Assembly (NCBI GenBank): GCA_034437715.1
Contig: DAOTTR010000524.1
Coordinates: 8,987 to 72,986, forward strand
DNA length: 64,000 nucleotides
Source of the DNA: Caldilineaceae bacterium
Lineage (GTDB): Bacteria; Chloroflexota; Anaerolineae; Caldilineales; Caldilineaceae
Reading direction: 5' to 3'
Shown here: positions 1 through 64,000 of the stretch, in pieces
Layout: each line of letters opens with the position of its first letter
How positions within the stretch are numbered: the first letter of the stretch is position 1
The notes under the pieces: generated by a model
What the model was told of the DNA's origin: nothing
Databases searched by the model: none
The model's input: the letters and a program-made list of their open reading frames with translations, nothing else
Position numbers and translations under genes: made by a program

Positions 1-1167
1 GCGATGCTCATTATGAATGTGCGTAGCTACACCTACCCGGTTGCCCTTAAGTCGGCCCAACTCTTCAAGGAGATCAATCCCGACGGCATTGTGCTGACAG
101 GTGGCATGCACGCCACGGTTGCCCCCGATGAAATGGAAGAAGTGAAAGAATTTGATCGCATCTGCAAAGGCCCTGGCGAAAAAGTGATCGTCGATCTGGT
201 GCGCGATCCGAGTGCGTTTCCGCGTGTCTTTAGCGCCGAAGGGGCAAAGTCGATGGCCGAATGGCCAGCCATTGATCGGGCGTTGTGGCCCAAGCCAGCC
301 AGTTGGCAGACCCGGCGCAAATTTCCCTGGCCGCTTGAACCGGCTTGTGGCTGGGGCCCCGGCCCGGTGGCAACCATCTTGACCAGCCGCGTCTGTCCCT
401 GGCAGTGTGTCTTTTGCAATGAAAATTCCTACATTCCCAACATGGGTCGCCGTCCGGTGGATGATGTAATCGATGAATTGAATTTTCTGGATCGCAAATA
501 TGGCGTTGGCTCGGTGGTGATCCACGATTCGATGTTTTTCCAAAATCCCAAGTGGTTGAAAGAATGGATCGAAAAATATCCACGCAAAACCAAAAATTGG
601 ACCTACTGGGCCGCCGGCCGCGCCGACACAGTCAAGCAGTGGCCCGATCTCTTTGAGGCCTTGGTCAAAGAGACCAATTGGCGCACCATTTCGATTGGCT
701 TTGAATCGGGCAGTGATCGCATTCTGCGCCTGCTCAACAAGGAATGCACCGAAGAAGACAATTATTTCGCCATCGATCTCGTCAATCGGATTGGCGATGA
801 ACTGGAAGCCAAGGGCGAAAAGCCGCCGATCTTCTGGTCGAATATTATGTTGGGCATCCCCGGTGAGACCCACGAAGATGCCTTCAAGACCATGCGCATG
901 CTCAAACAGATGAAACGCGTCTTTCCGTCGATTGCTTTCTACGCCCCCTATCCCGGTTCGGCATTGGGCAATCAACTGATCGCCGAGGGCAAGAGCCGCA
1001 TGGGCAAGGATAACTATCATCGCTTCCCCGACGACGAAAAGGTGCGGGGGGTCGATTATCAATTCTACCGGGATCTGATGGCGGGCAAGTATGATGCAGA
1101 GATCAATCGGGGTCTCAGTGCCTTGCGTGGTGCCGATCTCTATCAAGGCACCCTGATCAAAGCCTAG
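1..1167 (+). CDS. B12-binding-domain radical SAM protein (5' partial, frame open to base 1)
   Basis: Track ORF 4..1167. It has a CxxxCxxC cluster motif (SRVCPWQCVFCNE) after a B12-binding-like segment (GIVLTGGMHATVAPDEM). Confidence 0.8.
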   Translation, partial: AMLIMNVRSYTYPVALKSAQLFKEINPDGIVLTGGMHATVAPDEMEEVKEFDRICKGPGEKVIVDLVRDPSAFPRVFSAEGAKSMAEWPAIDRALWPKPASWQTRRKFPWPLEPACGWGPGPVATILTSRVCPWQCVFCNENSYIPNMGRRPVDDVIDELNFLDRKYGVGSVVIHDSMFFQNPKWLKEWIEKYPRKTKNWTYWAAGRADTVKQWPDLFEALVKETNWRTISIGFESGSDRILRLLNKECTEEDNYFAIDLVNRIGDELEAKGEKPPIFWSNIMLGIPGETHEDAFKTMRMLKQMKRVFPSIAFYAPYPGSALGNQLIAEGKSRMGKDNYHRFPDDEKVRGVDYQFYRDLMAGKYDAEINRGLSALRGADLYQGTLIKA

Positions 1168-1200
1168 AGAAATAGCCCAGAGAAATAGTCCAGAGAAACT
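1166..1200 (+). repeat. 13-bp tandem repeat (AGAGAAATAGCCC / AGAGAAATAGTCC / AGAGAAACT)
   Basis: Read directly. It fills the gap between the radical SAM stop codon and the ATG at 1202. Confidence 0.7.
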
Positions 1201-1201
1201 T

Positions 1202-1408
1202 ATGAGCAGCTTTAGCAATCCCCACTATATGTATCTTTTTGCCCTGAAAAATGGCAAGAAAAAGTTGGCCTATGGCCAGTCACCCACAGACGCGCTGGAC
1301 ATTTTACGCATTCGCCTGAGCGATGTCGAAATGGAAGAGGTTTTTGCTGATCAGTTTATCAAGATATCCCAGCGTGAACTACAGCAATATGTCTCAGAGT
1401 TAGGCTAA
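1202..1408 (+). CDS. hypothetical small protein (68 aa)
   Basis: ATG ORF directly downstream of the radical SAM gene on the same strand. No recognisable motif and no clear SD. Confidence 0.4.
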   Translation: MSSFSNPHYMYLFALKNGKKKLAYGQSPTDALDILRIRLSDVEMEEVFADQFIKISQRELQQYVSELG

Positions 1409-1421
1409 ATGGGGTAGGCGT

Positions 1422-1736
1422 ATGGGACTTTCGGCGGCAGCCAAGCAGATCGTAGCGGCCCTGCAACAAGGGGCAACGCTCAAAGCCCACCGCACGCTGG
1501 ATGGGGAAAAGATCCATCAAATCCATCCTTTGCGGGGTACAGCCTTTGCAGTGCCAACCGCGGCGGTGCGCGATCTGGAAAAGCGGGGCTGGCTACGGAG
1601 TAACATGAAATTCCCGGCGGCGACCTACTTGCTAACCGAACAAGGCAGTCAAGCCGCCGTTCAACCGACAGCGCATTGGTTGCGTTGGTGCTTCCTACCA
1701 AGGTGGCACAATAGACTTTCCAAACCAGTACCGTGA
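1422..1736 (+). CDS. hypothetical protein (104 aa)
   Basis: ATG ORF 13 nt after the previous stop, with a GGGGTAGG purine run upstream. The C-terminal third (WLRWCFLPRWHNR) looks non-coding, so the true end is uncertain. Confidence 0.35.
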   Translation: MGLSAAAKQIVAALQQGATLKAHRTLDGEKIHQIHPLRGTAFAVPTAAVRDLEKRGWLRSNMKFPAATYLLTEQGSQAAVQPTAHWLRWCFLPRWHNRLSKPVP

Positions 1737-1846
1737 ATCCAGCCAGCAGCACACTCCCTGATTTTCTGTCCAGTGTTGCCTGAAAATATATTTATGAATA
1801 ATTTCATAATAATTGACACAATCAGCACTTCTGTGATATACTAATA

Positions 1847-1947
1847 CTAGTACAGTTGGGCGTAGATACCACGGCAGTTAATCAGGCACGTTACTCGTGT
1901 ACATCATGGTAAAAATAGGGTACCTTATTTACGCCGGGATCTACTAG
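1847..1947 (-). mobile_element. MITE-like element, family B, copy 1 (inverted relative to copies 2 and 3)
   Basis: 101 bp. It is nearly identical to the reverse complement of 36469..36569 and 38757..38858. CTAG is present at both ends. Confidence 0.8.
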
Positions 1948-2025
1948 TAGGTTTGGTGGTTACGTTTAGAAAAGATGATGTCCAAGCACTTGGCACCAAG
2001 GGTTTGGTAGACAGGGTAGGCAATC

Positions 2026-2733
2026 GTGCACGCAGTCCGCAAAAGCATCCTGGAAATTCTAAAAGAACGTGGGGGCGGGTCAACCGTTGCTGAACTAGCC
2101 GAGCAACTGGAAATGGCTCCGGTTTCTGTGCGCCATCATCTGGACATTTTGCAAGGCGATAATTTAATTTGTGTATCACGGCTGGAGCGCAAAGGCAATG
2201 TGGGTCGCCCACAACAAGTCTATACGCTTACACCCGAAGCCTGTGGCTATTTTCCCAACAACTTTGCGGGCTTGGCCGACAAATTATTGGTTCAGATCAA
2301 AGAAATCCTACCGCCGGACCAGGTGCCATTAGCCTTTCGCTCGATTGCGCGCCAAATTGCGGCTGAATTTAAGCGAACGGATGCAGCGGTGGTAGCCGTT
2401 CAAACCGAGCGAGAAGCGATTGAAACGCAACTCATCCAAGTCACTGATTTTTTGAATGAACGGGGCTATCTGGCAAGTTGGGAGCCGACACCCAACGGCG
2501 CAAGCGGTGAATATTTGTTGCATAAATACAACTGCCCATACGCTGGCGCTTCCGCTGAACACCGTGAACTCTGTTCGATGGATCAAACGTTGATTAATGA
2601 GTTATTTGAAGAGCCTTGTCAACGCGTAGAATCAATGGTCGAGGGTGCCCACTGCTGTACCTATCGCATTACAAGTGCGTCGCAACCGATCTGTATGTGT
2701 GGTGAATTGCCCTTGTTAACAGGGATTAGGTGA
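2026..2733 (+). CDS. SufR-like winged-helix regulator with a C-terminal Cys cluster
   Basis: GTG start. N-terminal ArsR/DeoR-type HTH (STVAELAEQLEMAPVSVRHHLDIL). C-terminal C-X12-C-X14-C-X11-CC pattern resembles the SufR Fe-S ligand pattern. Confidence 0.6.
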   Translation: MHAVRKSILEILKERGGGSTVAELAEQLEMAPVSVRHHLDILQGDNLICVSRLERKGNVGRPQQVYTLTPEACGYFPNNFAGLADKLLVQIKEILPPDQVPLAFRSIARQIAAEFKRTDAAVVAVQTEREAIETQLIQVTDFLNERGYLASWEPTPNGASGEYLLHKYNCPYAGASAEHRELCSMDQTLINELFEEPCQRVESMVEGAHCCTYRITSASQPICMCGELPLLTGIR

Positions 2734-2736
2734 TCA

Positions 2737-3810
2737 ATGAGTACGCCGATTCAATTTCAGCAAACGCCCTATGGCAAGGTTACGCTTGCCCCCGCGCCTG
2801 GCTTTAACCCAGCCAATTTTGCCATCCAGCCGATGCATGATAGTTATGGCCGACGCATCAACTATATGCGCATCAGTTTGACTGATGCCTGCAATCTGCG
2901 TTGTGTCTACTGTATGCCTGAAGATATGACCTTTCGTGCGCGCCAGGAATTGATGACAGACGAAGAGTTGTTGCAACTGGTGCGCGTGGGGGCTAGTCTT
3001 GGCGTCAACAAGATTCGCTTAACGGGCGGTGAACCGACCATTCGCCCGCATGTGGTTGACATTGTGCGCGGGATTGCCAACACGCCGGGTATCAAAGATC
3101 TGGCAATGACCACCAATGGCATCCTGCTCGATAAGCTGGCCCAACCGCTGGCGGACGCTGGCTTACAACGGGTGAATATCAGTATCGACACGCTAGATGC
3201 CGAAAAGTTTCACCGAATTACCCGTTGGGGCAACATTGATGAACTCTGGCGGGGAATTCGGGCAGCAGAAGCCGCTGGCTTAACGCCGATCAAGCTGAAC
3301 AGTGTGGTCGTGCGCAACTTTAATGACGGCGATGATATGGTGCAGCTGGCGCGACTTACGCTGGAAAATGACTGGGATGTGCGCTTTATTGAAATGATGC
3401 CGTTTGGCGAAATCACCGATTTCCAACAGACAAATGTAGTTACCTTCCAAGAAATGCGTGCACAGATTGAAAACACATTTGGCCCGCTCGAAGAAGCTGG
3501 CTATGATTATGTGGATCCCAGCCGGCCTTTCCGTATTCCTGGAGCAATGGGGACACTTGGTTTTATCAGCAGTGTCACCGAGCCTTTCTGTCAAGGCTGT
3601 GGTCGTGTGCGTCTAACTGCCGACGGGAAATTGCGCCTCTGTCTGTTGCGCGATGATGAAGTTGATTTGTTGACACCCCTACGCGCTGGCGCAAGCTTCG
3701 AGGAATTGCGCGTGATCATGCGCGATGGCGCGTTCCACAAGCCGTGGGGCCACGGTCTTGCCGACGGTGTCAGTAGTGGCAAGCGCGCCATGAATCAAAT
3801 TGGTGGCTAG
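2737..3810 (+). CDS. moaA: GTP 3',8-cyclase (molybdenum cofactor biosynthesis protein A)
   Basis: Radical SAM motif CNLRCVYCMP, TGGEPT, and a C-terminal CxxC...C auxiliary cluster (FCQGCGRVRLTADGKLRLC). Typical MoaA length of 357 aa. Confidence 0.9.
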   Translation: MSTPIQFQQTPYGKVTLAPAPGFNPANFAIQPMHDSYGRRINYMRISLTDACNLRCVYCMPEDMTFRARQELMTDEELLQLVRVGASLGVNKIRLTGGEPTIRPHVVDIVRGIANTPGIKDLAMTTNGILLDKLAQPLADAGLQRVNISIDTLDAEKFHRITRWGNIDELWRGIRAAEAAGLTPIKLNSVVVRNFNDGDDMVQLARLTLENDWDVRFIEMMPFGEITDFQQTNVVTFQEMRAQIENTFGPLEEAGYDYVDPSRPFRIPGAMGTLGFISSVTEPFCQGCGRVRLTADGKLRLCLLRDDEVDLLTPLRAGASFEELRVIMRDGAFHKPWGHGLADGVSSGKRAMNQIGG

Positions 3811-3916
3811 ATTAGCCTGAGCAATGCCCTAGATGATAGAAATTTGCCCACATTGAATCTAGTAATCCATTATCATTTATGCGCGATTGCGGTATACTTG
3901 TAGATGTAAGCGATTT

Positions 3917-3963
3917 ATGGATGGTATAATACAGATTGCAGAATAGTAAATCCATACATTCTG
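3917..3963 (+). promoter_or_regulatory. candidate promoter/operator upstream of the IscA-like gene
   Basis: Extended -10 TGGTATAAT (3922-3930). The ATCCAT/ATGGAT hexamer occurs three times (3865, 3917, 3950). Inverted repeat CAGAAT-N13-ATTCTG lies at 3939-3963. Confidence 0.35.
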
Positions 3964-4024
3964 TAATAACCAATATAAACTTTCACAAACTTTTCGTTTT
4001 ATCTTGTTAAGAGGAGTTCGCAGA

Positions 4025-4399
4025 ATGATTACGATTACAACAAATGCTGCTGAAAAACTAGGCGGGATCTTGGGTCAAAAGGGTCTCAAGAATACCCATG
4101 GTCTGCGCGTCTTTGTCAAAGGCGGCGGTTGTGGCGGTATGCAGTACGGCATGACATTTGAAGACACCACCCGCGAAGGCGATGAAGTGTACGAGCAGGA
4201 TGGCATGCGTGTCTTTGTTGATCCCACCAGCTTGTTCTATGTGGATGGTGCCAACATCGACTATGTGGACAACCTGATGGGTGGCGGTTTTCATATCGAC
4301 AACCCGAATGCCACCAGTTCCTGTGGTTGTGGCAGCAGCTTCCGCACGGCCCAATCGCACAATGGCGAGGAAACCGCAGCCAAGAGCTGTGGTCACTAA
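4025..4399 (+). CDS. iron-sulfur cluster insertion/carrier protein, IscA/ErpA/HesB family
   Basis: MITITTNAAEKL start with SD GAGGAG 8 nt upstream. Conserved Cys pattern (GGCGG ... SSCGCGSSF). The track start at 4004 is a likely over-extension. Confidence 0.85.
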   Translation: MITITTNAAEKLGGILGQKGLKNTHGLRVFVKGGGCGGMQYGMTFEDTTREGDEVYEQDGMRVFVDPTSLFYVDGANIDYVDNLMGGGFHIDNPNATSSCGCGSSFRTAQSHNGEETAAKSCGH

Positions 4400-4420
4400 G
4401 TAAGCGTGGTCTGTGACGAA

Positions 4421-4456
4421 AGCGAGTAGAGAATAGCTCTCTACTCGCTTTTTTTG
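4421..4456 (+). terminator. rho-independent terminator
   Basis: Perfect 11-bp stem AGCGAGTAGAG/CTCTACTCGCT followed by T7. Confidence 0.8.
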
Positions 4457-4529
4457 CAGAAGTCACGGCATCATTTATCTGTTTCTACGGTCTCCTCAAT
4501 TTCATGGCTTATTAGAATATAATTTTGTT

Positions 4530-4889
4530 ATGTCCAACCCTTTTGGTGCCCCAGAAATTACCGTAAAACAAGTGGATAGCAAGCGACAGGCCGGTGAATC
4601 GTTCATCTGGCTTGATGTACGCGAACCAGATGAAGTCGCGCGCGTCAGCATTCAGGATGAACGGGTGCGCCTCCTACCCCTGAGCGAATTGGCCGATCGC
4701 CAGCTCAAGGCGTTGCCAGATGAAGCACAAGATCAACAAGCCGAAATCGTGGTTTTCTGCCACCACGGGATGCGTAGCGCCCAAGTAACCGCGTGGCTAC
4801 GCCAACAAGGCTGGCAAAAGGTATCGAGTATGACCGGCGGGGTCGGCGCTTGGGCCAAGGAAGTGGATCCCACCATTGGCACCTATTGA
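4530..4889 (+). CDS. rhodanese-like domain protein (sulfurtransferase)
   Basis: Single rhodanese domain with active-site loop CHHGMRS. Confidence 0.8.
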   Translation: MSNPFGAPEITVKQVDSKRQAGESFIWLDVREPDEVARVSIQDERVRLLPLSELADRQLKALPDEAQDQQAEIVVFCHHGMRSAQVTAWLRQQGWQKVSSMTGGVGAWAKEVDPTIGTY

Positions 4890-5146
4890 GTAAGCGCTTG
4901 ATATAGCCCTTTGCTCGCAAACAAAATGTTCGACAAATTATGCTCATCAATAAAGGGAGGCGCTGTAATCCAGATCATCTGGCCGACAGCGCCTCAGTTG
5001 TTCTACCCACCGCGCCGCCTGCCGGTACAGACGCAAGACTTTGCGTCGCTTATTCCCTGCTGCCACACAAGCAACAAGATGGCAACAGGTTCAGAATTGC
5101 ACCGGGGTTTACTATGATTACCGCATAGAATACCGCAGAATCAATC

Positions 5147-6364
5147 GTGAGCATGAATCGCTTACCAGGCGAACCAAAGGATCAGATGATGACTAATTCA
5201 ACAAGTATGGCGGGCGGGCTGCAGCTAGCGTTGTCCGACGATCTGAAGATGTTGCAGGATCTCGCGCGCGATTTCACATGCAAAGAAATTACGCCCCAGG
5301 CCGAACACTATGATCGCAGCGGCGAGTGGCCTTGGGATATTTTCAACCGCGCCCAGAAGGCGGGATTGGTGAACCTGAACATTCCCGAGGAATATGGCGG
5401 GGTGGGTGCCAGTGTCTTGGAAGAATCGATTGTGTGCGAGGAGATGGGTTATGGTTGTACAGGCATTGAAACGGCGCTCATGCTCAATCAGTTGGCGGCG
5501 TTGCCCCTCTTAATTGCCGGTACAGAACAGCAAAAAGCGCATTACCTGACGCGCCTGACCAGTGAGGGCAAGGTTATGTCCTATGCGCTGACCGAGCCCG
5601 ACGCCGGCTCAGATGTGGCCGGCATTAAAACGACTGCTATCAAAAGGGGTGATCACTATCTCTTGAACGGCGGCAAGACCTGGATCACCGACGCGCCGGT
5701 CGCCAGCTTCTTTGTGGTCTTTGCCAAGACCAATCCCGAAGCAGGGCATCGTGGCATGAGTTGTTTTATTGTCGAACGTGACTATCCGGGTCTGACTGTC
5801 GGCAAGCCACTGGAAAAGATGGGACAACATGCCGCGCAAACGGCGCAGGTCTTCTTTGAAAATGTCGAAGTGCCCGAAGAAAATCGTCTGGGTGGCGAAG
5901 GTGACGGCTTTATGATTGCCATGCGCGTCTTTGACAAAAGCCGTCCACCAGTCGCCGCGGCGGCCAGCGGGTTGGCGCGCCGGGCGTTGGATGAAGCCGT
6001 CAAATATGCCGGTGAACGTACAACTTTTGGTCAGCCGATCTATCAGCATCAAGGCGTTGGCTTTCTTTTGGCAGACATGAAAATCCGTACCGAAGCCGCC
6101 CATGATCTGGCGTGGAAGGCCGCTTGGCTGGTGGACAATGGCAAACGCAACACGAGCGACGCGGCAATTGCCAAAGCGTTCTGTGCCGACGCTGCCATGC
6201 AAAACGCCACTGATGCCGTTCAAGTTTTTGGGGGCAATGGCTACAGTCGCGAGTATCCGGTGGAAAAGCTCATGCGCGACGCCAAGATCTATCAGATCTA
6301 TGAAGGTACCACCCAAATTCAGAAGCTGATCATCGTGCGTGAACTGTATCGCGACCGCGCCTAA
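5147..6364 (+). CDS. acyl-CoA dehydrogenase
   Basis: Full-length ACAD pattern (YALTEPDAGSD, GGKTWIT, QVFGGNGY, IYEGTTQIQ). The start is uncertain; an alternative ATG lies at 5207. Confidence 0.9.
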   Translation: MSMNRLPGEPKDQMMTNSTSMAGGLQLALSDDLKMLQDLARDFTCKEITPQAEHYDRSGEWPWDIFNRAQKAGLVNLNIPEEYGGVGASVLEESIVCEEMGYGCTGIETALMLNQLAALPLLIAGTEQQKAHYLTRLTSEGKVMSYALTEPDAGSDVAGIKTTAIKRGDHYLLNGGKTWITDAPVASFFVVFAKTNPEAGHRGMSCFIVERDYPGLTVGKPLEKMGQHAAQTAQVFFENVEVPEENRLGGEGDGFMIAMRVFDKSRPPVAAAASGLARRALDEAVKYAGERTTFGQPIYQHQGVGFLLADMKIRTEAAHDLAWKAAWLVDNGKRNTSDAAIAKAFCADAAMQNATDAVQVFGGNGYSREYPVEKLMRDAKIYQIYEGTTQIQKLIIVRELYRDRA

Positions 6365-6393
6365 CGTGTTGCGTGGTTGACGTTATGAATTGC

Positions 6394-7896
6394 CTATGGA
6401 GTGGCCACTGGTTTAACTGCCTTGATATAGATCAGCCGGCGGTCGAAGACTAATTTCCCACTGTGACGGCGCACGTTCAGCCCGGCGGCGTCGGTTTCCA
6501 GGCCAGCTTCCATCATCTCGCGCACGGTGGTGCGCGTGGCGGGGTTGGATTGCAAATCGGTGAGCCATTCTTCCAGGTCTTGTTCAAAGACAGCTACGGT
6601 CTCGGCTTCGATGGTCAGCTTGGCCGCGGTGACTAATTTGCGATATTGCTCGGCGCTGAGCGCGGCGGCATGGCTTGGGTTGCGCCGTGCTTCAATCGTA
6701 TTTTGCGTGGCCCGTTTGACCGAATCATCGGCACCCAGCAGATCGGCTAAAAGCAAAACGCCACCGGGCTTTAAGAGGCGCGCCAATTCCTGCATAATGT
6801 GCTCTGGCTTGTGACTATGATCGAGCACCAGCCGGCAGATAATTGCGTCAAAACTTTCACCACGAAAGGGCATACGTTGGGCCGAGGCGAGCCGAAAGCT
6901 GACGCGGCTGGCGGCGGGCGATGCACTGCTTAGGCGTAAATACTCGGCTACTTCTAACATGGCGGGGCTAATATCGACGCCAACGACTTCGTTGGCCCCT
7001 TCTTCGGCCAGGAGCAATGCCAGCCGCCCGATCCCCGTGCCCAGATCCATGATGCGTAAATTCTTGGGCAAATTGGCGAATTTGAGCAGATGGCGCACAC
7101 GTTGCTCACGCACTTGGTCAAGCAGATCAACATCGGCCGTCAGTACGCGATTATAGACATTGAGTACCTGTACCAGATCTTCATCTTTGGAATCTACGGC
7201 TGTTACATCGGGCGTCTGGTTGGCCGCAGTGGGTGCTACCAGCGTTGGCGCCAGGTTATGTTCAAGCCGATTGGTATAGACAATACACCACTCGCCGCCC
7301 TGCCAAGCTACCTCGGATATACTGGTATGATTGATGGAAAAAGCCACATTTTTGCCCTGACAAAAGTACAACAGGAGTGTGGAAACGGCATTACCATCCA
7401 GAACCACGGCGACGGTCTTGCCCCAGTGTTCATGGACAATCTTTTCCACATGGTCAATTAAGCCTTGCCGAAATACTGTGTACTTGTCTTGATCAGCAAA
7501 TTGTTCCTGATGGTGTAACGGCGAGAAGAGATAATGACGATCCGTCCCTGCGCTTAAACTGCCGGTGCCAACGCGGGCCTGATAGGGTAAATCGCGGTTG
7601 ACACTCACCGATTTGCCCAAAACTTGCCCTACGCGTTGGGCTGTAAGCCGACTGCGCAGTTGTGGTGCGCTCACCAATATATCAACTTTTTCATGGGTTG
7701 CCAGCCAGGAAGCCAGCAGATTGGTCTGTTCCCAACCTTGGGCAGTCAAGCCACTATCTTCTGTACTCAATTCGGAATAGCGACTTTGCAGCCCTTCCGC
7801 CTGGCAGATCAACAACAAGCGAATTTCTGGCGATTTCTGATTGGTAGAGCGAAGATGAGAGGGCGGGGAAATGGCCAATTGATTCGTTGAGCTCAC
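6394..7896 (-). CDS. fusion: degenerate histidine-phosphatase-like domain + class I SAM-dependent methyltransferase
   Basis: The N-terminal half has the phosphoglycerate-mutase-family layout, but RHG is replaced by CQA and the distal His motif by LDG. The C-terminal half has SAM motif I (IMDLGTGIGRLA) and LKPGGVLLLAD. Confidence 0.65.
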   Translation of the reverse strand: MSSTNQLAISPPSHLRSTNQKSPEIRLLLICQAEGLQSRYSELSTEDSGLTAQGWEQTNLLASWLATHEKVDILVSAPQLRSRLTAQRVGQVLGKSVSVNRDLPYQARVGTGSLSAGTDRHYLFSPLHHQEQFADQDKYTVFRQGLIDHVEKIVHEHWGKTVAVVLDGNAVSTLLLYFCQGKNVAFSINHTSISEVAWQGGEWCIVYTNRLEHNLAPTLVAPTAANQTPDVTAVDSKDEDLVQVLNVYNRVLTADVDLLDQVREQRVRHLLKFANLPKNLRIMDLGTGIGRLALLLAEEGANEVVGVDISPAMLEVAEYLRLSSASPAASRVSFRLASAQRMPFRGESFDAIICRLVLDHSHKPEHIMQELARLLKPGGVLLLADLLGADDSVKRATQNTIEARRNPSHAAALSAEQYRKLVTAAKLTIEAETVAVFEQDLEEWLTDLQSNPATRTTVREMMEAGLETDAAGLNVRRHSGKLVFDRRLIYIKAVKPVATP

Positions 7897-8609
7897 AGTT
7901 GCATTATCACTCTCATGGGTATTGACGACGCTTTGCCGCTGGCTAAGGGGCGTATGATCAGGGAGTGTGGAATTTTTGTCAGCTTTTTATATAGAAAATT
8001 TTGCACACGGCTGATACTACGCCCGACTTATGGTGATAATACCAAATTGCTTATCGGTTACCAAATTATTCTTTGCATAATTTTAATCTTTTTCTCAGAA
8101 ACCGCGGCGCACGGTGGCTTTGCTCAAGCCAATCGGATTAGTTTTCAGTTTTTGGGTGCATTGACAGCAATCCATTTTTTCAGTACAATCATTTTCAGCC
8201 GCTTCCACAGATCGATCACAAACCAATGACAATCGCATAGATTTTGCTAGCGCTACCGATGATCTCTCTGTAGATAGCTGCACAAGATCCCTGTATGGCC
8301 TGCACGCCAATGCTCCCTGTATGGCATGTCGGCCACGAAACCTATTTTTATCAGCAGTTCGTAACAACTGGCTCTGTCGTTTTGGTGAGAAATCGTTCGT
8401 CACGGTACAGCAATTCGTACACTGTAATCAAAACTATGATGGACTAGGCTGCGTTTTTATACCATCAAAATTTTAGTTGCAGTGTGCAAGGTTGCACAGG
8501 CAATTGCTCCAAACACCATCGTATCATCCATATCCTTGGGGAAGGAAACTTCCCCTACACTAGTGAAGAGCCTACGCTTACGATCTGCACTATTTGTGAA
8601 GGAGGACGC

Positions 8610-10676
8610 ATGGCGAAGTATCGCACTGATCAGATACGTAATGTAGCTATTCTTGGACATGGTAGTTCTGGCAAGACTTCTCTGACCGAGGCTTTGTTAT
8701 TCAAAACGGGTGCCATTTCCCGCATGGGCCGCGTCGAAGATGGCACGACTGTGGCCGATTGGGACCCCGAAGAACAACGTCGCGGCATTTCCATCAACCA
8801 GTCGGTGATTCCCCTTAGCACAGATAATCTAAAAATCAACCTGATTGATGTTCCCGGCTACCAAGATTTTGTTGGCGAGTTGATGAGTGCGCTGCATGTG
8901 GCAGAAGCGGCGTTGATTGTCATCGATGGCGTGGCCGGTGTTGAAGTCGGCACAGAGCTGGCATGGGATTATCTTAACGAGAGCCAAAAGCCGCGCATTG
9001 TCTTTGTCAACAAGATGGATCGGGAAAATGCCAATTTTCAACAGACGGTCGATAGCCTGCGCGCCACCTTTACCGACATCCGCTTTATCCCCATGCAACT
9101 GCCGATCGGCTCTGCCGAAAATCTGCAAGGTGTTATCAGTCTGGTTACCATGAAAGCCTATCTGGGCAAGGAAGAAAAGGAAGCCCCGATTCCTGCCGAG
9201 TTGATAGATGCCGTGGAGGTCGCCCGGCTCGCCATGGTCGAAGCCGCGGCTGAAGCAGATGATGATTTGATCATGAAATATTTAGACGGTGAAGAGCTGA
9301 CCGCAGAGGAAGTGCGCAGTGGACTGAGCAAGGGGGTGCTAGAAGGCAAGATTGCGCCAATTTACTGTGGGGCCGCCACGCGCGCGATTGGCCTGGAGCG
9401 CCTGTTACACGCATTAGGCCGCTACGTTCCCTTGCCCAGCGCCCACCCGATCATCGGTTACAGGGGTGACGAAACCGTGGCGCTCGCCAGCGATCCTGGG
9501 GAAGTACCTGTCGCCGTCGTCTTTAAGACAATCATCGATCGCTTTGTGGGGCGCATGAACTATATTCGCGTTTTCTCTGGCACCGTCACCAAAGATAGCC
9601 AACTGGCCGACACCCGGACAGGCCAGAGTTTTCGGATCGCCAATTTGAGCTATGCCAGTGGCAAAGAACTACACGGCACTAACGAGCTAGTGGCCGGTGA
9701 TCTGGGGGTGATTACCAAATTGGAACATGTCATTACAGGGGATACGCTCTCTGCCGATATGGCCTTGCGTGTGCCATCGCCCGTTTATCCACAGCCACTC
9801 TACGCGGTTGCCATTGCGCCATGCACCCAGGTCGATAGTGCCAAGTTAGGCCCTTCGCTCCACGCCTTGATCGAAGAAGATCCTACGCTGAAAATTGAAA
9901 CGATTCCCGCGACCAAGCAAACGCTGTTGCAGGGCATGGGTGACACACACGTTGATGTGGCGATTCGCCGGTTGGAAAGCAAATTTGGCGTCAAGGTGGA
10001 GACAGCCGACCCGAAGGTGCCCTATCAAGAGACGATTAGTCGCACGGCTTCTGCCCAATATCGCCACAAAAAACAGACCGGCGGCGCTGGCCAATTTGCC
10101 GAAGTCCATATGCGCGTCGAACCGCTCAATGGCGGCGGCGATTTTGAATATGTCAGCGAAGTGTTCGGCGGCACGATCAGCGGTGTCTACTTGCCCTCCA
10201 TCGAAAAAGGCATTCGCCAGGTGATGGCACATGGCGTGATCGCTGGTTTCCCCGTGACAGGGATCAAAGCCGTCGTCTTTGATGGCAAAGAGCACCCGGT
10301 TGACTCCAAGGATATCGCCTTTCAAACCGCCGGGCGTGAAGTCTTCAAATTGGCTGTGCAACAAGCCAATCCGGTGCTGCTCGAACCGATCTATCGCGTC
10401 GATGTGATTGTGCCCGAAGAGTATATGGGCGACATTATGGGCGATTTCAATACGCGGCGCGGGCGTGTGTTGGGAATGGAGCAGAAGGCCAACCGCACAA
10501 TTATCCACGCGCTGGTGCCGCTAGCCGAAATCTTGCGCTATAGCACCGAGTTACGCTCCATGACCCAAGGTCGCGGCTTCTACTCGATCGCACTGGATCA
10601 TTATGAGCCAGTACCCACCCATTTGGCACAGGATGTCATCAGCCAGTTTAAGCACGAAGAGCACGAACACCACTAA
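8610..10676 (+). CDS. elongation factor G paralog, EF-G2 type
   Basis: SD GGAGGA 4 nt upstream of ATG 8610. G1 is GHGSSGKT, G3 is DVPGYQDF, G4 is NKMD. EF-G domains II-V are present (KQTGGAGQFA, LLEPIY). The track start at 8484 is an over-extension. Confidence 0.9.
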   Translation: MAKYRTDQIRNVAILGHGSSGKTSLTEALLFKTGAISRMGRVEDGTTVADWDPEEQRRGISINQSVIPLSTDNLKINLIDVPGYQDFVGELMSALHVAEAALIVIDGVAGVEVGTELAWDYLNESQKPRIVFVNKMDRENANFQQTVDSLRATFTDIRFIPMQLPIGSAENLQGVISLVTMKAYLGKEEKEAPIPAELIDAVEVARLAMVEAAAEADDDLIMKYLDGEELTAEEVRSGLSKGVLEGKIAPIYCGAATRAIGLERLLHALGRYVPLPSAHPIIGYRGDETVALASDPGEVPVAVVFKTIIDRFVGRMNYIRVFSGTVTKDSQLADTRTGQSFRIANLSYASGKELHGTNELVAGDLGVITKLEHVITGDTLSADMALRVPSPVYPQPLYAVAIAPCTQVDSAKLGPSLHALIEEDPTLKIETIPATKQTLLQGMGDTHVDVAIRRLESKFGVKVETADPKVPYQETISRTASAQYRHKKQTGGAGQFAEVHMRVEPLNGGGDFEYVSEVFGGTISGVYLPSIEKGIRQVMAHGVIAGFPVTGIKAVVFDGKEHPVDSKDIAFQTAGREVFKLAVQQANPVLLEPIYRVDVIVPEEYMGDIMGDFNTRRGRVLGMEQKANRTIIHALVPLAEILRYSTELRSMTQGRGFYSIALDHYEPVPTHLAQDVISQFKHEEHEHH

Positions 10677-10688
10677 GCTACAATTGAT

Positions 10689-10721
10689 AGAGCGTTAGGG
10701 TCTTGTAGGCCCTAACGCTCT
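10689..10721. terminator. hairpin between convergent genes (possible bidirectional terminator)
   Basis: 12-bp perfect stem AGAGCGTTAGGG/CCCTAACGCTCT. No strong T-run. Confidence 0.5.
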
Positions 10722-10744
10722 CGGCAGATTATAATCGAATGTGC

Positions 10745-11713
10745 CTATGCCTTGGTTACAACACGCCCCGGCCAGATCTGGCGATTGACAATCGAGATGG
10801 GCCGTTCGCCATTCAAAAGTCCAATCACTTGATCGGCCACACCGTGCATCATCGCATAAATCCCGCGGTCGGTGCTCGAAGCAATGTGCGGGGTGAGCAC
10901 TACATTTTTCATTTTTAACAGAGGATTACTGGGCAGGGGCGGCTCAGGATCAAACACGTCCAGACCCGCCGCGGCTAGATGCCCCTCATTTAACAGACGG
11001 ATCAAGGCAGCCTCATCGATCACCGGGCCACGGCTGGCATTGATCAGGTATGAGCCACGTTGCATCAGGCGCATCTCGCGTTCGCCGATATAATGGCGCG
11101 TTTCGGGCGTCAGCGGCACATGAACGGTCACAAAATTCGAGCGACTGAGCAGTTCATCCAGATTATTGGTGAGGGTGACGCGTTCTGGGGTCGGTTGATT
11201 GGTCTGGACAAAGGGATCATAGACCAGCACATTCATGCGCAAACCGAGCGCACAGATTTCGGCGACACGCCGGCCAATGCGCCCATAGCCCACAACGCCC
11301 AAGGTACGATCCAGTAGTTCGGTGCCAGTCATGTCGCCACGCTGAATCGAATCGTCGCCACGCAGGGACATATCGCCCACCATTACGCGCTTCGCCACAG
11401 CCATGAGCAAGGCCACAGCATGTTCAGCAGTCGATTCGGTGGGTGCATCTGGCGTGTGAATCACCAAAATATTGCGCGCGGTAGCCGCGTCAATGTTAAT
11501 GTTATCAACGCCAATCCCTGGCTTGGCAATCGCCAGCAAGTTGGGACCAGCCTTGTCCATCAGCACACCATCACAATAGACGCTACCCGAAACGATCACA
11601 TCCGCACCCGCCACCTGTTCCAGCGCCGGATCAATCACCACCTCGGCAACTTCACGGATGCGATCAGTGGCACCAAAACGCAGCTCCATCTGCATGACAA
11701 CTTTTTGTTTCAT
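10745..11713 (-). CDS. D-isomer-specific 2-hydroxyacid dehydrogenase (phosphoglycerate dehydrogenase-like)
   Basis: NAD-binding motif GVVGYGRIGRRVA. Catalytic-domain pattern (NASRGPVIDE, DVFDPEP, TPHIASST). Confidence 0.85.
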   Translation of the reverse strand: MKQKVVMQMELRFGATDRIREVAEVVIDPALEQVAGADVIVSGSVYCDGVLMDKAGPNLLAIAKPGIGVDNINIDAATARNILVIHTPDAPTESTAEHAVALLMAVAKRVMVGDMSLRGDDSIQRGDMTGTELLDRTLGVVGYGRIGRRVAEICALGLRMNVLVYDPFVQTNQPTPERVTLTNNLDELLSRSNFVTVHVPLTPETRHYIGEREMRLMQRGSYLINASRGPVIDEAALIRLLNEGHLAAAGLDVFDPEPPLPSNPLLKMKNVVLTPHIASSTDRGIYAMMHGVADQVIGLLNGERPISIVNRQIWPGRVVTKA

Positions 11714-11894
11714 GACTAGGTTCTTTCTACCTGAATAGGGAATATTATATTTTTGGGTTGGTTATACCCCCTATTGTGATGCATTCAGCCATAGATGTCA
11801 AAGCACCCATCGACATAGTAATTTTTAAGCAGTAAACCAGTCGCCTTTTCCGTTTTGATTGCCCAGTTTTTTGGGGTTAGCGGGGAAGAAATAC

Positions 11895-12665
11895 TCAATG
11901 CCCCAACACATCGACACTTTTAGAGCGGTCATGGTGTTGCAAGCGCCATTCACCAAATTGTTGGAGCAGGGCGCGCGCTTGTTGACAGCGGGTTTGCAGG
12001 CGCGCTTCTTTGCATTGCCAGGTGCCCTGCACTTGGTTGATCACCAGTAGCGAGTCACCACGAATGTCGAGACGCGCCGTGCTAGGATCAGCCCCGGCGT
12101 CGCGCAGGCGTTTGAGGATGGCTTCGAGGGCGGTGATCAGGGTATCATATTCGGCTTCGTTGTTGGTGACACGATCGCCAAAGCGCAGCCGGACTAGTTG
12201 TTGCTGTTCGCCCGGCCAGCGCAGCGCATAGCTGCCATAGCCTTGGCCTGGATTGCCGCGACTGCCGCCATCAAAGATCACGCTGATGGGCCATTCGGGA
12301 GCCTGGCCGGGCAGGGGCGACATGATCTGCGGATCAGCTTCGCGCTTCTCTGTGGTGGGCGCGCCGATGACAATCTTGCCGCTGACCGGTGAACGATAAT
12401 CAGATTTGTCGGGTTTGGATCCAACCTTGGCTGCGACAGTGGGGGTGGGTATAGCCACCGATTGGGCAGTGTTTGACCGCGTGCGGCGATTCGTTGACCC
12501 TTTTGCGCCCAATGCCGGGGCTATCGCCAGGCGATTTTGATCAGAGAAGAGGATATCGGGCACAAAGAGCCCACTGGCATAGAGCCGCCGCTGCAACTGG
12601 CGGCGCTGATCGGGGGTCAACGCTTCAATTTCTTCGATCAGGGCCAAAATCGTAGCACTTGCCAT
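11895..12665 (-). CDS. RNase H-like (type 1 / RVT_3-like) domain protein with a long N-terminal extension
   Basis: The C-terminal ~130 aa carry RNase HI-like acidic motifs (FDGGSRGNPG, NNEAEY, IRGDSLLVI). The N-terminal 125 aa are low-complexity or unknown. Confidence 0.65.
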   Translation of the reverse strand: MASATILALIEEIEALTPDQRRQLQRRLYASGLFVPDILFSDQNRLAIAPALGAKGSTNRRTRSNTAQSVAIPTPTVAAKVGSKPDKSDYRSPVSGKIVIGAPTTEKREADPQIMSPLPGQAPEWPISVIFDGGSRGNPGQGYGSYALRWPGEQQQLVRLRFGDRVTNNEAEYDTLITALEAILKRLRDAGADPSTARLDIRGDSLLVINQVQGTWQCKEARLQTRCQQARALLQQFGEWRLQHHDRSKSVDVLGH

Positions 12666-12698
12666 AGGGGTCTACGTTCTACTTGAATGGATTGAACA

Positions 12699-13598
12699 CT
12701 AGGCCGGTAGCGGCGCAGATTGGCGCTGTTTGCGCTGCGCGGCCCGCGCCCGTTCCCAGAGATAGAGCAGGTTGTTGGCGTGAAATTGCTGCACCAACCC
12801 ACCCAAGGGAATGCGGCTGCGGTCGAAGCGCTCAATATCATATTGCAGCAAGTCATGCTTGGTCGCACCTTCGGCCATCAGGCGATCCACCAGGGCTTCG
12901 ATCTCATTGAGATATTGGACGCTAATGTCGATGCTGCTGGTAACCTCGCCGCGCAACAAAATATCGCCGTGCCCCTGGACAATGCACTCCAGGTTATAGT
13001 CATGCAGGTTGAGCAACGAGCGCTTAAAGGCCTCGATATCGCTAAACGCAGTCGCGATTAAGGGCACTGGCATGAGCAGATCGCTAGCAAAGAGCACCTT
13101 GTCCTCGCGCACATGCACCGCGCACAGATCCGGGCTGGCACCGGGCGAATGAATCAAGTGGACGGTTTTGTCACCCAGGCGCAAGACCAAGCCCTCATTA
13201 AAGACCAGTTTGGGCAGGCGGATCTCCACCTCGCGCAGTTCCGGCGTATACTCTTTGGCCTGCGCCAGCGACTTATAGCCATGTTCGATGATCATCGCGC
13301 GACATAATTCATGCGCCACCAGTTCAGCATCGGGAAAAAAGCACGAACCATAAATATGATCGGCATGGCTGATTGTATTGACCAAATATTTGATGCCTTG
13401 GGGACAGACACGCTGGGCAAAGTCGATAATCTGCTTGGTTTCCGAGGGAAACGGCAACGTGTCGATGAGGATGCCGCCTTCTGCCGTTACCACCAAGCCA
13501 GCATTGACTTCCACATACAATTCACTGGTAAACACCCAAGTGTCATCCGCTACCCTTGTCCGTGTAATGGCCACAGTTCCCCCCATTCCTTCGCCCAA
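12699..13598 (-). CDS. MBL-fold metallo-hydrolase
   Basis: Metallo-beta-lactamase motif region ([12 protein letters not shown]) and later His/Asp positions ([13 protein letters not shown]). Confidence 0.7.
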
Positions 13599-13701
13599 TC
13601 TGCTTCAACATGTTAACGTGACAGTTTATCACAAACCTGGGGCACGCGTCAATAGATTGCGCAATTTTTCGCAAAGTGTAGGCGTAGCTTGCCGGCGCGG
13701 G

Positions 13702-15312
13702 TTACGGCCTGAAATCGACTTCTTCATCGCGGTTGTGGCGCGGGCGATGGACGAGGGTTTCAGTGGTCAACGCCATGAGTGCGCCGCTGACGCCGATCTG
13801 CAAGGCGGATTGGAGCACGCGCACCGGGTCCACAATATGCACAGCCATCACATCGACCATCTGCGCGTTCAGCACATCAAAGCCAAAGCCATTGTGCGCG
13901 GCGAGCAGTTGCGCTAGGATCGGGCCCGGTTCGAAACCAGAATTGCGCAGAATCGCTTGCGTCGGGGCCATGAGCGCGCGCCGCATAATCGCAATGGCCG
14001 GCGCTTCGTCCTCGGGCAGTTCGATGCGGTCGAGCGCAGCCAAGCAGCGCAGATAGGCAACCCCACCGCCAGGCGCAACGCCATCTTGCAGTGCCAACCG
14101 CAACACACTGACCGCCTCTTTGGCGCGCGCCTTGAAATAATCGCGCTCACTTTCGGTGGCGCCGCCAATCTCCAGCAGGGCCACCCCCCCCAATAACTTG
14201 CCACTGCGCTCGATCAGGCGGTCGCGGTCGCGGCCCGGTTGCGCTTTGGGCAACAGGCTGCGCAATTCCTGATGGCGCTGACGAATCGCTGCGGGACGCC
14301 CCTTGCCGCCAATAATCGTAAAGCCAGAGCGAATCGCCTGCACCTCGTCGGCCAGCCCCAAATCGGCCAGCGTGACCTTGCTCAGCGAATCGGCCAGGAC
14401 CGCTTGAATCACTCGTCCACCGCACAAAACGGCCAGATCCTGTAGAATGTCACTTTTTTCGGAACCCAACCCCGGCGCCTTAATAGCAAGCGTGGGCAAC
14501 ACCTTGCGCACATGGTTGGTTACCAGCAGATTGAGTGCCTCGCCGGTGACCGAGGGCGCAATCACCACCAGCCCGCGGTCGCCCGCACTGCGCACCAGGT
14601 TGAGAATGGGCAACAGTTGGGCCGTGGCGTTGAGTTGGTAATCGGTAAAGAGCAGATAGGGCTTTTCCAACACCGCTGTGCCCGGTTGATTGGTAAAATT
14701 CGAGGAGACCCAGCCCTGATTCCAGAAGGTGCCTTGAATATAGCGGCGCTCATGAATGCGCGCATAGCTTGTCCGCACATCGATTGAGCCATGTGGGCCC
14801 ACTGTGTCAAAGACTTCTTCGAGCAGCCGCCCCAGCGTTTCATCGCCCGTGATGGTGCGGCCCAAGGCCGCGATCTGTGCAGCCTGCACCAGCGGATGCG
14901 CCTGTGCCGCCAACGCATCTAGCACAACCGGCAAGAGTTTTTCCAGCCCGTGCGCCACGCGCATCAAATTATACCCTGCCGCGGCATGGCGATTGGCTTC
15001 ATTGAGAATTTGGCGGGCGATCACAACGGCGGTGGTGGTGCCGTCACCCACAGCTTCTTCGACGCGCCAGGCAATATGCCGCGCCAAGAAGGCGCCCATT
15101 GTTTCAAAGCGATTGGGCAAGCCCGAAAATCGGCGGGCAATCGTCGCGCCATCGTTGAGAAATTCGGGTGATTTGCGCGGATTATCATTGGCTAACGCGA
15201 CCAATCTGCCCTGTGGACCCAGGGAAACTTCCATCAAATCGCTCAATAGGTTAAAGCCACGGCTCAAGGCCTGGCGGGCGGCAGGTGGAAAAAGTAAACG
15301 TGGCTGCTTCAT
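13702..15312 (-). CDS. divergent group I chaperonin (GroEL/Cpn60) paralog
   Basis: Aligns by eye to GroEL from the N-terminus (AARQALSRGFNLLSDLMEVSLGPQGR, GDGTTTAVVIA, VDPVRVLQSALQ). No GGM tail. No adjacent groES. ATG 15312 was chosen over the track start 15363. Confidence 0.8.
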   Translation of the reverse strand: MKQPRLLFPPAARQALSRGFNLLSDLMEVSLGPQGRLVALANDNPRKSPEFLNDGATIARRFSGLPNRFETMGAFLARHIAWRVEEAVGDGTTTAVVIARQILNEANRHAAAGYNLMRVAHGLEKLLPVVLDALAAQAHPLVQAAQIAALGRTITGDETLGRLLEEVFDTVGPHGSIDVRTSYARIHERRYIQGTFWNQGWVSSNFTNQPGTAVLEKPYLLFTDYQLNATAQLLPILNLVRSAGDRGLVVIAPSVTGEALNLLVTNHVRKVLPTLAIKAPGLGSEKSDILQDLAVLCGGRVIQAVLADSLSKVTLADLGLADEVQAIRSGFTIIGGKGRPAAIRQRHQELRSLLPKAQPGRDRDRLIERSGKLLGGVALLEIGGATESERDYFKARAKEAVSVLRLALQDGVAPGGGVAYLRCLAALDRIELPEDEAPAIAIMRRALMAPTQAILRNSGFEPGPILAQLLAAHNGFGFDVLNAQMVDVMAVHIVDPVRVLQSALQIGVSGALMALTTETLVHRPRHNRDEEVDFRP

Positions 15313-15325
15313 ATTTGTTTTGGCT

Positions 15326-15358
15326 GATAAAAACCGCCTGAGCGCGGCCCAGGCGGTT
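15326..15358 (-). terminator. intrinsic terminator-like hairpin about 15 nt upstream of the GroEL-paralog ATG
   Basis: Minus strand reads AACCGCCTG-N9-CAGGCGGTT followed by TTTTAT. Confidence 0.6.
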
Positions 15359-15390
15359 AGCATACTCGAGTATGATTTTTATAAAAAGGT

Positions 15391-15562
15391 ACTCCGCAGA
15401 AACGTGGGGACAGTGAGTGCGAACCTACGTAAGTAGGTGGGTGCCGATTGGGCGCTTCCGTCTTACCCTCGCGGGCTATCACATCCACGCCACTTGATCC
15501 TGCTCCCGTTTGTGAAATGTTGGCTCGCCCCGTATTCTATCCTTTCACGGAGACTGCAGAGT
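15391..15562 (-). ncRNA. candidate structured RNA (~172 nt, 6S-like rod; could instead be a cis leader)
   Basis: It starts at the predicted TSS of a near-consensus promoter. The 5' ACUCUGCAG pairs with the 3' CUGCGGAGU. Nested CGUG/CACG and GGAUAG/CUGUCC helices follow. A U5 run lies after the closing stem. No ORF. Confidence 0.4.
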
Positions 15563-15568
15563 ATACGT

Positions 15569-15597
15569 AGTATAGCACAGCTTGTTTGCAAAATCAA
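15569..15597 (-). promoter_or_regulatory. sigma-70-type promoter
   Basis: Minus strand -35 TTGATT, 17-nt spacer, -10 TATACT. Predicted TSS near 15562. Confidence 0.45.
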
Positions 15598-15615
15598 AGC
15601 GCCAAACCAGTGATT

Positions 15616-17433
15616 TTATTTCGCGTTTTCCTTTGCCTTGGCAACGCGCAACGCAATATGCAGCTCGGCCAACTGGGCGTCGGTTACGGGGCTGGGTGTG
15701 TCCAACATCAGGTCGGTACCCGCGGCGTTTTTGGGAAAAGCGATCACATCACGAATGCTGGCCGTTTCGGCAAACATGGCGACGAGGCGATCGATGCCCA
15801 GCGCAATGCCGCCATGCGGTGGCGCGCCATACTGAAAAGCTTCGAGCAAGTGACCAAATTGGGCGTCCACTTCGGTTTTTGCCATGCCCAACATGGCAAA
15901 AAGGCGATCTTGCAGATCGCTGCGGTGGATACGAATGCTGCCACCGCCGATCTCCCAGCCGTTGAGCACCACATCATAGGCTTTGGCCAGCACGCTGCCA
16001 GGATCGCTTTCGAGCTTGGCCCAATCGGCGTCCAGCGCGCTGGTAAACGGGTGATGGACGGCGTACCAGCGCCTATCCTCTTCGTTGTACTCCAACAGTG
16101 GAAAGTCTACAACCCAGCAGAAAGAGAGTACTTCATTGTTGATCACTTTGGCGCGGCGCCCCACTTCCAGCCGCAGGTTGTGCAAGCTCTGTGCCACCAC
16201 GGCGGGCTTGTCCGCCACCAGCAAAATCAAATCGCCAGCCTGGGCACCGCTGGTGGCAATCACAGCGCGCAGCGTTGCGGGCGACAGGAATTTGGCAATT
16301 TGACTGCGCAATGCCGCCTCGGCATAATTGCCCGTGGCGTCGGGTGCGCCGGTCACGCCGATCCACGCCAAGCCTTTGGCCCCATATTGCTTGACAAAGT
16401 CGGTCAGTTCGTCGATCTCGCGGCGGGGCAGGCTCGCGCCGCCCGGGTAAATAATGCCCTTGACTTGGCCGCCACCCGCCAGCGCATTCTTAAAGACGGC
16501 AAACTCGCTGTCGGCGACGATCTCGCTTACGTTGAAGAGGGTTAGGCCAAAGCGCAGATCGGGCCGGTCGATGCCATATTTATCCAACGCCTCGGCATAG
16601 GTGATGATCGGGAAAGGCACTGTTTGAATCGGCTTGGCCCCCAACATCTGACACAAATCGATGAGCAGGCCTTCAATCAGCGCACGGATATCGTCGGCCT
16701 CGACAAAGCTCATTTCCAGATCGAGCTGGGTAAATTCCAACTGGCGGTCGGCGCGCAGATCTTCATCGCGGAAACAGCGGGCAATCTGGAAATAGCGTTC
16801 AATGCCAGCCACCATCAACAACTGCTTGAGTTGTTGTGGGCTTTGGGGCAGCGCATAAAACTCGTGGGGGTGTAGGCGGCTGGGAACAATAAAGTCGCGC
16901 GCGCCTTCTGGCGTGCTCTTGAGCAGGATCGGCGTCTCGATTTCCAAGAATTCTTGATCGGAAAGGAATTCGCGGATAAAGCGCACAATGCGGTGGCGCA
17001 AGGTGAGGTTATGCACCATGCGTGGGCGGCGCAAATCAAGATAGCGGTACTTCAAGCGCAGCGCCTCGTCAACCTCTTCGGCAGAATCAGCAATGTAGAA
17101 GGGTGGATTTTTGGAAGGATTGAGAATCACAACGGTGTCGGCAATCACTTCAATATCACCCGTGCTCAGGTTGGCATTTTCCTGGCCGGTGGGGCGCGCT
17201 TGCACCACGCCCTGCACTTGAATCACATATTCGCTGCGCGCCTGCTCGGCAAATTCATGGGCAGCGGCATTGGCCACAGAATCCACCGTCACTTGGGTAA
17301 TGCCAAAGCGATCGCGCAGATCAAGAAAAATCAGCCCTCCATGATCGCGTCGCCGATTAATCCACCCGGCCAAGGTTACGCGCTGCCCCACATGGGTGCG
17401 ATTTAATGCGCCACAACTATGCGTCTTTAACAT
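15616..17433 (-). CDS. aspS: aspartate--tRNA ligase
   Basis: Full-length bacterial AspRS. It has the N-terminal OB fold ([22 protein letters not shown]), class II motifs ([19 protein letters not shown]) and the bacterial insertion domain. Confidence 0.95.
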
Positions 17434-17908
17434 GCGTTATTCCTTACTCAATTTTCGTTCTGATAATCAATCAAAGCCCGTGCAATAAAGATCAAGACCT
17501 GGGTAACCGGTTTTTATCAAAACCGGTGGCTGGCGATTGCAATAGGGTTTACGCACTTGGTTAGCCCTGTAGGGTCTTAAAGACTCTACAGATTTCCTGT
17601 GAAGCTACGTGTATGTTGCCACTACGTACGCAGCGAAGATCGAGCACCAAATTCTTACTGGCGCCTGATCCGCAAAAAATTTAGCTGCGCATACCAACGC
17701 ACACCAATGCGCATTGAAGCGCATTGGTATTTAGCACATTCTAGCACCTGTGCAGCATTATAGTCCGGTCGGCACGGCGATGCAATTCTTCTAGGCTGCA
17801 TACACCATGATGACTTAGCGGCTTTACACAATTACGCGGATTTACATAAGTCGTAATTCCGTATACAATAAACAAACAAAATTGTAAGTCAACAAAAAGG
17901 GAACCCCC

Positions 17909-18475
17909 ATGGAAAACACGTACCCACCGGTTACGAATACCCATCATTTGGCGAGTGCGACTGATTCGGCTGACAAGATAGAACGGATTCGCGATCTACT
18001 CTTTGGTCCCCAAATGCGTGACTATACACAACGCATTGCTGCCATCCATCAAGAGTTGCGTACGCTTACCCAAGAGACAGCGCGACTCGCTATGGTGATC
18101 CAAGAGCAGGAAGATAAATTTACCGGATTACTGCGCCAAGAGATTGATCGCCTGGCCATGCAACTACAAGATCAGGGCAAGCGCGCTCAACAGCAGTTGC
18201 AACAAGTAGACTACCGCTTAACCGAACAGTGGAAAGCGCTAGATCAAAGCCATACCCAAAATCTCAATGAGGTGGCGCAGGGCCTTGTGCGCACAGAACA
18301 GATCCTACGCACAGAATTGCATGATCTGTCACAAGAACTTAACCAGCGCAAAGTGGACCGCCCAACACTTGGCGATCTGCTGATCGATCTGGGGCAAAGC
18401 CTAAAATCTACAGCGCCGCCCCCCTTGCCAGTGGAGGAAGATCTGCTGGATCAATTGAGCCAAGCGCTGGCATAA
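17909..18475 (+). CDS. coiled-coil protein with N-terminal RDLLFG motif
   Basis: 188 aa and Q/L/E-rich with heptad character. The motif IRDLLFG is shared with the next ORF. Confidence 0.6.
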   Translation: MENTYPPVTNTHHLASATDSADKIERIRDLLFGPQMRDYTQRIAAIHQELRTLTQETARLAMVIQEQEDKFTGLLRQEIDRLAMQLQDQGKRAQQQLQQVDYRLTEQWKALDQSHTQNLNEVAQGLVRTEQILRTELHDLSQELNQRKVDRPTLGDLLIDLGQSLKSTAPPPLPVEEDLLDQLSQALA

Positions 18476-18490
18476 CCGAGGATTTGATCA

Positions 18491-19426
18491 GTGCCCACCC
18501 ACCCAGTTGCCCAGCAGAATGATCCGAGCCCAGCCCAACCGGACTTTGCCGCGCCAAGCGCGGCCGCGGTCCCGATCGTGCTCGACATGCCTGGGCAAGC
18601 AAACAGTGAAGATGCCACCATGGAACTCCTGCGCGACTTGCTCTTTGGCGACTATCGCCAGCAAGTGGCGCGGATGCGGGCGGAGGTCAACGAATTACAA
18701 TCGTTGCTCGACGAACTTGAAGTGCAGATCAACAACAAAGAAGCGTTGGTGGCGACGATCACGCCGGTGATTGCTTCGGCGATCCGCACCAACATTCGCG
18801 ATTCGCAGAGTGAAATGGTGGACGCGCTCTATCCCATTCTGGGGAAATTGGTGCAGCGTTCGGTCACCGAGTCCATGCGTGAGCTGGCCCAGCGGATTGA
18901 TCGGCAGATGCGCAGAACGCTTAACATGAAAGATCTGCTACGCCGCCTGCTCGGTCGTCTACAGGGGCTTTCCGCCGCCGAAATGGCCATGCGCGAGGCC
19001 TTGCCCTTTCAGGTACACAACCTGTTTTTGATTCACCGCGAGAGCAGTCTGTTGCTGCTACACACGGCCCATGCCGCACAAGAAAACACTGATTCGGATC
19101 TGATCAGCAGTATGCTGAGTGCGATTCGCGATTTTACCGAAGATGCCTTGGGGCGCAGCGAAAAAGAAGAACTCAATCAGATTCAATATGGCGGCAAAAG
19201 TATTATCATTGAAGTGGCACATCTTGTCTATCTGGCGGCCACGATTGACGGTATTGAGCCACAAGGTTTTCGCGAGCAGATGCGCCAGACCATGATCGCG
19301 ATTGAGCATCAACATGCCAATCGGTTGCACAAATATGATGGCAATGCTGCGCCCTTTGCGCCGTCGGCAATGACGCTGGCCGCTTTGTTACGCTATGCAG
19401 AAGGACAACATGCCGCGAATCATTAA
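18491..19426 (+). CDS. coiled-coil protein with RDLLFG motif and a Roadblock/LC7-like C-terminal domain (tentative)
   Basis: GTG start with SD GAGGA 8 nt upstream. The C-terminal ~110 aa (VHNLFLIHRESSLLLLH ... SIIIEVAHLVYLAATIDG) have the alternating beta/alpha pattern of Roadblock domains. Confidence 0.6.
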   Translation: MPTHPVAQQNDPSPAQPDFAAPSAAAVPIVLDMPGQANSEDATMELLRDLLFGDYRQQVARMRAEVNELQSLLDELEVQINNKEALVATITPVIASAIRTNIRDSQSEMVDALYPILGKLVQRSVTESMRELAQRIDRQMRRTLNMKDLLRRLLGRLQGLSAAEMAMREALPFQVHNLFLIHRESSLLLLHTAHAAQENTDSDLISSMLSAIRDFTEDALGRSEKEELNQIQYGGKSIIIEVAHLVYLAATIDGIEPQGFREQMRQTMIAIEHQHANRLHKYDGNAAPFAPSAMTLAALLRYAEGQHAANH

Positions 19427-19471
19427 TTGTTATTGGGTGACGAGTAATGATTCCTTGAAAAGGGATAGACA

Positions 19472-19996
19472 TTGAATACATATAGCAAAAAAATTTGTTT
19501 GCTCGGCGATTTTGCCGTTGGTAAAACAAGCCTCGTCCGCCGCTTTGTCCACAACCGGTTTGATGACCATTATATTAGCACGATTGGCGCCAAAGTGAGC
19601 CGCAAAACCGTGATGGCACCGGGCAACAGTGAAGTGGCCGAGCTGACAATGATGCTCTGGGATCTGGCGGGCAGTCAGGAGTTTAGCACGGTCACAGCCA
19701 GCTATTTGCGGGGCACGGCGGGGGCCATTTTGGTCTGTGATATGACCCGCGCCGATACACTGGCGCATTTACCGCGCTATGCCGAAGACCTGACGAAAGT
19801 GGCTGGACCGGTGCAACTTGTGGTTGCGGCCAATAAGCTCGATCTGCCAGAACAACATCAAATTAGCAGCGACCAAGTTGCCGCGCTAGCCGCGACCTTC
19901 GATGCACCCTATTTCCTGACCAGTGCCAAGGTCGGCGAAGAGGTCGATCTCATGTTTCGGGAGTTGGGAAAATTACTTTTAGACCGCATTCGTTGA
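19472..19996 (+). CDS. small Ras/Rab-like GTPase
   Basis: G1 GDFAVGKT, G3 WDLAG, G4 NKLD, G5 SAK. 174 aa. Confidence 0.85.
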   Translation: MNTYSKKICLLGDFAVGKTSLVRRFVHNRFDDHYISTIGAKVSRKTVMAPGNSEVAELTMMLWDLAGSQEFSTVTASYLRGTAGAILVCDMTRADTLAHLPRYAEDLTKVAGPVQLVVAANKLDLPEQHQISSDQVAALAATFDAPYFLTSAKVGEEVDLMFRELGKLLLDRIR

Positions 19997-21189
19997 AAAA
20001 ATTATTTATGCTTGATACGTTTGTTGCGCAACTTATCTTACAAGAACGCCAAATTGCGTATGCGATTGCCGACCAGGCACTACGCCTGGAGCAAATCGGG
20101 GGGAGGCTGGATCTCTTCGAAAGTGCGGGGGTCTGTACCGCAGTTGGCGCATCGCTACTCGATCTCGCACGGGAACTGATTGGGTACGAAGATCAAGTAC
20201 AGGCGTTGCTCGCGGGCACATTGTCATCCTTTCAAGTAGCGATGGTCAACCGTGAGAACGCGGCTGGCGAACTATTCTATGTTACCCTGCACAATTATGC
20301 GTATCGTCGCGACAACGGTGCGGTGACCGGCATTCTGCATATCATCGAAGATGTCACGCTGACCGGAAAAAATAATCAGCACCTAACCCAACAACGCAAT
20401 GAACTCTTTTTGTTGTATGAACAGTTGCGCCGCGCCAATCTCAAATTAGAGGCAGCCAATGCAGAACTGCGCGCGCTAGACGCCTTAAAGTCCAAGTTTG
20501 TCTCGATTGCCGCACACGAGTTGCGTACACCGTTGGCTTCCATCCTGGGGTATATCGATTTTATCTTCAATGATCCAATCAGAACCTTGCATCCCGATCA
20601 CCAAGCAAGTGTTGACGTGATTGGCAAAAGCGCCAACCGCCTGCTGGCGATCACGAATAATCTGCTAGATGTGACAAGAATTGAAGCGGGCTATGTCGAA
20701 TTAACGCTCGGCAGTGTTGATCTGGGTAAAATCGTTGAAGAGATCGCCAGCCATTTTCGCCCAGAGTTCGAGCAAAAACAGCATACCTTCCGCATTGAAA
20801 AAGAACCCCGGTTGCCCTATGCCCTCTGTGACGAAGCGCGTACAATGCAGATCTTTAGCAATCTACTCAGCAACGCGATCAAATATACGCCAGACCATGG
20901 ACGCGTTACCGTGAGTTTGCGCTACAATCCCCAAAAAGATGTTATTATTGCCGCCGTGACGGATACGGGCATTGGCATTCCCGCCGCGGATCTACAAAAT
21001 ATTGGCAAAAACTTTTTTCGTGCCAGCAATGTTCACCTGTCCCGATCCAATGGCACGGGATTGGGCTTGAACATTACCCGTTCGCTGGTTGAATTACAAG
21101 GTGGCCGCATGTGGATCGAAAGTACCCTGGGTCAAGGCTCTACCTTCTATCTAACCTTTCCCATCGATGATGGCATTTTCTCGGCCTGA
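19993..21189 (+). CDS. soluble sensor histidine kinase (PAS/GAF-like N-terminus, HisKA, HATPase_c)
   Basis: H-box SIAAHELRTPL. N, G1 and G2 boxes (LLSNAIKYT, DTGIGI, GTGLGL). No TM segment. The TTG start overlaps the GTPase stop codon by 4 nt. Confidence 0.9.
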   Translation: MKKLFMLDTFVAQLILQERQIAYAIADQALRLEQIGGRLDLFESAGVCTAVGASLLDLARELIGYEDQVQALLAGTLSSFQVAMVNRENAAGELFYVTLHNYAYRRDNGAVTGILHIIEDVTLTGKNNQHLTQQRNELFLLYEQLRRANLKLEAANAELRALDALKSKFVSIAAHELRTPLASILGYIDFIFNDPIRTLHPDHQASVDVIGKSANRLLAITNNLLDVTRIEAGYVELTLGSVDLGKIVEEIASHFRPEFEQKQHTFRIEKEPRLPYALCDEARTMQIFSNLLSNAIKYTPDHGRVTVSLRYNPQKDVIIAAVTDTGIGIPAADLQNIGKNFFRASNVHLSRSNGTGLGLNITRSLVELQGGRMWIESTLGQGSTFYLTFPIDDGIFSA

Positions 21190-21258
21190 ACATTGCCGTC
21201 AAGCGAAAGCTTGACCGCGTAGACATCCTCTGCCATCCCTTAGACGGCCCAAAGTAGC

Positions 21259-21300
21259 AGCCAGCGTATGGGTTTCTGGGGAAACCCATACGCTGGCTTT
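21259..21300 (+). terminator. rho-independent terminator
   Basis: 18-bp perfect stem AGCCAGCGTATGGGTTTC/GAAACCCATACGCTGGCT with loop TGGG, followed by TT. Confidence 0.75.
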
Positions 21301-21515
21301 CCATTTACTGCAACTCCACTTCCCGCACTGTAACACTTTTTGTAATAGCCGGTTGCTGTTCGTGCGCGCCCTTTTATGGTGAAATAGAGCGGTCAACGGC
21401 AGCAGTTCACACAGAAAGTGGTGGCAGCGATTGCCTCGATCTCGCATGATGACAACAATCACCCACGAGATTTTGACAGACGCCGTGATTCAACGACAAT
21501 ACAGAAGGAAAACCC

Positions 21516-21593
21516 ATGAATGCCCTAATTATCCTGTTGCTGATCATCGCGCTGATTGCACTATCGGTACCATCAACCGCGACAGGCACCTAA
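21516..21593 (+). CDS. candidate 25-aa hydrophobic micropeptide
   Basis: ATG preceded by GAAGGA. Sequence is MNALIILLLIIALIALSVPSTATGT. It is below the track length cutoff. Confidence 0.3.
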   Translation: MNALIILLLIIALIALSVPSTATGT

Positions 21594-21622
21594 ACCCAAA
21601 GCACACGCAAAAGAGCATCCGT

Positions 21623-21868
21623 ATGCGTGATCCCAAACCGTGGCAATCGTTTGTGGCAGTTGCGATTCTTCACCCTGTAGAGGCGCGGATTCTGGTGCAG
21701 CAAAGCGGGACAGCGCTGGCTTTGCCGAGCCTGCCTTTGGCGAAAGTCTGGGCAGAGCCGTTAGCGCGCATCAATGAAGAAGTGCAGAGCGTGCTGGGAA
21801 TCGCAACGACCGTTCTGCATAAATTGGCCGAGGCGCGCGACGAAGCACAACACCGAGGATCGGTGTAA
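21623..21868 (+). CDS. hypothetical protein (81 aa), possibly a gene fragment
   Basis: Internal ATG of track ORF 21431..21868. The sequence from WQSFVAVAILHP onward looks protein-like. No confident family. Confidence 0.3.
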   Translation: MRDPKPWQSFVAVAILHPVEARILVQQSGTALALPSLPLAKVWAEPLARINEEVQSVLGIATTVLHKLAEARDEAQHRGSV

Positions 21869-22022
21869 ATATGAACTAGATTGGGCCATGCCCTTCTGGT
21901 TTGGTAAAATTTTGGAATCACTGGCAGCAACGTAAGCCACATTTCCCCAAGAGATGGAAGCGCTGTTGGCTGCTGATAGTCCAGAAATGATTTATGTTTG
22001 CCGTCTTCAATGCCTTGGGCAA

Positions 22023-22403
22023 TCACAAGAGAAAGCTTGCCAGATCCGCCCAGATTTTCGATAGCTCTGCCCAATAATGGACAATGACGGCAGCGACACC
22101 CAGCCAAAAAAGCCAGAAGATCACACCGCGCAACCGTCGTCCCCAACGCACCCAACGCAGGTAACGGTCGATTTTTGCCAGTGTTTCGCCCTGGCTAGCC
22201 TGCACAGCACGCAGCGCAGCCAACTCTTGGTTCATTGCCTGTAGCAGTTGTGTCTGTTGCGCCAACTGCGCGGCGACAGTCTCTATGGTTGCCACCCGTT
22301 GTGCAACTGGTTGTGCAACGGGTTGTGCAACGGGTGGCGCAACGGGTGGTGTGCGTCCCACTTGTGCCGTCGGTTGTCTTGCTGCGGAATTCTCAAAAGT
22401 CAT
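22023..22403 (-). CDS. membrane-anchored coiled-coil protein with (PVAQ)n repeat
   Basis: 126 aa. PVAPPVAQPVAQPVAQ is encoded by a 4 x 12-bp tandem repeat (22298-22345). A Q/L-rich helix is followed by a C-terminal TM segment (VIFWLFWLGVAAVIV). Confidence 0.45.
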   Translation of the reverse strand: MTFENSAARQPTAQVGRTPPVAPPVAQPVAQPVAQRVATIETVAAQLAQQTQLLQAMNQELAALRAVQASQGETLAKIDRYLRWVRWGRRLRGVIFWLFWLGVAAVIVHYWAELSKIWADLASFLL

Positions 22404-22641
22404 AAATAGCTGCGCCTCACCGAGTAACCAATAATTCTACCTCTTATTCTCGCCAGAATGGGCAGTTTTGGCAAAACGCCACGGCTATGCCTTGCTTGAA
22501 TACACGTCGCCTGCTATAGTTGTCCGATGCAAATGTCGTGCAGATATAAATGGGGTAGTCAACTGCTTTACGGGCCATGCATGTCCTATTCCACGCAGTA
22601 ACGCCCCGTTACAAACAAGCTTTGCTCAGCAAGGAGTCATC

Positions 22642-23754
22642 ATGATTATCGGTCTGCCCAAGGAAATTAAGGATGGGGAAAATCGTGTCGGCTTAACCCC
22701 CGGTGCTGTCAAGGCACTGGTTGCGCGCGGCCATCGTGTTTTGGTCGAACACAGGGCCGGGGAAGGCAGCTTTTTGATCGATGCTGAATATCAAGCGGCG
22801 GGCGGCGAAATTGTCAACGCGGCGGCTGATGCCTGGGCGGCGCAATTGGTGGTCAAGGTCAAAGAGCCAATCGCGGCTGAATATCCCTATTTGCGCGAGG
22901 GATTGATGCTCTTTGCCTATTTGCATCTGGCCGCAGACCGCACGCTGACCGATGCCATGATAGCCAGCGGGGTTACGGGTATCGCCTATGAAACGGTGGA
23001 GACGCCGGATCGCCGCCTGCCCCTGCTCATGCCCATGAGCGAAGTGGCGGGCCGTATGGCAACCCAAGTAGGCGCAACTTTCTTACAAAGAAATCACGGT
23101 GGACGCGGCGTCTTGATGGGCGGCGTGCCCGGTGTCGCGCCAGCCAATGTGGCGATTCTGGGTGCGGGGACGGTGGGAGCCAATGCAGCGCGCGTGGCCG
23201 TAGGCATGGGCGCGCAGGTCACGGTGGTCGATATTAATCATGACCGGCTGCAATATCTCGACGATATTTATACCGGCGCGTTACAGACGCGCGCCAGTAA
23301 TGAATATAATATTGAAGAAGTGGTCTACGAGGCGGATTTGGTGATCGGCGCCGTGTTGATCCCCGGCGGGCGCGCGCCATCGTTGGTGACACGCACCATG
23401 TTGCAAGAGATGCGCAATGGCTCGGTGATCGTTGATGTGGCGGTGGATCAAGGGGGCTGTATCGAGACATCGCGCCCCACAACCCACAGCAACCCGACCT
23501 ATGTGATTGATGGGGTGGTTCACTATTGTGTGGCCAATATGCCCGGTGCCGTGCCGCGCACCAGTACCTTTGCCCTGGTCAACCAGACCATGACCTATAC
23601 GCTACGTCTGGCCGGCGATGGGATCAACGCCATTCGCAACAGTCAACCGCTTTGCCTTGGCCTGAATACGCACCGCGGTCAACTCACCTATGCCGCCGTC
23701 GCCGAGGCCTTTGGCATGGACTATGTTGCGCCATTGAAGGCGTTGGCTAGCTAG
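22642..23754 (+). CDS. ald: alanine dehydrogenase
   Basis: MIIGLPKEIKDGENRVGLTP start with SD AAGGAG. NAD motif ILGAGTVG. 370 aa. The track start at 22468 is an over-extension. Confidence 0.92.
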   Translation: MIIGLPKEIKDGENRVGLTPGAVKALVARGHRVLVEHRAGEGSFLIDAEYQAAGGEIVNAAADAWAAQLVVKVKEPIAAEYPYLREGLMLFAYLHLAADRTLTDAMIASGVTGIAYETVETPDRRLPLLMPMSEVAGRMATQVGATFLQRNHGGRGVLMGGVPGVAPANVAILGAGTVGANAARVAVGMGAQVTVVDINHDRLQYLDDIYTGALQTRASNEYNIEEVVYEADLVIGAVLIPGGRAPSLVTRTMLQEMRNGSVIVDVAVDQGGCIETSRPTTHSNPTYVIDGVVHYCVANMPGAVPRTSTFALVNQTMTYTLRLAGDGINAIRNSQPLCLGLNTHRGQLTYAAVAEAFGMDYVAPLKALAS

Positions 23755-23812
23755 AAATTTTACGACCTGTCAAAACTTACTTGACACTTTACCACTCTTC
23801 TTGTAAATAAAA

Positions 23813-23963
23813 AGACCTTATTCCGATTTAATTTTGCGCATTCGTATGTGCGGTTTGTAACCGCACAAGTCGGCATCGACTGTGATTGTGCGGTTACAAA
23901 TCGCACATACAAGAACAATTGCACCGGGTTTTGTTGCCGAAATAACCAATCGGCATAATCTCT
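23813..23963 (+). mobile_element. MITE-like element, family A, copy 1 (two hairpin modules)
   Basis: 151 bp and near-identical to 60674..60824. Imperfect terminal inverted repeats AGACCTTATTCCGATT / AATCGGCATAATCTCT. Internal GTGCGGTTTGTAACCGCAC hairpins. Confidence 0.8.
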
Positions 23964-23988
23964 AAAGTATACGGTTGGAGTGTACAGC

Positions 23989-25362
23989 ATGGCAAAAACC
24001 AATACCGCACCCCTGAGCGGCATGCGTGACTTTCTGCCGCTGGACCTATTGCGGCGCAACTATGTCATTGATACGATCGAGCGTGTCTACCAAAGTTATG
24101 GCTTTGAGCCGTTGGAGACGCCGACCATGGAACGGCTGGAAACGCTGCTGGGCAAATATGGCGAAGAAGGCGATCAATTGATTTTCCGCGTCCTCAAGCG
24201 GGGCGACAAACTACAGCGCGCCCTGGAAGAAGAACCCAACGAAAATGGTGTGAGCGATGCCGGTATGCGCTATGATCTAACGGTGCCACTGGCGCGCGTT
24301 GTCGCCCAATACCGGAGCACCCTGCCGCGCTACTTCAAGCGCTACCAGATCCAGCCGGTCTATCGCGCCGACCGCCCGGCCAAGGGGCGCTATCGCGAGT
24401 TCTTTCAATGCGATGTAGATATTGTCGGCTCGGCCAGCCAGACAGTCGAGACTGAGGTGTTGGCTGCTGGCGCACAGGTGCTTCAGGAACTCGGTTTTGG
24501 CGGGGAAATCCATCCCTTTGCGCTACGGCTCAATCATCGCGGCATTCTTCGTGGGCTGATGGAAGTGTCGGGCGTACCGGTGGCGCTGGAAGGCGATGCG
24601 CTGGTTGCGATTGATAAGTTGGATAAGATCGGCTTTGACGGTGTGCGTAAAGAGCTAGATCAGCGCGGGATCGCGGCGGATGCTGCCGAAAAATTATTGG
24701 CGAATCTCGCGGCGGCCCCCACCACCAACGTGGACAGCCTGGCTTGGTTGAGCGATCTGCTAGAGGATTCGGAAGCAGGCAGCAAGGGTGTCAATGAGAT
24801 CAAAACAGTGGTTGCTTATAGCCAACAGGGAGCAGCCGCTGCCCATCTGCGTGTTGATCCCTATCTAGCGCGCGGTCTCAGCTACTACACCGGCCCGATC
24901 TTTGAGATCGAATTTCCCGGTTTCAGCGGATCGGGTGGCGGCGGCGGGCGATATGACGATCTGGTGGGTATGTTTAGCGGCCAAAGCATTCCCGCCTGTG
25001 GCTTCAGTTTGGGTTTGGAACGCATCCTGTTGCTGATGGAGGAACAGAAAATGTTCCCCGACCGGCTGGCCGGTCAACCCCAGGTGTTGGTCACACAGTT
25101 TGATGAAAGCACAGTTGCAGCTAGTTTTACCTTGGCCCAGGCGTTGCGCAAAGCAGGGCTACGCGTTGATCTCTACCCAGATATTGACCGCTATGGTCGC
25201 CAGTTTAAATATGCCGAAGAGCGGCGCATTCGCTACGCCGTGCTGGCCAGTCCACGCGAGCTAGGTGCCGGTGTCGTCGCGGTGAAAGATTTGGTGAGCG
25301 GCGAACAGATCGATATTGCTGCCGCCGAGATTAGCGATTGGCTGCAAGCGCACGTTGTATAG
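23989..25362 (+). CDS. hisS: histidine--tRNA ligase
   Basis: LSGMRDFLP, RYDLTVPLARV, class II motifs and GGGRYD. C-terminal anticodon-binding domain present. Confidence 0.92.
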   Translation: MAKTNTAPLSGMRDFLPLDLLRRNYVIDTIERVYQSYGFEPLETPTMERLETLLGKYGEEGDQLIFRVLKRGDKLQRALEEEPNENGVSDAGMRYDLTVPLARVVAQYRSTLPRYFKRYQIQPVYRADRPAKGRYREFFQCDVDIVGSASQTVETEVLAAGAQVLQELGFGGEIHPFALRLNHRGILRGLMEVSGVPVALEGDALVAIDKLDKIGFDGVRKELDQRGIAADAAEKLLANLAAAPTTNVDSLAWLSDLLEDSEAGSKGVNEIKTVVAYSQQGAAAAHLRVDPYLARGLSYYTGPIFEIEFPGFSGSGGGGGRYDDLVGMFSGQSIPACGFSLGLERILLLMEEQKMFPDRLAGQPQVLVTQFDESTVAASFTLAQALRKAGLRVDLYPDIDRYGRQFKYAEERRIRYAVLASPRELGAGVVAVKDLVSGEQIDIAAAEISDWLQAHVV

Positions 25363-25365
25363 GGC

Positions 25366-25404
25366 GAGGGGCAAAGGTCACTCGTCTGTTATCCTTTGTC
25401 CCTC
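25366..25404. terminator. hairpin between convergent hisS and the LLM oxidoreductase gene
   Basis: 12-bp stem GAGGGGCAAAGG/CCTTTGTCCCTC with one G-U pair. Confidence 0.5.
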
Positions 25405-25422
25405 ACCCGGAGATTGTGCGCG

Positions 25423-26421
25423 TTACCAGGCTTCTGCCAGCAGTTCCAGGCTGTGCATACGTTCCTCGATGCCTTGGGTAAAGGATGAGACCATAATCTC
25501 CGCAGCCTCTGTCTGTTCAATCAATTCTTCAACACGCTTAACCACGGTGCTGGGCGCGCCCATAATGCGATTCGTGGGCATTTGCAGCGCAATCGGCAAA
25601 TCGGGGTGCGCGGCGGCTATTTCGGGTGTCAATAGTTGGGTGGGGCGTCCGCTGCGTAGCCAATAGATCATCAACTGGCCGGGGGCGGCAAACCAGGCTG
25701 CCTCTTCATCCGTGTCAGCGGTCAGGATATTGGCTGTAACAATTACATAGGGCTGCTCCAGCGTCACCGAAGGCACAAAGTTTTGGCGATAAATATCCAG
25801 CGCTTGCAAAGTGCCGCCCGTGTCAAAATGGTGGGCAAAGGCAAAGGGTAGCCCCAGTTGGCCGGCCAACTGGGCACTGAAACCACTGGAACCAAGCAGC
25901 ACAATGGTGGGCGTCGAGTCAGCCGCGGGTGTAGCTGAGAAGCGATCCCACAGGCCACTAGCCGTACGCCGGTCGCCCAACAGCCCCATGAGATCGATCA
26001 AGTGGCGCGGAAACTCCTCGGCACCCAGACCGGCGGCGGTGCGGCGCAAGGCGGCGGCGGTGGCCGGGTCTGTGCCGGGGGCGCGACCAATCCCCAGATC
26101 AATGCGGCCAGGGTGCAGGGCTTCGAGCAGCGCAAATTGCTCGGCAACCACCAATGACGGATGATTGGGCAACATCACCCCGCCGGAGCCGACGCGGATG
26201 GTGTTGGTCGAGGCGGCCAGATGGGCCATGAGCACCGGCGGTGTGGTGCTGGCGATGCCGGGCATATTGTGATGCTCGGCCACCCAGAAGCGGGTGTAGC
26301 CAAGGGCCTCGGCGCGTTGGGCCAACAAGGTGGTGTCGGTCAACGCTTTGGTGCTGCTTGTGCCTTGGCTCACAATGGCCAAGTCTAGCACAGAGAGTGG
26401 TGTAGCGTGATAAGTATTCAT
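25423..26421 (-). CDS. LLM-class (luciferase-like) flavin-dependent oxidoreductase
   Basis: LGYTRFWVAEHHNMPGIAS and the overall YhbW-like pattern. 332 aa. Confidence 0.85.
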   Translation of the reverse strand: MNTYHATPLSVLDLAIVSQGTSSTKALTDTTLLAQRAEALGYTRFWVAEHHNMPGIASTTPPVLMAHLAASTNTIRVGSGGVMLPNHPSLVVAEQFALLEALHPGRIDLGIGRAPGTDPATAAALRRTAAGLGAEEFPRHLIDLMGLLGDRRTASGLWDRFSATPAADSTPTIVLLGSSGFSAQLAGQLGLPFAFAHHFDTGGTLQALDIYRQNFVPSVTLEQPYVIVTANILTADTDEEAAWFAAPGQLMIYWLRSGRPTQLLTPEIAAAHPDLPIALQMPTNRIMGAPSTVVKRVEELIEQTEAAEIMVSSFTQGIEERMHSLELLAEAW

Positions 26422-26824
26422 AAGGATTTTGCCTGATGGTCTAGAAATTGTTGTTTAGGGCGGTACAAAATAAATCTCCGGTAGCTCCGTTCATTGCTGC
26501 TACCCTTTAGCCAGCAGCGGTCAGTAACCGACGCGTGCTGGGGACGGGCCAGGGAGAACGCGGTTTAACTCAATATTGGTGGGCTGTCCTCGGCACGCTA
26601 GCCATCACGCGTACCCAAAGATATGGGTTATAGTGTATGCCCGTTTCGTCGCCATGTATGCAGGGTTAGATACGATTAGATGCGATCCACCATAGGCCCT
26701 TATGCGTCTCTTCGCCTAGTCTACCACCTTACTTCACAGCTAGGCTAGTTGTCCATTTCTGCATGGATGCAGTACAATAATGCCACCTTTCAGTTTATCC
26801 TACTTGATTTACAGGAGTCCTGCT

Positions 26825-27043
26825 ATGGCATTCACCATCTATTCTTCGATTGGCAAGATCATGGCTAACGCACAGGCCAAAGCGATTGTCGAGAAGCATC
26901 TGCCGGGCGCGTCCAGCCATCCTCAACTGGCCGATGCCTGGGGTATGACGCTGGGCGAGGTGGCGAGTTACCCCGAAGCTGGTATCAGCAGCGCCAAATT
27001 GCAGGCATTGCTCGCCGAACTGGCAACGATTGCCGACGCCTAA
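26825..27043 (+). CDS. hypothetical small protein (72 aa)
   Basis: ATG with SD AGGAG 7 nt upstream. No recognised family. Confidence 0.45.
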   Translation: MAFTIYSSIGKIMANAQAKAIVEKHLPGASSHPQLADAWGMTLGEVASYPEAGISSAKLQALLAELATIADA

Positions 27044-27147
27044 CGATCTAGCAAGTTGCCGGTGACGGGTATAAAGATGCGCCGCCCGCTACCTCCTGCT
27101 ATCAGTACAGTATCTTGGGCAATTGCCTGACAATTGAGGAAAATTGT

Positions 27148-28149
27148 ATGGCCGAGCGGGCAATTATGGTGAAGACAGCAGGCTTGCGCAAATCGTTTAA
27201 GCGCGCCGACAGAACGTTGGTCGATGCTGTCAAAGATGTGAATTTGACGATCTATCAGGGCGAAATCTTTAGTCTGCTCGGGCCGAATGGGGCGGGCAAA
27301 ACCACGATGATTTCGATGATTAGCGGGTTGCTGCCGCCCACGGCGGGTGATGCCTTCATCGGCGGCCACTCGATTACCAAAGAACCGCTGGCCGCCAAAC
27401 GATTGATGGGCTTTATTCCCCAAGAGATTGCGCTCTATCCAGAACTCAGCGCCCGACAGAATTTGGTTTTCTTTGGCAAAATGTATGGCATGGCCGGTGC
27501 CGAACTGAATAAACGCGTCGATGAGGTACTCGAATTTATTGATCTCACCGACCGCCAAAAAGATCGCATCGATACCTTCTCCGGTGGCATGAAACGGCGC
27601 GTGAATATTGGCGTAGGGTTGATCCATCGTCCGCAACTGATCTACATGGATGAGCCGACGGTGGGCATCGATCCCCAAAGTCGGCGGCGCATCTTAGATA
27701 CCGTCAAACAGTTGCGCGACGAATATGGCATGACGGTGCTCTACACCACCCACCTGATGGAAGAAGCGCAAGAACTGAGTGATCGCGTTGGAATTATTGA
27801 TCACGGCGAGGTGATTGCGCTGGGTACCCAAGAGGAACTGACCCAGCGTGTGGGCAAAGATGATCGACTTGAATTTCTGATTGGCGAGCAACCTGTGCCA
27901 GATGCGGTGGTCGCGCAACTGCAGGCGACTGTGGCCGGCGTGTCGCAAGTGTTGATCACCCAACCAGAGCCAGGCGGGGTCGAGCAAACTGGGCAGATAA
28001 CCGTCTTTGCCAAACGCGGTCGGCGCGCTCTGCCCGATGTGATCAACCTGCTCAACCGTAGTGGCATCGATGTCCACGCTGTTTCCGTGCGCGAGCCAGA
28101 TCTGGAAGCGGTCTTCCTGGCATTGACCGGGCGTGCTTTGCGCGATTAA
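27148..28149 (+). CDS. ABC transporter ATP-binding protein
   Basis: Walker A GPNGAGKT, signature FSGGMKRR, Walker B LIYMDEP. SD GAGGA upstream of ATG 27148. Confidence 0.9.
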   Translation: MAERAIMVKTAGLRKSFKRADRTLVDAVKDVNLTIYQGEIFSLLGPNGAGKTTMISMISGLLPPTAGDAFIGGHSITKEPLAAKRLMGFIPQEIALYPELSARQNLVFFGKMYGMAGAELNKRVDEVLEFIDLTDRQKDRIDTFSGGMKRRVNIGVGLIHRPQLIYMDEPTVGIDPQSRRRILDTVKQLRDEYGMTVLYTTHLMEEAQELSDRVGIIDHGEVIALGTQEELTQRVGKDDRLEFLIGEQPVPDAVVAQLQATVAGVSQVLITQPEPGGVEQTGQITVFAKRGRRALPDVINLLNRSGIDVHAVSVREPDLEAVFLALTGRALRD

Positions 28150-28184
28150 TCGTTTATACTCAAATCACATTGGGAATTGGGGCC

Positions 28185-29669
28185 ATGCGTAAGATTTGGG
28201 CGATTGCGTGGAAAGAACTCTACCGAACATTGATCGACCGCAATTTGTTGTTGATTATGTTTGCGACACCGTTGGCGCTTTCGACGATCATTGGGTTGGC
28301 TTTTGGTGGCATCGGCGCAGATACACCAACGATTGCCAAGATTCCCGTGGCGGTGGTCAACCTGGATCAGGGGTTGGATGTCGGCGCGCTGACCGGGGGT
28401 GTTGCGCCCCTTTCGAGCACGCAGACGATCTCGTCAACGGCTGACGGTTTTTCATTCAATGTGGGCAATGTGATCGCCAGCATTTTGCGCTCCGAGCCGA
28501 TTACGGCTAGCAGCATCATTTCATCCGCGGGGACGAATGTCGATGTCACCGCGCTGACCTGCGACCTAGCGGTGGCAGATGAAGATGCGACGAATTTCCA
28601 AGGATCACTCGATGATCTCTTGACAACGACAGTGTTGCCCGATCCCGCGGCGGCACGACAGGGGGTGGAGCAGGGCGACTATGTCGTGGCCGTGATCATC
28701 CCCGCCAATTTTACCCAACGCTTTATCCCGACATTCAACGATGTAGCGAATAGCACAGTAGATGATCCAGCCAACACACTGGAAGTGTATGGCAACAGTG
28801 GGCGCGCGCTTTCGGCGGGCATTGTGCGCAGCATTGTGGAAAGCATTGTCAACCAATTGCTCCAGGTGACGATCACCTTAGAAGCCTCGCTTGAAACCCT
28901 CTTGGACACGATTGATCTGACGCAAATGGATAGGACCGCGCTGCCGGCGCTGCTAACCACTGGCAACACCGACACCTTCGCCGTGCTGGGTTGTCTCTTT
29001 CAGCCGGGCATCAACCCGATCCGCTTGCAACAACAACCGCTTGCCGCGCGGCAAGCGGGCAATCGTTTTGCAATGATATTGGTAGCAGTTGGTTCAGCGC
29101 AAGCGGTTTTCTTTGCCCTTTTTACGGGCGTCTTTGGCATTCTCTCGATCTATGAAGAACGCAAACAGGGCACCTTGCAGCGCATGTTGGTTTCGCCAAC
29201 GACAGGCACGACCATTCTGCTGGGCAAATTGCTGGGCAATGTCGTGGTCGTATTCGTACAACTGTTGATACTCTTGCTGGCGTTGACCTTGATCGCCAGT
29301 GTGATCCTGGGCACGCCGACCTTGATCTGGGGATCAAATCTGCTTGCGCTCCTTGGGGTACTGCTGGCTCTGAGCCTCTGCGTTTCCGGGATTGGCGTTT
29401 TGATTGTGGGGCTGGCGCGCACGCCAGAACAGGTGCAGGTGATCGGGCCCATGGTCAATATGGGGATGGGGGTCTTGGGCGGTGCTTTTGGTTTTGGCTT
29501 CTCTTCTGCCGTTTCTGGGTTTTCGCTGATTTACTGGGGTGTGGATGCCTTCCAAAAACTTGCCGCCAACGAAGGTGAAATTGGACTCAACCTGCTGGTT
29601 TTGGTGGGGCAGGGACTTCTCTTCTTTTTGCTGGGTAGTTGGTTTTTCCGCCGCCGCTTGAATTTATAA
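28185..29669 (+). CDS. ABC-2 type transporter permease with large extracytoplasmic loop
   Basis: N-terminal TM segment, a ~270-aa loop, then 5 C-terminal TM segments (ABC-2/NatB-like topology). Confidence 0.8.
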   Translation: MRKIWAIAWKELYRTLIDRNLLLIMFATPLALSTIIGLAFGGIGADTPTIAKIPVAVVNLDQGLDVGALTGGVAPLSSTQTISSTADGFSFNVGNVIASILRSEPITASSIISSAGTNVDVTALTCDLAVADEDATNFQGSLDDLLTTTVLPDPAAARQGVEQGDYVVAVIIPANFTQRFIPTFNDVANSTVDDPANTLEVYGNSGRALSAGIVRSIVESIVNQLLQVTITLEASLETLLDTIDLTQMDRTALPALLTTGNTDTFAVLGCLFQPGINPIRLQQQPLAARQAGNRFAMILVAVGSAQAVFFALFTGVFGILSIYEERKQGTLQRMLVSPTTGTTILLGKLLGNVVVVFVQLLILLLALTLIASVILGTPTLIWGSNLLALLGVLLALSLCVSGIGVLIVGLARTPEQVQVIGPMVNMGMGVLGGAFGFGFSSAVSGFSLIYWGVDAFQKLAANEGEIGLNLLVLVGQGLLFFLLGSWFFRRRLNL

Positions 29670-29796
29670 TGTAGAATGTAACGATTCCGCCGGGAAAGCG
29701 CCCAGGGGGCTCTCGATCCTGGCGGCAACAATTGGCTCGCCGCCAGAATGGCGGCGTTCCTAGGGTGAAATTATACTTTGGTCTCGATTGTAACTT

Positions 29797-31062
29797 ATGC
29801 GCATAATCCTGAATATCGCCCTCAACGACTTAACCATCTTTTTTCGTGACCGCGGCAATTTGATCGGCTTGGTGATCCTGCCGGTCGCGTTGACGCTGGC
29901 AGTGGGCTGGGCCAATCGCGGCGGCAACAATGGTCCAACCTATCTGCTGGTGGATGTGATTGATCGCGACCAAAGCCCACTTTCCCTTGAATTGCTGGAT
30001 CAACTGCGGCTGGCAAATGAAACCTTGGTGCTCTGTCCCCAGGACAACGATGGCGATGATCGTTGTGGCCTGGGCGATGTGCCGTTGGATCAAGCCCTGG
30101 GCATAGAACGGGCGCAGGGGGAGAATACCGGCGGGTTGCTGATCATTCCGGCGGGCTATGGCGTAGCGGTGACCAGTATGCAATCTGTGCAACTTGACTA
30201 CTATTCCACCGATGATCCCGCGCTGCCTGGGTCGGTTCGCCAAGCGGTGGAGAATGTGTTGCAGCGCGTCAATCGCAGTGCCGTGACGGCGCGCGTGGGC
30301 GCGCGCCTGCTGACCAGCCTCATGCCGCAGTTGCGCGCCGATGCACAAACGGCGACGGGGCAAAGTTTGGAAGCGGCGGTTTATCAACAAGCCGAACTGC
30401 GCCTTGCCAACCGTCCACCCGCGGTGCGTTATGTCACAACCAAAGGCGATGCACCTGCGATCAGCGGCGTCCAGCGTGGCTTTGGCCAATCTGTGCCGGG
30501 CATGAGTACGCTCTATGTGATCTTCACCGTATTGGGCGGCACGGTGGTCTTGTTGCGCGAGCGGCGTCAGTGGACATTGCAACGGCTTGGCGCGCTGCCC
30601 TTAACCCGTGCCCAGATTCTGGGCGGCAAAATTGTCACCTATTTCACACTGGGCATGATTCAATATGGTATTGTCTTTGGCGCGGGGTTGGCGGTAGGGC
30701 TGGACTTGGGCAATCATTTATTGGCCATGTTGGCGCTGATGATGGCCTTTGCCCTCTGCATGACGGCGCTGGCATTGGCGCTCGCGACCCGTGTTGCCAG
30801 TGAAGGCCAAGCCAATGGCCTGCGCAACCTGATCGGCCTGACGCTGGCCCCTTTGGGTGGGGCGTGGTGGCCGTTGGAAATTGTGCCCACCTTCATGCAG
30901 CGCATCGGTCACCTGTCACCGGTAGCCTGGGTTATGGATGGCTTTCATAAACTGATCTTCAACGGAGCCAGTTTTGTGGATATCCTGCCCGAAATTGGCA
31001 TCTTACTGGCGATTGCGCTGGTCTTTTTCGGCATTGGCATTCGCGGTTTTCGGATTCAATAG
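29797..31062 (+). CDS. ABC-2 type transporter permease
   Basis: Same topology as the preceding permease. It reads LRERRQWTLQRL where the preceding permease has YEERKQGTLQRM. Confidence 0.8.
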   Translation: MRIILNIALNDLTIFFRDRGNLIGLVILPVALTLAVGWANRGGNNGPTYLLVDVIDRDQSPLSLELLDQLRLANETLVLCPQDNDGDDRCGLGDVPLDQALGIERAQGENTGGLLIIPAGYGVAVTSMQSVQLDYYSTDDPALPGSVRQAVENVLQRVNRSAVTARVGARLLTSLMPQLRADAQTATGQSLEAAVYQQAELRLANRPPAVRYVTTKGDAPAISGVQRGFGQSVPGMSTLYVIFTVLGGTVVLLRERRQWTLQRLGALPLTRAQILGGKIVTYFTLGMIQYGIVFGAGLAVGLDLGNHLLAMLALMMAFALCMTALALALATRVASEGQANGLRNLIGLTLAPLGGAWWPLEIVPTFMQRIGHLSPVAWVMDGFHKLIFNGASFVDILPEIGILLAIALVFFGIGIRGFRIQ

Positions 31063-31113
31063 GCGGCACGCGGTTGCGTAGATTTACGGAGAAGCGGGAG
31101 AGGCTACACAATA

Positions 31114-31186
31114 TATACTCCGCAGCAGCACATAAGTACATTTTTACTCGTGTAAAAAATGTACCTTTATGGCGCTGCTCAGTATA
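31114..31186. other. 73-bp extended imperfect palindrome (possible terminator)
   Basis: Outer arms TATACTCCGCAGCAGC / GCGCTGCTCAGTATA. Inner AT-rich hairpin GTACATTTTTAC-TCGT-GTAAAAAATGTAC. Confidence 0.5.
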
Positions 31187-31274
31187 ACAGATCTGCGCAA
31201 GCTAACTTGGCGTTTTGGCTTTTCATAGGTACAATTCACCCAACCTTTTTCCACACACCATCGCGGAGTCTCCC

Positions 31275-32300
31275 TTGTCCAAAAGTATCCTTGGCATCGC
31301 CTTTATCCTTGGCGGGGTTCTCATGCTTGGTTTCTTGGCCTTTGAAATGCTGACCAGCCTGCGATCGGGCACCGTGACGCAACTGCCCGCCGCAGCAGTT
31401 GTTAACGGCGCGGCTGCCGACGGCATCTCTGCGACGACGGTGCTCAGCCAGCCAATCACACAGCCCGGCGGCGTGGTTGAGCGCCAAGCCCAGGATTCCT
31501 ACTGTTTGTGGCCCAACGACACCCTGTTCGATATTGCCCAATATGCGGGAATCAACGTAGATACATTGGTGGCCTTCAATGCGGACAGTCCGTTGCACGC
31601 GGGCAGCACCATTCGCTTGCCTGTGGGTAGCCTAGCCCCGGCCCAATGGACGCAACCCTTGCCCCCTGCCACCAGCATGGATCAACTGCCATTTGGCATC
31701 TCCGGCATCTATCTGGGACATAACAATCGGCAGAAGCAAGTCGCATTGACCTTTGATGTGGGCTATGTGCCTGAAAACAAAGGGATGATGGAAATGCTGG
31801 CAAAGCGCGGGATCCGCGCCACCTTTTTTGTGGTGGGCTTTAGCGTGTTGCGCAAACCAGAGATCATTACCGATATTTTGCGCAATGGTCACGAGTTGGC
31901 CAACCATTCGTGGAGCCATGAAAATTTACAGGGTATGAACGAAGAGGAACTGCGCTACGAACTGAATCGCACCGAGACAACGGTGCAAGCCGCCGCGCCT
32001 GGATCGAGCACCAAACCGTTTTTCCGCGCCCCCTTTGGCGCGTTGGATGAGACGATCATCCGCGTCTCCAAACAAGAAGGCTATGAACTGATCGGGTGGA
32101 CGGTGGACAGCAGCGATTGGGTGGCAGGCATCACCGCGCAGGATGTGTATAATCGCGTCACCCGCAATGTCTGCCCCGGCGCGATCATTGTCATGCACGA
32201 CATGAGCCCCATCGTCGCCGAAGCACTGCCGCGCATTCTCGACTTTTTGGAACACAACGGCTACACCTTCGTGCCACTATCCGAGCTGTTGCTGCCATAA
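31275..32300 (+). CDS. LysM domain + polysaccharide deacetylase (NodB homology) membrane-anchored protein
   Basis: TM anchor, then LysM (CLWPNDTLFDIAQYAGINVDTLVAFN), then NodB motifs (TFDVGY, HELANHSWSH). A TTG start with GGAG was chosen; the alternative is the track start 31215. Confidence 0.8.
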   Translation: MSKSILGIAFILGGVLMLGFLAFEMLTSLRSGTVTQLPAAAVVNGAAADGISATTVLSQPITQPGGVVERQAQDSYCLWPNDTLFDIAQYAGINVDTLVAFNADSPLHAGSTIRLPVGSLAPAQWTQPLPPATSMDQLPFGISGIYLGHNNRQKQVALTFDVGYVPENKGMMEMLAKRGIRATFFVVGFSVLRKPEIITDILRNGHELANHSWSHENLQGMNEEELRYELNRTETTVQAAAPGSSTKPFFRAPFGALDETIIRVSKQEGYELIGWTVDSSDWVAGITAQDVYNRVTRNVCPGAIIVMHDMSPIVAEALPRILDFLEHNGYTFVPLSELLLP

Positions 32301-32316
32301 ACCAAGCATGATACAT

Positions 32317-32467
32317 TTACGCCTATTCCAAAAAAATAATGATCCAGTAGGGGCATGCGGTGTGGCGGAAAGAGACCTTGTGTATACCCATCGTTTTACC
32401 TCGCCACACCGCATGCCCCTACGTGAATTGGATCGTTTAAATTTTGGAATAACCTTACGCCTATTCC
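32317..32467. mobile_element. MITE-like element (family D-related) flanked by a 13-bp direct repeat
   Basis: TTACGCCTATTCC occurs at 32317-32329 and 32455-32467. Internal perfect 21-bp inverted repeat GTAGGGGCATGCGGTGTGGCG/CGCCACACCGCATGCCCCTAC. It shares the ATCCAGTAGGGG core with family D. Confidence 0.55.
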
Positions 32468-35400
32468 CCAAAGGCATCCTCGATCTTCACTAGGGCATTG
32501 TTGCCGCGCAGACCGATGAAGACTGTGTTCGTTTGGGAATTCACCGCCACGGGGAAGGGATCAGCGCCCGTCGCGATGGTAGCGATCACCCGTTCGCTGC
32601 TGCCGCTGATCACGCTAAGCGTGCCGGCGGCGGTGTTGACATTGAAAACGTGACCGGTCGTTGGGTTGACAACCAGACCTGCACCGCCAACTTCGGGGGC
32701 TTTTACATTGCCACCATTGCCCACGGCCAAGGTGCGTTCGCGTCCCCACAGTGCATTGATTTCGGGCTTCCAAATGTCTACAAACCAACTCGATGCGCTA
32801 TCGGCATAGACGATATAGAGCCGATTGCGCGCTGGGTTGTAGGCCAGTTCAAAAGGGGTTGTGCCTTCGGGCATGAGCGTGATCGCCTTAGTCGTCCATG
32901 CGCCATTGATTTGGCGGATTTCGGCCAGGTGCCGGGAATCGCGATGAGCAATAAAAATGCGATTGTTGATGGTGTCGGCGGCAATGCCAAAGGGACCAGA
33001 GCCGCCCGATGGGAGATCGCCGATCAGGTTCAATCCTTGAATGAGCGCCACGCGGCTATTGGTGCGCACGGTTATAAAGACGGAATCCAAGCCGGGCAAA
33101 ATCTCCATGAGCGCCGGGTTGCCGCCAACGGCCAACTTGGTCAGGAGGGCCAGCGAAGTAGCGTCATAGATCCACACATCACCGCCGGCATAGTTGCTGA
33201 CATAGACGCGCTCGGTGCTTTCATTGACAACCACACCCCACGGCTCATCGCCGGTCACCGTCTGCGAGATGACCGTGTTGGTCTGTGGATCGATCACCAA
33301 CAACTGATCATTGTCGCGACTGGTGGTGTAGAGCAGGTTACGTCCTTCGTGGACGGCCATGCCTTTGGGATGATCCAACTCGGACAGGGGGCAACCGATG
33401 GGTGGCGGGCAAGGCGCAGGTGGTGGCAGGGGGACGTTGATAATCGGCAGGAAGTAGATATTGACCACGACAATCGCCGTATCTTGATCGGTCACGGTTT
33501 GACCGGCAGTACCCACGCCTGTAACAATCGCAGTATTGGTGGTTGTCTGGATAATGATCGTGGCACAGGTGTAGATCCACGTTTCGGTCAGATCCAGCAT
33601 GTTGTCGCCATTCGTGTCGCCGCGCACATAGCTGACGGGGCTGCATTTGTCATCCGTCACCACAATTTGGCTGAGCGGATCATCCCCCACATTGGTCACT
33701 GTGTAGGTGTAGACCACGGTTTCACCCCGTGTGACAACGTCACGCGACGCCACTTTAACAATCCCAATGGCGGGGTTGATCGGAACAGCCACGCCCCAAT
33801 AGTGGCTAGGGTCTTGTGCTGCGATACTATCGCCGTCGGCGTCTGTGCCGCGCACGGTGCCAATGTTGCTGTATTGACCGAGGATCGCAATGCCCGTTGC
33901 TTGATAAGTCCAGGTTTCGGTCGTCTCCAATATGCCGTTGGCATTGGTATCCCCATCCACGTAGATCGGTGTTACGCCGGTCACATTGTCGGTCACACTG
34001 ATATTTGTGACGGTGATGGGGCCGGTGTTGCGCACGACATAGGTCCAGGTGACGGGGTCACCCACCTGAATTTCTGGGCCGGTGGGCGTGTCGGCATCGT
34101 CGCCATTGGTGGCCTTTTCAATGGTTAACACTGGGTCCAAATCGATGGGCGTCTCGACCTCGGCCTGTTTTTCCTCATCGTTGGCCGTGACAATCGCCAC
34201 GTTGCGCACCCGCGTCACCGCTGGCGGCAGTGGATTGTCGATCAGCGCATCAAAAGTGACAGTAAAAACGCCCTGCACTGGCAGCGTGCCCAGGTTGATG
34301 CCGCCTTCATCGAGCGGAAAGGGTGTGCCGGTCGTGTCATCCGTCAGTCTATAGAATTCACCGTTGTTGTTAAAGAGACTGGTGCTGATGACATAGCTGG
34401 TGTGCAGCGGCACCTCATCGCGCAAGCTAACACCATCAATGGGGACGCGGGCGGTATTGCGGATCACAATGGTGTAGCGCAGCGTGTCGCCTGGGTTGGC
34501 CTCGCCATCATTGTTCTGATCGACAAGCACCGTGGCGGCCTTGCCCACAGCAAAGGAAGCCGCGGGTGGCGCAGTAGTGCCCAGATCCAACCCCGGTTCC
34601 CCGGCCGAGGCGATCGTGGGTTCCTGGCCCCAAGCGGCGGCTAATTTCACCTTGAGGAGGTCGCTCAGGGGAAGGTTACAGACGTAGAGCATCATGCCTG
34701 TCTGATCGCCATCACTGTCAAAGACCTTGGCCGACTGAAATTGGTTAAGCGTCAGCAATTGATCATAGCGCATCCCCAACGAATCGGTCAGCGGGCCCAT
34801 ATTGTCGCCATTGTAATCCACACAAATGGGTACCGGGCCACTGAAACCATTGGTAAAAACTGGGATCACCCAGACGGGACTGCCATTCTCGTTCGGGTTG
34901 ACACTGCTGAGCGGATCGCGGCCCGCGCCCCAGCCGACCAGGATCTGCTGGGTTAACATACGCTGTGGCACCAGGGCCAGGCCCCATTCGGCTTTGGAAT
35001 TGGTATTGACCGGCCCATCAGAATCCACCGCGGCGATGGCCAGGAAGGGCGCGCCATCGGCGGTGTAGAAGTGCGAGCCAGAGTTATTAGGCACGACCAC
35101 AAGCCCTGTGTTGCGCGGGGCAACGTTGATCGCTGGTTGTGCACCGGCGGCAGTTTCCCACTGCACATTCATGGCATTGGGGCCAGGGTTGTAGAGGAAG
35201 ACCGTGGTGCCATCCCCGGCGGGTGTGCCGACGGGATTGTAGTAACTGCTGCTCCAACGTTCGGTGGGGAAGAGCGTATACCAGCGCGATTCATAGGTGT
35301 CACAGACATCGCCGGTGATCATGTAGACTTGCACGGGCGCGCTGGCCGCTAACTTGGTGCCAATATTGATCGTGCCGTTGACCCCACTGTTGATCTGATA

Positions 35401-36129
35401 GCTCTCTCCCTGGTTGAGCACCGTGAAGCCATCCAAGATGCTGTCACCGTTAAAATCAACGGTCACGGTGGTGTTATCGGTGGCGGCCATCACCAGTAGC
35501 GAGTTGTATTCAAAGAGTTGATTGTAGGCAAGATTTTCACCGACAGGGGTTTCAAAAGTAGCGCCCCAGCTATTGGTATCGTATACTTCTACTGCACCGG
35601 CCAACAGGGTACTAGAGCCGGTGGCCCACCCGGCGCGCGTCATGGCGATAGCATTGCTGGCCGAAACGCGGTCGCCGCCATCAAAGTCAATCACGTCGCG
35701 CAAGGTGCTGATATCTACTGTATTGTCAAGCACAATCACCGTGCCTGCCCCTAGTAGATCGCTCGTCAACTGGGGCGGCGCGCCATTGGCGGGGTTGCCA
35801 TCGCCCCAGATCTGGGTGGTGGATTGTTGTGGGTTGGCGACATCAATTTCAAAACCGTCTTCCCAATGGTCATAATAGATGATCGTGCCCTCGGAAATGA
35901 CCGAAATCGAGATATAGGTGTTGATCGGGTTGGCAACATTGGCCGCAGTGGGACAAGTCTGGTTACTGGGATAAATTGCTTTAAGGGCGTGATAAATCTG
36001 GTCTTCGGGTAGGGGCACATAATAGTGTTGTACCGGCGGCGGATTGGCGGCGAAGGCTGCGCTATAGAAGCCCAGGCTGGTGAGCATTGTCACCAAGGTG
36101 ACGGTGATGGCGCGTAGGGATGTTGCCAT
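32461..36129 (-). CDS. giant secreted protein: N-terminal beta-rich domain, DUF11-type repeats, C-terminal YVTN-type beta-propeller
   Basis: Signal peptide begins at MATSLRAITVTLVTMLTSLGFYSAAFA. There are three clear DUF11-like modules of the pattern TYT[IV]V[IV]RNTG. C-terminal repeats follow (VYVSNYAGGDVWIYD, RIFIAHRDS, RLYIVYADS). Confidence 0.85.
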   Translation of the reverse strand: MATSLRAITVTLVTMLTSLGFYSAAFAANPPPVQHYYVPLPEDQIYHALKAIYPSNQTCPTAANVANPINTYISISVISEGTIIYYDHWEDGFEIDVANPQQSTTQIWGDGNPANGAPPQLTSDLLGAGTVIVLDNTVDISTLRDVIDFDGGDRVSASNAIAMTRAGWATGSSTLLAGAVEVYDTNSWGATFETPVGENLAYNQLFEYNSLLVMAATDNTTVTVDFNGDSILDGFTVLNQGESYQINSGVNGTINIGTKLAASAPVQVYMITGDVCDTYESRWYTLFPTERWSSSYYNPVGTPAGDGTTVFLYNPGPNAMNVQWETAAGAQPAINVAPRNTGLVVVPNNSGSHFYTADGAPFLAIAAVDSDGPVNTNSKAEWGLALVPQRMLTQQILVGWGAGRDPLSSVNPNENGSPVWVIPVFTNGFSGPVPICVDYNGDNMGPLTDSLGMRYDQLLTLNQFQSAKVFDSDGDQTGMMLYVCNLPLSDLLKVKLAAAWGQEPTIASAGEPGLDLGTTAPPAASFAVGKAATVLVDQNNDGEANPGDTLRYTIVIRNTARVPIDGVSLRDEVPLHTSYVISTSLFNNNGEFYRLTDDTTGTPFPLDEGGINLGTLPVQGVFTVTFDALIDNPLPPAVTRVRNVAIVTANDEEKQAEVETPIDLDPVLTIEKATNGDDADTPTGPEIQVGDPVTWTYVVRNTGPITVTNISVTDNVTGVTPIYVDGDTNANGILETTETWTYQATGIAILGQYSNIGTVRGTDADGDSIAAQDPSHYWGVAVPINPAIGIVKVASRDVVTRGETVVYTYTVTNVGDDPLSQIVVTDDKCSPVSYVRGDTNGDNMLDLTETWIYTCATIIIQTTTNTAIVTGVGTAGQTVTDQDTAIVVVNIYFLPIINVPLPPPAPCPPPIGCPLSELDHPKGMAVHEGRNLLYTTSRDNDQLLVIDPQTNTVISQTVTGDEPWGVVVNESTERVYVSNYAGGDVWIYDATSLALLTKLAVGGNPALMEILPGLDSVFITVRTNSRVALIQGLNLIGDLPSGGSGPFGIAADTINNRIFIAHRDSRHLAEIRQINGAWTTKAITLMPEGTTPFELAYNPARNRLYIVYADSASSWFVDIWKPEINALWGRERTLAVGNGGNVKAPEVGGAGLVVNPTTGHVFNVNTAAGTLSVISGSSERVIATIATGADPFPVAVNSQTNTVFIGLRGNNALVKIEDAFGE

Positions 36130-36424
36130 AGATTGGCGGTGGCATCCATGATTGCCGGCTTTGTGCATCTGCTTATCTCCTCTGGTGTGGTCAGGCTACA
36201 AGTAGGTTTTGCTGCTTGGATGATTATATAGCGAATCGATGTGGAAAGAACACGGGATTTTGCTGACAAACTGGTACAGATCAAGACGGTAGTACGGATA
36301 AATAGAAACGCTGAAACAAGGCTAATTTTGGCATAATTCGCAATGGCAGTATTAACGCTGATGCTTCCTACCTAATTTTTTCGTAACGATTCAGCCGGGA
36401 ACGCGATTGGCCTGAATCGTAGGA

Positions 36425-36638
36425 CAACGTTAAATTTCATCACATGCTGCTCTGAATAAATTCAGAGCCTAGTAGATCCCGGCGTAAATAAGGTACCCTA
36501 TTTTTACCATGATGTACACGAGTAACGTGCCTGATTAACTACCGTGGTATCTACGCCCAACTGTACTAGGATAGAAAACGTGTTTAAACACGTTTCCCGT
36601 CGCAGGTGTTGAATGAATTCAACACGAATTTAACGTTG
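36425..36638 (+). mobile_element. MITE-like element, family C, copy 1, interrupted by a family B element
   Basis: Terminal inverted repeats CAACGTTAAATT / AATTTAACGTTG. The two halves are collinear with the intact copy at 47011..47127. Confidence 0.8.
36469..36569 (+). mobile_element. MITE-like element, family B, copy 2 (nested inside family C)
   Basis: 101 bp bounded by CTAG...CTAG. The corresponding site in the intact family C copy reads CTGG. Confidence 0.8.
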
Positions 36639-36706
36639 GCGTGATAGTTACTTTTTTTCTATTTTCTATAACGATTCATCGTTTATCGACAATTGAGGAG
36701 GAACCG

Positions 36707-37495
36707 ATGTTAACGCAAGAACAGATTGACTTTTATCACGCGAATGGCTATCTGCGCATTCCCCAAGTTTTTACCCCAGCCGAGACCAATGAGCTGGCCG
36801 ACGAACTCGACCGCCTGGTGCAAGATTGGGCGATCACCAGCGCTGGCTGGAGCGGCCCCTGGCGGCAAGCCTACATGGACCCAGAGACTGAGAAGAAGGT
36901 CAAGTTGACGGCCATGCATGATCTGCATTTCTACTCCGCCGCCTGGTGCCGGGCGGTGACCAATCCCAAGTTGGCCGAAGCGATCAGCGATCTGCTTGGT
37001 TCCAGTGTGGAATTGCATCACTCGACCATGCACATCAAGCCGCCCCAATCGGGCCACCCTTTTCCCATGCACCAGGATCAGCCTTTCTATGAGCACACCA
37101 ATGGCAGCTATGTCGATGTGTTGGTACATCTGGATGACACATTTCACGAAAATGGCGAAATTCGCTTTCTAGCTGGCTCGCATAAAGATGGCGCGCTGAC
37201 CCATATCACCCAGACCGAAGCGGGGCCCTGCTCACCGCACCTGCCCACTGATCTCTACAAGCTGGAAGATACCGTGCCCGTACCGGCCAAACGGGGTGAT
37301 GTGGTGGTCTTTAGCATCAACACCATTCACGGCTCGTATATCAATACGACCAAGCAGCCGCGCCGTATGGTGCGCGTTGGCTATCGCGATCCCCAGAATC
37401 AGCAGACACGCGGGCAAAGCTTTGGGCGACCCGGCTTGATCGTACAGGGCTATCGCGACCGCCGCGAAGGGCAACCGCTGTTTAAGCAGGATTAA
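36707..37495 (+). CDS. phytanoyl-CoA dioxygenase (PhyH) family Fe(II)/2-oxoglutarate oxygenase
   Basis: MLTQEQIDFYHANGYL start with SD GAGGAGG. HxD motif (PMHQDQ) and a distal His (NTIHGS). Confidence 0.85.
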   Translation: MLTQEQIDFYHANGYLRIPQVFTPAETNELADELDRLVQDWAITSAGWSGPWRQAYMDPETEKKVKLTAMHDLHFYSAAWCRAVTNPKLAEAISDLLGSSVELHHSTMHIKPPQSGHPFPMHQDQPFYEHTNGSYVDVLVHLDDTFHENGEIRFLAGSHKDGALTHITQTEAGPCSPHLPTDLYKLEDTVPVPAKRGDVVVFSINTIHGSYINTTKQPRRMVRVGYRDPQNQQTRGQSFGRPGLIVQGYRDRREGQPLFKQD

Positions 37496-37505
37496 GGATT
37501 GTATC

Positions 37506-37616
37506 AGACCTTATTCCGATTTAATTTTGTGCATTCGTAGGTGCGGTTTGTAACCGCACCTACAAGAACAATTGCCCTTGGTTTTGTTGCCGAAATAACA
37601 AAGCGGAATAATCTCT
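37506..37616 (+). mobile_element. MITE-like element, family A, copy 2 (single hairpin module)
   Basis: 111 bp with the same termini as copies 1 and 3. One GTAGGTGCGGTTTGTAACCGCACCTAC hairpin. Confidence 0.8.
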
Positions 37617-37735
37617 ATCCAATGACGGTCACTCTCTGGCATGGGTATTGTATTACCTAATAAACGACAGTGAGCGTCATTTTTCGGATAGGCTCATCGT
37701 TGCAAAGATGAGCATTCAGCGTAGAAAGCGATTTC

Positions 37736-38674
37736 ATGCAAGCCGTCAAACGTAATGCATCCACCCCCTGGAGAAGCAATGCCTGGTTTGGCTGGACATT
37801 GGCCATCCTCGCCTCATTTTCGTTTAGTTTTGCCCCGCCCATTGCGCGTGGTGTGATCCTCGCGGGGATGGATTCCACCACGGTGCTCGTGTTGCGGCTC
37901 TGTCTGGCTACGCTCTTTTTTGGCTTGACGATTCTCTTGATGAATCCGCAGCTTTTTAAGGTTTCGCGCCAGACGTTGTTGGTCACGAGCTTTGCCGGTG
38001 CGACCAATGGGTTTGGCATGTTGTTCTTTTTCTGGGCGCTCGAAGTGGTGGATGCCTCGATTTCCTCCATGATCATTTCCCTGATTCCGCTGGTGGTCTT
38101 GTCGCTATTGGCGCTGCGCGGCGAGCGTTTCACCTATCGCCACCTGATCCGGTTGGGCTTGGGCTTGGGCGGCGTCTACTTGTTGATCGGGCCCGGTGGC
38201 TCGGTCGATCCACATGGCATCTTGCTGTTGGTGATCTCGATCTTCTGCTTTTCCTGTCATATTGTCATGTTGCAGTGGTATCTAAAAGGTCAGGATTTTC
38301 GCACCATCTCCTTTTACATTTCGGTGGGCATGACCACCGTCGTCACGCTTTATTGGGCAATCCGCGGTGTTGCGTGGCAAACACCGGGCGTGCAAAGTTG
38401 GCTGCTGGTTTTTGCCCTAGCCTTTCTGAGCACCTTTCTGGCCCGTCTCTTTTTTGTCGCTGCTGTGGATCGCATTGGCGGTGGACAAATGACCTTGCTC
38501 ACGCCCATGGAGACACTGCTGACGGTCTTTTGGTCTTTGATCTTCCTGCACGAACGCTTCTCGCCCCTGCAATGGGTGGGCGGCGCGCTAGTGCTGTCAA
38601 GCGCGCTCATGGCCATTCAGCGGCTCAACCTAGCCAAATGGCGACCGCGCTGGCGCAACTGGGCGCGGGTATAA
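37736..38674 (+). CDS. DMT superfamily (EamA-like) transporter
   Basis: About 10 TM segments arranged as two EamA-like halves. Confidence 0.8.
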   Translation: MQAVKRNASTPWRSNAWFGWTLAILASFSFSFAPPIARGVILAGMDSTTVLVLRLCLATLFFGLTILLMNPQLFKVSRQTLLVTSFAGATNGFGMLFFFWALEVVDASISSMIISLIPLVVLSLLALRGERFTYRHLIRLGLGLGGVYLLIGPGGSVDPHGILLLVISIFCFSCHIVMLQWYLKGQDFRTISFYISVGMTTVVTLYWAIRGVAWQTPGVQSWLLVFALAFLSTFLARLFFVAAVDRIGGGQMTLLTPMETLLTVFWSLIFLHERFSPLQWVGGALVLSSALMAIQRLNLAKWRPRWRNWARV

Positions 38675-38756
38675 GCGCCGATCTGGGGTTGTCTTACCCA
38701 TGCAGACTGACTATAATAAAACGGATACAAAAGGAGATAGACGATTTCTGAGCTGA

Positions 38757-38858
38757 CTAGTAGATCCCGGCGTAAATAAGGCACCCTACTTTTACGCTGA
38801 TGTACACGGGTAAACGTGCCTTATTGACTGCCGTGGTATCTACGCCCAACTGTACTAG
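38757..38858 (+). mobile_element. MITE-like element, family B, copy 3
   Basis: 102 bp, roughly 90% identical to copy 2. Confidence 0.8.
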
Positions 38859-38862
38859 GGCA

Positions 38863-39071
38863 ATGCTTGTCCATTCAAGGGTGATCGCTAAAGGAAATCG
38901 AATTCGTGAACTCAATCGCCTGATCGAAAGTTATGGGGGCACAAAGTCTGGCTAGGTGAAAAAAGCAGTCCCCGTTTGGAAATTGATCATGTTCAGTACG
39001 AGTATCACTGGTACGAACATCATGGCATTGGACGTTTTGAATTGAAACGGGAACAGGTGACTCCAAAATGA
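38863..39071 (+). pseudogene. frameshifted remnant of a small gene (possible toxin-like C-terminal domain)
   Basis: Frame 1 reads MLVHSRVIAKGNRIRELNRLIESYGGTKSG then a stop. An overlapping frame continues LGEKSSPRLEIDHVQYEYHWYEHHGIGRFELKREQVTPK. Its TGA overlaps the next ATG as ATGA. Confidence 0.3.
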
Positions 39072-39403
39072 TTGTAAAATTGCGCGATCGAAATCCCAAT
39101 TACCCCGATTTAACCCCACGACAGCCCTATGCTGTGATTGGAATTGAAGCTGACGATTATCGCCTCTTGAATGATCAGGGCCGACCTTTCCTCTACCCCA
39201 GTGATCAACTTGAACTGATTGATGCGCGCGAACCGCGCGACTGGGTAACTGAGTATGGTGCTGATGGTGAGCGATATGCCTATCCTCCCGCTCTAAACGA
39301 ACCGGGATTTTTTGAGGATTTCTTTGACGATCAGGTTTCCGCAGTTGCCACCTTTTGGCATGTTATTAATCAAGCGTTGACAGCAATGCCAGCGACTGTC
39401 TAA
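39068..39403 (+). CDS. hypothetical acidic protein (111 aa), possible immunity-type partner
   Basis: ATG ORF translationally coupled to the upstream remnant. No recognised family. Confidence 0.5.
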   Translation: MIVKLRDRNPNYPDLTPRQPYAVIGIEADDYRLLNDQGRPFLYPSDQLELIDAREPRDWVTEYGADGERYAYPPALNEPGFFEDFFDDQVSAVATFWHVINQALTAMPATV

Positions 39404-39405
39404 CC

Positions 39406-40209
39406 ATGGATGAACTTGCCCGCTACAACCAAGCGCGTTGGGATGAACTGGCGCGCGCGCGCTTAGAATTTACGCTGCCACTCTTGGATTTGACGCCCGC
39501 CAGTGCGCGCCAACGGATTGATCCGGAAAATATGTTTGGCGCGTTGGCGGGCAAACAAGTGCTCTGCTTGGCGACCGGCGGCGGGCAACAATCGGCCATG
39601 TTCGGCTTGCTGGGCGCGGCAGTCACGGTCTTGGATTTATCGGCGACCCAGTTGCAACGCGATGCAGAAGCTGCCACCCATTACGGATACCCTGTGCGCA
39701 CCTTCCAGGGCGATATGCGCGACCTATCGATGTTTGCCGACGCTCGCTTTGATCTGGTCTACCAAGCTTATTCGATCAACTTTGTGCCCGCGGTGCAATC
39801 TGTTTTTCGTGAAGTAGCGCGCGTGTTGCGCATGGGGGGGCTCTATCAACTGCAATGGGCCAATCCCTTTACGCAAAGTGTCGATGATCAGGCATGGGAT
39901 GGCGAAACCTATCTGCTTCATCATCCCTATATTGACGGCTTTGAAACATCGACATACTATCCCACCTGGGATATTGAAGACGCCGATGGCAGTTGGCAGC
40001 AGATTCCTAGCCCGCGCGAATTTCGCCATACCTTGGGCACGGTGGTCAATGAATTGGTGGCCAATCGTTTTGTGATTACACGGCTACGCGAGGCCACGAG
40101 CACCGCGCCGAATCCAGCGCCGGGCACTTGGGAACATTATCAATCGGTCGCGCCCCCCTATCTCACCATTTGGTCGCGGCTGCGACCAGATATTTTACTG
40201 CAACCATAA
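39406..40209 (+). CDS. class I SAM-dependent methyltransferase
   Basis: Motif I region VLCLATGGGQQSAMF, followed by VLDLS. Confidence 0.8.
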   Translation: MDELARYNQARWDELARARLEFTLPLLDLTPASARQRIDPENMFGALAGKQVLCLATGGGQQSAMFGLLGAAVTVLDLSATQLQRDAEAATHYGYPVRTFQGDMRDLSMFADARFDLVYQAYSINFVPAVQSVFREVARVLRMGGLYQLQWANPFTQSVDDQAWDGETYLLHHPYIDGFETSTYYPTWDIEDADGSWQQIPSPREFRHTLGTVVNELVANRFVITRLREATSTAPNPAPGTWEHYQSVAPPYLTIWSRLRPDILLQP

Positions 40210-40243
40210 ACCTATCACCTTGATCGGAAAGTTTGTTACGACG

Positions 40244-41551
40244 ATGACGAACCGTGCTGAAACGCTCTATGAAACCGCCCAGCAACTGTTGCCTGGCGGG
40301 GTGACTGCTTCTTTTCGTGTGAATCGCGCCATCGGACGGCCCTTTTATGTGGCGTGCGGCGATGGGCCGTACGTCTATGATCTCGACGGCCAGCAATTTG
40401 TCGATATGTGTACCTCGCATGGCGCGTCGCTGTTGGGCCACAACCATCCCCAACTCAAGGCGGCGGTGGCCCAAGCGCTCGATTTGGGCATCATCTGCTC
40501 CTATGAAAGTGAACATCATACCGCGCTGGCGCAACAGGTGTGTAAGATGGTGCCCTGCGCGGAAATGGTACGCTTTGCTGGCTCGGGCACAGAGACGGTG
40601 ATGCACGCGCTGCGGCTGGCGCGCACCGTCACCAGGCGTGAGCGCATCATCAAGTTCGAGGGGCACTTTCATGGCTACAGTGACGCGCTCAACTACAGCG
40701 TGTCGCCGCCGCTGACCGAGGCCGGTCCGGTGGACGCGCCCCATGCCTATCCCGAATCGGGCGGAATGCCCGCACACAACAGTGAACAAATCATTGTGGT
40801 GCCCTTCAACGATGTACCGGCGCTAGAGACAGCCTTTGCCTTGTACGGCAGAGAAGTGGCGGCGCTGATCATGGAGCCGATCAACTATGACCAGGGCTGT
40901 ATTCTGCCAGAGCCAGGTTTTGCCCAGCGCTGCCGCGAGCTGTGCGACGCGCATGGCGTGCTGCTCTTTTTTGATGAAGTCTTGACCGCCTTTCGTATGG
41001 CCCCCGGCGGCGCACAACAATATCTGGGCGTGACGCCCGATCTCTGTGTGTTGGGCAAGGCTTTTGGCGCGGGGATGCCGATCAGCGCGTTGGCGGGTAC
41101 GCGCGCCGTGATGCAGGGGTTGAAACCGCTGGGCACCAGCGAAATGAGTGGCACCTTTTTGGCCCATCTCACGGGTGTACTGGCTGCATCCGCTGCCCTG
41201 ACCGAATATCGCACGCCCGGTTTCTATGAACGGATGGATGCGGTGGGCGAACATTTCTATTCGGGCTTCCAAGCGTTGATTGATCAGAGTGGTGTCCCGC
41301 TTCGCCTGCAACACCTGGGGCCGCGTTTTGGCCTTTATTTTGGTGTGCAGGAGCCGGTGACCAACTATCGCCAAGCTGCCCAGAAAAATCGCGCCATGGA
41401 ATTGACCTTTATCAAAGGGTGCATTGCGCGTGGGGTCTACTTCCATCCGTCGCCCCACCATGGCTTTTCGGCGGCCCATACCGAAGCCGATATGGATCGC
41501 GTGTTGACCGCCGTGGAAGGTGCATTGGCCGAGGTGAAGCGCGAGTTTTAA
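40244..41551 (+). CDS. class III (PLP-dependent) aminotransferase, glutamate-1-semialdehyde aminomutase-like
   Basis: LLPGGV N-terminus, FDEVLTAFR, and the PLP Lys in LGKAFGAGMP. Confidence 0.85.
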   Translation: MTNRAETLYETAQQLLPGGVTASFRVNRAIGRPFYVACGDGPYVYDLDGQQFVDMCTSHGASLLGHNHPQLKAAVAQALDLGIICSYESEHHTALAQQVCKMVPCAEMVRFAGSGTETVMHALRLARTVTRRERIIKFEGHFHGYSDALNYSVSPPLTEAGPVDAPHAYPESGGMPAHNSEQIIVVPFNDVPALETAFALYGREVAALIMEPINYDQGCILPEPGFAQRCRELCDAHGVLLFFDEVLTAFRMAPGGAQQYLGVTPDLCVLGKAFGAGMPISALAGTRAVMQGLKPLGTSEMSGTFLAHLTGVLAASAALTEYRTPGFYERMDAVGEHFYSGFQALIDQSGVPLRLQHLGPRFGLYFGVQEPVTNYRQAAQKNRAMELTFIKGCIARGVYFHPSPHHGFSAAHTEADMDRVLTAVEGALAEVKREF

Positions 41552-41616
41552 GGCAATTGAGTTACGAAGCAATACAAAGGAAGACGAATAATCAATAGCC
41601 AATGGCTAACGGCTAA

Positions 41617-41754
41617 GGCGCTTGCAAAGAAATAAGTATCCAGCGCTTGCCAAACAAAATCATGCGTAGGGGCGGCCTTGCAGCCGCCCCGCGTTTGGCT
41701 CGCTGAGAATGGGCGGCTGCAAGCCGCCCCTACTGGATACTTTATTCTTTGCAA
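41617..41754 (+). mobile_element. MITE-like element, family D, copy 1
   Basis: Perfect 22-bp terminal inverted repeats TTGCAAAGAAATAAGTATCCAG / CTGGATACTTTATTCTTTGCAA. Internal GGGGCGGC...GCCGCCCC hairpins. Confidence 0.8.
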
Positions 41755-41764
41755 TGGCCTAATG

Positions 41765-41948
41765 GTCTGTCCAAGAATAACATGGATGATTTTAGACAGA
41801 TTTACTTGGGTAACATCACGTAAATTCACTATTTTATTTCTGGACATACCCTAAGTGTCTGTCCAAGAATAACATAGATGATTTTAGACAGATTTACTCG
41901 GGTAACATCACATAAATTAGCTACTTTATTTCTGGACAGACCCTAAGG
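41765..41948 (+). repeat. 2 x 92-bp tandem repeat (family E), each unit with inverted termini
   Basis: The units at 41765-41856 and 41857-41948 are about 90% identical. Termini are GTCTGTCCAAGAATAA / TTATTTCTGGACAGAC. Confidence 0.8.
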
Positions 41949-41994
41949 ACAATGATAAATGATAAAGGACAAAGCACCAATGACAAAGGAGACC

Positions 41995-43023
41995 ATGCAA
42001 GCGGGCATCTTTACCGGCATCGGCCAAATCGGCATTCAGCAAGTGGCACAGCAGCCACCACCGCCGGGCTATGTCAACGTGGCTGTGAAACAATCGGGCA
42101 TCTGTGGCAGCGATCTGCACAGCTACTTCGGCCATTGGAATCAGTCGCACACGGTGGCGCACGGCCACGAAACCTGTGGTGTTGTCACGCAAGTCGGTGA
42201 CGGTGTGACTGATTTTGCGCCGAGCGACCGCGTGGTGATCGAATGTTTTTCCCACTGTGGCGACTGTATCTACTGCCGCACGGGACAATACAATCATTGC
42301 TTGGCGCGCAAGGGCGTCTCGCATGAGTTGCACGGCGGTTTTGCCGAAACTACCACGGCGCACGCTTCGGGTCTTTTTAAGATTCCTGACAGCATGCGTG
42401 ATGAGGAAGGTGCGTTGGTCGAGCCGCTGGCGGTGGGTGTGCGTGCATTGGCGCAAGCCCGCGCCACCCATCAGGATCGCGTGGCGGTGATTGGGGGCGG
42501 CACGATTGGGTTGCTCTGTCTGGCCGTGGCCAAGGCAAATGGCGTCAAGGAGACGCTGATCACGGTCAAATATCCACAGCAGGCGGCCATGGCGCGGGCG
42601 TTGGGAGCCAATCATGTGGTGGAGACGACCCAGCATGATGTCAAGGATGTAGTTAAGGAACTTACCGACGGGTTGGGCATGGACGCGGTGATCGAGACGG
42701 TGGGTGGTGCCGAACATTTCAATGATGCACTGGCAATTACACGCCAGCGTGGGACATTGGTGTTGGTTGCTGGTTATCACAAGCCGCTCGAAATCGATCT
42801 GAGCCGGATTGTCTGGTCTGAAGTGCTGGTCACGGGGTCGAACTGTTATGGCTACAGTGGCATGCACACGGATTTCCAGGCCGCCATCGATCTGATCGCC
42901 ACGGGCAAAGTTGATGTCACGCAAATTGTCACCCATCGCTTTCCGTTGGCTGAGATTGCCCATGCCTTTACCATCGCCGCCGACAAAAGCTCGGGCGCGG
43001 TCAAGGTGCATCTGACGCCGTGA
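41995..43023 (+). CDS. zinc-dependent alcohol/polyol dehydrogenase (MDR family)
   Basis: GICGSDLH, GHETCGVV, structural Zn Cys cluster (CGDCIYCRTGQYNHC), GGGTIGLL. SD AAGGAG lies before ATG 41995. Confidence 0.85.
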   Translation: MQAGIFTGIGQIGIQQVAQQPPPPGYVNVAVKQSGICGSDLHSYFGHWNQSHTVAHGHETCGVVTQVGDGVTDFAPSDRVVIECFSHCGDCIYCRTGQYNHCLARKGVSHELHGGFAETTTAHASGLFKIPDSMRDEEGALVEPLAVGVRALAQARATHQDRVAVIGGGTIGLLCLAVAKANGVKETLITVKYPQQAAMARALGANHVVETTQHDVKDVVKELTDGLGMDAVIETVGGAEHFNDALAITRQRGTLVLVAGYHKPLEIDLSRIVWSEVLVTGSNCYGYSGMHTDFQAAIDLIATGKVDVTQIVTHRFPLAEIAHAFTIAADKSSGAVKVHLTP

Positions 43024-43025
43024 CT

Positions 43026-43062
43026 ATCCACGGCGGGCGTCCTTTGGGCACCCGCCGTGGAT
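43026..43062. terminator. hairpin between convergent genes
   Basis: 12-bp perfect stem ATCCACGGCGGG/CCCGCCGTGGAT. Confidence 0.55.
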
Positions 43063-43092
43063 GGCAACTCACTCACTTCGTGCATAGGTTGA

Positions 43093-44145
43093 TCATGTTG
43101 CTTGTTGTTGCAAGTACGCCTCTACCTGTGTCCGCTCTACCTGCCAATAACATTCAGCCATAAAAGGTTTGAAACCCAATTCGTGATTGATCTTCAGCAT
43201 GGCCACATTCGAGTCGGCGTTGCCTGTGCGGACGACGGTCACTTGGGGCAGTTCCCGCAAAACCTTTTCCAGCATAGCCGCTTTGAGCCAACGTCCCAAC
43301 CCCAAGTTGCGATAGTCGGGAAAGATGCCAGTATCACCCTGGAACAAAAGGTGAGGACGATCCGCATGCCAAAAGACAACGGTGAACCCAGCAATGCGTC
43401 CAGTTGCCTCGTCGCGCGCGTAGAGGGTCCAGCGTTGCGTGCCGGTGGCGATCAGATTTTGATCCCATTCAACCAATTGCGCCGGTGTCATGTGAAAGTC
43501 TTCTATATCTGGTTCACCCCGTGGCGCTGTATTCATGACATCATAGAGATGAGCAATTTCGGTCAGTTCTTCGGTTGGATAGAACCCATCCCACAGCCCA
43601 AGCGTGAAACCGTTGGCGCGTTCCCGGGCGCGCTGTTGCCATTCGGCCAATAAGGTGTGATTGAGTTCGGCGATCAGGAGTTGATTGGTGTGCCCCTCAA
43701 TGCCTTTACGCGCACCGATGCGTTCCATAAAAATTGCCCCGGCCGGCACGCGATCGGTCGTGCCGCCCGGCAGCAAACGTCGGTCGTTGCGCAGCGCAAC
43801 CGCCACCATAGAAGCCAGCAAACGTTTGCCCAATCCCTGTTGGCGATAAGCGGGGTGGATATCCAAATCAAATTGCAACAGATGCTGATTCGAGTCACTC
43901 TTCTGCATAATGGCAAAGGCCTTGCCGACAATCATGCCCTTATCATTCCAGGCAAGCCAGGGCTCGATCACGAAAGAATCAGGTTTGCTGCGCCACCATT
44001 GGATACATTCGGCATCGGAAACGGTTGGATCTTCGGGCACGCGTTCGTGCCGGAGCGCATTTTCATACACGTTGAGTAGGCGCAGCTCATCATCGCTGGC
44101 TTGCTGTGGCGCAAAGGGGCGGATTTCAATTGTTGGGGACGACAT
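43093..44145 (-). CDS. tandem-GNAT N-acetyltransferase
   Basis: Two acetyl-CoA-binding motifs (RQQGLGKRLL and RNLGLGRWLK) in a 350-aa protein. Confidence 0.75.
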   Translation of the reverse strand: MSSPTIEIRPFAPQQASDDELRLLNVYENALRHERVPEDPTVSDAECIQWWRSKPDSFVIEPWLAWNDKGMIVGKAFAIMQKSDSNQHLLQFDLDIHPAYRQQGLGKRLLASMVAVALRNDRRLLPGGTTDRVPAGAIFMERIGARKGIEGHTNQLLIAELNHTLLAEWQQRARERANGFTLGLWDGFYPTEELTEIAHLYDVMNTAPRGEPDIEDFHMTPAQLVEWDQNLIATGTQRWTLYARDEATGRIAGFTVVFWHADRPHLLFQGDTGIFPDYRNLGLGRWLKAAMLEKVLRELPQVTVVRTGNADSNVAMLKINHELGFKPFMAECYWQVERTQVEAYLQQQAT

Positions 44146-44217
44146 ACTGATCTCCTTTGGGATAGATTATGCTGTGGCGTATCAGACGGACGTTTCCATT
44201 TGACAGGCCACAGTGAT

Positions 44218-44433
44218 TCACTGGATACGCTGATAACGATAGCCACCCTCTTTGATAAAGGTCTGGAAATAATAGCCGTGCGATGCCATGCTCATCAACC
44301 CGGTGTAGACATAAGCTGGCACGGCGAAGTAGTGGTAAATTGAGCCGTCATGAAATTCGATTTCCAGAATTTGTTGCGGACTAGCATAGCCGACCGCCAC
44401 CAGGCTGGCGGAGACGACTGGGGTGCGGATCAT
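44218..44433 (-). CDS. KTSC domain protein
   Basis: 71 aa. LEIEFHDGSIYHYFAVPAYVYTGLMSMASHGYYF matches the KTSC pattern. Confidence 0.65.
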   Translation of the reverse strand: MIRTPVVSASLVAVGYASPQQILEIEFHDGSIYHYFAVPAYVYTGLMSMASHGYYFQTFIKEGGYRYQRIQ

Positions 44434-44440
44434 GCAAACT

Positions 44441-45517
44441 TTACTCCTTTTCGATCAGGGTCAACGCGGCTTTCATCCAACCCAACGCATAGGCCATGCC
44501 AGCGTGCCAAGGCGCGGCGCATTCGAGCAACGGCGTGTGATCGGGAATGAGCACGCCATCAAAGCCATTTCTGTGCAGAATGCGCAACACTTCGATCATG
44601 TCGGTGTCGCCGTCATCGACAAACATCTCGTGGTAGTTGGGCACTTTGCCATGTACGTTGCGCAAATGGACATAGGCCAGCTTGCCAGCGCGGCTGTAAC
44701 GATCAACGGTGGCGTAGACATCGGTATGCTGCATCTCGGAAATCGTACCCACACAGAACTCCACTGTATTGGCCGCGCTGGGCTTGAGATCCAGCACCTT
44801 CTGGAAATGATCGCCCTGATAGACCAGGCGCGCCGTGTCGCGTAGCGTGGGCAGCGGCGGATCGTCGGGGTGGAAGGCCAACCTAACGCCAGCTTCTTCG
44901 GCGACGGGAATCATCTCCTCTAGAAAGCCCTGTAGCCGCCGCCAAATTTCGGGCGCAGCCACCGGCGTGACAACGTCATCCGGCGCGGCCGCGTTGAAAC
45001 GTGCCACATCATAGACCATATTCCAGACCATGCCGCCGGGAATCGGGGCTTGGGTAGGATTTTTGAAGCCAACCGATTTGGCATCGCCGCGTGCATAGGG
45101 ACCTTCACTGCGCCCCCAAACGCCAGCCAACGTGAAACAGTAGCCCATCGTCGGGATGCCCACGCGCCCTAGATCGCGGATAATGGTTTTGAGGTGCGCC
45201 AGCTGAGCTGCGCGTTGCGGGCCGTCCAGCAGCACATCGTACCAGTGGGCGGGGGCAAAGTTTTCCAGCGCCTCCAGTTCCAACCCTTCGGCGTTGACCA
45301 TTGCCTTGAGATCGCGCAAGCCAGCGTATGTCCAAATCGCATCGTCGCCCTCCGAAATGCCGAAGCCGGCGTTAGCATTGTCCGAGGTGATGATCTTGTC
45401 GCCGCGCGTAAAATGGCCCGGCAAGTGGGCGACAATGTGGGTGCAGCCCGCCTGTTTGGCAAAACGCAAATTGTCAGGCGTCAATAGCGCCCGATAGAGG
45501 CCGAGGCCGAGTTTCAT
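44441..45517 (-). CDS. uxuA: mannonate dehydratase (UxuA) family, TIM-barrel
   Basis: VHLRNVHGKVPNYHEMFVDDGDTDMIEVLRILHRNGFDGVLIPDH matches the UxuA signature region. Confidence 0.75.
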   Translation of the reverse strand: MKLGLGLYRALLTPDNLRFAKQAGCTHIVAHLPGHFTRGDKIITSDNANAGFGISEGDDAIWTYAGLRDLKAMVNAEGLELEALENFAPAHWYDVLLDGPQRAAQLAHLKTIIRDLGRVGIPTMGYCFTLAGVWGRSEGPYARGDAKSVGFKNPTQAPIPGGMVWNMVYDVARFNAAAPDDVVTPVAAPEIWRRLQGFLEEMIPVAEEAGVRLAFHPDDPPLPTLRDTARLVYQGDHFQKVLDLKPSAANTVEFCVGTISEMQHTDVYATVDRYSRAGKLAYVHLRNVHGKVPNYHEMFVDDGDTDMIEVLRILHRNGFDGVLIPDHTPLLECAAPWHAGMAYALGWMKAALTLIEKE

Positions 45518-45594
45518 AGAGGTGTCTCCTTGGTGAGAGGATATAGTCGATTGGTCGGTTGGTCGGTTGGTCTTTGGCTAATGACAAGGCTATA

Positions 45595-46596
45595 TCATAG
45601 CTGAATCGGAAAAGCCTCGGCGATCGCCACCGGTTTGTCTTGGGCAATTGAATATTTAAGGGCGGCTTCAAATTGCAATTCTTGCAGGCCGGCCAAGCCG
45701 GGCACGGGTGGTGGTGTGCCGGCACGCACGGTGTCGAGATAGGCGTTGATCGCCTTGCCAAACGAGGCGCGGTATTGATCCCAGCGCGAAACATTGCGGC
45801 TAAGCGCGTGGGTGGTGTGGCGCTCACTGGCATAATTGATCAACTCCAGATCGCCATCCAGGTCGCGCATGGTAATGCGTCCCCGTTCAAACGCGAGATT
45901 CAATTCGTAGAGCGGCAGCTTGAAATCAATGCTACAGGTGCCAATGATCGTGCCCGTGGCACCATTTTCCATGCGCAGCGCGGCGGTGACATCGCGCACA
46001 TTGTCGCTGCCCATGCACGGGCGCGCCTCGGGTGCGGCCAGCGCCGTGATTGTGCTGACGGGCCCCATAAAGGCCAACATGAGGTCGATACAGTGGCTCC
46101 AACAGGCATAATGAACCAGGCCGGTAAAGTGGACAGGACGGCCCAAGTTATGCGCGGCAATCAGTTCGCGCGCTTTGATCGTCTGTGCGAAGAAGCGATA
46201 GTTAAAGACCATGGCCGTCTCCACCTTGGCGGCGTGGGCGCGGCTGAGGAGCGTGTGGGCTTTGTGAAAGTCTTCTTCGGTCACATTGGCCTGTCCTTGT
46301 TGCGCCACCAGGGGCTTCTCAAAAAAGATGCGGCGTGGCTGCAAGTCCAACAGATCGCTGACTACGGCATAGCGATCTGTTTCGCGGGTCAATACCAGCA
46401 CCGTATCAGGATCATTGGCCATGAGCTCGGCCAGTGAATCGGCGACGGTGCCGCCAAATTTTTCGGCCACGGCTTGCGCTTTGTCACGGCTGCGGTTGTA
46501 ATAGCTGAGGGTTACATCCTTATTCTGCACGAGATAGGGCAGATAGTTCTGCGCGGCAACATTGCCGGTGCCAACAATGGCAACTTTGAGTGGCAT
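45595..46596 (-). CDS. Gfo/Idh/MocA family oxidoreductase
   Basis: N-terminal Rossmann motif VAIVGTGNVAAQNYLP and an EKP motif (FFEKPL). Confidence 0.85.
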   Translation of the reverse strand: MPLKVAIVGTGNVAAQNYLPYLVQNKDVTLSYYNRSRDKAQAVAEKFGGTVADSLAELMANDPDTVLVLTRETDRYAVVSDLLDLQPRRIFFEKPLVAQQGQANVTEEDFHKAHTLLSRAHAAKVETAMVFNYRFFAQTIKARELIAAHNLGRPVHFTGLVHYACWSHCIDLMLAFMGPVSTITALAAPEARPCMGSDNVRDVTAALRMENGATGTIIGTCSIDFKLPLYELNLAFERGRITMRDLDGDLELINYASERHTTHALSRNVSRWDQYRASFGKAINAYLDTVRAGTPPPVPGLAGLQELQFEAALKYSIAQDKPVAIAEAFPIQL

Positions 46597-46658
46597 GGGG
46601 CTGACTCCTCACGATAACGCAATCGCGCATAGATGATCATGCATGATTAGGGACATTT

Positions 46659-46753
46659 CAAAGAATCAAGTATCCAGTAGGGGCGGCGGCAAGGCCGCCC
46701 CTACGCATGATTTTGTTTGGCAAGCGCTGGATCCTTATTTCTTTGCAAGCGCC
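46659..46753 (-). mobile_element. MITE-like element, family D, copy 2 (short form, inverted)
   Basis: Its reverse complement matches 41617..41754 except that one internal hairpin module is missing. Confidence 0.8.
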
Positions 46754-47010
46754 TAGGGTAAATGCTTGTAAATTTTTATCATCTATGGCGTTGCTCACTA
46801 CAAATGTGAAAACAGGGATAGTTGTCCTCTATTGTACCACATGTCGGGCGGGCAAGGGTTGCGCGGCACATGCTTGCGGTTAGTCACATGACCCTTTCTG
46901 TATCTTAATCTTGTACCGTAGCCTATGGCAATCTTGCCTAGTAGCCGATAGACTGGCCGCAGAGACCCTACGCACGTACGCTGGTGTGTCCAATCACCTT
47001 TCTAGTACGC

Positions 47011-47127
47011 CAACGTTAAATTGCATCACCTGCTGCTCTGCATGAATTCAGAGCCTGGGATAGCAAACGTGTTTAAACACCTTTGCCGTCGCAAGTGTTG
47101 AATGAATTCAACACGAATTTAACCTTG
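47011..47127 (+). mobile_element. MITE-like element, family C, copy 2 (intact)
   Basis: 117 bp. Termini CAACGTTAAATT / AATTTAACCTTG. Internal palindromes GTGTTGAATGAATTCAACAC and AACGTGTTTAAACAC. Confidence 0.8.
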
Positions 47128-47190
47128 TCGTAATCGTAACTTATCGATAATCATCTGTACTGAGCGGTGTTTGGTACAGAAAGGAGCAGT

Positions 47191-48408
47191 ATGAAACAAT
47201 GTTTGTTATTGCCCATTTTCTTCTTCACCATGGCCCTGTTTGGGGCCTGTGCGATCACGCCGGTTGCGCCAGGGGAAACTCCGGCTGCGCTAGAGACATC
47301 CGACGCGACCATCACCGCCACCGAAAATATTACCGCGGCTTCTACCTTGACCGACAACGTGGCGATGACACCGACTGCTGTACTAACGGCTACCCCTGTC
47401 CCCGCTGATACGCTCGTCGTGACAGCAACGCCCGTGCTCACGCCCACCGCCGCCGTGACGGCAGCCGAGGTGCAAACTGGCACGCTGGCCGCGCTCGTAG
47501 CGGCTCGTCCGGAGTTTAGCACATTGAATGCGGCGATTGCCGCCGTGAATCTGACCGATGAACTGGGCTCAGATACAACCTTCTATACGCTCTTTGCGCC
47601 CACGGATGACGCGTTTGCGGCCTTACCGGCTGGCATCTTGGATACACTGCTGGCGAACCCGCCGCTATTGACCAGCCTCCTCCAGAATCATTTGTTAATT
47701 GAAGAGCTCGACGCCGCCGGTCTTGTGCGCCTGGGCAGTGTGTTGAGTGCCTTTGGTGCGACATTGCCTATCACCTTGACGGCGGATGGCGTGGTGCAGG
47801 TGGCTGCTGCCACCGTGATTGAGGCTGATATAATGGCGACTAACGGCATGATTCATGCGATTGACACGGTCCTGCTACCCGCTGATCTGGTGATCGCCCC
47901 CACCATAGCTGCCGCAAGTGTGGCGCCGACCGTGGCCGTAACAACGACGCAATTGGTGACCACAACCGCACAGATTGTCACAATGAATACGGCTGAGATG
48001 ACGATTGGTGAAGTGATCAGCGCCACAGCAGATCTAGACCTGCTGGAAACCGCGCTGGGGGCGGCTGGTCTGTTGCCAGCGCTGGAAGTAGCCGGTGAAT
48101 TGACTGTTTTTGCACCGACTAATGCAGCCTTTGAGGCGATTCCGGCGGCCCAATTGCAGACCCTGCTCAACACAACGGGTGACTTAGCCGCTGTGTTGCA
48201 ATATCATCTCGTGGCGGATAATGTGCTGGCCGCCGACTTAGTACGCCTTGGCTCGGCGCTCTCCACATCCAGTCAACCGATTACGATTACCACGGCTGCC
48301 GATGGCACGGTGTTGGTCAATCAGGCCCAGATTGTGCAGGCAGATATTATTGCGGCCAACGGGGTGATTCATCTGATCGATGTTGTCTTAACGCCGCCTG
48401 CACAGTAA
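47191..48408 (+). CDS. fasciclin (FAS1 x2) domain lipoprotein
   Basis: Signal/lipobox-like MKQCLLLPIFFFTMALFGAC with SD AAGGAG. T/A/V-rich linker. Two FAS1 domains (TLFAPTDDAFAALP, TVFAPTNAAFEAIP). Confidence 0.8.
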   Translation: MKQCLLLPIFFFTMALFGACAITPVAPGETPAALETSDATITATENITAASTLTDNVAMTPTAVLTATPVPADTLVVTATPVLTPTAAVTAAEVQTGTLAALVAARPEFSTLNAAIAAVNLTDELGSDTTFYTLFAPTDDAFAALPAGILDTLLANPPLLTSLLQNHLLIEELDAAGLVRLGSVLSAFGATLPITLTADGVVQVAAATVIEADIMATNGMIHAIDTVLLPADLVIAPTIAAASVAPTVAVTTTQLVTTTAQIVTMNTAEMTIGEVISATADLDLLETALGAAGLLPALEVAGELTVFAPTNAAFEAIPAAQLQTLLNTTGDLAAVLQYHLVADNVLAADLVRLGSALSTSSQPITITTAADGTVLVNQAQIVQADIIAANGVIHLIDVVLTPPAQ

Positions 48409-48417
48409 GAAGCCGAT

Positions 48418-49296
48418 TTAGCGTGGTATGAGGTAGAAGAGGTGCAAGACAAGGAAGCCAAGAAAGCCAATTGAGGTAAAGGTGTTAATGCGCATTACCT
48501 TGCGAAAATTGGCAAGCACGTCGGTACTGTCAAAATTTGTTGCCCACTGCATAGTCGCAACTAGGAGGGTGCCATAAAAGATTGCCACGATCACTGCCTG
48601 GAGTGGCCCCAATACCTGGCTAATCACGCCGATCAAGAGTAGCGCTGCTAGCGCTTGCACGCTGATCGCAAAACGAAAGGTCTGTTGTGGGCCCACCCAG
48701 GCCGCGAAGGTAAGATCCCCACGTGCTAAATCCTCTTTGATTTGGTAGATCTGTGTAATGGGATAAAAACCAACTGTCACCAATGCAACGGCTACAATAC
48801 CCACCCAATCCATTATACTGAGCTGCGTAAGATGAGGATTCCCTGTCACCCATCCCCCTAGCGCAGCCAATATTCCTTGACCAATGCCTACGGTCATCAG
48901 CCCTAGCAGTGGATGTCCTTTAAAGCGCGTTCGTGGATGCGAATAAGCCATACCCATCACAAGAATGATCACATAGATGAGCAGAAGAGGTAAATTGACG
49001 GCTGTTGCTAAGAGGGCCCCGATAGCTTGTATACCCAAGGCAAAAGGAAGCAGCGTGGATACCGGCAGGGGCGGTTTCTCCAGCCCACCGATAGGTCCTT
49101 CATCGCGGTCATAGTAGGAGTTATAGGCTGTGGTGCCGCCATACAAAAAGATGTGAAAAGCCACAAAAGCTATCCAGAATTTAGGGTCGGGATATTGACC
49201 TGCCAGTAGATAGCCCCAGACAAAAATGGGCGCTAACAGAAGTTGATAGTGTAGGCGTAGATGAGTCAGCCAATTGCGTAGCGCTTGTTGGTTCAT
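48418..49296 (-). CDS. UbiA-family prenyltransferase
   Basis: About 8 TM segments and an Asp-rich motif (YNSYYDRDEG). ATG 49296 was chosen over the track start 49425. Confidence 0.8.
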   Translation of the reverse strand: MNQQALRNWLTHLRLHYQLLLAPIFVWGYLLAGQYPDPKFWIAFVAFHIFLYGGTTAYNSYYDRDEGPIGGLEKPPLPVSTLLPFALGIQAIGALLATAVNLPLLLIYVIILVMGMAYSHPRTRFKGHPLLGLMTVGIGQGILAALGGWVTGNPHLTQLSIMDWVGIVAVALVTVGFYPITQIYQIKEDLARGDLTFAAWVGPQQTFRFAISVQALAALLLIGVISQVLGPLQAVIVAIFYGTLLVATMQWATNFDSTDVLANFRKVMRINTFTSIGFLGFLVLHLFYLIPR

Positions 49297-49389
49297 TGGT
49301 TTACTCCATTCCAGAGACACACGACAAACAACTGAGGCTAGTATACCATAGTTAAAGTTCAGTAATACCGACAGCCGGAGGGCAAAACA

Positions 49390-50694
49390 ATGAACATCGC
49401 AGGGCAGACGTACCGAACAAATCACAAATCATTCGCCAACTCACCATCCCACTGGCCCGCCGTCGCTATGTTGTCATTTGGGACAGCATTACCCGCTTAT
49501 CAAGTCGCACAAACACAGATCGGTGAATGGATGGCTAACTCACTAGAACACCAACCTGCCATGAGACGTTTACTGCATAGCCTGCACATTAATTCAGCCA
49601 TTGACGCGCGCTATTCCTGTTGCGCAGATTATTTGCAGCCCCCCACCGCATCGCGGTTTGCCCCTGGTCAGCCCTATGATGGTGCCCCAACAACCGCAGA
49701 GCGCATGGCCATTTATACCAAGGAAGCGCCGCCACTTGGCCAAAACGCAGCACGGCGCGCCGTGGAAGCCTATGCACAAAAGTCTGGCAACACACCCGAG
49801 GCGGTACTGGCTTCGATTACACACCTGGTGGTGGTCAGTTGCACTGGTTTTTTTGCCCCAGGGCTAGATTTTGTGATCGCACGCGAACTCAAACTGGCCC
49901 CGACTGTGCACCGCAGTTTAATTGGCTTTATGGGCTGCTCTGCTGCCTTCAATGGCTTACGCTCGGCCTATGAGATTGTACGCAGTCAACCGGATGCCCG
50001 CGTCCTGGTGGTTTCTGTAGAGCTTTGTTCGCTGCATGTACAGCCCAACCCTGGCCGTGAACAGTTGATCGCGTATGCACTCTTTGGCGATGGCGCAGCG
50101 GCCTGTTTGGTCGGCCAACCGCTGCCCAGTGACAGTGCTTTCTTTCAATTAGAGAGTTTCCACACGGGTACCAAGCCGGATACTGAGTCTGAGATGGTCT
50201 GGGCTATTGGTGATTATGGTTTTACCTTGAAACTCTCGCCCAAGGTGCCCCATTACCTAGCGGAGATTGCGCCGGTTGCGTTAGAGGCACTCTTTGCCGA
50301 TCAACAACGCCCCCAGTTTTGGGCGATTCACCCCGGTGGTCGCGCCATTGTGGATCGTCTGGCCGAACTCTTTGACCTGGAGCCGGCCCAGGTTGCGGCC
50401 AGCCGTGAAATTTTACGACAGTATGGCAATCTTTCTTCTGCCACCATTCTTTTTGTGCTGGATGAGTTGCAGCGCACCCTACACTCGGCCCATCAACCGG
50501 AATCGATGGCACACACCAATGGTCATTCTCCAAGGATAGGCACGAATGGTGCCAAGGCCGCGGTACAACGGTTATCTGGCGTGGCTATGGCATTTGGCCC
50601 TGGTCTTGTGATTGAGATGGCGCGTTTGAGCTATGTACCTGTTCAGGATATAACAAATGCGCGCGCCACTGTGGCCGCGTTGGGCGTAGGCTGA
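49390..50694 (+). CDS. type III polyketide synthase (chalcone/stilbene synthase family)
   Basis: Catalytic Cys (VVSCTGFFAPG), His (WAIHPGGRAI) and Asn (YGNLSSATI). An alternative start lies at 49468. Confidence 0.9.
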   Translation: MNIAGQTYRTNHKSFANSPSHWPAVAMLSFGTALPAYQVAQTQIGEWMANSLEHQPAMRRLLHSLHINSAIDARYSCCADYLQPPTASRFAPGQPYDGAPTTAERMAIYTKEAPPLGQNAARRAVEAYAQKSGNTPEAVLASITHLVVVSCTGFFAPGLDFVIARELKLAPTVHRSLIGFMGCSAAFNGLRSAYEIVRSQPDARVLVVSVELCSLHVQPNPGREQLIAYALFGDGAAACLVGQPLPSDSAFFQLESFHTGTKPDTESEMVWAIGDYGFTLKLSPKVPHYLAEIAPVALEALFADQQRPQFWAIHPGGRAIVDRLAELFDLEPAQVAASREILRQYGNLSSATILFVLDELQRTLHSAHQPESMAHTNGHSPRIGTNGAKAAVQRLSGVAMAFGPGLVIEMARLSYVPVQDITNARATVAALGVG

Positions 50695-50719
50695 CTGCAT
50701 AGCAGACACTGGAGGTGCT

Positions 50720-51898
50720 ATGAATCAAATGCACGATGTGGTGATTGTGGGTGCAGGGCCAGCGGGCAGTGCCGCGGCCGCCGCGTTGGCACAGCGCGGG
50801 TGGGATGTGCTGCTGCTGGAACGCGATCACTTTCCCCGTCATAAAGTCTGTGGCGAATTTCTGTCGCCCGAAGCACAGGCCACGCTGCAGGCGTTGGATC
50901 TAGCAACGGCAGTCGCCGCCGGGCAACCCGTCGCACTAACCCATGCCACGGTGACGACACAGCGTGGCCAGACTGTACGCATGACCTTGCCCGGGCCCGC
51001 ATGGGGCGTTAGTCGTTTTGTCATGGACGCGGCATTGGCGGCGGCGGCCCAGCATAAAGGCGTTGCGCTCTGGAATGGTGTGACGGTGAAAGAATTTACC
51101 AAAAGTGATAACCATTATGTGCTCCAACTACAGGAACGGACGCAAGCCGGCGCCACCCTACCCCCTGCCACCGTCCGCACACGTGCGCTGATCATGGCCT
51201 GTGGTCGTCATAACATGACAGCTCTGCCGCCCCATTCTGCGCCCCACACGCGCCCCCTGGCAGTGGGCATCAAATGTCACTATGTCGATCTGCCCATGCC
51301 AGCCCAGGTCGAGCTATTTTTCTTTCCAGGGGGCTATGCTGGCCTGAACCCGGTTGAAGGTGGGCGCGCTAATTTCTGTTTCTTGCTCTCCTACGCCGCT
51401 TTTCGGCGCACCGGTCAATCGGTACTGGCTGCCTTGGCTGCGCTTGCCGAATGGAATCCGTCGATCGGGCAGAGACTGGCGGGTGGGCGCATCTTGGCCG
51501 AAACCATTGCCACCGTTGCGCCAGTTGACACAGGCCGTCCTGCCATGCCCTGGGATGGTGTGGCTTGTGTGGGTGATACGGCTGTGATGCTGCCACCCCT
51601 TTGCGGTGATGGCATGGCAATGGCATTGCGTTCGGCGGAGTTATGCGCGCCCCTGGCCGATGCTTTTCTGCACGGGGAGATAAGTCTTGCCGCATGGGCT
51701 GCCACCTATCAAAAATTGTGGCACGCCGAATTTTGTCAGCGGGTACGCACAGGACGGTTTCTGCAGCGCGTCTTGGCGCAGCCTTTGCTGGCGGATACCT
51801 TGGTGCGTTTGGGGCGGGCCGCACCGCCGTTGGCCACCTATTTTGTCAATGCAACGCGCGGCGCGCTACCCCACTATGCTCATCCAGCCACCGGATAG
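50720..51898 (+). CDS. FAD-dependent oxidoreductase (geranylgeranyl reductase / aromatic hydroxylase-like)
   Basis: DVVIVGAGPAGSAAA dinucleotide motif and a later GD motif (CVGDTA). Confidence 0.8.
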   Translation: MNQMHDVVIVGAGPAGSAAAAALAQRGWDVLLLERDHFPRHKVCGEFLSPEAQATLQALDLATAVAAGQPVALTHATVTTQRGQTVRMTLPGPAWGVSRFVMDAALAAAAQHKGVALWNGVTVKEFTKSDNHYVLQLQERTQAGATLPPATVRTRALIMACGRHNMTALPPHSAPHTRPLAVGIKCHYVDLPMPAQVELFFFPGGYAGLNPVEGGRANFCFLLSYAAFRRTGQSVLAALAALAEWNPSIGQRLAGGRILAETIATVAPVDTGRPAMPWDGVACVGDTAVMLPPLCGDGMAMALRSAELCAPLADAFLHGEISLAAWAATYQKLWHAEFCQRVRTGRFLQRVLAQPLLADTLVRLGRAAPPLATYFVNATRGALPHYAHPATG

Positions 51899-52677
51899 CC
51901 GATCACATAACTCACCCCAATCGGCGAGAGTGGGCTGCGCACTTTGCCAATCTGCCACACATACGTAACGCCGTCGGGCGAAGGTTTGAGTGACGTGACC
52001 AGCGTCGCCAACTCGCTGGTTGAATAGGTGCGCAGGCAAGAGACCATGCCGTCAAACCAGAGTACCAGCGGAATGGCCGGGAGGATAAAGGTCCAAAAGA
52101 AGCTGGCGCGCCGCCAAGGCCGGTTCAAAGGTACGGCCAGCAAAGCCAGCCAGGGCAGCAAAAACATGGTCATCAAGGCTACTGGTGTGCGCGCTGTCTG
52201 CTCGAAAATTGCAATACCTTGACCACGGGTAACGGCGTCTTGTAAAATTGCTTGCGCTTGCTCGGGCGAAAAGTGATGAAACGCAGTAAACAGGGTGCGA
52301 AAGCCGCTTAACTCGACAGGGGGCTGGGTGGCGTCAACCGGTGTCCTCACAAAGTGAAGCTGGGGTGTAGTGGCTGTTGGGTGGGCCTCGCCAGCCGCCT
52401 GATTGGGATAGAGATCGGTGAGCAAAATCTGTACCGGCTCTCCTTGGTATGTGCTGAGTTTGCCCGCTAGTGAACGCCAAGGTCCACCGCCGCCCGCACA
52501 AAGATCAATAATTCGGGTAGCCCCTGCGGCTACAAGGGCGTGCTGCAAGAGTGGGGCAACGTGTTTATATTGATTGCCAACCGTGGCAATCAAGCGTAGG
52601 CAATCGGTGGCCCCGTCACGGATCGCAGCGGGGCACCAAGGCTGTTCATGAATTTCAAGTAGGTGTCGACGTGGCAT
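51880..52677 (-). CDS. SAM-dependent methyltransferase-like protein with C-terminal TM segments
   Basis: Motif I-like IIDLCAGGGGPW. Two predicted TM helices near the C-terminus. ATG 52677 has GGAGA upstream. It overlaps the convergent gene by 19 bp. Confidence 0.6.
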   Translation of the reverse strand: MPRRHLLEIHEQPWCPAAIRDGATDCLRLIATVGNQYKHVAPLLQHALVAAGATRIIDLCAGGGGPWRSLAGKLSTYQGEPVQILLTDLYPNQAAGEAHPTATTPQLHFVRTPVDATQPPVELSGFRTLFTAFHHFSPEQAQAILQDAVTRGQGIAIFEQTARTPVALMTMFLLPWLALLAVPLNRPWRRASFFWTFILPAIPLVLWFDGMVSCLRTYSTSELATLVTSLKPSPDGVTYVWQIGKVRSPLSPIGVSYVIGYPVAG

Positions 52678-52924
52678 GTTGTGGGTATCTCCAATTTCAT
52701 CATCTGGCACTTGACCCGCAAATTGTGTGCCAGTCTAGGTGTCTGGTTGACTTTCGATCAAGCCTCTGGTAGGGTAATGGCCGAATCGCAGTGTAAAATG
52801 GCGTTCAGTATAAAGTAAAGTCTTGATAGCAAGCAGCCCGATTGATTATGATAGATAAGTGCGCAGCAATCCACAGAGCAGGGTATAAGTAGCATATACA
52901 ATCAATATACAAAGGAAATCGCTC

Positions 52925-53884
52925 ATGGCAGAGTTAACCCCTGCGCTCGAAGTTCGGCATCTTTCCAAACGTTATGCGACCGTGCAGGCGGTGAACGACC
53001 TATCGTTCGACGTGATGCGTGGCGAGATCTTTGGTCTGCTTGGCCCCAATGGTGCCGGCAAAACGACGACGATCCGCATGATTCTCGACATCATCCGCCC
53101 GAGCGCCGGAGAGATTTGCATCTTGGGAGGCGCGATGACCGAAGCAACCAAGGAGCGCATCGGTTATCTGCCCGAGGAGCGTGGCTTGTATGAAGATATG
53201 ACATTGCTCGACACCATTCTCTTTCTGGGCCAACTCAAAGGGTTGAGCCGCAAAGTGGCCCATGCCAAGACCGAACAATATCTGCGCCAGGTGAATTTAT
53301 GGGATGTGCGCACACGCAAGATCGAGGCGCTGAGTCGTGGCATGAACCAGAAGGCCCAATTTGTGGCGGCCACGATCCACGAGCCCGAATTGATTATCAT
53401 CGATGAGCCTTTTAGCGGGCTGGATCCGGTCAACACGCGCGTGGTGAAGGATCTCCTCTATACCATGCGCGATCGCGGCATGGCGATTATTATGTGTACG
53501 CACCAGATGCACCAAGTGGAGGAGATGTGTGAACGCATTCTCCTGGTTGACCGGGGTCAACAAGTGTTATATGGTTCGCTGCAAGAGATTCGTCGCCGCT
53601 TTGCCGCCAACATTGTCGAAGTTGACCTGCGCGGAGATTTGCCACCGCTAGATGGCGTGGCGCAAGTCACAACGCAGAATGGTCGCTATCGTCTCTTACT
53701 ACGCGAAGGACTACAGCCAGAAGCGCTACTTAAAACATTGGTCAATCTACCGGCCATTACCGTGGAGCGCTTTGAGCGCGTCGAACCATCGCTTGATGAG
53801 ATTTTTGTGAAGGTGGTCGGCCGCGAACTGAGCGCCGAGGAAGTGGCGACCACCGATAACCGCCACATGCAGGGGTCAGCATGA
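52925..53884 (+). CDS. ABC transporter ATP-binding protein
   Basis: Walker A GPNGAGKT, signature LSRGMNQK, Walker B LIIIDEP. Confidence 0.9.
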   Translation: MAELTPALEVRHLSKRYATVQAVNDLSFDVMRGEIFGLLGPNGAGKTTTIRMILDIIRPSAGEICILGGAMTEATKERIGYLPEERGLYEDMTLLDTILFLGQLKGLSRKVAHAKTEQYLRQVNLWDVRTRKIEALSRGMNQKAQFVAATIHEPELIIIDEPFSGLDPVNTRVVKDLLYTMRDRGMAIIMCTHQMHQVEEMCERILLVDRGQQVLYGSLQEIRRRFAANIVEVDLRGDLPPLDGVAQVTTQNGRYRLLLREGLQPEALLKTLVNLPAITVERFERVEPSLDEIFVKVVGRELSAEEVATTDNRHMQGSA

Positions 53885-55098
53885 GAAAAATCTGGTTGGT
53901 CGCTAGCGCCACCTATTGGCGGCGGGTGCGTTCCAGTGCCTTTCTCGTCTTGACCTTGGCGCTGCCGTTGGTGATGGTCGTGGCCGGGTCTGTGCCTTTT
54001 TGGCTTGCCACACGCGAACAGGGTCTGACTACGCTGGGGGTTGTTGATCAAACGGGCAAGCTGGCCGCGCTTTTTGCTGAACCATTGCCAGGGGATGCCA
54101 ACGCAGAACCAGGGTTGGCGTTGCGCGCCTTTGCCGATATCGAGGCCGCCACCGTCGCTAGCGCCAGCCGTGCGATCGACGCCTTTTTGGTGATTCCACC
54201 CAATTATTTTACGGGCACACCCCCCATTTTCTATGGCACAGAGCGGCTCAACGATCGCTGGGAGGCTGCCCTGGATCATCGGTTGCGGCGTGCCCAACTG
54301 CCCGATGCACCAGCGTGGCTTCTGGCACGCCTGGCTGAGCCCTCGGTGCGCACCTATGTCGCACGCAACAGTGGCGTGCGCGTGCCCCAAGGCCCGTCCC
54401 TGCTGATCCGCATCTTCTTTCCGGGGGCGCTAGGCTTGGCCTTTGCGTTGGTGGTCTTTACCGGTGCTGGCCAAATGGGGGCCGCCATGGTGCGCGAGAA
54501 AGATCAGCGCGCACTAGAGATGGTGATCACCTCGCTGTCGGTGCGCGAACTATTGATGGGCAAGGTGCTTGGCATGAGTCTATTGAGTCTCACGCAGATG
54601 GGGATATGGCTGTTGGGCGCGCTCATCGCCGCGGCGCTGGCGTTTTGGGGTGACTTGGCCGTGGGCGCGTGGAGCATCTCTGGACAGGCTGTGTTGTGGG
54701 CAGTCTTGCTCGGTGTGCCGGGTTATCTCTTATATGCTGTATTGGGAGCTGGGCTGGGCATCATTGCGGGTGACGGGCAACAGGCACAGCAGTTGGCGGG
54801 CATGCTCAGCTTCTTTGGGTTGGCACCACTCTGGCTGTTGGGATTGGTTGCGGGCGAACCGAATGGGCAGTTGGCGGTCGCGCTCAGCCTCTTTCCGCTG
54901 ACCGCACCCACCCTCAATCTTTTCCGCATGGCGCTGACCCCTGTGCCGACCTGGCAATTGAGTGCAGCCCTGGGCCTGATCCTGGTGAGTCTATTCGTCA
55001 GCACCTGGTTTGTGGCGCGCATCTTCCGCAGCGTGATGTTGCTGTATGGTCAGCGTATTCGTCCGCGTCAGGTGTGGCAGGCATTGCGTAGTGCATAG
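53881..55098 (+). CDS. ABC-2 (NatB-like) transporter permease
   Basis: ATGA start/stop overlap with the ATPase gene. One TM segment, a large loop, then 5 TM segments. Confidence 0.8.
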   Translation: MRKIWLVASATYWRRVRSSAFLVLTLALPLVMVVAGSVPFWLATREQGLTTLGVVDQTGKLAALFAEPLPGDANAEPGLALRAFADIEAATVASASRAIDAFLVIPPNYFTGTPPIFYGTERLNDRWEAALDHRLRRAQLPDAPAWLLARLAEPSVRTYVARNSGVRVPQGPSLLIRIFFPGALGLAFALVVFTGAGQMGAAMVREKDQRALEMVITSLSVRELLMGKVLGMSLLSLTQMGIWLLGALIAAALAFWGDLAVGAWSISGQAVLWAVLLGVPGYLLYAVLGAGLGIIAGDGQQAQQLAGMLSFFGLAPLWLLGLVAGEPNGQLAVALSLFPLTAPTLNLFRMALTPVPTWQLSAALGLILVSLFVSTWFVARIFRSVMLLYGQRIRPRQVWQALRSA

Positions 55099-55128
55099 AA
55101 ACTTGGCTATTGTAAGCAAAGGGAGTCA

Positions 55129-56403
55129 TTGGCATTGAACAAGACGCTTCTAGTGGGCCTGCGTGAATTTCGCCAACGGATCCGTTCCCGTGGGTTTTGG
55201 CTGGGGTTGCTGGGGTTGCCAATGACCTTTCTCATTATCTGGGCAGTCACCACCATTTCTAATGCCGAAATACGGTCGGCCCCACCGTCGCCCATGTCGC
55301 CCATGCCAGCGCGCCCGCGCAACACGATCATCGTGACCGTTGGCTATGTGGATCAGGCCGATCTGATTCAAGGCAGACCAGCAGATGCAGCGGTTGGCCG
55401 TCTGACCACGCGCTTTAGCGCATTTCCGGATACCGCCAGCGCCGAACGATCGCTGCGGCGTGGCACGCTGATCGCCTATTATGTGATCGCGCCAGATTAT
55501 CGCACAACCGGTGCTGTGGAACGTGTGAGCCACCAACTGCCGGCGATTGCCGCGCCATTGGATGCTGAACAATTTGATCAAGTGTTGCTTGCCAATCTGT
55601 TGCCCCACCTGGATGATGGCGAGCGTACACGCCTGCGCCGTCCCTTCAATGGCGGTAGCCCGACCTTTGTGGATGTGAGCGCAAGCCAGATGGCGACAGG
55701 CGAGCCAGGGGATCTGAATTTTCTGCCTTTCTTGGTGACCGTTTTGATTATGACGCCGCTCTTTACCAGTGGGAGCTATCTGTTGCAGAGTCTGTTGCAA
55801 GAGAAAAGCAGCCGGGTGATGGAAGTCTTGTTGCTGTCACTGCGTCCCACCCAACTACTCACGGGCAAGCTGTTGGGCCTGAGTTTGCTGACCTTGGTGC
55901 AATACCTGATCTGGGCTGTTTTTGGCTGGCTTGTCTTCGCCGCCGGTAGAACCGATTTTACGACCACCCTGGCTACGAGCAACTTGTCCACGGCGGATTT
56001 GGGCTTGTTCCTGCTCTATGCGTTTGGTGGCTATCTACTCTATGCGACCGTCATGGCCGGAATTGGGGCCTTGGCGCCCAATTTGGAGAACAGTCGCGCG
56101 TGGGTCTTTATTGTGAGCCTGCCAATTTTGATTCCCTTTTATTTGTGGACCGTGATTGTAGCGGCACCCGATGACCGCCTGGCTACGACGTTGAGTTTGG
56201 TGCCTTTTTCTGCACCGGTTGCCATGTTGTTGCGCATTGGCGTGACAACCGTTCCCCTTTGGCAACATGTTTTCAGTCTAACGTTGCTGGCGCTGACTGG
56301 ACTGGGGGCCGTTTGGCTGATGGCGCGTCTCTTTCGGGCGCAAACGCTACTCAGCGGCGAGTCGCTTTCCCTACGGCGCGCATGGGCCGCCTTGACCACC
56401 TGA
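55129..56403 (+). CDS. ABC-2 (NatB-like) transporter permease
   Basis: TTG start. Same topology as the preceding permease. Confidence 0.75.
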   Translation: MALNKTLLVGLREFRQRIRSRGFWLGLLGLPMTFLIIWAVTTISNAEIRSAPPSPMSPMPARPRNTIIVTVGYVDQADLIQGRPADAAVGRLTTRFSAFPDTASAERSLRRGTLIAYYVIAPDYRTTGAVERVSHQLPAIAAPLDAEQFDQVLLANLLPHLDDGERTRLRRPFNGGSPTFVDVSASQMATGEPGDLNFLPFLVTVLIMTPLFTSGSYLLQSLLQEKSSRVMEVLLLSLRPTQLLTGKLLGLSLLTLVQYLIWAVFGWLVFAAGRTDFTTTLATSNLSTADLGLFLLYAFGGYLLYATVMAGIGALAPNLENSRAWVFIVSLPILIPFYLWTVIVAAPDDRLATTLSLVPFSAPVAMLLRIGVTTVPLWQHVFSLTLLALTGLGAVWLMARLFRAQTLLSGESLSLRRAWAALTT

Positions 56404-56550
56404 CCAAGGCTTTGCCGCCATCCGGCGGCGTTCCCAGGCGTGAAAACCGCGGCATGAAGCGTTACCTTTTTTATGGCTGGATATGCGACTGGATCAGGTT
56501 TTTGTGTTAGGGTAGTATAGTTTTACTACGAGAAGGAAAGGGGGGAAATC

Positions 56551-56937
56551 ATGGACCGTGCTTGGCTCGGCTTTGCGGCAATTGTTGTCTTTGCTTTATT
56601 ACTTGTGTTCTTTTTTGCTGCTGTGGCCATTGCCCCAACGGTCGCCACTGTCGCAACTGTCGCAACTGTGTCGGGGCCAGCCGCGGCTAGCCAACCGATC
56701 GTTTTGGCAACAGTTGCCGGGGGCACGGGCGCAGTCTCGGCATCTAGCGCCCCAGCCAGCCAAACGGGGGTAGGCCAAACCCCGGTCGTCACCCATACGA
56801 TTCAAACCGGCGAATGGCTGAGTAGTGTTGCGCGTCAATACAATACGACAGTCCCGGCGATTTTGGCCGCCAATTCTCAGATTACTGATTCAGACACTGT
56901 TCGCCCAGGCCAGGTGATCCGCATCCCCACGCCCTAG
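56551..56937 (+). CDS. membrane-anchored LysM domain protein
   Basis: TM anchor, (VAT)n linker, then LysM (HTIQTGEWLSSVARQYNTTVPAILAAN). Confidence 0.75.
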   Translation: MDRAWLGFAAIVVFALLLVFFFAAVAIAPTVATVATVATVSGPAAASQPIVLATVAGGTGAVSASSAPASQTGVGQTPVVTHTIQTGEWLSSVARQYNTTVPAILAANSQITDSDTVRPGQVIRIPTP

Positions 56938-59343
56938 GCGACGGGTTGAATTGGCCAATGCAAGTGTGTGCGCGCGGCGAGAATCCAGCCCCTGTAGTGC
57001 CGGATCGACGCGCACGACAATCGTAAATGTCCTGGTTGCGCCAATCGGCAATGTGCCCACGCTACAGGTTACAATGCGCACAGCTTGTGTACAACCAGTT
57101 GTGGCAGATTGAAAGTTCACACCCGGTGGCAGGGGATCGGTGATGACAACCCCCACGGCGGCGGACGGCCCTGCGTTCGTCACCACAATCGTATAGGTGA
57201 GCACCTCACCGGCGGCCACGCGGGCAGGCTTGCCATATTTGACAACAACCAGATCGGCGGCAGGCAGGGGCGTGTTGATTGGCGTTGGCGGCAGCACAGT
57301 GGGGGTGTTGGTTGCCACTGCGCTTTGGTTACAGAGCACACCATTCAAAGTAAAGGTTGTTGGAATGGCATTGCTGCCACTGAAACTCGCGCCAAAGCCA
57401 AAACTCTGCGTGCCGCCATTCGCACCGATCACGGTGTTATAGCTCAGGTTGCCAATCGTTACACGCTGACCATTTTGGGAGAGAGAACCATTCCACAGAT
57501 TGGTGATTTGCTGGTCGCCTGAGAAGCTCCACCCTACTTGCCAGCCATTGATGGCACTGCTGCTATTGTTGGTGATCGCCACATTGGCGTTGAAGCCATT
57601 GTTCCATTGATCGGTCACCGTGTAGGTCACCTGGCAGATGGCACTTGCCTCTGGTACAGAGGCGGGCGTATTGACTGTTGGGATAGGCGTATTCGTTGAT
57701 GTGCGTGTTGCGGTCGCGGTTGATATCGGTGTACTGGTTGGCGTTAGTGTGCGTGTTGCGGTCGCGGTTGGTATGGGTGTACTGGTTGGCGTTGGCGTGC
57801 GTGTTGCGGTCGCGGTTGGGAGAATAGCTTGCAGACAAAAAGCATCAACTTTGGCCCAGTCTGTACCATTGGCATTCACCGTCACACGGACTTTGGCAGC
57901 GGTGGCGGGAGCGGTGCCCAAGGATAAAGTGTATGGCCCACCAAAGCGGCCATCGGTGTCAATGTCCTTGGAAATAGTATGTATCTGCGCCGTGCCAACT
58001 GCCGCATTGGCCGCGGTGAAATATTGAAACCTGACCGTCTGGACACCGGGCACATGCGAAGCGGAATAGAAGGAAACGCTGTAGGTGGCCCCTGTTTGCG
58101 CCGTCACATCTTGATACATGGCTGCTTCGTTACGGTAGTGATACCCATATAGCACACCGTCCGGCTTGATGATCCACGAGGTTGCGTCGGTCCTGGCCGC
58201 GCCACTCCAGAGGATCGGGCTCGTTTGTTCAAAACTGGGATTCAAGAGCAAATTGGCAGGGCAAGACTGGGCAAACGTCGGTGTGTTGGTTGGCGTTGGT
58301 GTGCGTGTTGCGGTCGCGGTCGGTATCAGTGTATTGGTTGCTGTTGGTGTGCGTGTTGCGGTGGATGTTGCCGCGCCTGCACATGCGTTGCCAAAGCTGC
58401 CCGCAAACACGGGCAGATGAATCTCGGCATTGGTGGTTAACGCGCGCACGGCTGTCGCGCCATCAATATTCCCATTGGTGGTCACGGCGGCCAATGGTGC
58501 CAATAATGCCCCCATAAAATTGCGGCCATTTAGCTTAATTGATGTGGCTTCATGAAAATTCCAGATCACACGCGCTCGCCACTCGGCGCTAGTAAAGTTG
58601 CCCACCTTGTTGCCGCTATTCCAATCCACACTGCTGCCAGACACATTGATCAGGATGGTCTTGGCGCTGCCGGGGGTGAGCTCAAGTTGTTGCGCAGATG
58701 CATTTGAAAAGATACTGGCAGCCGTGACGTTAAAAACGGCCAGCCCATCACTGTTGACATTCGAGACTGTAAAGCGCAGCGCCCCCGGTTGCCCCGCAGG
58801 AATCGTCGCCGTATTATTGCTGGCGATCTGCGCCAAGTTGAGCGAAGCCCCTTTTACGTACTCCGTCATACTCGCGTCCGATAGTGTCTTGTCGGCAATC
58901 AGAGAGCCACCACCATTAAAGTTGATCGGACGATTGTTGCGCGCCCCGCCCAACCGCAGAGTGCCAGCATTCAAGGCAATTGCGTTGCCCGCGGCTAGAT
59001 TGCCAACGACGACAAAGGTATTATCACTCTTGTCCACATCATTTAATAATTTGATGGCAAAGTTGGCCGAGTTGCTCGATGTAAAATTGCCACCCACAAA
59101 GGTACGCCCTTCTACCTCCGAGGTCGTCGCGAGATCGTCGAGCGTGATGAGATTAAAATGATTCATCGCCGCAGCCAATACGGCCAGATTAGTGCTACAG
59201 TCCGCCGCTTTGGCGGTCAGCGGCCCCAGGAAAGGCGGCAGGGCGAATGGTTGGAGCAGCGCCAGGAGGGCCAAGCTCATCACCAAGCAGGGCCGCCACC
59301 CACTGGTCGCGCGCAGTCGGTTGAAGGGTAAATAGGGACGCAA
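56890..59343 (-). CDS. giant secreted multidomain protein: choice-of-anchor-A-like, CBM-like, CBM2-like and DUF11 domains joined by TPTPT linkers
   Basis: Signal peptide. FNLITLDDLATTSEVEGRTFVGGNF (choice-of-anchor A). CQVTYTVTDQWNNGFNANV...LNGVLC (CBM2-like). C-terminal LTYTIVVTNAGP (DUF11). It overlaps the LysM gene by 48 bp. Confidence 0.85.
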   Translation of the reverse strand: MRPYLPFNRLRATSGWRPCLVMSLALLALLQPFALPPFLGPLTAKAADCSTNLAVLAAAMNHFNLITLDDLATTSEVEGRTFVGGNFTSSNSANFAIKLLNDVDKSDNTFVVVGNLAAGNAIALNAGTLRLGGARNNRPINFNGGGSLIADKTLSDASMTEYVKGASLNLAQIASNNTATIPAGQPGALRFTVSNVNSDGLAVFNVTAASIFSNASAQQLELTPGSAKTILINVSGSSVDWNSGNKVGNFTSAEWRARVIWNFHEATSIKLNGRNFMGALLAPLAAVTTNGNIDGATAVRALTTNAEIHLPVFAGSFGNACAGAATSTATRTPTATNTLIPTATATRTPTPTNTPTFAQSCPANLLLNPSFEQTSPILWSGAARTDATSWIIKPDGVLYGYHYRNEAAMYQDVTAQTGATYSVSFYSASHVPGVQTVRFQYFTAANAAVGTAQIHTISKDIDTDGRFGGPYTLSLGTAPATAAKVRVTVNANGTDWAKVDAFCLQAILPTATATRTPTPTSTPIPTATATRTLTPTSTPISTATATRTSTNTPIPTVNTPASVPEASAICQVTYTVTDQWNNGFNANVAITNNSSSAINGWQVGWSFSGDQQITNLWNGSLSQNGQRVTIGNLSYNTVIGANGGTQSFGFGASFSGSNAIPTTFTLNGVLCNQSAVATNTPTVLPPTPINTPLPAADLVVVKYGKPARVAAGEVLTYTIVVTNAGPSAAVGVVITDPLPPGVNFQSATTGCTQAVRIVTCSVGTLPIGATRTFTIVVRVDPALQGLDSRRAHTLALANSTRRLGRGDADHLAWANSV
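57701..57819 (-). repeat. 2.5 x 48-bp coding tandem repeat (PTATATRTxTPTSTPI linkers)
   Basis: Units begin at 57701, 57749 and 57797. A related copy lies near 58299. All are inside the giant ORF. Confidence 0.8.
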
Positions 59344-59567
59344 TTACAACTTCTTTCCCCAAGGATAGGTTACATGCATAGGCTACCGTGCCTAACAGAA
59401 TCGGCTAATGAGTACACGTGCGGGCAACAAGGATCATCTTCCAGCAAAGCACAGGCCAGGCGACAAAAGACAGAACGCTTTCCGGCACTTCGAATCAGAC
59501 AATCGACAAAGCTTACTATAACCAAAGTTGCTTGACACTACATCAGCCAAATAATGTAACTTCCTGG

Positions 59568-59650
59568 AAGAGAGGGAGACAAGAGACGGGGAGACAGGGA
59601 GACAAGAGTTCTCGTGTCTCGTGTCTGCTCTCTCTTGTCTCCTTGTCTTT
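59568..59650. other. imperfect palindrome built from GAGACA/TGTCTC repeats (possible terminator)
   Basis: GAGACAAGAGACGGGGAGACAGGGAGACAAGAG-TTC-TCGTGTCTCGTGTCTGCTCTCTCTTGTCTCCTTGTCT, immediately after the stop of the minus-strand gene at 59649. Confidence 0.45.
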
Positions 59651-60629
59651 ATCGGTAAACCGTCTGGATCAGCGAGCGGATGTAGCCAATGGCGTAGGCT
59701 TTGCCCAGCCAATCGGAGTTGGCATGGGGAAAATGGGGAGTGTGGTCCATCATGTAGGGGCCGGTAAAGCCGTTATCGCGATAAATGGTCATGGCACGGC
59801 GCATGTCGATGTCGCCTTCATCAAGAAATACTTCGGCAAAGCGCGGCAACTGGCCGCGCACATTGCGAAAATGCACCCAGGCAATTTTGTTCGCCGCGGC
59901 CATCTCGGCAATCGCGCCATAGACGCCCTGGCCTAGCAGTTCCGTCATGCAGCCTTGGCAAAACAACATGCTGTGGTTGGGACTGGACACCAGGACAAAG
60001 ATGCGTCGGAACTGTTCCAGTGTTGAACAGATCTGGGCCACACCGGCTAGCGCTTCGGGCACGGGCGGATCGTCGGGGTGCAACGCCATGCGTACACCCG
60101 CTTTTTCGGCCACCGGGATCACGGCTTGCAGAAATTTTTCCATGCGTTGCCACATTTCTGCTTCGGCAACCGGCGGTGCATACGGCTGTGGCCGGTTTTG
60201 TACAAATTCAGCATAATCAAAGGTGCTGTATTGGACGCCACCACGGCCAATGTCCGCTGTCGTGCGAAAATTGCCCATGGGCTTGAAATTCCAGCCCAGA
60301 TGCGGAATGCCGGCGCGCCCCAAGCTTTCCAACATGCGACACCAGGCATCGATCTTGGCATCGGCGTCCGGCTTGCCCAGCGGAATTTCTGCCCAGCAGG
60401 ACATAAAGATATTGTTCAAGCGCATCCCATGCGCCTCGACCAACGCGCGCGCCTGTTCAAACTGGGTTGTACAATCCCGGCCTGCCCGCAGATCATCGCC
60501 CAGGCCAGCGGCCACATTGCTCACGCCACTGCGGATGTCCACATGGATCATATCGACACCCAGTGCTTTGTAGAAGCGCAAAACGTCATCGTTCAAGTTA
60601 CTCCAGTTGACGGCTTCCTGAATATACAT
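59649..60629 (-). CDS. mannonate dehydratase (UxuA)-like TIM-barrel protein, second paralog
   Basis: WVHFRNVRGQLPRFAEVFLDEGDIDMRRAMTIYRDNGFTGPYMMDH parallels the signature in 44441..45517. Confidence 0.7.
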   Translation of the reverse strand: MYIQEAVNWSNLNDDVLRFYKALGVDMIHVDIRSGVSNVAAGLGDDLRAGRDCTTQFEQARALVEAHGMRLNNIFMSCWAEIPLGKPDADAKIDAWCRMLESLGRAGIPHLGWNFKPMGNFRTTADIGRGGVQYSTFDYAEFVQNRPQPYAPPVAEAEMWQRMEKFLQAVIPVAEKAGVRMALHPDDPPVPEALAGVAQICSTLEQFRRIFVLVSSPNHSMLFCQGCMTELLGQGVYGAIAEMAAANKIAWVHFRNVRGQLPRFAEVFLDEGDIDMRRAMTIYRDNGFTGPYMMDHTPHFPHANSDWLGKAYAIGYIRSLIQTVYR

Positions 60630-60673
60630 GCTCTGTTCTCCCTTGCATTTGGTTGTGGTACGATAGAATCAAC

Positions 60674-60824
60674 AGACCTTATTCCGATTTAATTTTGTGC
60701 ATTCGTAGGTGCGGTTTGTAACCGCACAAGTCGGCATCGACCGCGTAGGTGCGGTTTGTAACCGCACCTACAGGAACAATTGCACCTGGTTTTGTTGCCA
60801 AAATAATAAATCGGCATAATCTCT
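60674..60824 (+). mobile_element. MITE-like element, family A, copy 3 (two hairpin modules)
   Basis: 151 bp. Its 3' end overlaps 2 nt of the TAG stop codon of the minus-strand enolase-superfamily gene. Confidence 0.8.
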
Positions 60825-62004
60825 AATGATAGCGAACCACTTCGCGCGATTCAATGCGCGCTTCGTCCAGCACCATGCCCAGGCCAGGCAGGGTGGGCAA
60901 TATGACTTCGCCTTGTTCTGGCCGGTAGATCGGGCTGTGGAAATATTGCTTGCTCTCCTGGAAGCGCACCAGATATTCGACGCGTGGCACCGCCGCGGGT
61001 GACTGGGCACCCGCCACATGCAACGCCGGCAACAGCGAATGCCCATGCCCAATCAGCGGCACTTCAAAGGCGGAGGCCAGCGCACACAGCTTCATTTGCT
61101 CGGTGATGCCGCCCGTCCAATCTGGATCATTTTGCAACACATCGACGGCGTGATTGACGAGCAATTCCTTGGTCTGCCAACGCGTATAGACATGTTCACC
61201 CGTGGCAATTGGCACCGATGCTACCCCTTTCAACTTGCGAAATTCGCTGACCCGTTCCGGCGGGATGGGTTCCTCGACCCAGAAGGGGCGGAGCGGCTCC
61301 AACTCACGCAACATTTGACTGGCATAGGTCAGATCCCAGCCCATGAACGCATCAAACATGATCTGGTAGTGAGGGCCAACAGCGTCGCGCACGGCCTGGG
61401 CCATGGCTAGATTCTGCTCCATGCCCGCTGCACCATCGCCAGGGCCATAGCGAAAGAACCATTTTTGTGCCGTATAGCCAAGCGCCTTGTATTCCTGCGC
61501 GACCATTGCCGCGGCGGCTGGATCAGTGGGAAAGCCCAACATACTGGCATAGGCGGGCACGGCAGGGCGCGTTGGCCCACCCAGCAAGCGATAGACCGGC
61601 TGCTGCCATGCCTTGCCCTTCAAATCCCACAGCGCACAATCGACGGCGCTCACCGCCGTCATAAACAAGCCCGATCGACCATGCCGATCCTGGCGGATCA
61701 TCTGGTCATAGAGCAACTCTGTTGCCAGTGGATCGCGCCCGATGAGATAGGTGCGCAGGCTGTGTTCAATGTGAAAGGCTTGCCAATCTTCAATCGGGCC
61801 AAAAAAGCCGGAAACACCTTCGTCGGTATGGATTTCCACATAGAGCGCACGCAACGCTGCGCCAGCTTGGGGTGCAGTGATGCGGCCTGGGGTGTTAAAT
61901 TCTGGATAAATATCAATCTGGCGCGCCTGGCGGTCGCCAGTTGGAAAAGTGGGGCCCGTGTAGTGGCCGTGGATGCGCAATAGGGTAACATCGGTAATTT
62001 TCAT
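60823..62004 (-). CDS. enolase-superfamily (mandelate racemase/muconate lactonizing enzyme) sugar-acid dehydratase-like protein
   Basis: MKITDVTLLRIHG start with AGAGGA upstream. Barrel-domain pattern (DAFMGWD, WVEEP, ATGEH). The track start at 62550 is an over-extension. Confidence 0.85.
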   Translation of the reverse strand: MKITDVTLLRIHGHYTGPTFPTGDRQARQIDIYPEFNTPGRITAPQAGAALRALYVEIHTDEGVSGFFGPIEDWQAFHIEHSLRTYLIGRDPLATELLYDQMIRQDRHGRSGLFMTAVSAVDCALWDLKGKAWQQPVYRLLGGPTRPAVPAYASMLGFPTDPAAAAMVAQEYKALGYTAQKWFFRYGPGDGAAGMEQNLAMAQAVRDAVGPHYQIMFDAFMGWDLTYASQMLRELEPLRPFWVEEPIPPERVSEFRKLKGVASVPIATGEHVYTRWQTKELLVNHAVDVLQNDPDWTGGITEQMKLCALASAFEVPLIGHGHSLLPALHVAGAQSPAAVPRVEYLVRFQESKQYFHSPIYRPEQGEVILPTLPGLGMVLDEARIESREVVRYH

Positions 62005-62261
62005 GGTGTGCTTCCTCTTTGGGTATGATGGTTTGTCAGATGGTATGGGGATCCGACTGCAGTTGAGCACTGCAGCGCGCATAGCATACTCGGAATTGAG
62101 GGAGCACGCAAACCGCCATTCTTGACCTTTACCCCTGGCTCGGATACGCATAGCCTGCGCTTTTGGTTGCCAGATGATGCAAGTCATGGTATTGTTTCCA
62201 GCCAATTCAACGGTAGTATTCAAAACTTGTTTTACAATAGTATCTCTTTGGAGTTTCGTTG

Positions 62262-64000
62262 ATGCGTAAAGGTCAGCAACATCTCTATGCCGCCGGTTTG
62301 ATCGCCTTGCATCTGCTGCTGACGGTGGCGTACAGCGTAATTGTGCCGCTGGGTGAAGCGCCCGATGAAACGGATCACTGGTCCTACGTCGTCTATTTGG
62401 CCGAACACAAACAACTGCCCGTGGGCCCCAAACCGACGCAAAGCAAGCATCCGCCGCTCTATCATATTGGCGCAGCGCTGGCGGCCTTGCCAGCCAAGCC
62501 CGACTTTGGCTTTCTGCGCGCCAATCCCGATATCCAGATTCCCCCTGCACCGGATATCCCGAATTTCTTTATCCATACCACCCAAGAAAGCTGGCCCTGG
62601 CGCGACGGCGCGCTGGCCTTTCACCTGGCACGCCTGTGGTCAGTGTTGCTGAGCACAGCTACCGTTGCCGCGGCTTATGGATTGATGCAAACTGCTTTTC
62701 CAACGCAGGGCGCATGGGTGTTGGCAACCACCGGCGTGCTGGCACTGATCCCCGAATTTTCCATGATTGGCGGCGCGCTCAACAATGACAACGCCGCCGC
62801 CTTTTTCGGCACGTTGAGCTTGTGGGGCGCACTCGCGATCTACCGCGCGCGCGGCAAACTGGCGGCGGGCTGGTGGTTGCCCATCGCCTTGGGCTGTGGC
62901 CTGTTGTCCAAAGTTAGTACGCTGGCGCTATGGCCGACGGCGGCGCTGGCAATTTTGTGGGGTGCTTTCGCCGATCGCGACCGCCAAGCTAGGAGTGCGG
63001 CAGGGGCGTGGCGACGCGCCATCCGCACCGGGTTGATTACTTTTGGTGGCGCGACCCTGTTGGCTGCCCCGTGGCTGCTGCGCAACTGGCAATTGTATGG
63101 TGACCCAACCGGCATGGCGTTGACGCGCCAGACCATCGATCTGCGGCTGGCACCTTGGACGTGGGGGGACACGATCTGGTTATTGCGCGGCTGGTTTTTG
63201 AGCTTTTGGGGCAAGTTCGGCGTAATCGGCCACCTGTCGCTGCCTGATTGGATCTATCTCGCCTTGGCACTGCTGACCCTGATCAGTGGCGTGGGCCTTA
63301 TCAAACACTATTGGCGACCACCGACCCCGCAGACGCGGCATATGCTTGTCCTGCTGGCGGTAACCGTGATCAGCACGATGGTGTCGATCTGGCAATACTC
63401 GCTGATTGCGCTGGGCACCGATCAAGGACGGCTGCTCTATCCCGCGGTTGCGCCCCTAGTCGCGCTCTTTGCCGGTGGGTTACTGGCTTGGTTGCCCCGG
63501 CGTTGGCAGTGGACAGGGACACACCTGTTACTTGGCCTCTTCCTGGCACTGGCGATCTATGCACTATTTTGGGTGGTGCGCCCGGCGTTTGCGCCGCCAC
63601 CACCCGTGACCGCGGCAGAGCTGGCTGCTCTAGAAACGACCGAGCCAATTCTCTTTGGTGATCTAGCGTTGCACACGTGGCAACTGGCGGATAACCCGAT
63701 TCTCTACTGGCAGGCTACCCAGCCTATCCCCACGGATCTGCGGGTGGTGTTGCGCGTCGTCGCCGAGGATGGCACCTTGGTCTGGGATTGGAAGCGCTCG
63801 CCCGGCGGCGGTCAGTGGAGCACAGACCATTGGCCGCCGGGGGTTGTCGTGCGCGATGGCTATTCAATTCGCTGGCCCGAATGGGCACAGGCCGGACGCT
63901 ATCGCGTGGAAGTCGGGGTTCAACCGTTTGGTGAGGATTTTCTGTTGCCCACGCGCGACAATCAAGCCGCTACCGAGGCAGGACAACCCTTTGTCTTCCT
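62262..64000 (+). CDS. GT-C fold membrane glycosyltransferase (ArnT/PMT/GT39-like), 3' partial
   Basis: Not in the supplied track because it has no stop in the window. I translated it by hand: 579 codons open from ATG 62262, with GGAG upstream. First-loop acidic motif EAPDETDHW, at least 9 TM segments, then a soluble C-terminal region. Confidence 0.7.
   Translation, partial: MRKGQQHLYAAGLIALHLLLTVAYSVIVPLGEAPDETDHWSYVVYLAEHKQLPVGPKPTQSKHPPLYHIGAALAALPAKPDFGFLRANPDIQIPPAPDIPNFFIHTTQESWPWRDGALAFHLARLWSVLLSTATVAAAYGLMQTAFPTQGAWVLATTGVLALIPEFSMIGGALNNDNAAAFFGTLSLWGALAIYRARGKLAAGWWLPIALGCGLLSKVSTLALWPTAALAILWGAFADRDRQARSAAGAWRRAIRTGLITFGGATLLAAPWLLRNWQLYGDPTGMALTRQTIDLRLAPWTWGDTIWLLRGWFLSFWGKFGVIGHLSLPDWIYLALALLTLISGVGLIKHYWRPPTPQTRHMLVLLAVTVISTMVSIWQYSLIALGTDQGRLLYPAVAPLVALFAGGLLAWLPRRWQWTGTHLLLGLFLALAIYALFWVVRPAFAPPPPVTAAELAALETTEPILFGDLALHTWQLADNPILYWQATQPIPTDLRVVLRVVAEDGTLVWDWKRSPGGGQWSTDHWPPGVVVRDGYSIRWPEWAQAGRYRVEVGVQPFGEDFLLPTRDNQAATEAGQPFVF

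What the first reader, a model, noticed from the sequence alone, without database searches (positions are those of the whole stretch)
15326..15597. Promoter, ~172-nt rod-like RNA and intrinsic terminator wedged between aspS and an SD-less GroEL paralog
On the minus strand a near-consensus promoter (TTGATT-17 nt-TATACT) predicts a TSS at about 15562. The next 172 nt contain no ORF. They start and end with a complementary 9-mer (ACUCUGCAG / CUGCGGAGU), inside which lie nested CGUG/CACG and GGAUAG/CUGUCC helices. This terminal-stem rod architecture is reminiscent of 6S RNA. Downstream come a U5 run, a perfect 14-bp palindrome CATACTCGAGTATG (15361-15374), and a GC hairpin plus U-run (15358-15326). 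That hairpin ends about 15 nt before the ATG of the GroEL paralog. The GroEL paralog, unlike most genes here, has no Shine-Dalgarno sequence. This is either an independent sRNA (6S-like) or a long attenuator/leader that controls the chaperonin paralog by read-through.
Basis: partly seen in the sequence, partly recalled or inferred. Interest (0 to 1): 0.65.

Follow-up and report, generated by a model that had tools for sequence, protein, structure and literature searches.

The report
6S RNA gene of a Caldilineaceae bacterium
The promoter, rod-shaped RNA and terminator between aspS and the GroEL paralog are an ordinary but unannotated 6S RNA gene (the small RNA that mimics an open promoter and sequesters RNA polymerase) in a Chloroflexota bacterium; it scores just under Rfam's cut-off.

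Summary
On the minus strand there is a promoter (TTGATT-17-TGcTATACT, 15597-15569), a ~176-nt rod-like RNA (about 15562-15387), a spacer holding a 14-bp palindrome, and a strong hairpin plus U-run (15358-15326) ending 16 nt before the ATG (15312) of a divergent GroEL paralog. The RNA is 6S RNA (ssrS). It matches Rfam RF00013 over the full model at 45.5 bits (cut-off 46.4, E 5e-8). Orthologues in two related Caldilineaceae genomes pass the cut-off (57.6 and 46.9 bits). A model built only from the Caldilineaceae copies finds E. coli's annotated ssrS. The fold has the closing stem, 5' central bubble, 3'-bubble hairpin and apical stem of 6S RNA, and covariation supports it (42 of 55 pairs). Near-identical RNA occurs in 8 of 8 metatranscriptomes checked, only inside the predicted body. 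It is not a dedicated GroEL leader. One relative has aspS-6S-terminator with no GroEL paralog, and ten GroEL-paralog loci have no 6S. In this subclade, however, the paralog has no promoter of its own and sits 7-17 nt behind the conserved 6S terminator. Its expression by read-through is therefore plausible but untested. This is a new member of a known kind, of low interest.

The parts
15569..15597 (-). sigma-70/sigma-A-type promoter of ssrS: -35 TTGATT (15597-15592), 17-nt spacer, extended -10 TGcTATACT (15577-15569)
   Evidence: The -35 TTG and the -10 TATA(C/A/G)T hexamer lie at the same distance from the RNA in nine orthologous loci, while the rest of the upstream sequence diverges.
15387..15562 (-). 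6S RNA (ssrS) body, about 176 nt. The 5' end is predicted at A15562. The 3' end is near the end of the closing stem and its exact position is unknown.
   Evidence: Rfam RF00013 over 15565-15387, 45.5 bits, model positions 1-187 of 187. R1 gives 208.9 bits over 15567-15385. The block of conservation starts at CTCTGCAG and ends at CTGCGGAGT. Metatranscriptome contigs lie only within 15381-15557.
15508..15521 (-). 5' central bubble AACAUUUCACAAAC. C15519 aligns with E. coli U44, the pRNA start, followed by A15518. Inferred pRNA: 5'-GUUGGCUCGCCCCG.
   Evidence: Unpaired in the consensus folds. Alignment of E. coli ssrS to model R1. U44 as the pRNA start in E. coli: PMC8876501. GG at pRNA positions 4/5 and an A next to the start: PMC8414754. 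The pRNA itself is inferred, not observed.
15426..15438 (-). 3' central bubble with a small hairpin (ACC UAC UUAC GUA). It could extend to 6 bp (ACCUAC/GUAGGU) if helix P2 is unwound.
   Evidence: There is a compensatory A-U to G-C change in seven of nine orthologues and in an RNA-derived contig of run X32 (15434 and 15427).
15439..15507 (-). Apical (terminal) stem with internal loops and the terminal loop GCGA
   Evidence: Compensatory changes occur at four of its pairs within the clade.
15361..15374 (-). 14-bp perfect palindrome CATACTCGAGTATG in the spacer between the 6S body and the terminator. Probably not functional.
   Evidence: It folds only weakly (-2.6 kcal/mol). It is absent from all orthologous spacers, which vary from about 20 to 110 nt.
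15326..15358 (-). Intrinsic terminator: 12-bp G+C-rich hairpin (15358-15331) plus UUUUUAUC
   Evidence: -22.2 kcal/mol, z = -3.5. The same stem is conserved in L001, L003, L135, L136, L138 and L131 with variable loops. One pair changes A-U to G-C in L136, and the window has the G-U intermediate.
13702..15312 (-). Divergent GroEL-family paralog (536 aa). Its ATG lies 16 nt after the terminator U-run, with no SD and no own promoter.
   Evidence: Pfam PF00118. NCBIfam TIGR02348 gives 382 bits against a cut-off of 582. Homologues of 536 aa occur in Caldilineaceae.
15616..17433 (-). aspS (aspartyl-tRNA synthetase). Its stop codon lies 18 nt upstream of the ssrS -35 box.
   Evidence: Pfam tRNA-synt_2, GAD and tRNA_anti-codon. 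The aspS-6S linkage is conserved in L001, L003, L131, L135, L136 and L138.

Best explanation
This is the ssrS gene of a Caldilineaceae (Chloroflexota) bacterium, encoding 6S RNA.

Shown or read directly from the sequence:
- A housekeeping-type promoter should start transcription at about 15562.
- The ~176-nt transcript folds into the 6S rod: a closing stem, a large central bubble with a small hairpin on its 3' side, and an apical stem.
- Transcription should end at the conserved intrinsic terminator at 15358-15326. The mature RNA is probably trimmed back towards the closing stem.

Inferred by homology with E. coli and B. subtilis 6S RNA:
- The rod mimics an open promoter and binds the RNA polymerase holoenzyme carrying the primary sigma factor, damping housekeeping transcription in slow growth.
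- When nucleotides return, the polymerase copies a short product RNA from the bubble, predicted to start opposite C15519 (5'-GUUGGCUCG...).
- That product unwinds helix P2, lets the 3'-bubble hairpin extend, and releases the enzyme.

A secondary inference, held with about even odds: in this subclade the GroEL paralog immediately downstream has no promoter of its own and is transcribed by read-through of the 6S terminator. This resembles the way E. coli fau/ygfA is fed from ssrS.
For: Family match:
- Full-length match to Rfam 6S at 45.5 bits, E 4.8e-8 for the 501-nt scan.
- Orthologues L005 (57.6 bits) and L003 (46.9 bits) exceed the gathering score of 46.4.
- The triad GAGCCAA...GGGAGC...GGCACCCACCT found in the window RNA hits at least 120 metagenome contigs. 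Of 19 tested, 18 are Rfam 6S at 61-122 bits.
- Model R1, built from five Caldilineaceae copies only, finds a full-length match in all 100 sources searched.
- R1 also finds the annotated E. coli ssrS at 282-469 (annotation 284-466), E 6.5e-7.

Structure:
- The consensus fold is the canonical 6S architecture described in PMC8414754 and PMC8876501.
- Covariation on 79 distinct sequences: 90.9% of cells paired, 42 of 55 pairs with changes on both sides, score 0.421 against at most 0.062 for slid partners, and 0 of 500 shuffles as high.
- Within the clade, on an independent MAFFT alignment: 53 pairs, 6 of them compensatory, almost none broken.

Gene organisation:
- The conservation block coincides with the RNA body. 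The promoter hexamers and the terminator stem are conserved around it while the flanks diverge.
- L131 has aspS-6S-terminator followed by about 230 nt carrying a separate promoter-like site, with no GroEL paralog.

Expression:
- In 8 of 8 metatranscriptomes, contigs at least 95% identical lie only within 15381-15557. Several abut sequencing adapters, and none runs into the promoter side.
Against: - The window copy itself is 0.9 bit below Rfam's gathering score and was missed by the default scan. L001 and L131 are also below it.
- The RNA evidence comes from assembled contigs of near-identical relatives in other samples, not from this organism. It does not map transcript ends.
- No binding to RNA polymerase and no product RNA has been observed.
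- Alignment A3 is fitted to the model's structure, which inflates the pairing counts somewhat.
- The consensus terminator scan did not list the hairpin.
Confidence: 0.93

Rival explanations
1. The element has a dual role. It is a 6S RNA gene, and its leaky terminator is also the only route by which the GroEL paralog is transcribed. Chaperonin-paralog expression would then be coupled to the very strong, growth-phase-responsive 6S promoter. This is compatible with the best explanation and extends it.
For: - In the window, L001, L003, L135, L136 and L138 the conserved terminator hairpin ends only 7-17 nt before the paralog's ATG. There is no SD and no room for a promoter.
- No promoter-like site was found between the 6S body and the ATG.
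- In relatives whose paralog is not behind 6S (L002, L004, L006, L008, L012) it has its own GGTATAAT-type -10 about 55-65 nt upstream. L002, L004, L008 and L012 also show an SD-like motif.
- The paralog is under purifying selection (92% amino-acid identity between the window and L001), so it must be expressed somehow.
- Precedent from established knowledge: E. coli ssrS is co-transcribed with the downstream fau/ygfA. One search shows the two genes adjacent.
Against: - The hairpin is strong (-22 kcal/mol with U5), so read-through should be low.
- No RNA run holding the paralog could be found, so nothing has been observed.
- The longer spacers of L135, L136 and L005 could hide weak promoters upstream of the hairpin.
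- Chloroflexota promoters may not all fit the sigma-70 consensus used in the scan.
Confidence: 0.5
2. The element is a dedicated cis-regulatory leader or attenuator of the GroEL paralog (for example a stress-sensing RNA), not a trans-acting 6S RNA.
For: It lies directly upstream of the paralog on the same strand, with a terminator between them. That arrangement is kept in eight loci.
Against: - It matches the 6S family in sequence and structure.
- It occurs without the paralog in L131.
- Ten paralog loci lack it.
- The spacer between the RNA and the terminator varies from about 20 to 110 nt and is not conserved. A structured attenuator would not tolerate that.
- No alternative anti-terminator pairing was seen in the fold.
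Confidence: 0.03
3. The region encodes a small protein from one of the two mechanical ORFs (15463-15597, 44 aa, TTG start; or 15357-15488, 43 aa, GTG start).
For: The ORFs exist mechanically.
Against: - One ORF starts inside the -35 box.
- There are no ATG starts and no SD.
- Orthologues carry 1-2-nt indels in loops, and their substitutions are paired across helices rather than at third codon positions.
Confidence: 0.01

Closest known systems
6S RNA / SsrS (Rfam RF00013); E. coli ssrS
   Same: - Similar size: about 176-180 nt against 183 nt.
- Rod shape with a closing stem, central bubble and apical stem.
- Conserved GAGCC...AUUUCA bubble start and GGCACCCACCU on the 3' side.
- Own housekeeping-type promoter.
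- A protein gene follows immediately downstream on the same strand.
- The E. coli gene is found by the Caldilineaceae-only model.
   Different: - Sequence is divergent enough to score 45.5 bits, 0.9 bit below the family cut-off.
- An intrinsic terminator lies about 30 nt beyond the closing stem.
- The genomic context is aspS / GroEL paralog instead of zapA / fau.
- A 3-bp hairpin is already present in the 3' bubble of the free RNA, whereas per PMC8876501 the E. coli 3' bubble is unstructured until a product RNA is made.
Bacillus subtilis 6S-1 RNA (bsrA type)
   Same: A short hairpin is preformed in the 3' central bubble opposite an open 5' bubble (described for 6S-1 in PMC8876501 and for lactic acid bacteria in PMC8414754). 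The product-RNA start is predicted on a C followed by an A.
   Different: - The inferred product RNA has GG at positions 4/5, as in Gram-negative 6S RNAs, rather than 5/6 (PMC8414754).
- No second 6S paralog was seen in the window.
- Formation of a 'central bubble collapse helix' was not examined.
Ms1 RNA of Actinobacteria
   Same: It is a structured, 6S-like, RNA polymerase-binding sRNA (PMC9130861).
   Different: Ms1 binds core polymerase and is a separate family. The window RNA matches the 6S model over its full length, and no Ms1 hit was returned.

Membership tests
6S RNA (Rfam RF00013) | Covariance-model score at or above the curated gathering score (46.4 bits) | tested here: inconclusive
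   The window copy scores 45.5 bits, full length, E 4.8e-8: 0.9 bit short, so the default scan gave no hit. Clear orthologues L005 (57.6) and L003 (46.9) pass. L001 (43.9) and L131 do not.
6S RNA (Rfam RF00013) | Rod-like fold of about 180 nt: closing stem with small bulges, large central bubble, apical stem, and in many lineages a hairpin in the 3' bubble (PMC8414754) | tested here: met
   MFE and consensus folds. The body is about 176 nt.
6S RNA (Rfam RF00013) | Helices supported by covariation across homologues | tested here: met
   42 of 55 pairs have changes on both sides and 90.9% of cells are paired. The score is 0.421 against at most 0.062 for slid controls. Within the clade, 6 pairs are compensatory on a MAFFT alignment. 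Caveat: A3 is fitted to the model.
6S RNA (Rfam RF00013) | Conserved sequence around the central bubble, shared with accepted members | tested here: met
   The pattern GAGCCAA..GGGAGC..GGCACCCACCT retrieves contigs of which 18 of 19 tested pass the Rfam 6S cut-off. The reciprocal hit to the annotated E. coli ssrS is.
6S RNA (Rfam RF00013) | Expressed as a discrete, abundant small RNA | tested here: inconclusive
   Near-identical RNA-derived contigs in 8 of 8 metatranscriptomes are confined to the predicted body. They come from relatives and are assembled, so they give no end mapping or abundance for this organism.
6S RNA (Rfam RF00013) | Binds the RNA polymerase holoenzyme with the primary sigma factor and templates product RNA from the bubble | not testable with these tools
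   The only support is a homology-based prediction of the start (C15519 aligns with E. coli U44; and PMC8876501).
Transcription attenuator / leader of the downstream gene | Obligate linkage to the regulated gene, plus mutually exclusive terminator and anti-terminator structures | tested here: not met
   The RNA is present without the GroEL paralog in L131, and the paralog is present without the RNA in ten loci. The spacer to the terminator is variable and unconserved. No competing pairing appears in the fold.

The most novel reading that the evidence does not exclude
In one Caldilineaceae subclade a divergent GroEL paralog has lost its own promoter and Shine-Dalgarno sequence and is expressed only through read-through of the 6S RNA terminator. 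A chaperonin would then be wired to the promoter of the global polymerase-sequestering RNA, and so to growth-phase signals.
Probability: 0.45. Interest if true: 0.35.

Novelty: new member of a known kind. Interest (0 to 1): 0.18.

Why it matters
There are three mainly practical points.
- 6S RNA genes of Caldilineaceae sit right at Rfam's gathering score, so default annotation misses some of them. The window, L001 and L131 fall below it; L003 and L005 fall above. The nine-sequence clade alignment made here could seed a better model.
- The locus shows the aspS-ssrS synteny that is useful for finding the gene in related MAGs.
- The promoter-less, SD-less GroEL paralog directly behind the 6S terminator is a small, testable case of a protein gene depending on read-through from an sRNA gene.

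None of this changes what is known about how 6S RNA works.

Tried and rejected
- The default Rfam scan of the whole window gave no hit. Only the E-value scan of the local region showed the 6S match.
- nhmmer with the window RNA found only the closest orthologues, so a covariance model was needed to reach further.
- 6S was looked for next to the GroEL paralog in ten further genomes with Rfam and with the clade model. None was found, so the linkage is restricted to a subclade.
- RNA runs holding the GroEL paralog were searched for to test read-through. None was listed.
- A separate promoter between the 6S body and the paralog ATG was looked for. The scan lists none. By eye there are only poor matches (TTTTTA-17-TATGCT), and they are not conserved in L001.
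- The palindrome CATACTCGAGTATG was considered as an operator, for example a CIRCE/HrcA-like site, because of the GAGTATGCTAA half. It was rejected. The spacing and left half do not fit the CIRCE consensus as I recall it, and the palindrome is absent from every orthologue, including L001 at 92% GroEL identity.
- Small-protein coding was considered and rejected.

Full report
**What is in the sequence.**
Everything below is on the minus strand, downstream of the aspS stop codon (aspS 15616-17433; Pfam).
- A -35 TTGATT (15597-15592), a 17-nt spacer and an extended -10 TGcTATACT (15577-15569). The promoter scan lists the site.
- A predicted start at A15562.
- A body of about 176 nt whose ends, ACUCUGCAG and CUGCGGAGU, pair as 9 bp with one G-U. 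CGUG/CACG and GGAUAG/CUGUCC are nested inside.
- A U5 run (15387-15383).
- The perfect 14-bp palindrome CATACTCGAGTATG (15374-15361).
- A 12-bp G+C-rich hairpin (15358-15331) followed by UUUUUAUC.
- Sixteen bases later, the ATG (15312) of a 536-aa GroEL-family protein (13702-15312).

The MFE fold of 15562-15326 is a rod plus the terminator hairpin (-89.3 kcal/mol, z = -3.6). The body alone gives z = -2.8. The terminator alone gives -22.2 kcal/mol, z = -3.5.

Two details are overstated. Two mechanical 43-44-aa GTG/TTG ORFs do overlap the region. And only about half of the window's genes show an SD-like motif in a crude count, so an SD-less start is not exceptional here.

**Identity.**
The default Rfam scan of the window returns nothing. 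An E-value scan of 15200-15700 gives one hit: 6S RNA (RF00013) on the minus strand at 15565-15387. It covers model positions 1-187 of 187 at 45.5 bits against a gathering score of 46.4, with E = 4.8e-8. The element is thus a full-length 6S match that misses the curated cut-off by 0.9 bit.

**Organism and orthologues.**
The GroEL paralog's closest homologues are from Caldilineaceae (Chloroflexota) MAGs, nearly all 536 aa long. Thirteen genome loci encoding the paralog were fetched.
- Three of them (L001, L003, L005) carry the same RNA just upstream (nhmmer E 1e-40 to 1e-71).
- Rfam scores these at 43.9, 46.9 and 57.6 bits, so two pass the 6S gathering score.
- Four more loci reached through homologous proteins (L135-L138) also carry it (189-205 bits with the clade model).
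- A metagenome contig (L131) carries it too.

In alignments the conserved block begins exactly at CTCTGCAG and ends at CTGCGGAGT. Upstream, only the -35 TTG and the -10 TATA(C/A/G)T are kept, at a fixed distance. Downstream, the spacer is free to vary, but the terminator stem is kept.

**Link to accepted 6S RNAs.**
- The window RNA carries the triad GAGCCAA...GGGAGC...GGCACCCACCT.
- Scanning metagenome contigs for this pattern hit at least 120 contigs from many habitats.
- Of 19 of these taken without regard to content, 18 are called 6S by Rfam at 61-122 bits.
- A covariance model built only from five Caldilineaceae copies (R1) finds one full-length match in each of the 100 sources searched, and only one in the window.
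- R1 also finds E. coli K-12's annotated ssrS at 282-469 (annotation 284-466) with E = 6.5e-7.

**Structure and covariation.**
The RNAalifold consensus of the clade has four parts:
- a closing stem interrupted by small loops;
- an open 14-nt 5' central bubble (15521-15508);
- an apical stem with internal loops (15507-15439);
- a small hairpin in the 3' bubble (15438-15426).

This is the canonical architecture described for 6S RNAs in PMC8414754 and PMC8876501.

| Measure | Clade alignment (MAFFT) | Broad alignment A3, 79 distinct sequences |
|---|---|---|
| Pairs in the structure | 53 | 55 |
| Pairs with changes on both sides | 6 | 42 |
| Cells paired | almost none broken | 90.9% (shuffles 71.1%) |
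| Covariation score | - | 0.421 |
| Controls | - | slid partners at most 0.062; 0 of 500 shuffles as high |

A3 is fitted to the model, which favours pairing, but the gap to the slid controls is large.

**Expression.**
Sampled 31-mers of 15380-15570 are present in metatranscriptomes from wastewater, estuary, soil, groundwater and rhizosphere. The flanking DNA is found in full only in microbial-mat metagenomes.

In eight of eight RNA runs laid on the window, contigs at least 95% identical lie only within 15381-15557.
- Several abut sequencing adapters, so the fragments were short.
- None continues into the promoter side.
- One (X26) continues 33 nt past the closing stem into a different, U-rich flank, as expected for a relative's 3' extension.
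- An X32 contig carries the same A-U to G-C double change in the 3'-bubble hairpin (15434/15427) that is seen in the genomic orthologues.

This shows that close relatives transcribe the RNA. It does not map ends in this organism.

**Mechanism (inferred by homology).**
In the R1 alignment, E. coli U44 aligns with C15519, which is followed by A15518. U44 is the product-RNA start site in E. coli (PMC8876501). The predicted product RNA is 5'-GUUGGCUCGCCCCG. It has GG at positions 4/5 and an adenine next to the start, the hallmarks noted in PMC8414754. Pairing of this product with CGGGGCGAGCCAAC would free GGUUCG. The 3'-bubble hairpin could then grow from 3 to 6 bp (ACCUAC/GUAGGU), analogous to the release rearrangements described in PMC8876501. 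None of this has been observed here.

**Leader hypothesis and the GroEL paralog.**
The RNA is not a dedicated leader.
- L131 has aspS-6S-terminator, then about 230 nt with a separate promoter-like site (TGcTAGACT), then the MBL-fold gene. In the window that gene follows the GroEL paralog. L131 has no paralog at all.
- Ten paralog loci have no 6S within their flanks by Rfam or by R1.
- In five of those ten (L002, L004, L006, L008, L012) the paralog has its own GGTATAAT-type -10 about 55-65 nt upstream, and in L002, L004, L008 and L012 also an SD-like motif.

The picture differs in the window's subclade (window, L001, L003, L135, L136, L138).
- The conserved hairpin ACCGCCTG(A/G)GC-loop-GC(T/C)CAGGCGG-U4-5 ends only 7-17 nt before the ATG.
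- One of its pairs changes A-U to G-C in L136.
- There is no SD and no room for a promoter.

The simplest reading is that paralog mRNA arises by read-through of the 6S terminator, as fau/ygfA is fed from ssrS in E. coli (established knowledge; adjacency shown). No RNA run holding the paralog could be found, so this remains an inference at roughly even odds.

The palindrome at 15374-15361 is absent from every orthologue and folds weakly. I regard it as incidental.

**Verdict.**
This is a 6S RNA gene (confidence 0.93). 6S RNAs were already known to occur in Chloroflexi (Wehner et al. 2014, as cited in PMC7726162), so this is a new, unannotated member of a well-known family rather than a new kind of element. 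The only mildly novel aspect is the promoter-less GroEL paralog behind its terminator.

Noticed in passing
window 13702-15312 (-): The GroEL-like protein is a divergent paralog. It scores 382 bits on the GroEL equivalog model TIGR02348 (cut-off 582) and passes only one subfamily model. It is conserved at 58-96% identity across many Caldilineaceae. No GroES-like gene was seen beside it in the stretch examined.
   Followed up: partly
window 11895-13598 (-); L001, L131, L135-L137: A metallo-beta-lactamase-fold protein (299 aa) and an RNase H-like protein with a roughly 125-aa N-terminal extension (256 aa, RVT_3/RNase_H) follow the GroEL paralog. The pair stays together in relatives, including L131, where the paralog is missing.
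   Followed up: partly
window 15380-15570, RNA runs X25-X32: The 6S body is 95-100% identical in metatranscriptomes labelled wastewater, estuary, gut, soil, groundwater and rhizosphere, while the flanks are found only in microbial-mat metagenomes. One 59-nt contig in X28 has depth 239. The RNA evolves much more slowly than its neighbours: aspS is 95% and the paralog 92% identical in amino acids in L001, where the RNA has about 4 changes.
   Followed up: partly
L003 414-558: A long hairpin-like element upstream of aspS in the 14-Mb Caldilineaceae contig gives weak microRNA-family and Ms_IGR-5 hits on both strands, all far below their gathering scores. It is probably a plain palindromic hairpin.
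   Followed up: no
L005 2840-3001: In L005 the 6S-to-paralog spacer is 160 nt, lacks the conserved ACCGCCTGAGC terminator, and instead has G-rich/C-rich repeats and a 9-bp hairpin (GCTGCTGTT/AACAGCAGC) without a U-run. aspS is not upstream there.
   Followed up: no
window 17909-19426 (+): Two adjacent ORFs (188 aa and 311 aa), divergent from aspS, have no Pfam match.
   Followed up: no

Follow-up and report, generated by a model that had tools for sequence, protein, structure and literature searches.

A four-gene GTPase module of a Caldilineaceae bacterium matches the Group 1 Rup system and includes a DUFX protein with a predicted longin/Roadblock-type domain

Four closely spaced genes in a 64-kb stretch of Caldilineaceae DNA (the whole of which we call the window) code for two coiled-coil proteins, a small GTPase and a histidine kinase, raising the question of whether they form an undescribed signalling module, as an initial annotation proposed, or belong to a known system. 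As that annotation had it, all four open reading frames are tightly packed on the + strand: gene A (17909-18475; 188 aa), gene B (18491-19426; 311 aa), gene C (19472-19996; 174 aa, with a TTG start) and gene D (19993-21189; 398 aa if started at TTG 19993, 393 aa if at ATG 20008). The intergenic gaps are 15, 45 and either 0 or 11 nt, the third depending on the D start. Translational coupling of C and D had been suggested from the GTTGA at 19992-19996, where the C stop codon overlaps a possible TTG start of D; the tight packing stands, but the overlap depends on an unconfirmed start, and public gene calls of an identical D protein (P0266) begin at ATG 20008, giving 393 aa and an 11-nt gap after C. 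Under either start, C and D are tightly coupled genes. Consensus matches flank the four genes on both sides: a sigma-70-like promoter-like site, TTTACA-17-TACAAT (17841..17869, + strand; 10/12 consensus positions), lies 40 nt 5′ of gene A, and an 18-bp G+C-rich hairpin (21259..21298, + strand; 18 pairs, 10 of them G-C), with a weak T-tail, lies 70 nt 3′ of the D stop and is possibly the operon terminator. A-B-C-D is one conserved unit, an operon.

The grouping is borne out by synteny among 82 non-redundant Chloroflexota loci. The order A-B-C-D on one strand is kept in about 72 of them, the exceptions being contig ends or local rearrangements, and the flanking genes vary; because the order is so conserved, chance adjacency is excluded. 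Gene A itself is found upstream of B in 79 of the 82 loci. The system also recurs across phyla, and in Nostoc and Mesorhizobium the loci read hypothetical > OmpA family protein > Rab family GTPase > output, which is the DUFY>DUFX:OmpA>Rup pattern of Table S2 in PMC4316618.

That paper (Wuichet & Søgaard-Andersen, Genome Biol Evol 2014) is a comparative-genomics description of Group 1 Rup, and it defines the arrangement as a coiled-coil DUFY, DUFX(:OmpA), a Rup GTPase without the G3 Gln and an output, which is a histidine kinase or GGDEF/EAL protein with a common N-terminal region bearing an invariant Gln. A transmembrane helix and an OmpA domain that binds peptidoglycan often come after the DUFX domain, Chloroflexi are among the hosts, and the authors proposed that the system works analogously to the conservon. 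We found no experimental follow-up in the literature on interaction, GTPase activity or phosphotransfer of Group 1 Rup. The order and the four components agree with those of the window, each with detectable sequence homology: gene A is homologous to the Mesorhizobium gene preceding DUFX:OmpA (E 5e-11) and to its Nostoc counterpart (E 3e-6); B matches a Nostoc 'OmpA family protein' at E 4e-41, with a second 'OmpA family protein' match at E 7e-33; C has 39-43% identity to the 'Rab family GTPase' of the Nostoc and Mesorhizobium DUFY>DUFX:OmpA>Rup loci (E 3e-43 for Nostoc Rup); and the N-terminus of D resembles those of a Mesorhizobium adenylate cyclase (9e-5) and a Nostoc 176-aa ORF (1e-4). By sequence comparison, then, each of the four has a homologous counterpart in Group 1 Rup loci of Cyanobacteria and Alphaproteobacteria. 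The finer features agree as well, in that a coiled-coil DUFY gene whose product has no transmembrane segment adjoins a gene for a DUFX-domain protein, C is a single-domain Ras/Rab-like GTPase with canonical G1-G5 motifs and without the G3 Gln, and the N-terminal region of D has the invariant Gln. We therefore identify the module, gene for gene and on the strength of these alignments, as a Chloroflexota (Caldilineaceae) copy of Group 1 Rup, a conserved member that is a minor variant in having a soluble B. The window's DUFX differs in lacking both a transmembrane helix and an ectodomain of the OmpA, BON or SH3 type, which is compatible with membership because the published definition says 'often'; the order differs too from that of the 2014 Chloroflexi (Chloroflexus, Roseiflexus), given in PMC4316618 as Rup>DUFY>DUFX, whereas the Caldilineaceae/Anaerolineae form is DUFY>DUFX>Rup>HK. 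The suggestion that the module was undescribed is thus wrong, since the paper already presents this architecture with Chloroflexi among its hosts.

The product of gene A is a cytoplasmic coiled-coil protein with weak matches only, of the coiled-coil type, and no Pfam family could be assigned to it; its conserved motifs are an N-terminal R+R++.+G..+R and a C-terminal K+.R..L. A and B had been called RDLLFG paralogs. The shared [IL]RDLLFG motif is real, lying in an N-terminal coiled-coil segment of A, IERIRDLLFGPQMRDY... (aa 24-53; 17978..18067, + strand), and a corresponding segment of B, MELLRDLLFGDYRQQV... (aa 44-69; 18620..18697, + strand), which have 13/30 identities (E 8e-4, pairwise BLASTP); alignment of the A family with the B family by hhalign covers 56 columns (probability 83%, E 9e-6). 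Residue L47 of B, inside this segment, is invariant (alignment A1), and the motif appears in other DUFY proteins, as IRDIILG in Nostoc and IRDLLFG in Mesorhizobium. 'Paralogs' is nonetheless an overstatement, because the similarity is limited to the N-terminal segment of ~56 residues and does not extend over the full lengths.

Gene C was rightly described as a bona fide small GTPase, with matches to Pfam Ras (6e-37) and Roc (1e-27) and the motifs GDFAVGKT, WDLAG, NKLD and SAK, so that G1-G5 are intact. Its closest solved structures by sequence are eukaryotic Rabs (Rab21, 4.5e-26, PDB), and alignment with Rab21 (WDLAGS versus WDTAGQ) places Ser68 (codon 19673..19675, + strand) where Ras/Rab have the catalytic Gln61. 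Among 80 orthologs this position is Ser in 65 and mostly Gly, Asn, Thr or Glu in the remainder, Gln being outside the five commonest residues listed; the equivalent residue is S in Nostoc Rup and E in Mesorhizobium Rup. By similarity, C thus groups with the Rab-like GTPases of the Rup clade and not with the MglA clade.

Gene B, of which a public protein record (P0001) is 100% identical and agrees in the position of the start codon, has a disordered N-terminus and long helices at residues 39-81 and 83-142, followed by an α/β domain of longin/Roadblock-like type and a helix at the C-terminus. The B family comprises 5906 representatives (E<=1e-3), and profile relatives bear BON+OmpA or SH3_3. A transmembrane segment is present in about 66 of 84 B relatives and absent from the window's B, which also has no OmpA, BON or SH3 ectodomain; indeed, windows of 19 residues scanned for hydrophobicity revealed no transmembrane segment in any of A, B, C and D. 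The window's B thus appears from its sequence to be a soluble variant, a minority state in a family in which most members are predicted to be membrane-anchored.

The initial annotation also saw a Roadblock-like pattern in the C-terminus of B. At the level of sequence this is not upheld, as B has no match in Pfam, NCBIfam or PDB, and similarity to Roadblock, longin or MglB went undetected; at the level of fold it is, within the superfamily. In the longin/Roadblock superfamily fold, an α/β sandwich, five antiparallel strands form a sheet flanked by a single helix on one side and by one or two helices on the opposite side, in the order β-β-α-β-β-β-α with an optional N-terminal helix. The AlphaFold2 model of B residues 162-280 (18974..19330, + strand) has the topology α-β-β-α-β-β-β-α (H162-170, E174-182, E188-193, H202-221, E230-233, E236-242, E246-253, H260-280), with 10-residue-block mean pLDDT values of 66-95, mostly 81-95, and this predicted structure conforms to the fold definition. 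Foldseek searches of PDB with the B model returned AP σ-adaptins (4e-5), Mon1-Ccz1 (8e-5) and the Sec22b longin domain (TM 0.71), with further matches to LAMTOR, the Rag C-terminal domain, TRAPP and dynein LC7; the longin/Roadblock superfamily accounts for every match at E<=0.001 and for almost all of the 50 matches listed (probability 1.00), with E-values that are moderate (4e-5 to 1e-2) and target-normalised TM-scores of 0.4-0.7. The invariant residues of the B family cluster within this domain. The modelling therefore supports assignment of the C-terminal ~120 aa of B to the longin/Roadblock superfamily, at superfamily level. The best structural matches are eukaryotic platforms (Mon1-Ccz1 for Rab7/Ypt7, TRAPP, Ragulator-Rag, and AP σ subunits with Arf) that partner GTPases, and the window's C is most similar to Rabs; the platforms differ in being hetero- or homodimers within large complexes that serve membrane trafficking, a context not seen at the window's operon, and have no detectable sequence homology to B. 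The likely new point is that DUFX, an unnamed partner protein, carries a hidden, predicted longin/Roadblock-type domain that is putatively GTPase-binding; the available parts of PMC4316618 do not mention this fold.

Gene D was correctly taken for a histidine kinase without transmembrane segments: it matches HisKA (1e-16) and HATPase_c (5e-28), no transmembrane window is present, and the architecture is a soluble PAS-S-helix-HisKA-HATPase_c. The AlphaFold2 model (mean pLDDT 80.9) gives full-length Foldseek matches to WalK and the LOV-HK YF1 (4gcz), and the arrangement PAS - signalling helix - DHp - CA is that of the soluble PAS-histidine kinases (FixL, YF1 and the WalK cytoplasmic region). In the model the N-terminal PAS-like domain (aa 1-116 in the 393-aa numbering; 20008..20355, + strand) has the topology α-β-β-(short helices)-α-β-β-β, with 10-residue-block mean pLDDT of about 73-93; precomputed PAS_4 matches occur in about a third of D orthologs, and no cofactor-binding signature was identified in the domain. 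Unlike the domains of FixL, YF1 and WalK, it appears to form a subfamily specific to this system: it accompanies Rup, occurs as a fusion in cyclase outputs as well and, judging by its homologs, is common to the outputs found at other Group 1 Rup loci. The predicted phospho-accepting His lies in AAHELRTPL (H170 in the 393-aa or H175 in the 398-aa numbering; 20515..20517, + strand, from the HisKA match), and H-E-L-R-x-P is invariant among D orthologs. Three further conserved residues, Q124, Q128 and N131 (Q129, Q133 and N136 in the 398-aa numbering; 20377..20400, + strand), mark the start of the PAS-to-DHp helix.

An associated response regulator had been reported missing. This holds for the 64-kb window, in which tblastn with 51 response-regulator queries found no receiver domain, but not for the family: among 82 related loci, 49 have a conserved, orthologous OmpR-type regulator gene directly 5′ of gene A and co-oriented with it, 12 have a regulator directly 3′ of the kinase, and 55 have a regulator adjoining the module on one side or the other. 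Its absence is restricted to the window and its nearest relatives. The initial annotation had named pairing of the kinase with a conventional regulator encoded elsewhere, independently of the GTPase, as evidence against its reading, and these adjacencies go part of the way towards that condition. Because such a regulator adjoins the module in 55/82 loci, D is probably not regulator-less. The available parts of PMC4316618 do not mention the adjacent OmpR-type regulator.

How might such a module work? We consider it rather probable that this Group 1 Rup copy uses B as a platform for the nucleotide state of Rup and has its output through the kinase and an OmpR regulator. By analogy with MglB, Ragulator and Mon1-Ccz1, the longin/Roadblock domain of B would set the Rup nucleotide state, as a GEF or GAP; A would bind B through the common N-terminal [IL]R[DE][IL]L.G coiled-coil segment; Rup-GTP would dock onto D, at its PAS-like domain and signalling helix, switching autophosphorylation; and the kinase would phosphorylate an OmpR-family regulator, adjacent in most relatives and presumably located at another site in this genome. 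Input may, in most lineages, come from the cell envelope through the B ectodomain; B being soluble in this clade, the input here would have to be cytoplasmic or relayed by another protein. The model of B would suit a GEF, a GAP or a mere scaffold alike. Canonical Roadblock and longin regulators act as dimers, and the operon encodes one longin/Roadblock domain only, which counts against B as the platform.

An alternative that we regard as unlikely, proposed by Wuichet and Søgaard-Andersen in PMC4316618, is that the output protein is the GAP, with the invariant Gln that follows the PAS-like domain of the kinase entering the Rup active site in trans and supplying the missing Gln, and B serving only as a scaffold, of membrane or coiled-coil type, or as a sensor. 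Rup has no catalytic Gln, and among 44 D orthologs Q124 and N131 are invariant and Q128 near-invariant; Q124 is the counterpart of the 'invariant glutamine' in the output N-terminal region described in PMC4316618, and a Q-x-L-x-Q pattern is also present in the Nostoc and Mesorhizobium output N-termini. However, the AlphaFold2 model places Q124, Q128 and N131 on the long PAS-to-DHp helix (H117-187), which would normally be buried in the parallel coiled coil of the dimer, where conserved polar residues are commonly structural, and the longin/Roadblock fold would make B the more conventional regulator. A GAP activity of the output and regulation by B are mutually compatible.

Less probable still is a module for spatial organisation or polarity resembling MglA/MglB/RomR, in which A and B place Rup at a pole, septum or envelope and the kinase is a secondary client. 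A Roadblock-type domain, a small GTPase and coiled-coil partners would be its components, B relatives have peptidoglycan-binding OmpA or SH3 ectodomains, and PMC4316618 includes many filamentous or gliding lineages among the hosts. Yet the fixed fourth component is a signalling output, whether histidine kinase, cyclase or GGDEF/EAL, that has one N-terminal domain in common, and a neighbouring gene usually encodes a DNA-binding response regulator, which together indicate transcriptional or second-messenger signalling, and C is outside the MglA family, with DxxG and Rab-like motifs.

Membership either in a divergent conservon of the actinobacterial type (CvnA-CvnB-CvnC-CvnD, of which the Mycobacterium mfp locus is an example) or in a true MglA/MglB pair is very improbable, and the initial annotation was right to keep the module apart from conservons. 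The likeness is a superficial component list: four genes, with a histidine kinase, a Roadblock-superfamily protein and a Ras-superfamily GTPase. No match to DUF742 (CvnC) or Robl_LC7 (PF03259) was found in A, B, C or D even at E<=1. The conservon kinase is membrane-bound, with HAMP and an LPxR tail, and is encoded first, whereas D is soluble, has a PAS domain, ends in ...FPIDDGIFSA without LPxR and is encoded last; the conservon Roadblock protein is a small stand-alone Robl_LC7, whereas the domain in B is fused to a coiled coil; and the conservon GTPase is of the MglA family, whereas C best matches Ras/Rab and is homologous to Rup-clade rather than MglA-clade GTPases. Conservons have a DUF742 protein and no associated response regulator, and neither feature applies here. 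MglA/MglB (with RomR/RomX; Myxococcus, Thermus) similarly sets a small Ras-like GTPase gene beside a Roadblock-superfamily regulator gene, but MglB is a homodimeric stand-alone Roadblock GAP, B joins a longin-like domain to a coiled coil and shows no MglB sequence similarity, MglA forms a clade of its own with distinctive motifs, and the MglA/MglB operon has no kinase. The missing DUF742 and Robl_LC7, the kinase type and gene order, and the Rup-clade GTPase rule out both. That the four genes are functionally unrelated neighbours is the least credible reading and is ruled out by synteny, the order being kept in Chloroflexota despite differing flanks and the same arrangement occurring in Cyanobacteria and Alphaproteobacteria.

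The window holds four closely spaced plus-strand ORFs, which the ORF listing places exactly where the initial annotation had drawn a four-gene module: a coiled-coil DUFY gene (A, 17909-18475, 188 aa), a DUFX gene (B, 18491-19426, 311 aa), a small GTPase gene (C, 19472-19996, 174 aa), and a soluble histidine kinase gene (D, 19993-21189, 398 aa). The set is flanked on both sides by predicted signals, a sigma-70-like site upstream of A (17841-17869) and an 18-bp hairpin after D (21259-21298), each of them a consensus match only. Upstream of A and on the opposite strand lies aspS (15616-17433), adjoined by a minus-strand Cpn60/GroEL-family gene (13702-15363, 553 aa); the same pair precedes the module in Caldilinea sp. 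CFX5 (L001) and thus belongs to the gene neighborhood that this clade conserves. Downstream come small ORFs, an alanine dehydrogenase gene, and hisS.

Relatives of B are abundant, with 242 of 8,000 scored candidates reaching E<=1e-3 in a word-indexed search, all unnamed, and 5,906 representative clusters (50% identity) doing so in an exhaustive profile search. The family search contains a cluster, P0001, that is 100% identical to B, and an exact-sequence look-up of B returned no record. A species-representative genome set gave 453 confirmed matching stretches, from which 80 were retained, all in Chloroflexota. Searching the related loci by tblastn with A, C, and D showed that gene order and strand are kept in about 72 of 82 non-redundant Chloroflexota loci, and the four genes are therefore syntenic across the phylum. 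The exceptions are loci at contig ends (L023, L033, L054, and L061), local rearrangements (L013, L015, L030, and L062), and loci in which a match to A (L081, L082, and L085) or to C (L069) is missing. The order of the four genes persists while the flanking genes differ among loci, which argues that they are selected as a unit. The closest public genome locus, in an uncultured Caldilinea sp. MAG (L006), shares 68-91% protein identity over the four genes. In some Anaerolineae loci there is an additional Rup GTPase with an additional kinase, or a further copy of the PAS-like N-terminal domain of the kinase standing by itself (L012:2853-3362, 4885-5379, 4135-4830, and 5441-6592; L014:6886-7323; L026:7293-7661), which suggests local duplication of the Rup-output pair.

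The product of C was described from the outset as a bona fide small GTPase, and database comparison bears this out: it matches Pfam Ras (6e-37) and Roc (1e-27), and its best solved-structure matches are eukaryotic Rabs, including Rab21 (4.5e-26), all consistent with a true member of the Ras superfamily. Ser68 aligns with the catalytic Gln of Rab21 (WDLAGS versus WDTAGQ). Among 80 orthologs of C this position is Ser in 65, with Gly, Asn, Thr, and Glu making up most of the others; the five commonest residues listed do not include Gln.

Wuichet & Søgaard-Andersen defined the Rup family, a set of prokaryotic Ras-like GTPases, together with its Group 1 systems in 2014 (Genome Biol Evol, PMC4316618). 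As set out there, the parts of a Group 1 system include a cytoplasmic coiled-coil DUFY protein and a Rup GTPase without the G3 Gln, and the output is a histidine kinase or GGDEF/EAL protein with an invariant Gln in its N-terminal region; Table S2 of that paper lists DUFY>DUFX>Rup gene orders in Bacteroidetes, Chloroflexi, Cyanobacteria, Nitrospirae, and Proteobacteria. Every defining Group 1 feature is present in the window, and the module is very probably a Group 1 Rup system. A tblastn search of plasmids with B identified genes annotated as 'OmpA family protein' in Nostoc flagelliforme and Mesorhizobium, both in the neighborhood order hypothetical protein, OmpA family protein, Rab family GTPase, and output, the last being a hybrid kinase (Nostoc) or an adenylate cyclase (Mesorhizobium). 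All four window proteins have homologous counterparts in these loci (A, 5e-11; B, 4e-41; C, 3e-43; D N-terminus, 9e-5 and 1e-4), and profile relatives of B carry BON plus OmpA or SH3_3 domains. The module is thus neither undescribed, as had been proposed, nor a new kind of system. The window copy adds to Group 1 a member with a soluble B and with no response regulator gene beside the module.

The comparisons with the conservons (CvnA-D) and with MglA/MglB do not survive, as the module lacks the defining features of either; Rup GTPases are characterized in PMC4316618 as uncoupled from MglB homologs. A role in anti-phage defense is rejected, PADLOC having returned only weak matches of coiled-coil, P-loop, and ATPase types. 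Literature searches for the Rup name and for the locus tags of 2014 turned up no later work on Rup systems, an absence that is not proof, and no experimental study of a Group 1 system.

The main text of PMC4316618 names only histidine kinase and GGDEF/EAL outputs, and the output on the Mesorhizobium sp. WSM1497 plasmid (L087:8429-9499) is an adenylate/guanylate cyclase with the same N-terminal domain as D. On the Nostoc flagelliforme plasmid pNFSY07 (L086), the N-terminal domain associated with Rup is annotated on its own as a 176-aa 'hypothetical protein' (7099-7629), and its ORF runs into the beginning of the gene for a 622-aa hybrid kinase annotated as 'ATP-binding protein' (7611-9479); the two appear to be pieces of one output protein, divided either by a frameshift or in gene calling. 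Upstream of the DUFY gene, this locus has a large response regulator gene.

Neither A nor B matches a Pfam or NCBIfam family, A giving coiled-coil-type noise only. The two share an N-terminal segment, [IL]R[DE][IL]L.G...Y..R, that leads into the coiled coil, is detectable by BLASTP between A and B (E 8e-4) and by hhalign between the two families (56 columns, probability 83%, E 9e-6), and recurs in their Nostoc and Mesorhizobium counterparts. The RDLLFG motif originally noticed is therefore real, but the likeness ends with this segment, so A and B have a common module and are not full-length paralogs. The segment may mediate pairing of A with B, or the binding of a common partner.

The initial annotation had also likened the C-terminus of B to a Roadblock fold. 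Sequence methods found nothing significant for Roadblock (Pfam, NCBIfam, phmmer against the PDB, and the family profile against the PDB), and the assignment thus rests on predicted structure. An AlphaFold2 model built on 45 homologs has a disordered N-terminus, long helices at 39-81 and 83-142, and a compact α/β domain (H162-170/E174-182/E188-193/H202-221/E230-233/E236-242/E246-253/H260-280) with block mean pLDDT values of 66-95, mostly 81-95. When this model is compared with the PDB by Foldseek, hits with E<=0.001 come without exception from the longin/Roadblock superfamily, as do almost all of the 50 hits listed: AP σ subunits (4e-5), the Rab7 GEF Mon1-Ccz1 (8e-5), and the longin domains of Sec22b, Ykt6, and VAMP7 (TM-score to target up to 0.71), as well as TRAPP subunits, ζ-COP, LAMTOR/Ragulator, Rag C-terminal domains, and dynein LC7. 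Longin-type matches are slightly ahead of Roadblock-type ones, and the model supports the Roadblock guess at superfamily level. In about 66 of 84 relatives of B, a transmembrane helix directly follows the longin-like domain, usually with a Pro/Thr-rich linker and then an SH3 or OmpA ectodomain after it; B of the window and about 17 others have neither helix nor ectodomain, and the window version of the system is therefore entirely soluble.

D contains HisKA and HATPase_c domains (Pfam), and a hydrophobicity scan found no transmembrane segment. Its start is ambiguous between TTG 19993, which overlaps the stop codon of C, and ATG 20008, used in public gene calls of the identical protein (393 aa); ortholog alignments mostly begin near residues 5-7, and the suggested overlap of C and D is possible but not needed. 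Searching by word index with the N-terminal 154 aa alone yielded one fragment, and orthologs came from the full-length query. The AlphaFold2 model of D draws on 44 orthologs, has a mean pLDDT of 80.9, and shows an N-terminal PAS fold (α-β-β-short helices-α-β-β-β) and a single long helix, 117-187, leading into DHp His170 and then the CA domain; Foldseek matches it over its full length to WalK and to the LOV-kinase YF1, and about one-third of the orthologs have precomputed PAS_4 hits. Just past the PAS core, Q124 is invariant, Q128 near-invariant, and N131 invariant among orthologs. The 2014 idea that the invariant Gln of the output completes the Rup active site in trans draws on such a residue, although in the model of D it sits on the PAS-to-DHp helix, where conserved polar residues are common for structural reasons, and we therefore rate this idea, the main rival, as less likely than the mechanism proposed below.

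It was noted at the start that no response regulator is encoded near the kinase, and tblastn with response regulator queries found no receiver domain within the 64-kb window. Counts from tblastn coordinates place a response regulator on one side or the other of the module in 55 of 82 related loci, directly downstream of D in 12 and, in 49, directly upstream of A on the same strand. The upstream gene codes for a highly conserved OmpR-type protein (REC plus Trans_reg_C, a winged helix) with the motifs QRILVVDDDPAI and TERGxGYRF; it lies at L003:4824-5534 and at the equivalent position (about 3300-4500) in 49 of the loci L003-L084, so that most Anaerolineae and Caldilineae have a five-gene unit. 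In the window, as in its nearest relatives (L001 and L005-L009), aspS occupies the position of the regulator gene. With the regulator adjacent in relatives and aspS there in this clade, D most likely acts as a conventional phosphodonor, its partner having relocated elsewhere, and is probably not regulator-less in function.

Starting from the established parts list, the homology of each part, their co-inheritance, the missing Rup catalytic Gln, and the predicted folds, we propose that the longin/Roadblock domain of B would bind Rup and set its nucleotide state, as a GEF or a GAP, with A pairing with B through the common N-terminal segment. Rup-GTP would then engage the PAS-like domain and signaling helix of D, switching autophosphorylation, and D would phosphorylate the OmpR-family regulator. 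This chain is tentative; the Group 1 Rup identity and the chain taken together strike us as reasonably probable. We are more doubtful still that the DUFX domain is a cryptic longin/Roadblock GTPase platform, wiring the Rup branch to the fold found in regulators of MglA, Rag, Rab, and Arf. The Rup branch was defined in 2014 partly by the absence of MglB/Roadblock coupling (PMC4316618), and confirmation would dissolve the supposed divide between Roadblock-coupled (MglA) and Roadblock-free (Rup) small GTPases and provide a bacterial model for regulation of a Rab-like GTPase by a longin platform. As eukaryotic Ras/Rab GTPases are proposed to have their prokaryotic root in Rup, the pairing of a Rab-like GTPase with a longin-like regulator would, if true, predate eukaryotes, and its bacterial role would be to link sensing at the envelope with a PAS-kinase/OmpR two-component output. 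What remains new is the predicted placing of the DUFX domain in the longin/Roadblock superfamily, as a putative cryptic platform, and the probable link to a conserved OmpR-type regulator, which in Chloroflexota would be the partner that usually acts downstream. Systems of the Group 1 Rup type occur widely, DUFX by itself numbering about 5,900 representative clusters (50% identity), and the clean, minimal, all-soluble window copy with its 393-aa PAS-kinase should suit biochemistry.

Elsewhere in the 64-kb window there are no tRNA genes and no Rfam families at the gathering threshold. AT skew in 2-kb windows is -0.15 to -0.19 at 28001-30000, 54001-58000, and 62001-64000, and about 0 elsewhere. 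A minus-strand ORF at 22023-22403 (126 aa), called as a gene, with no Pfam hit recorded, where this sequence appears in public records (L088 and L089), codes for a protein with PVAQ repeats, a helical stretch rich in Gln and Ala, and a hydrophobic C-terminal segment.
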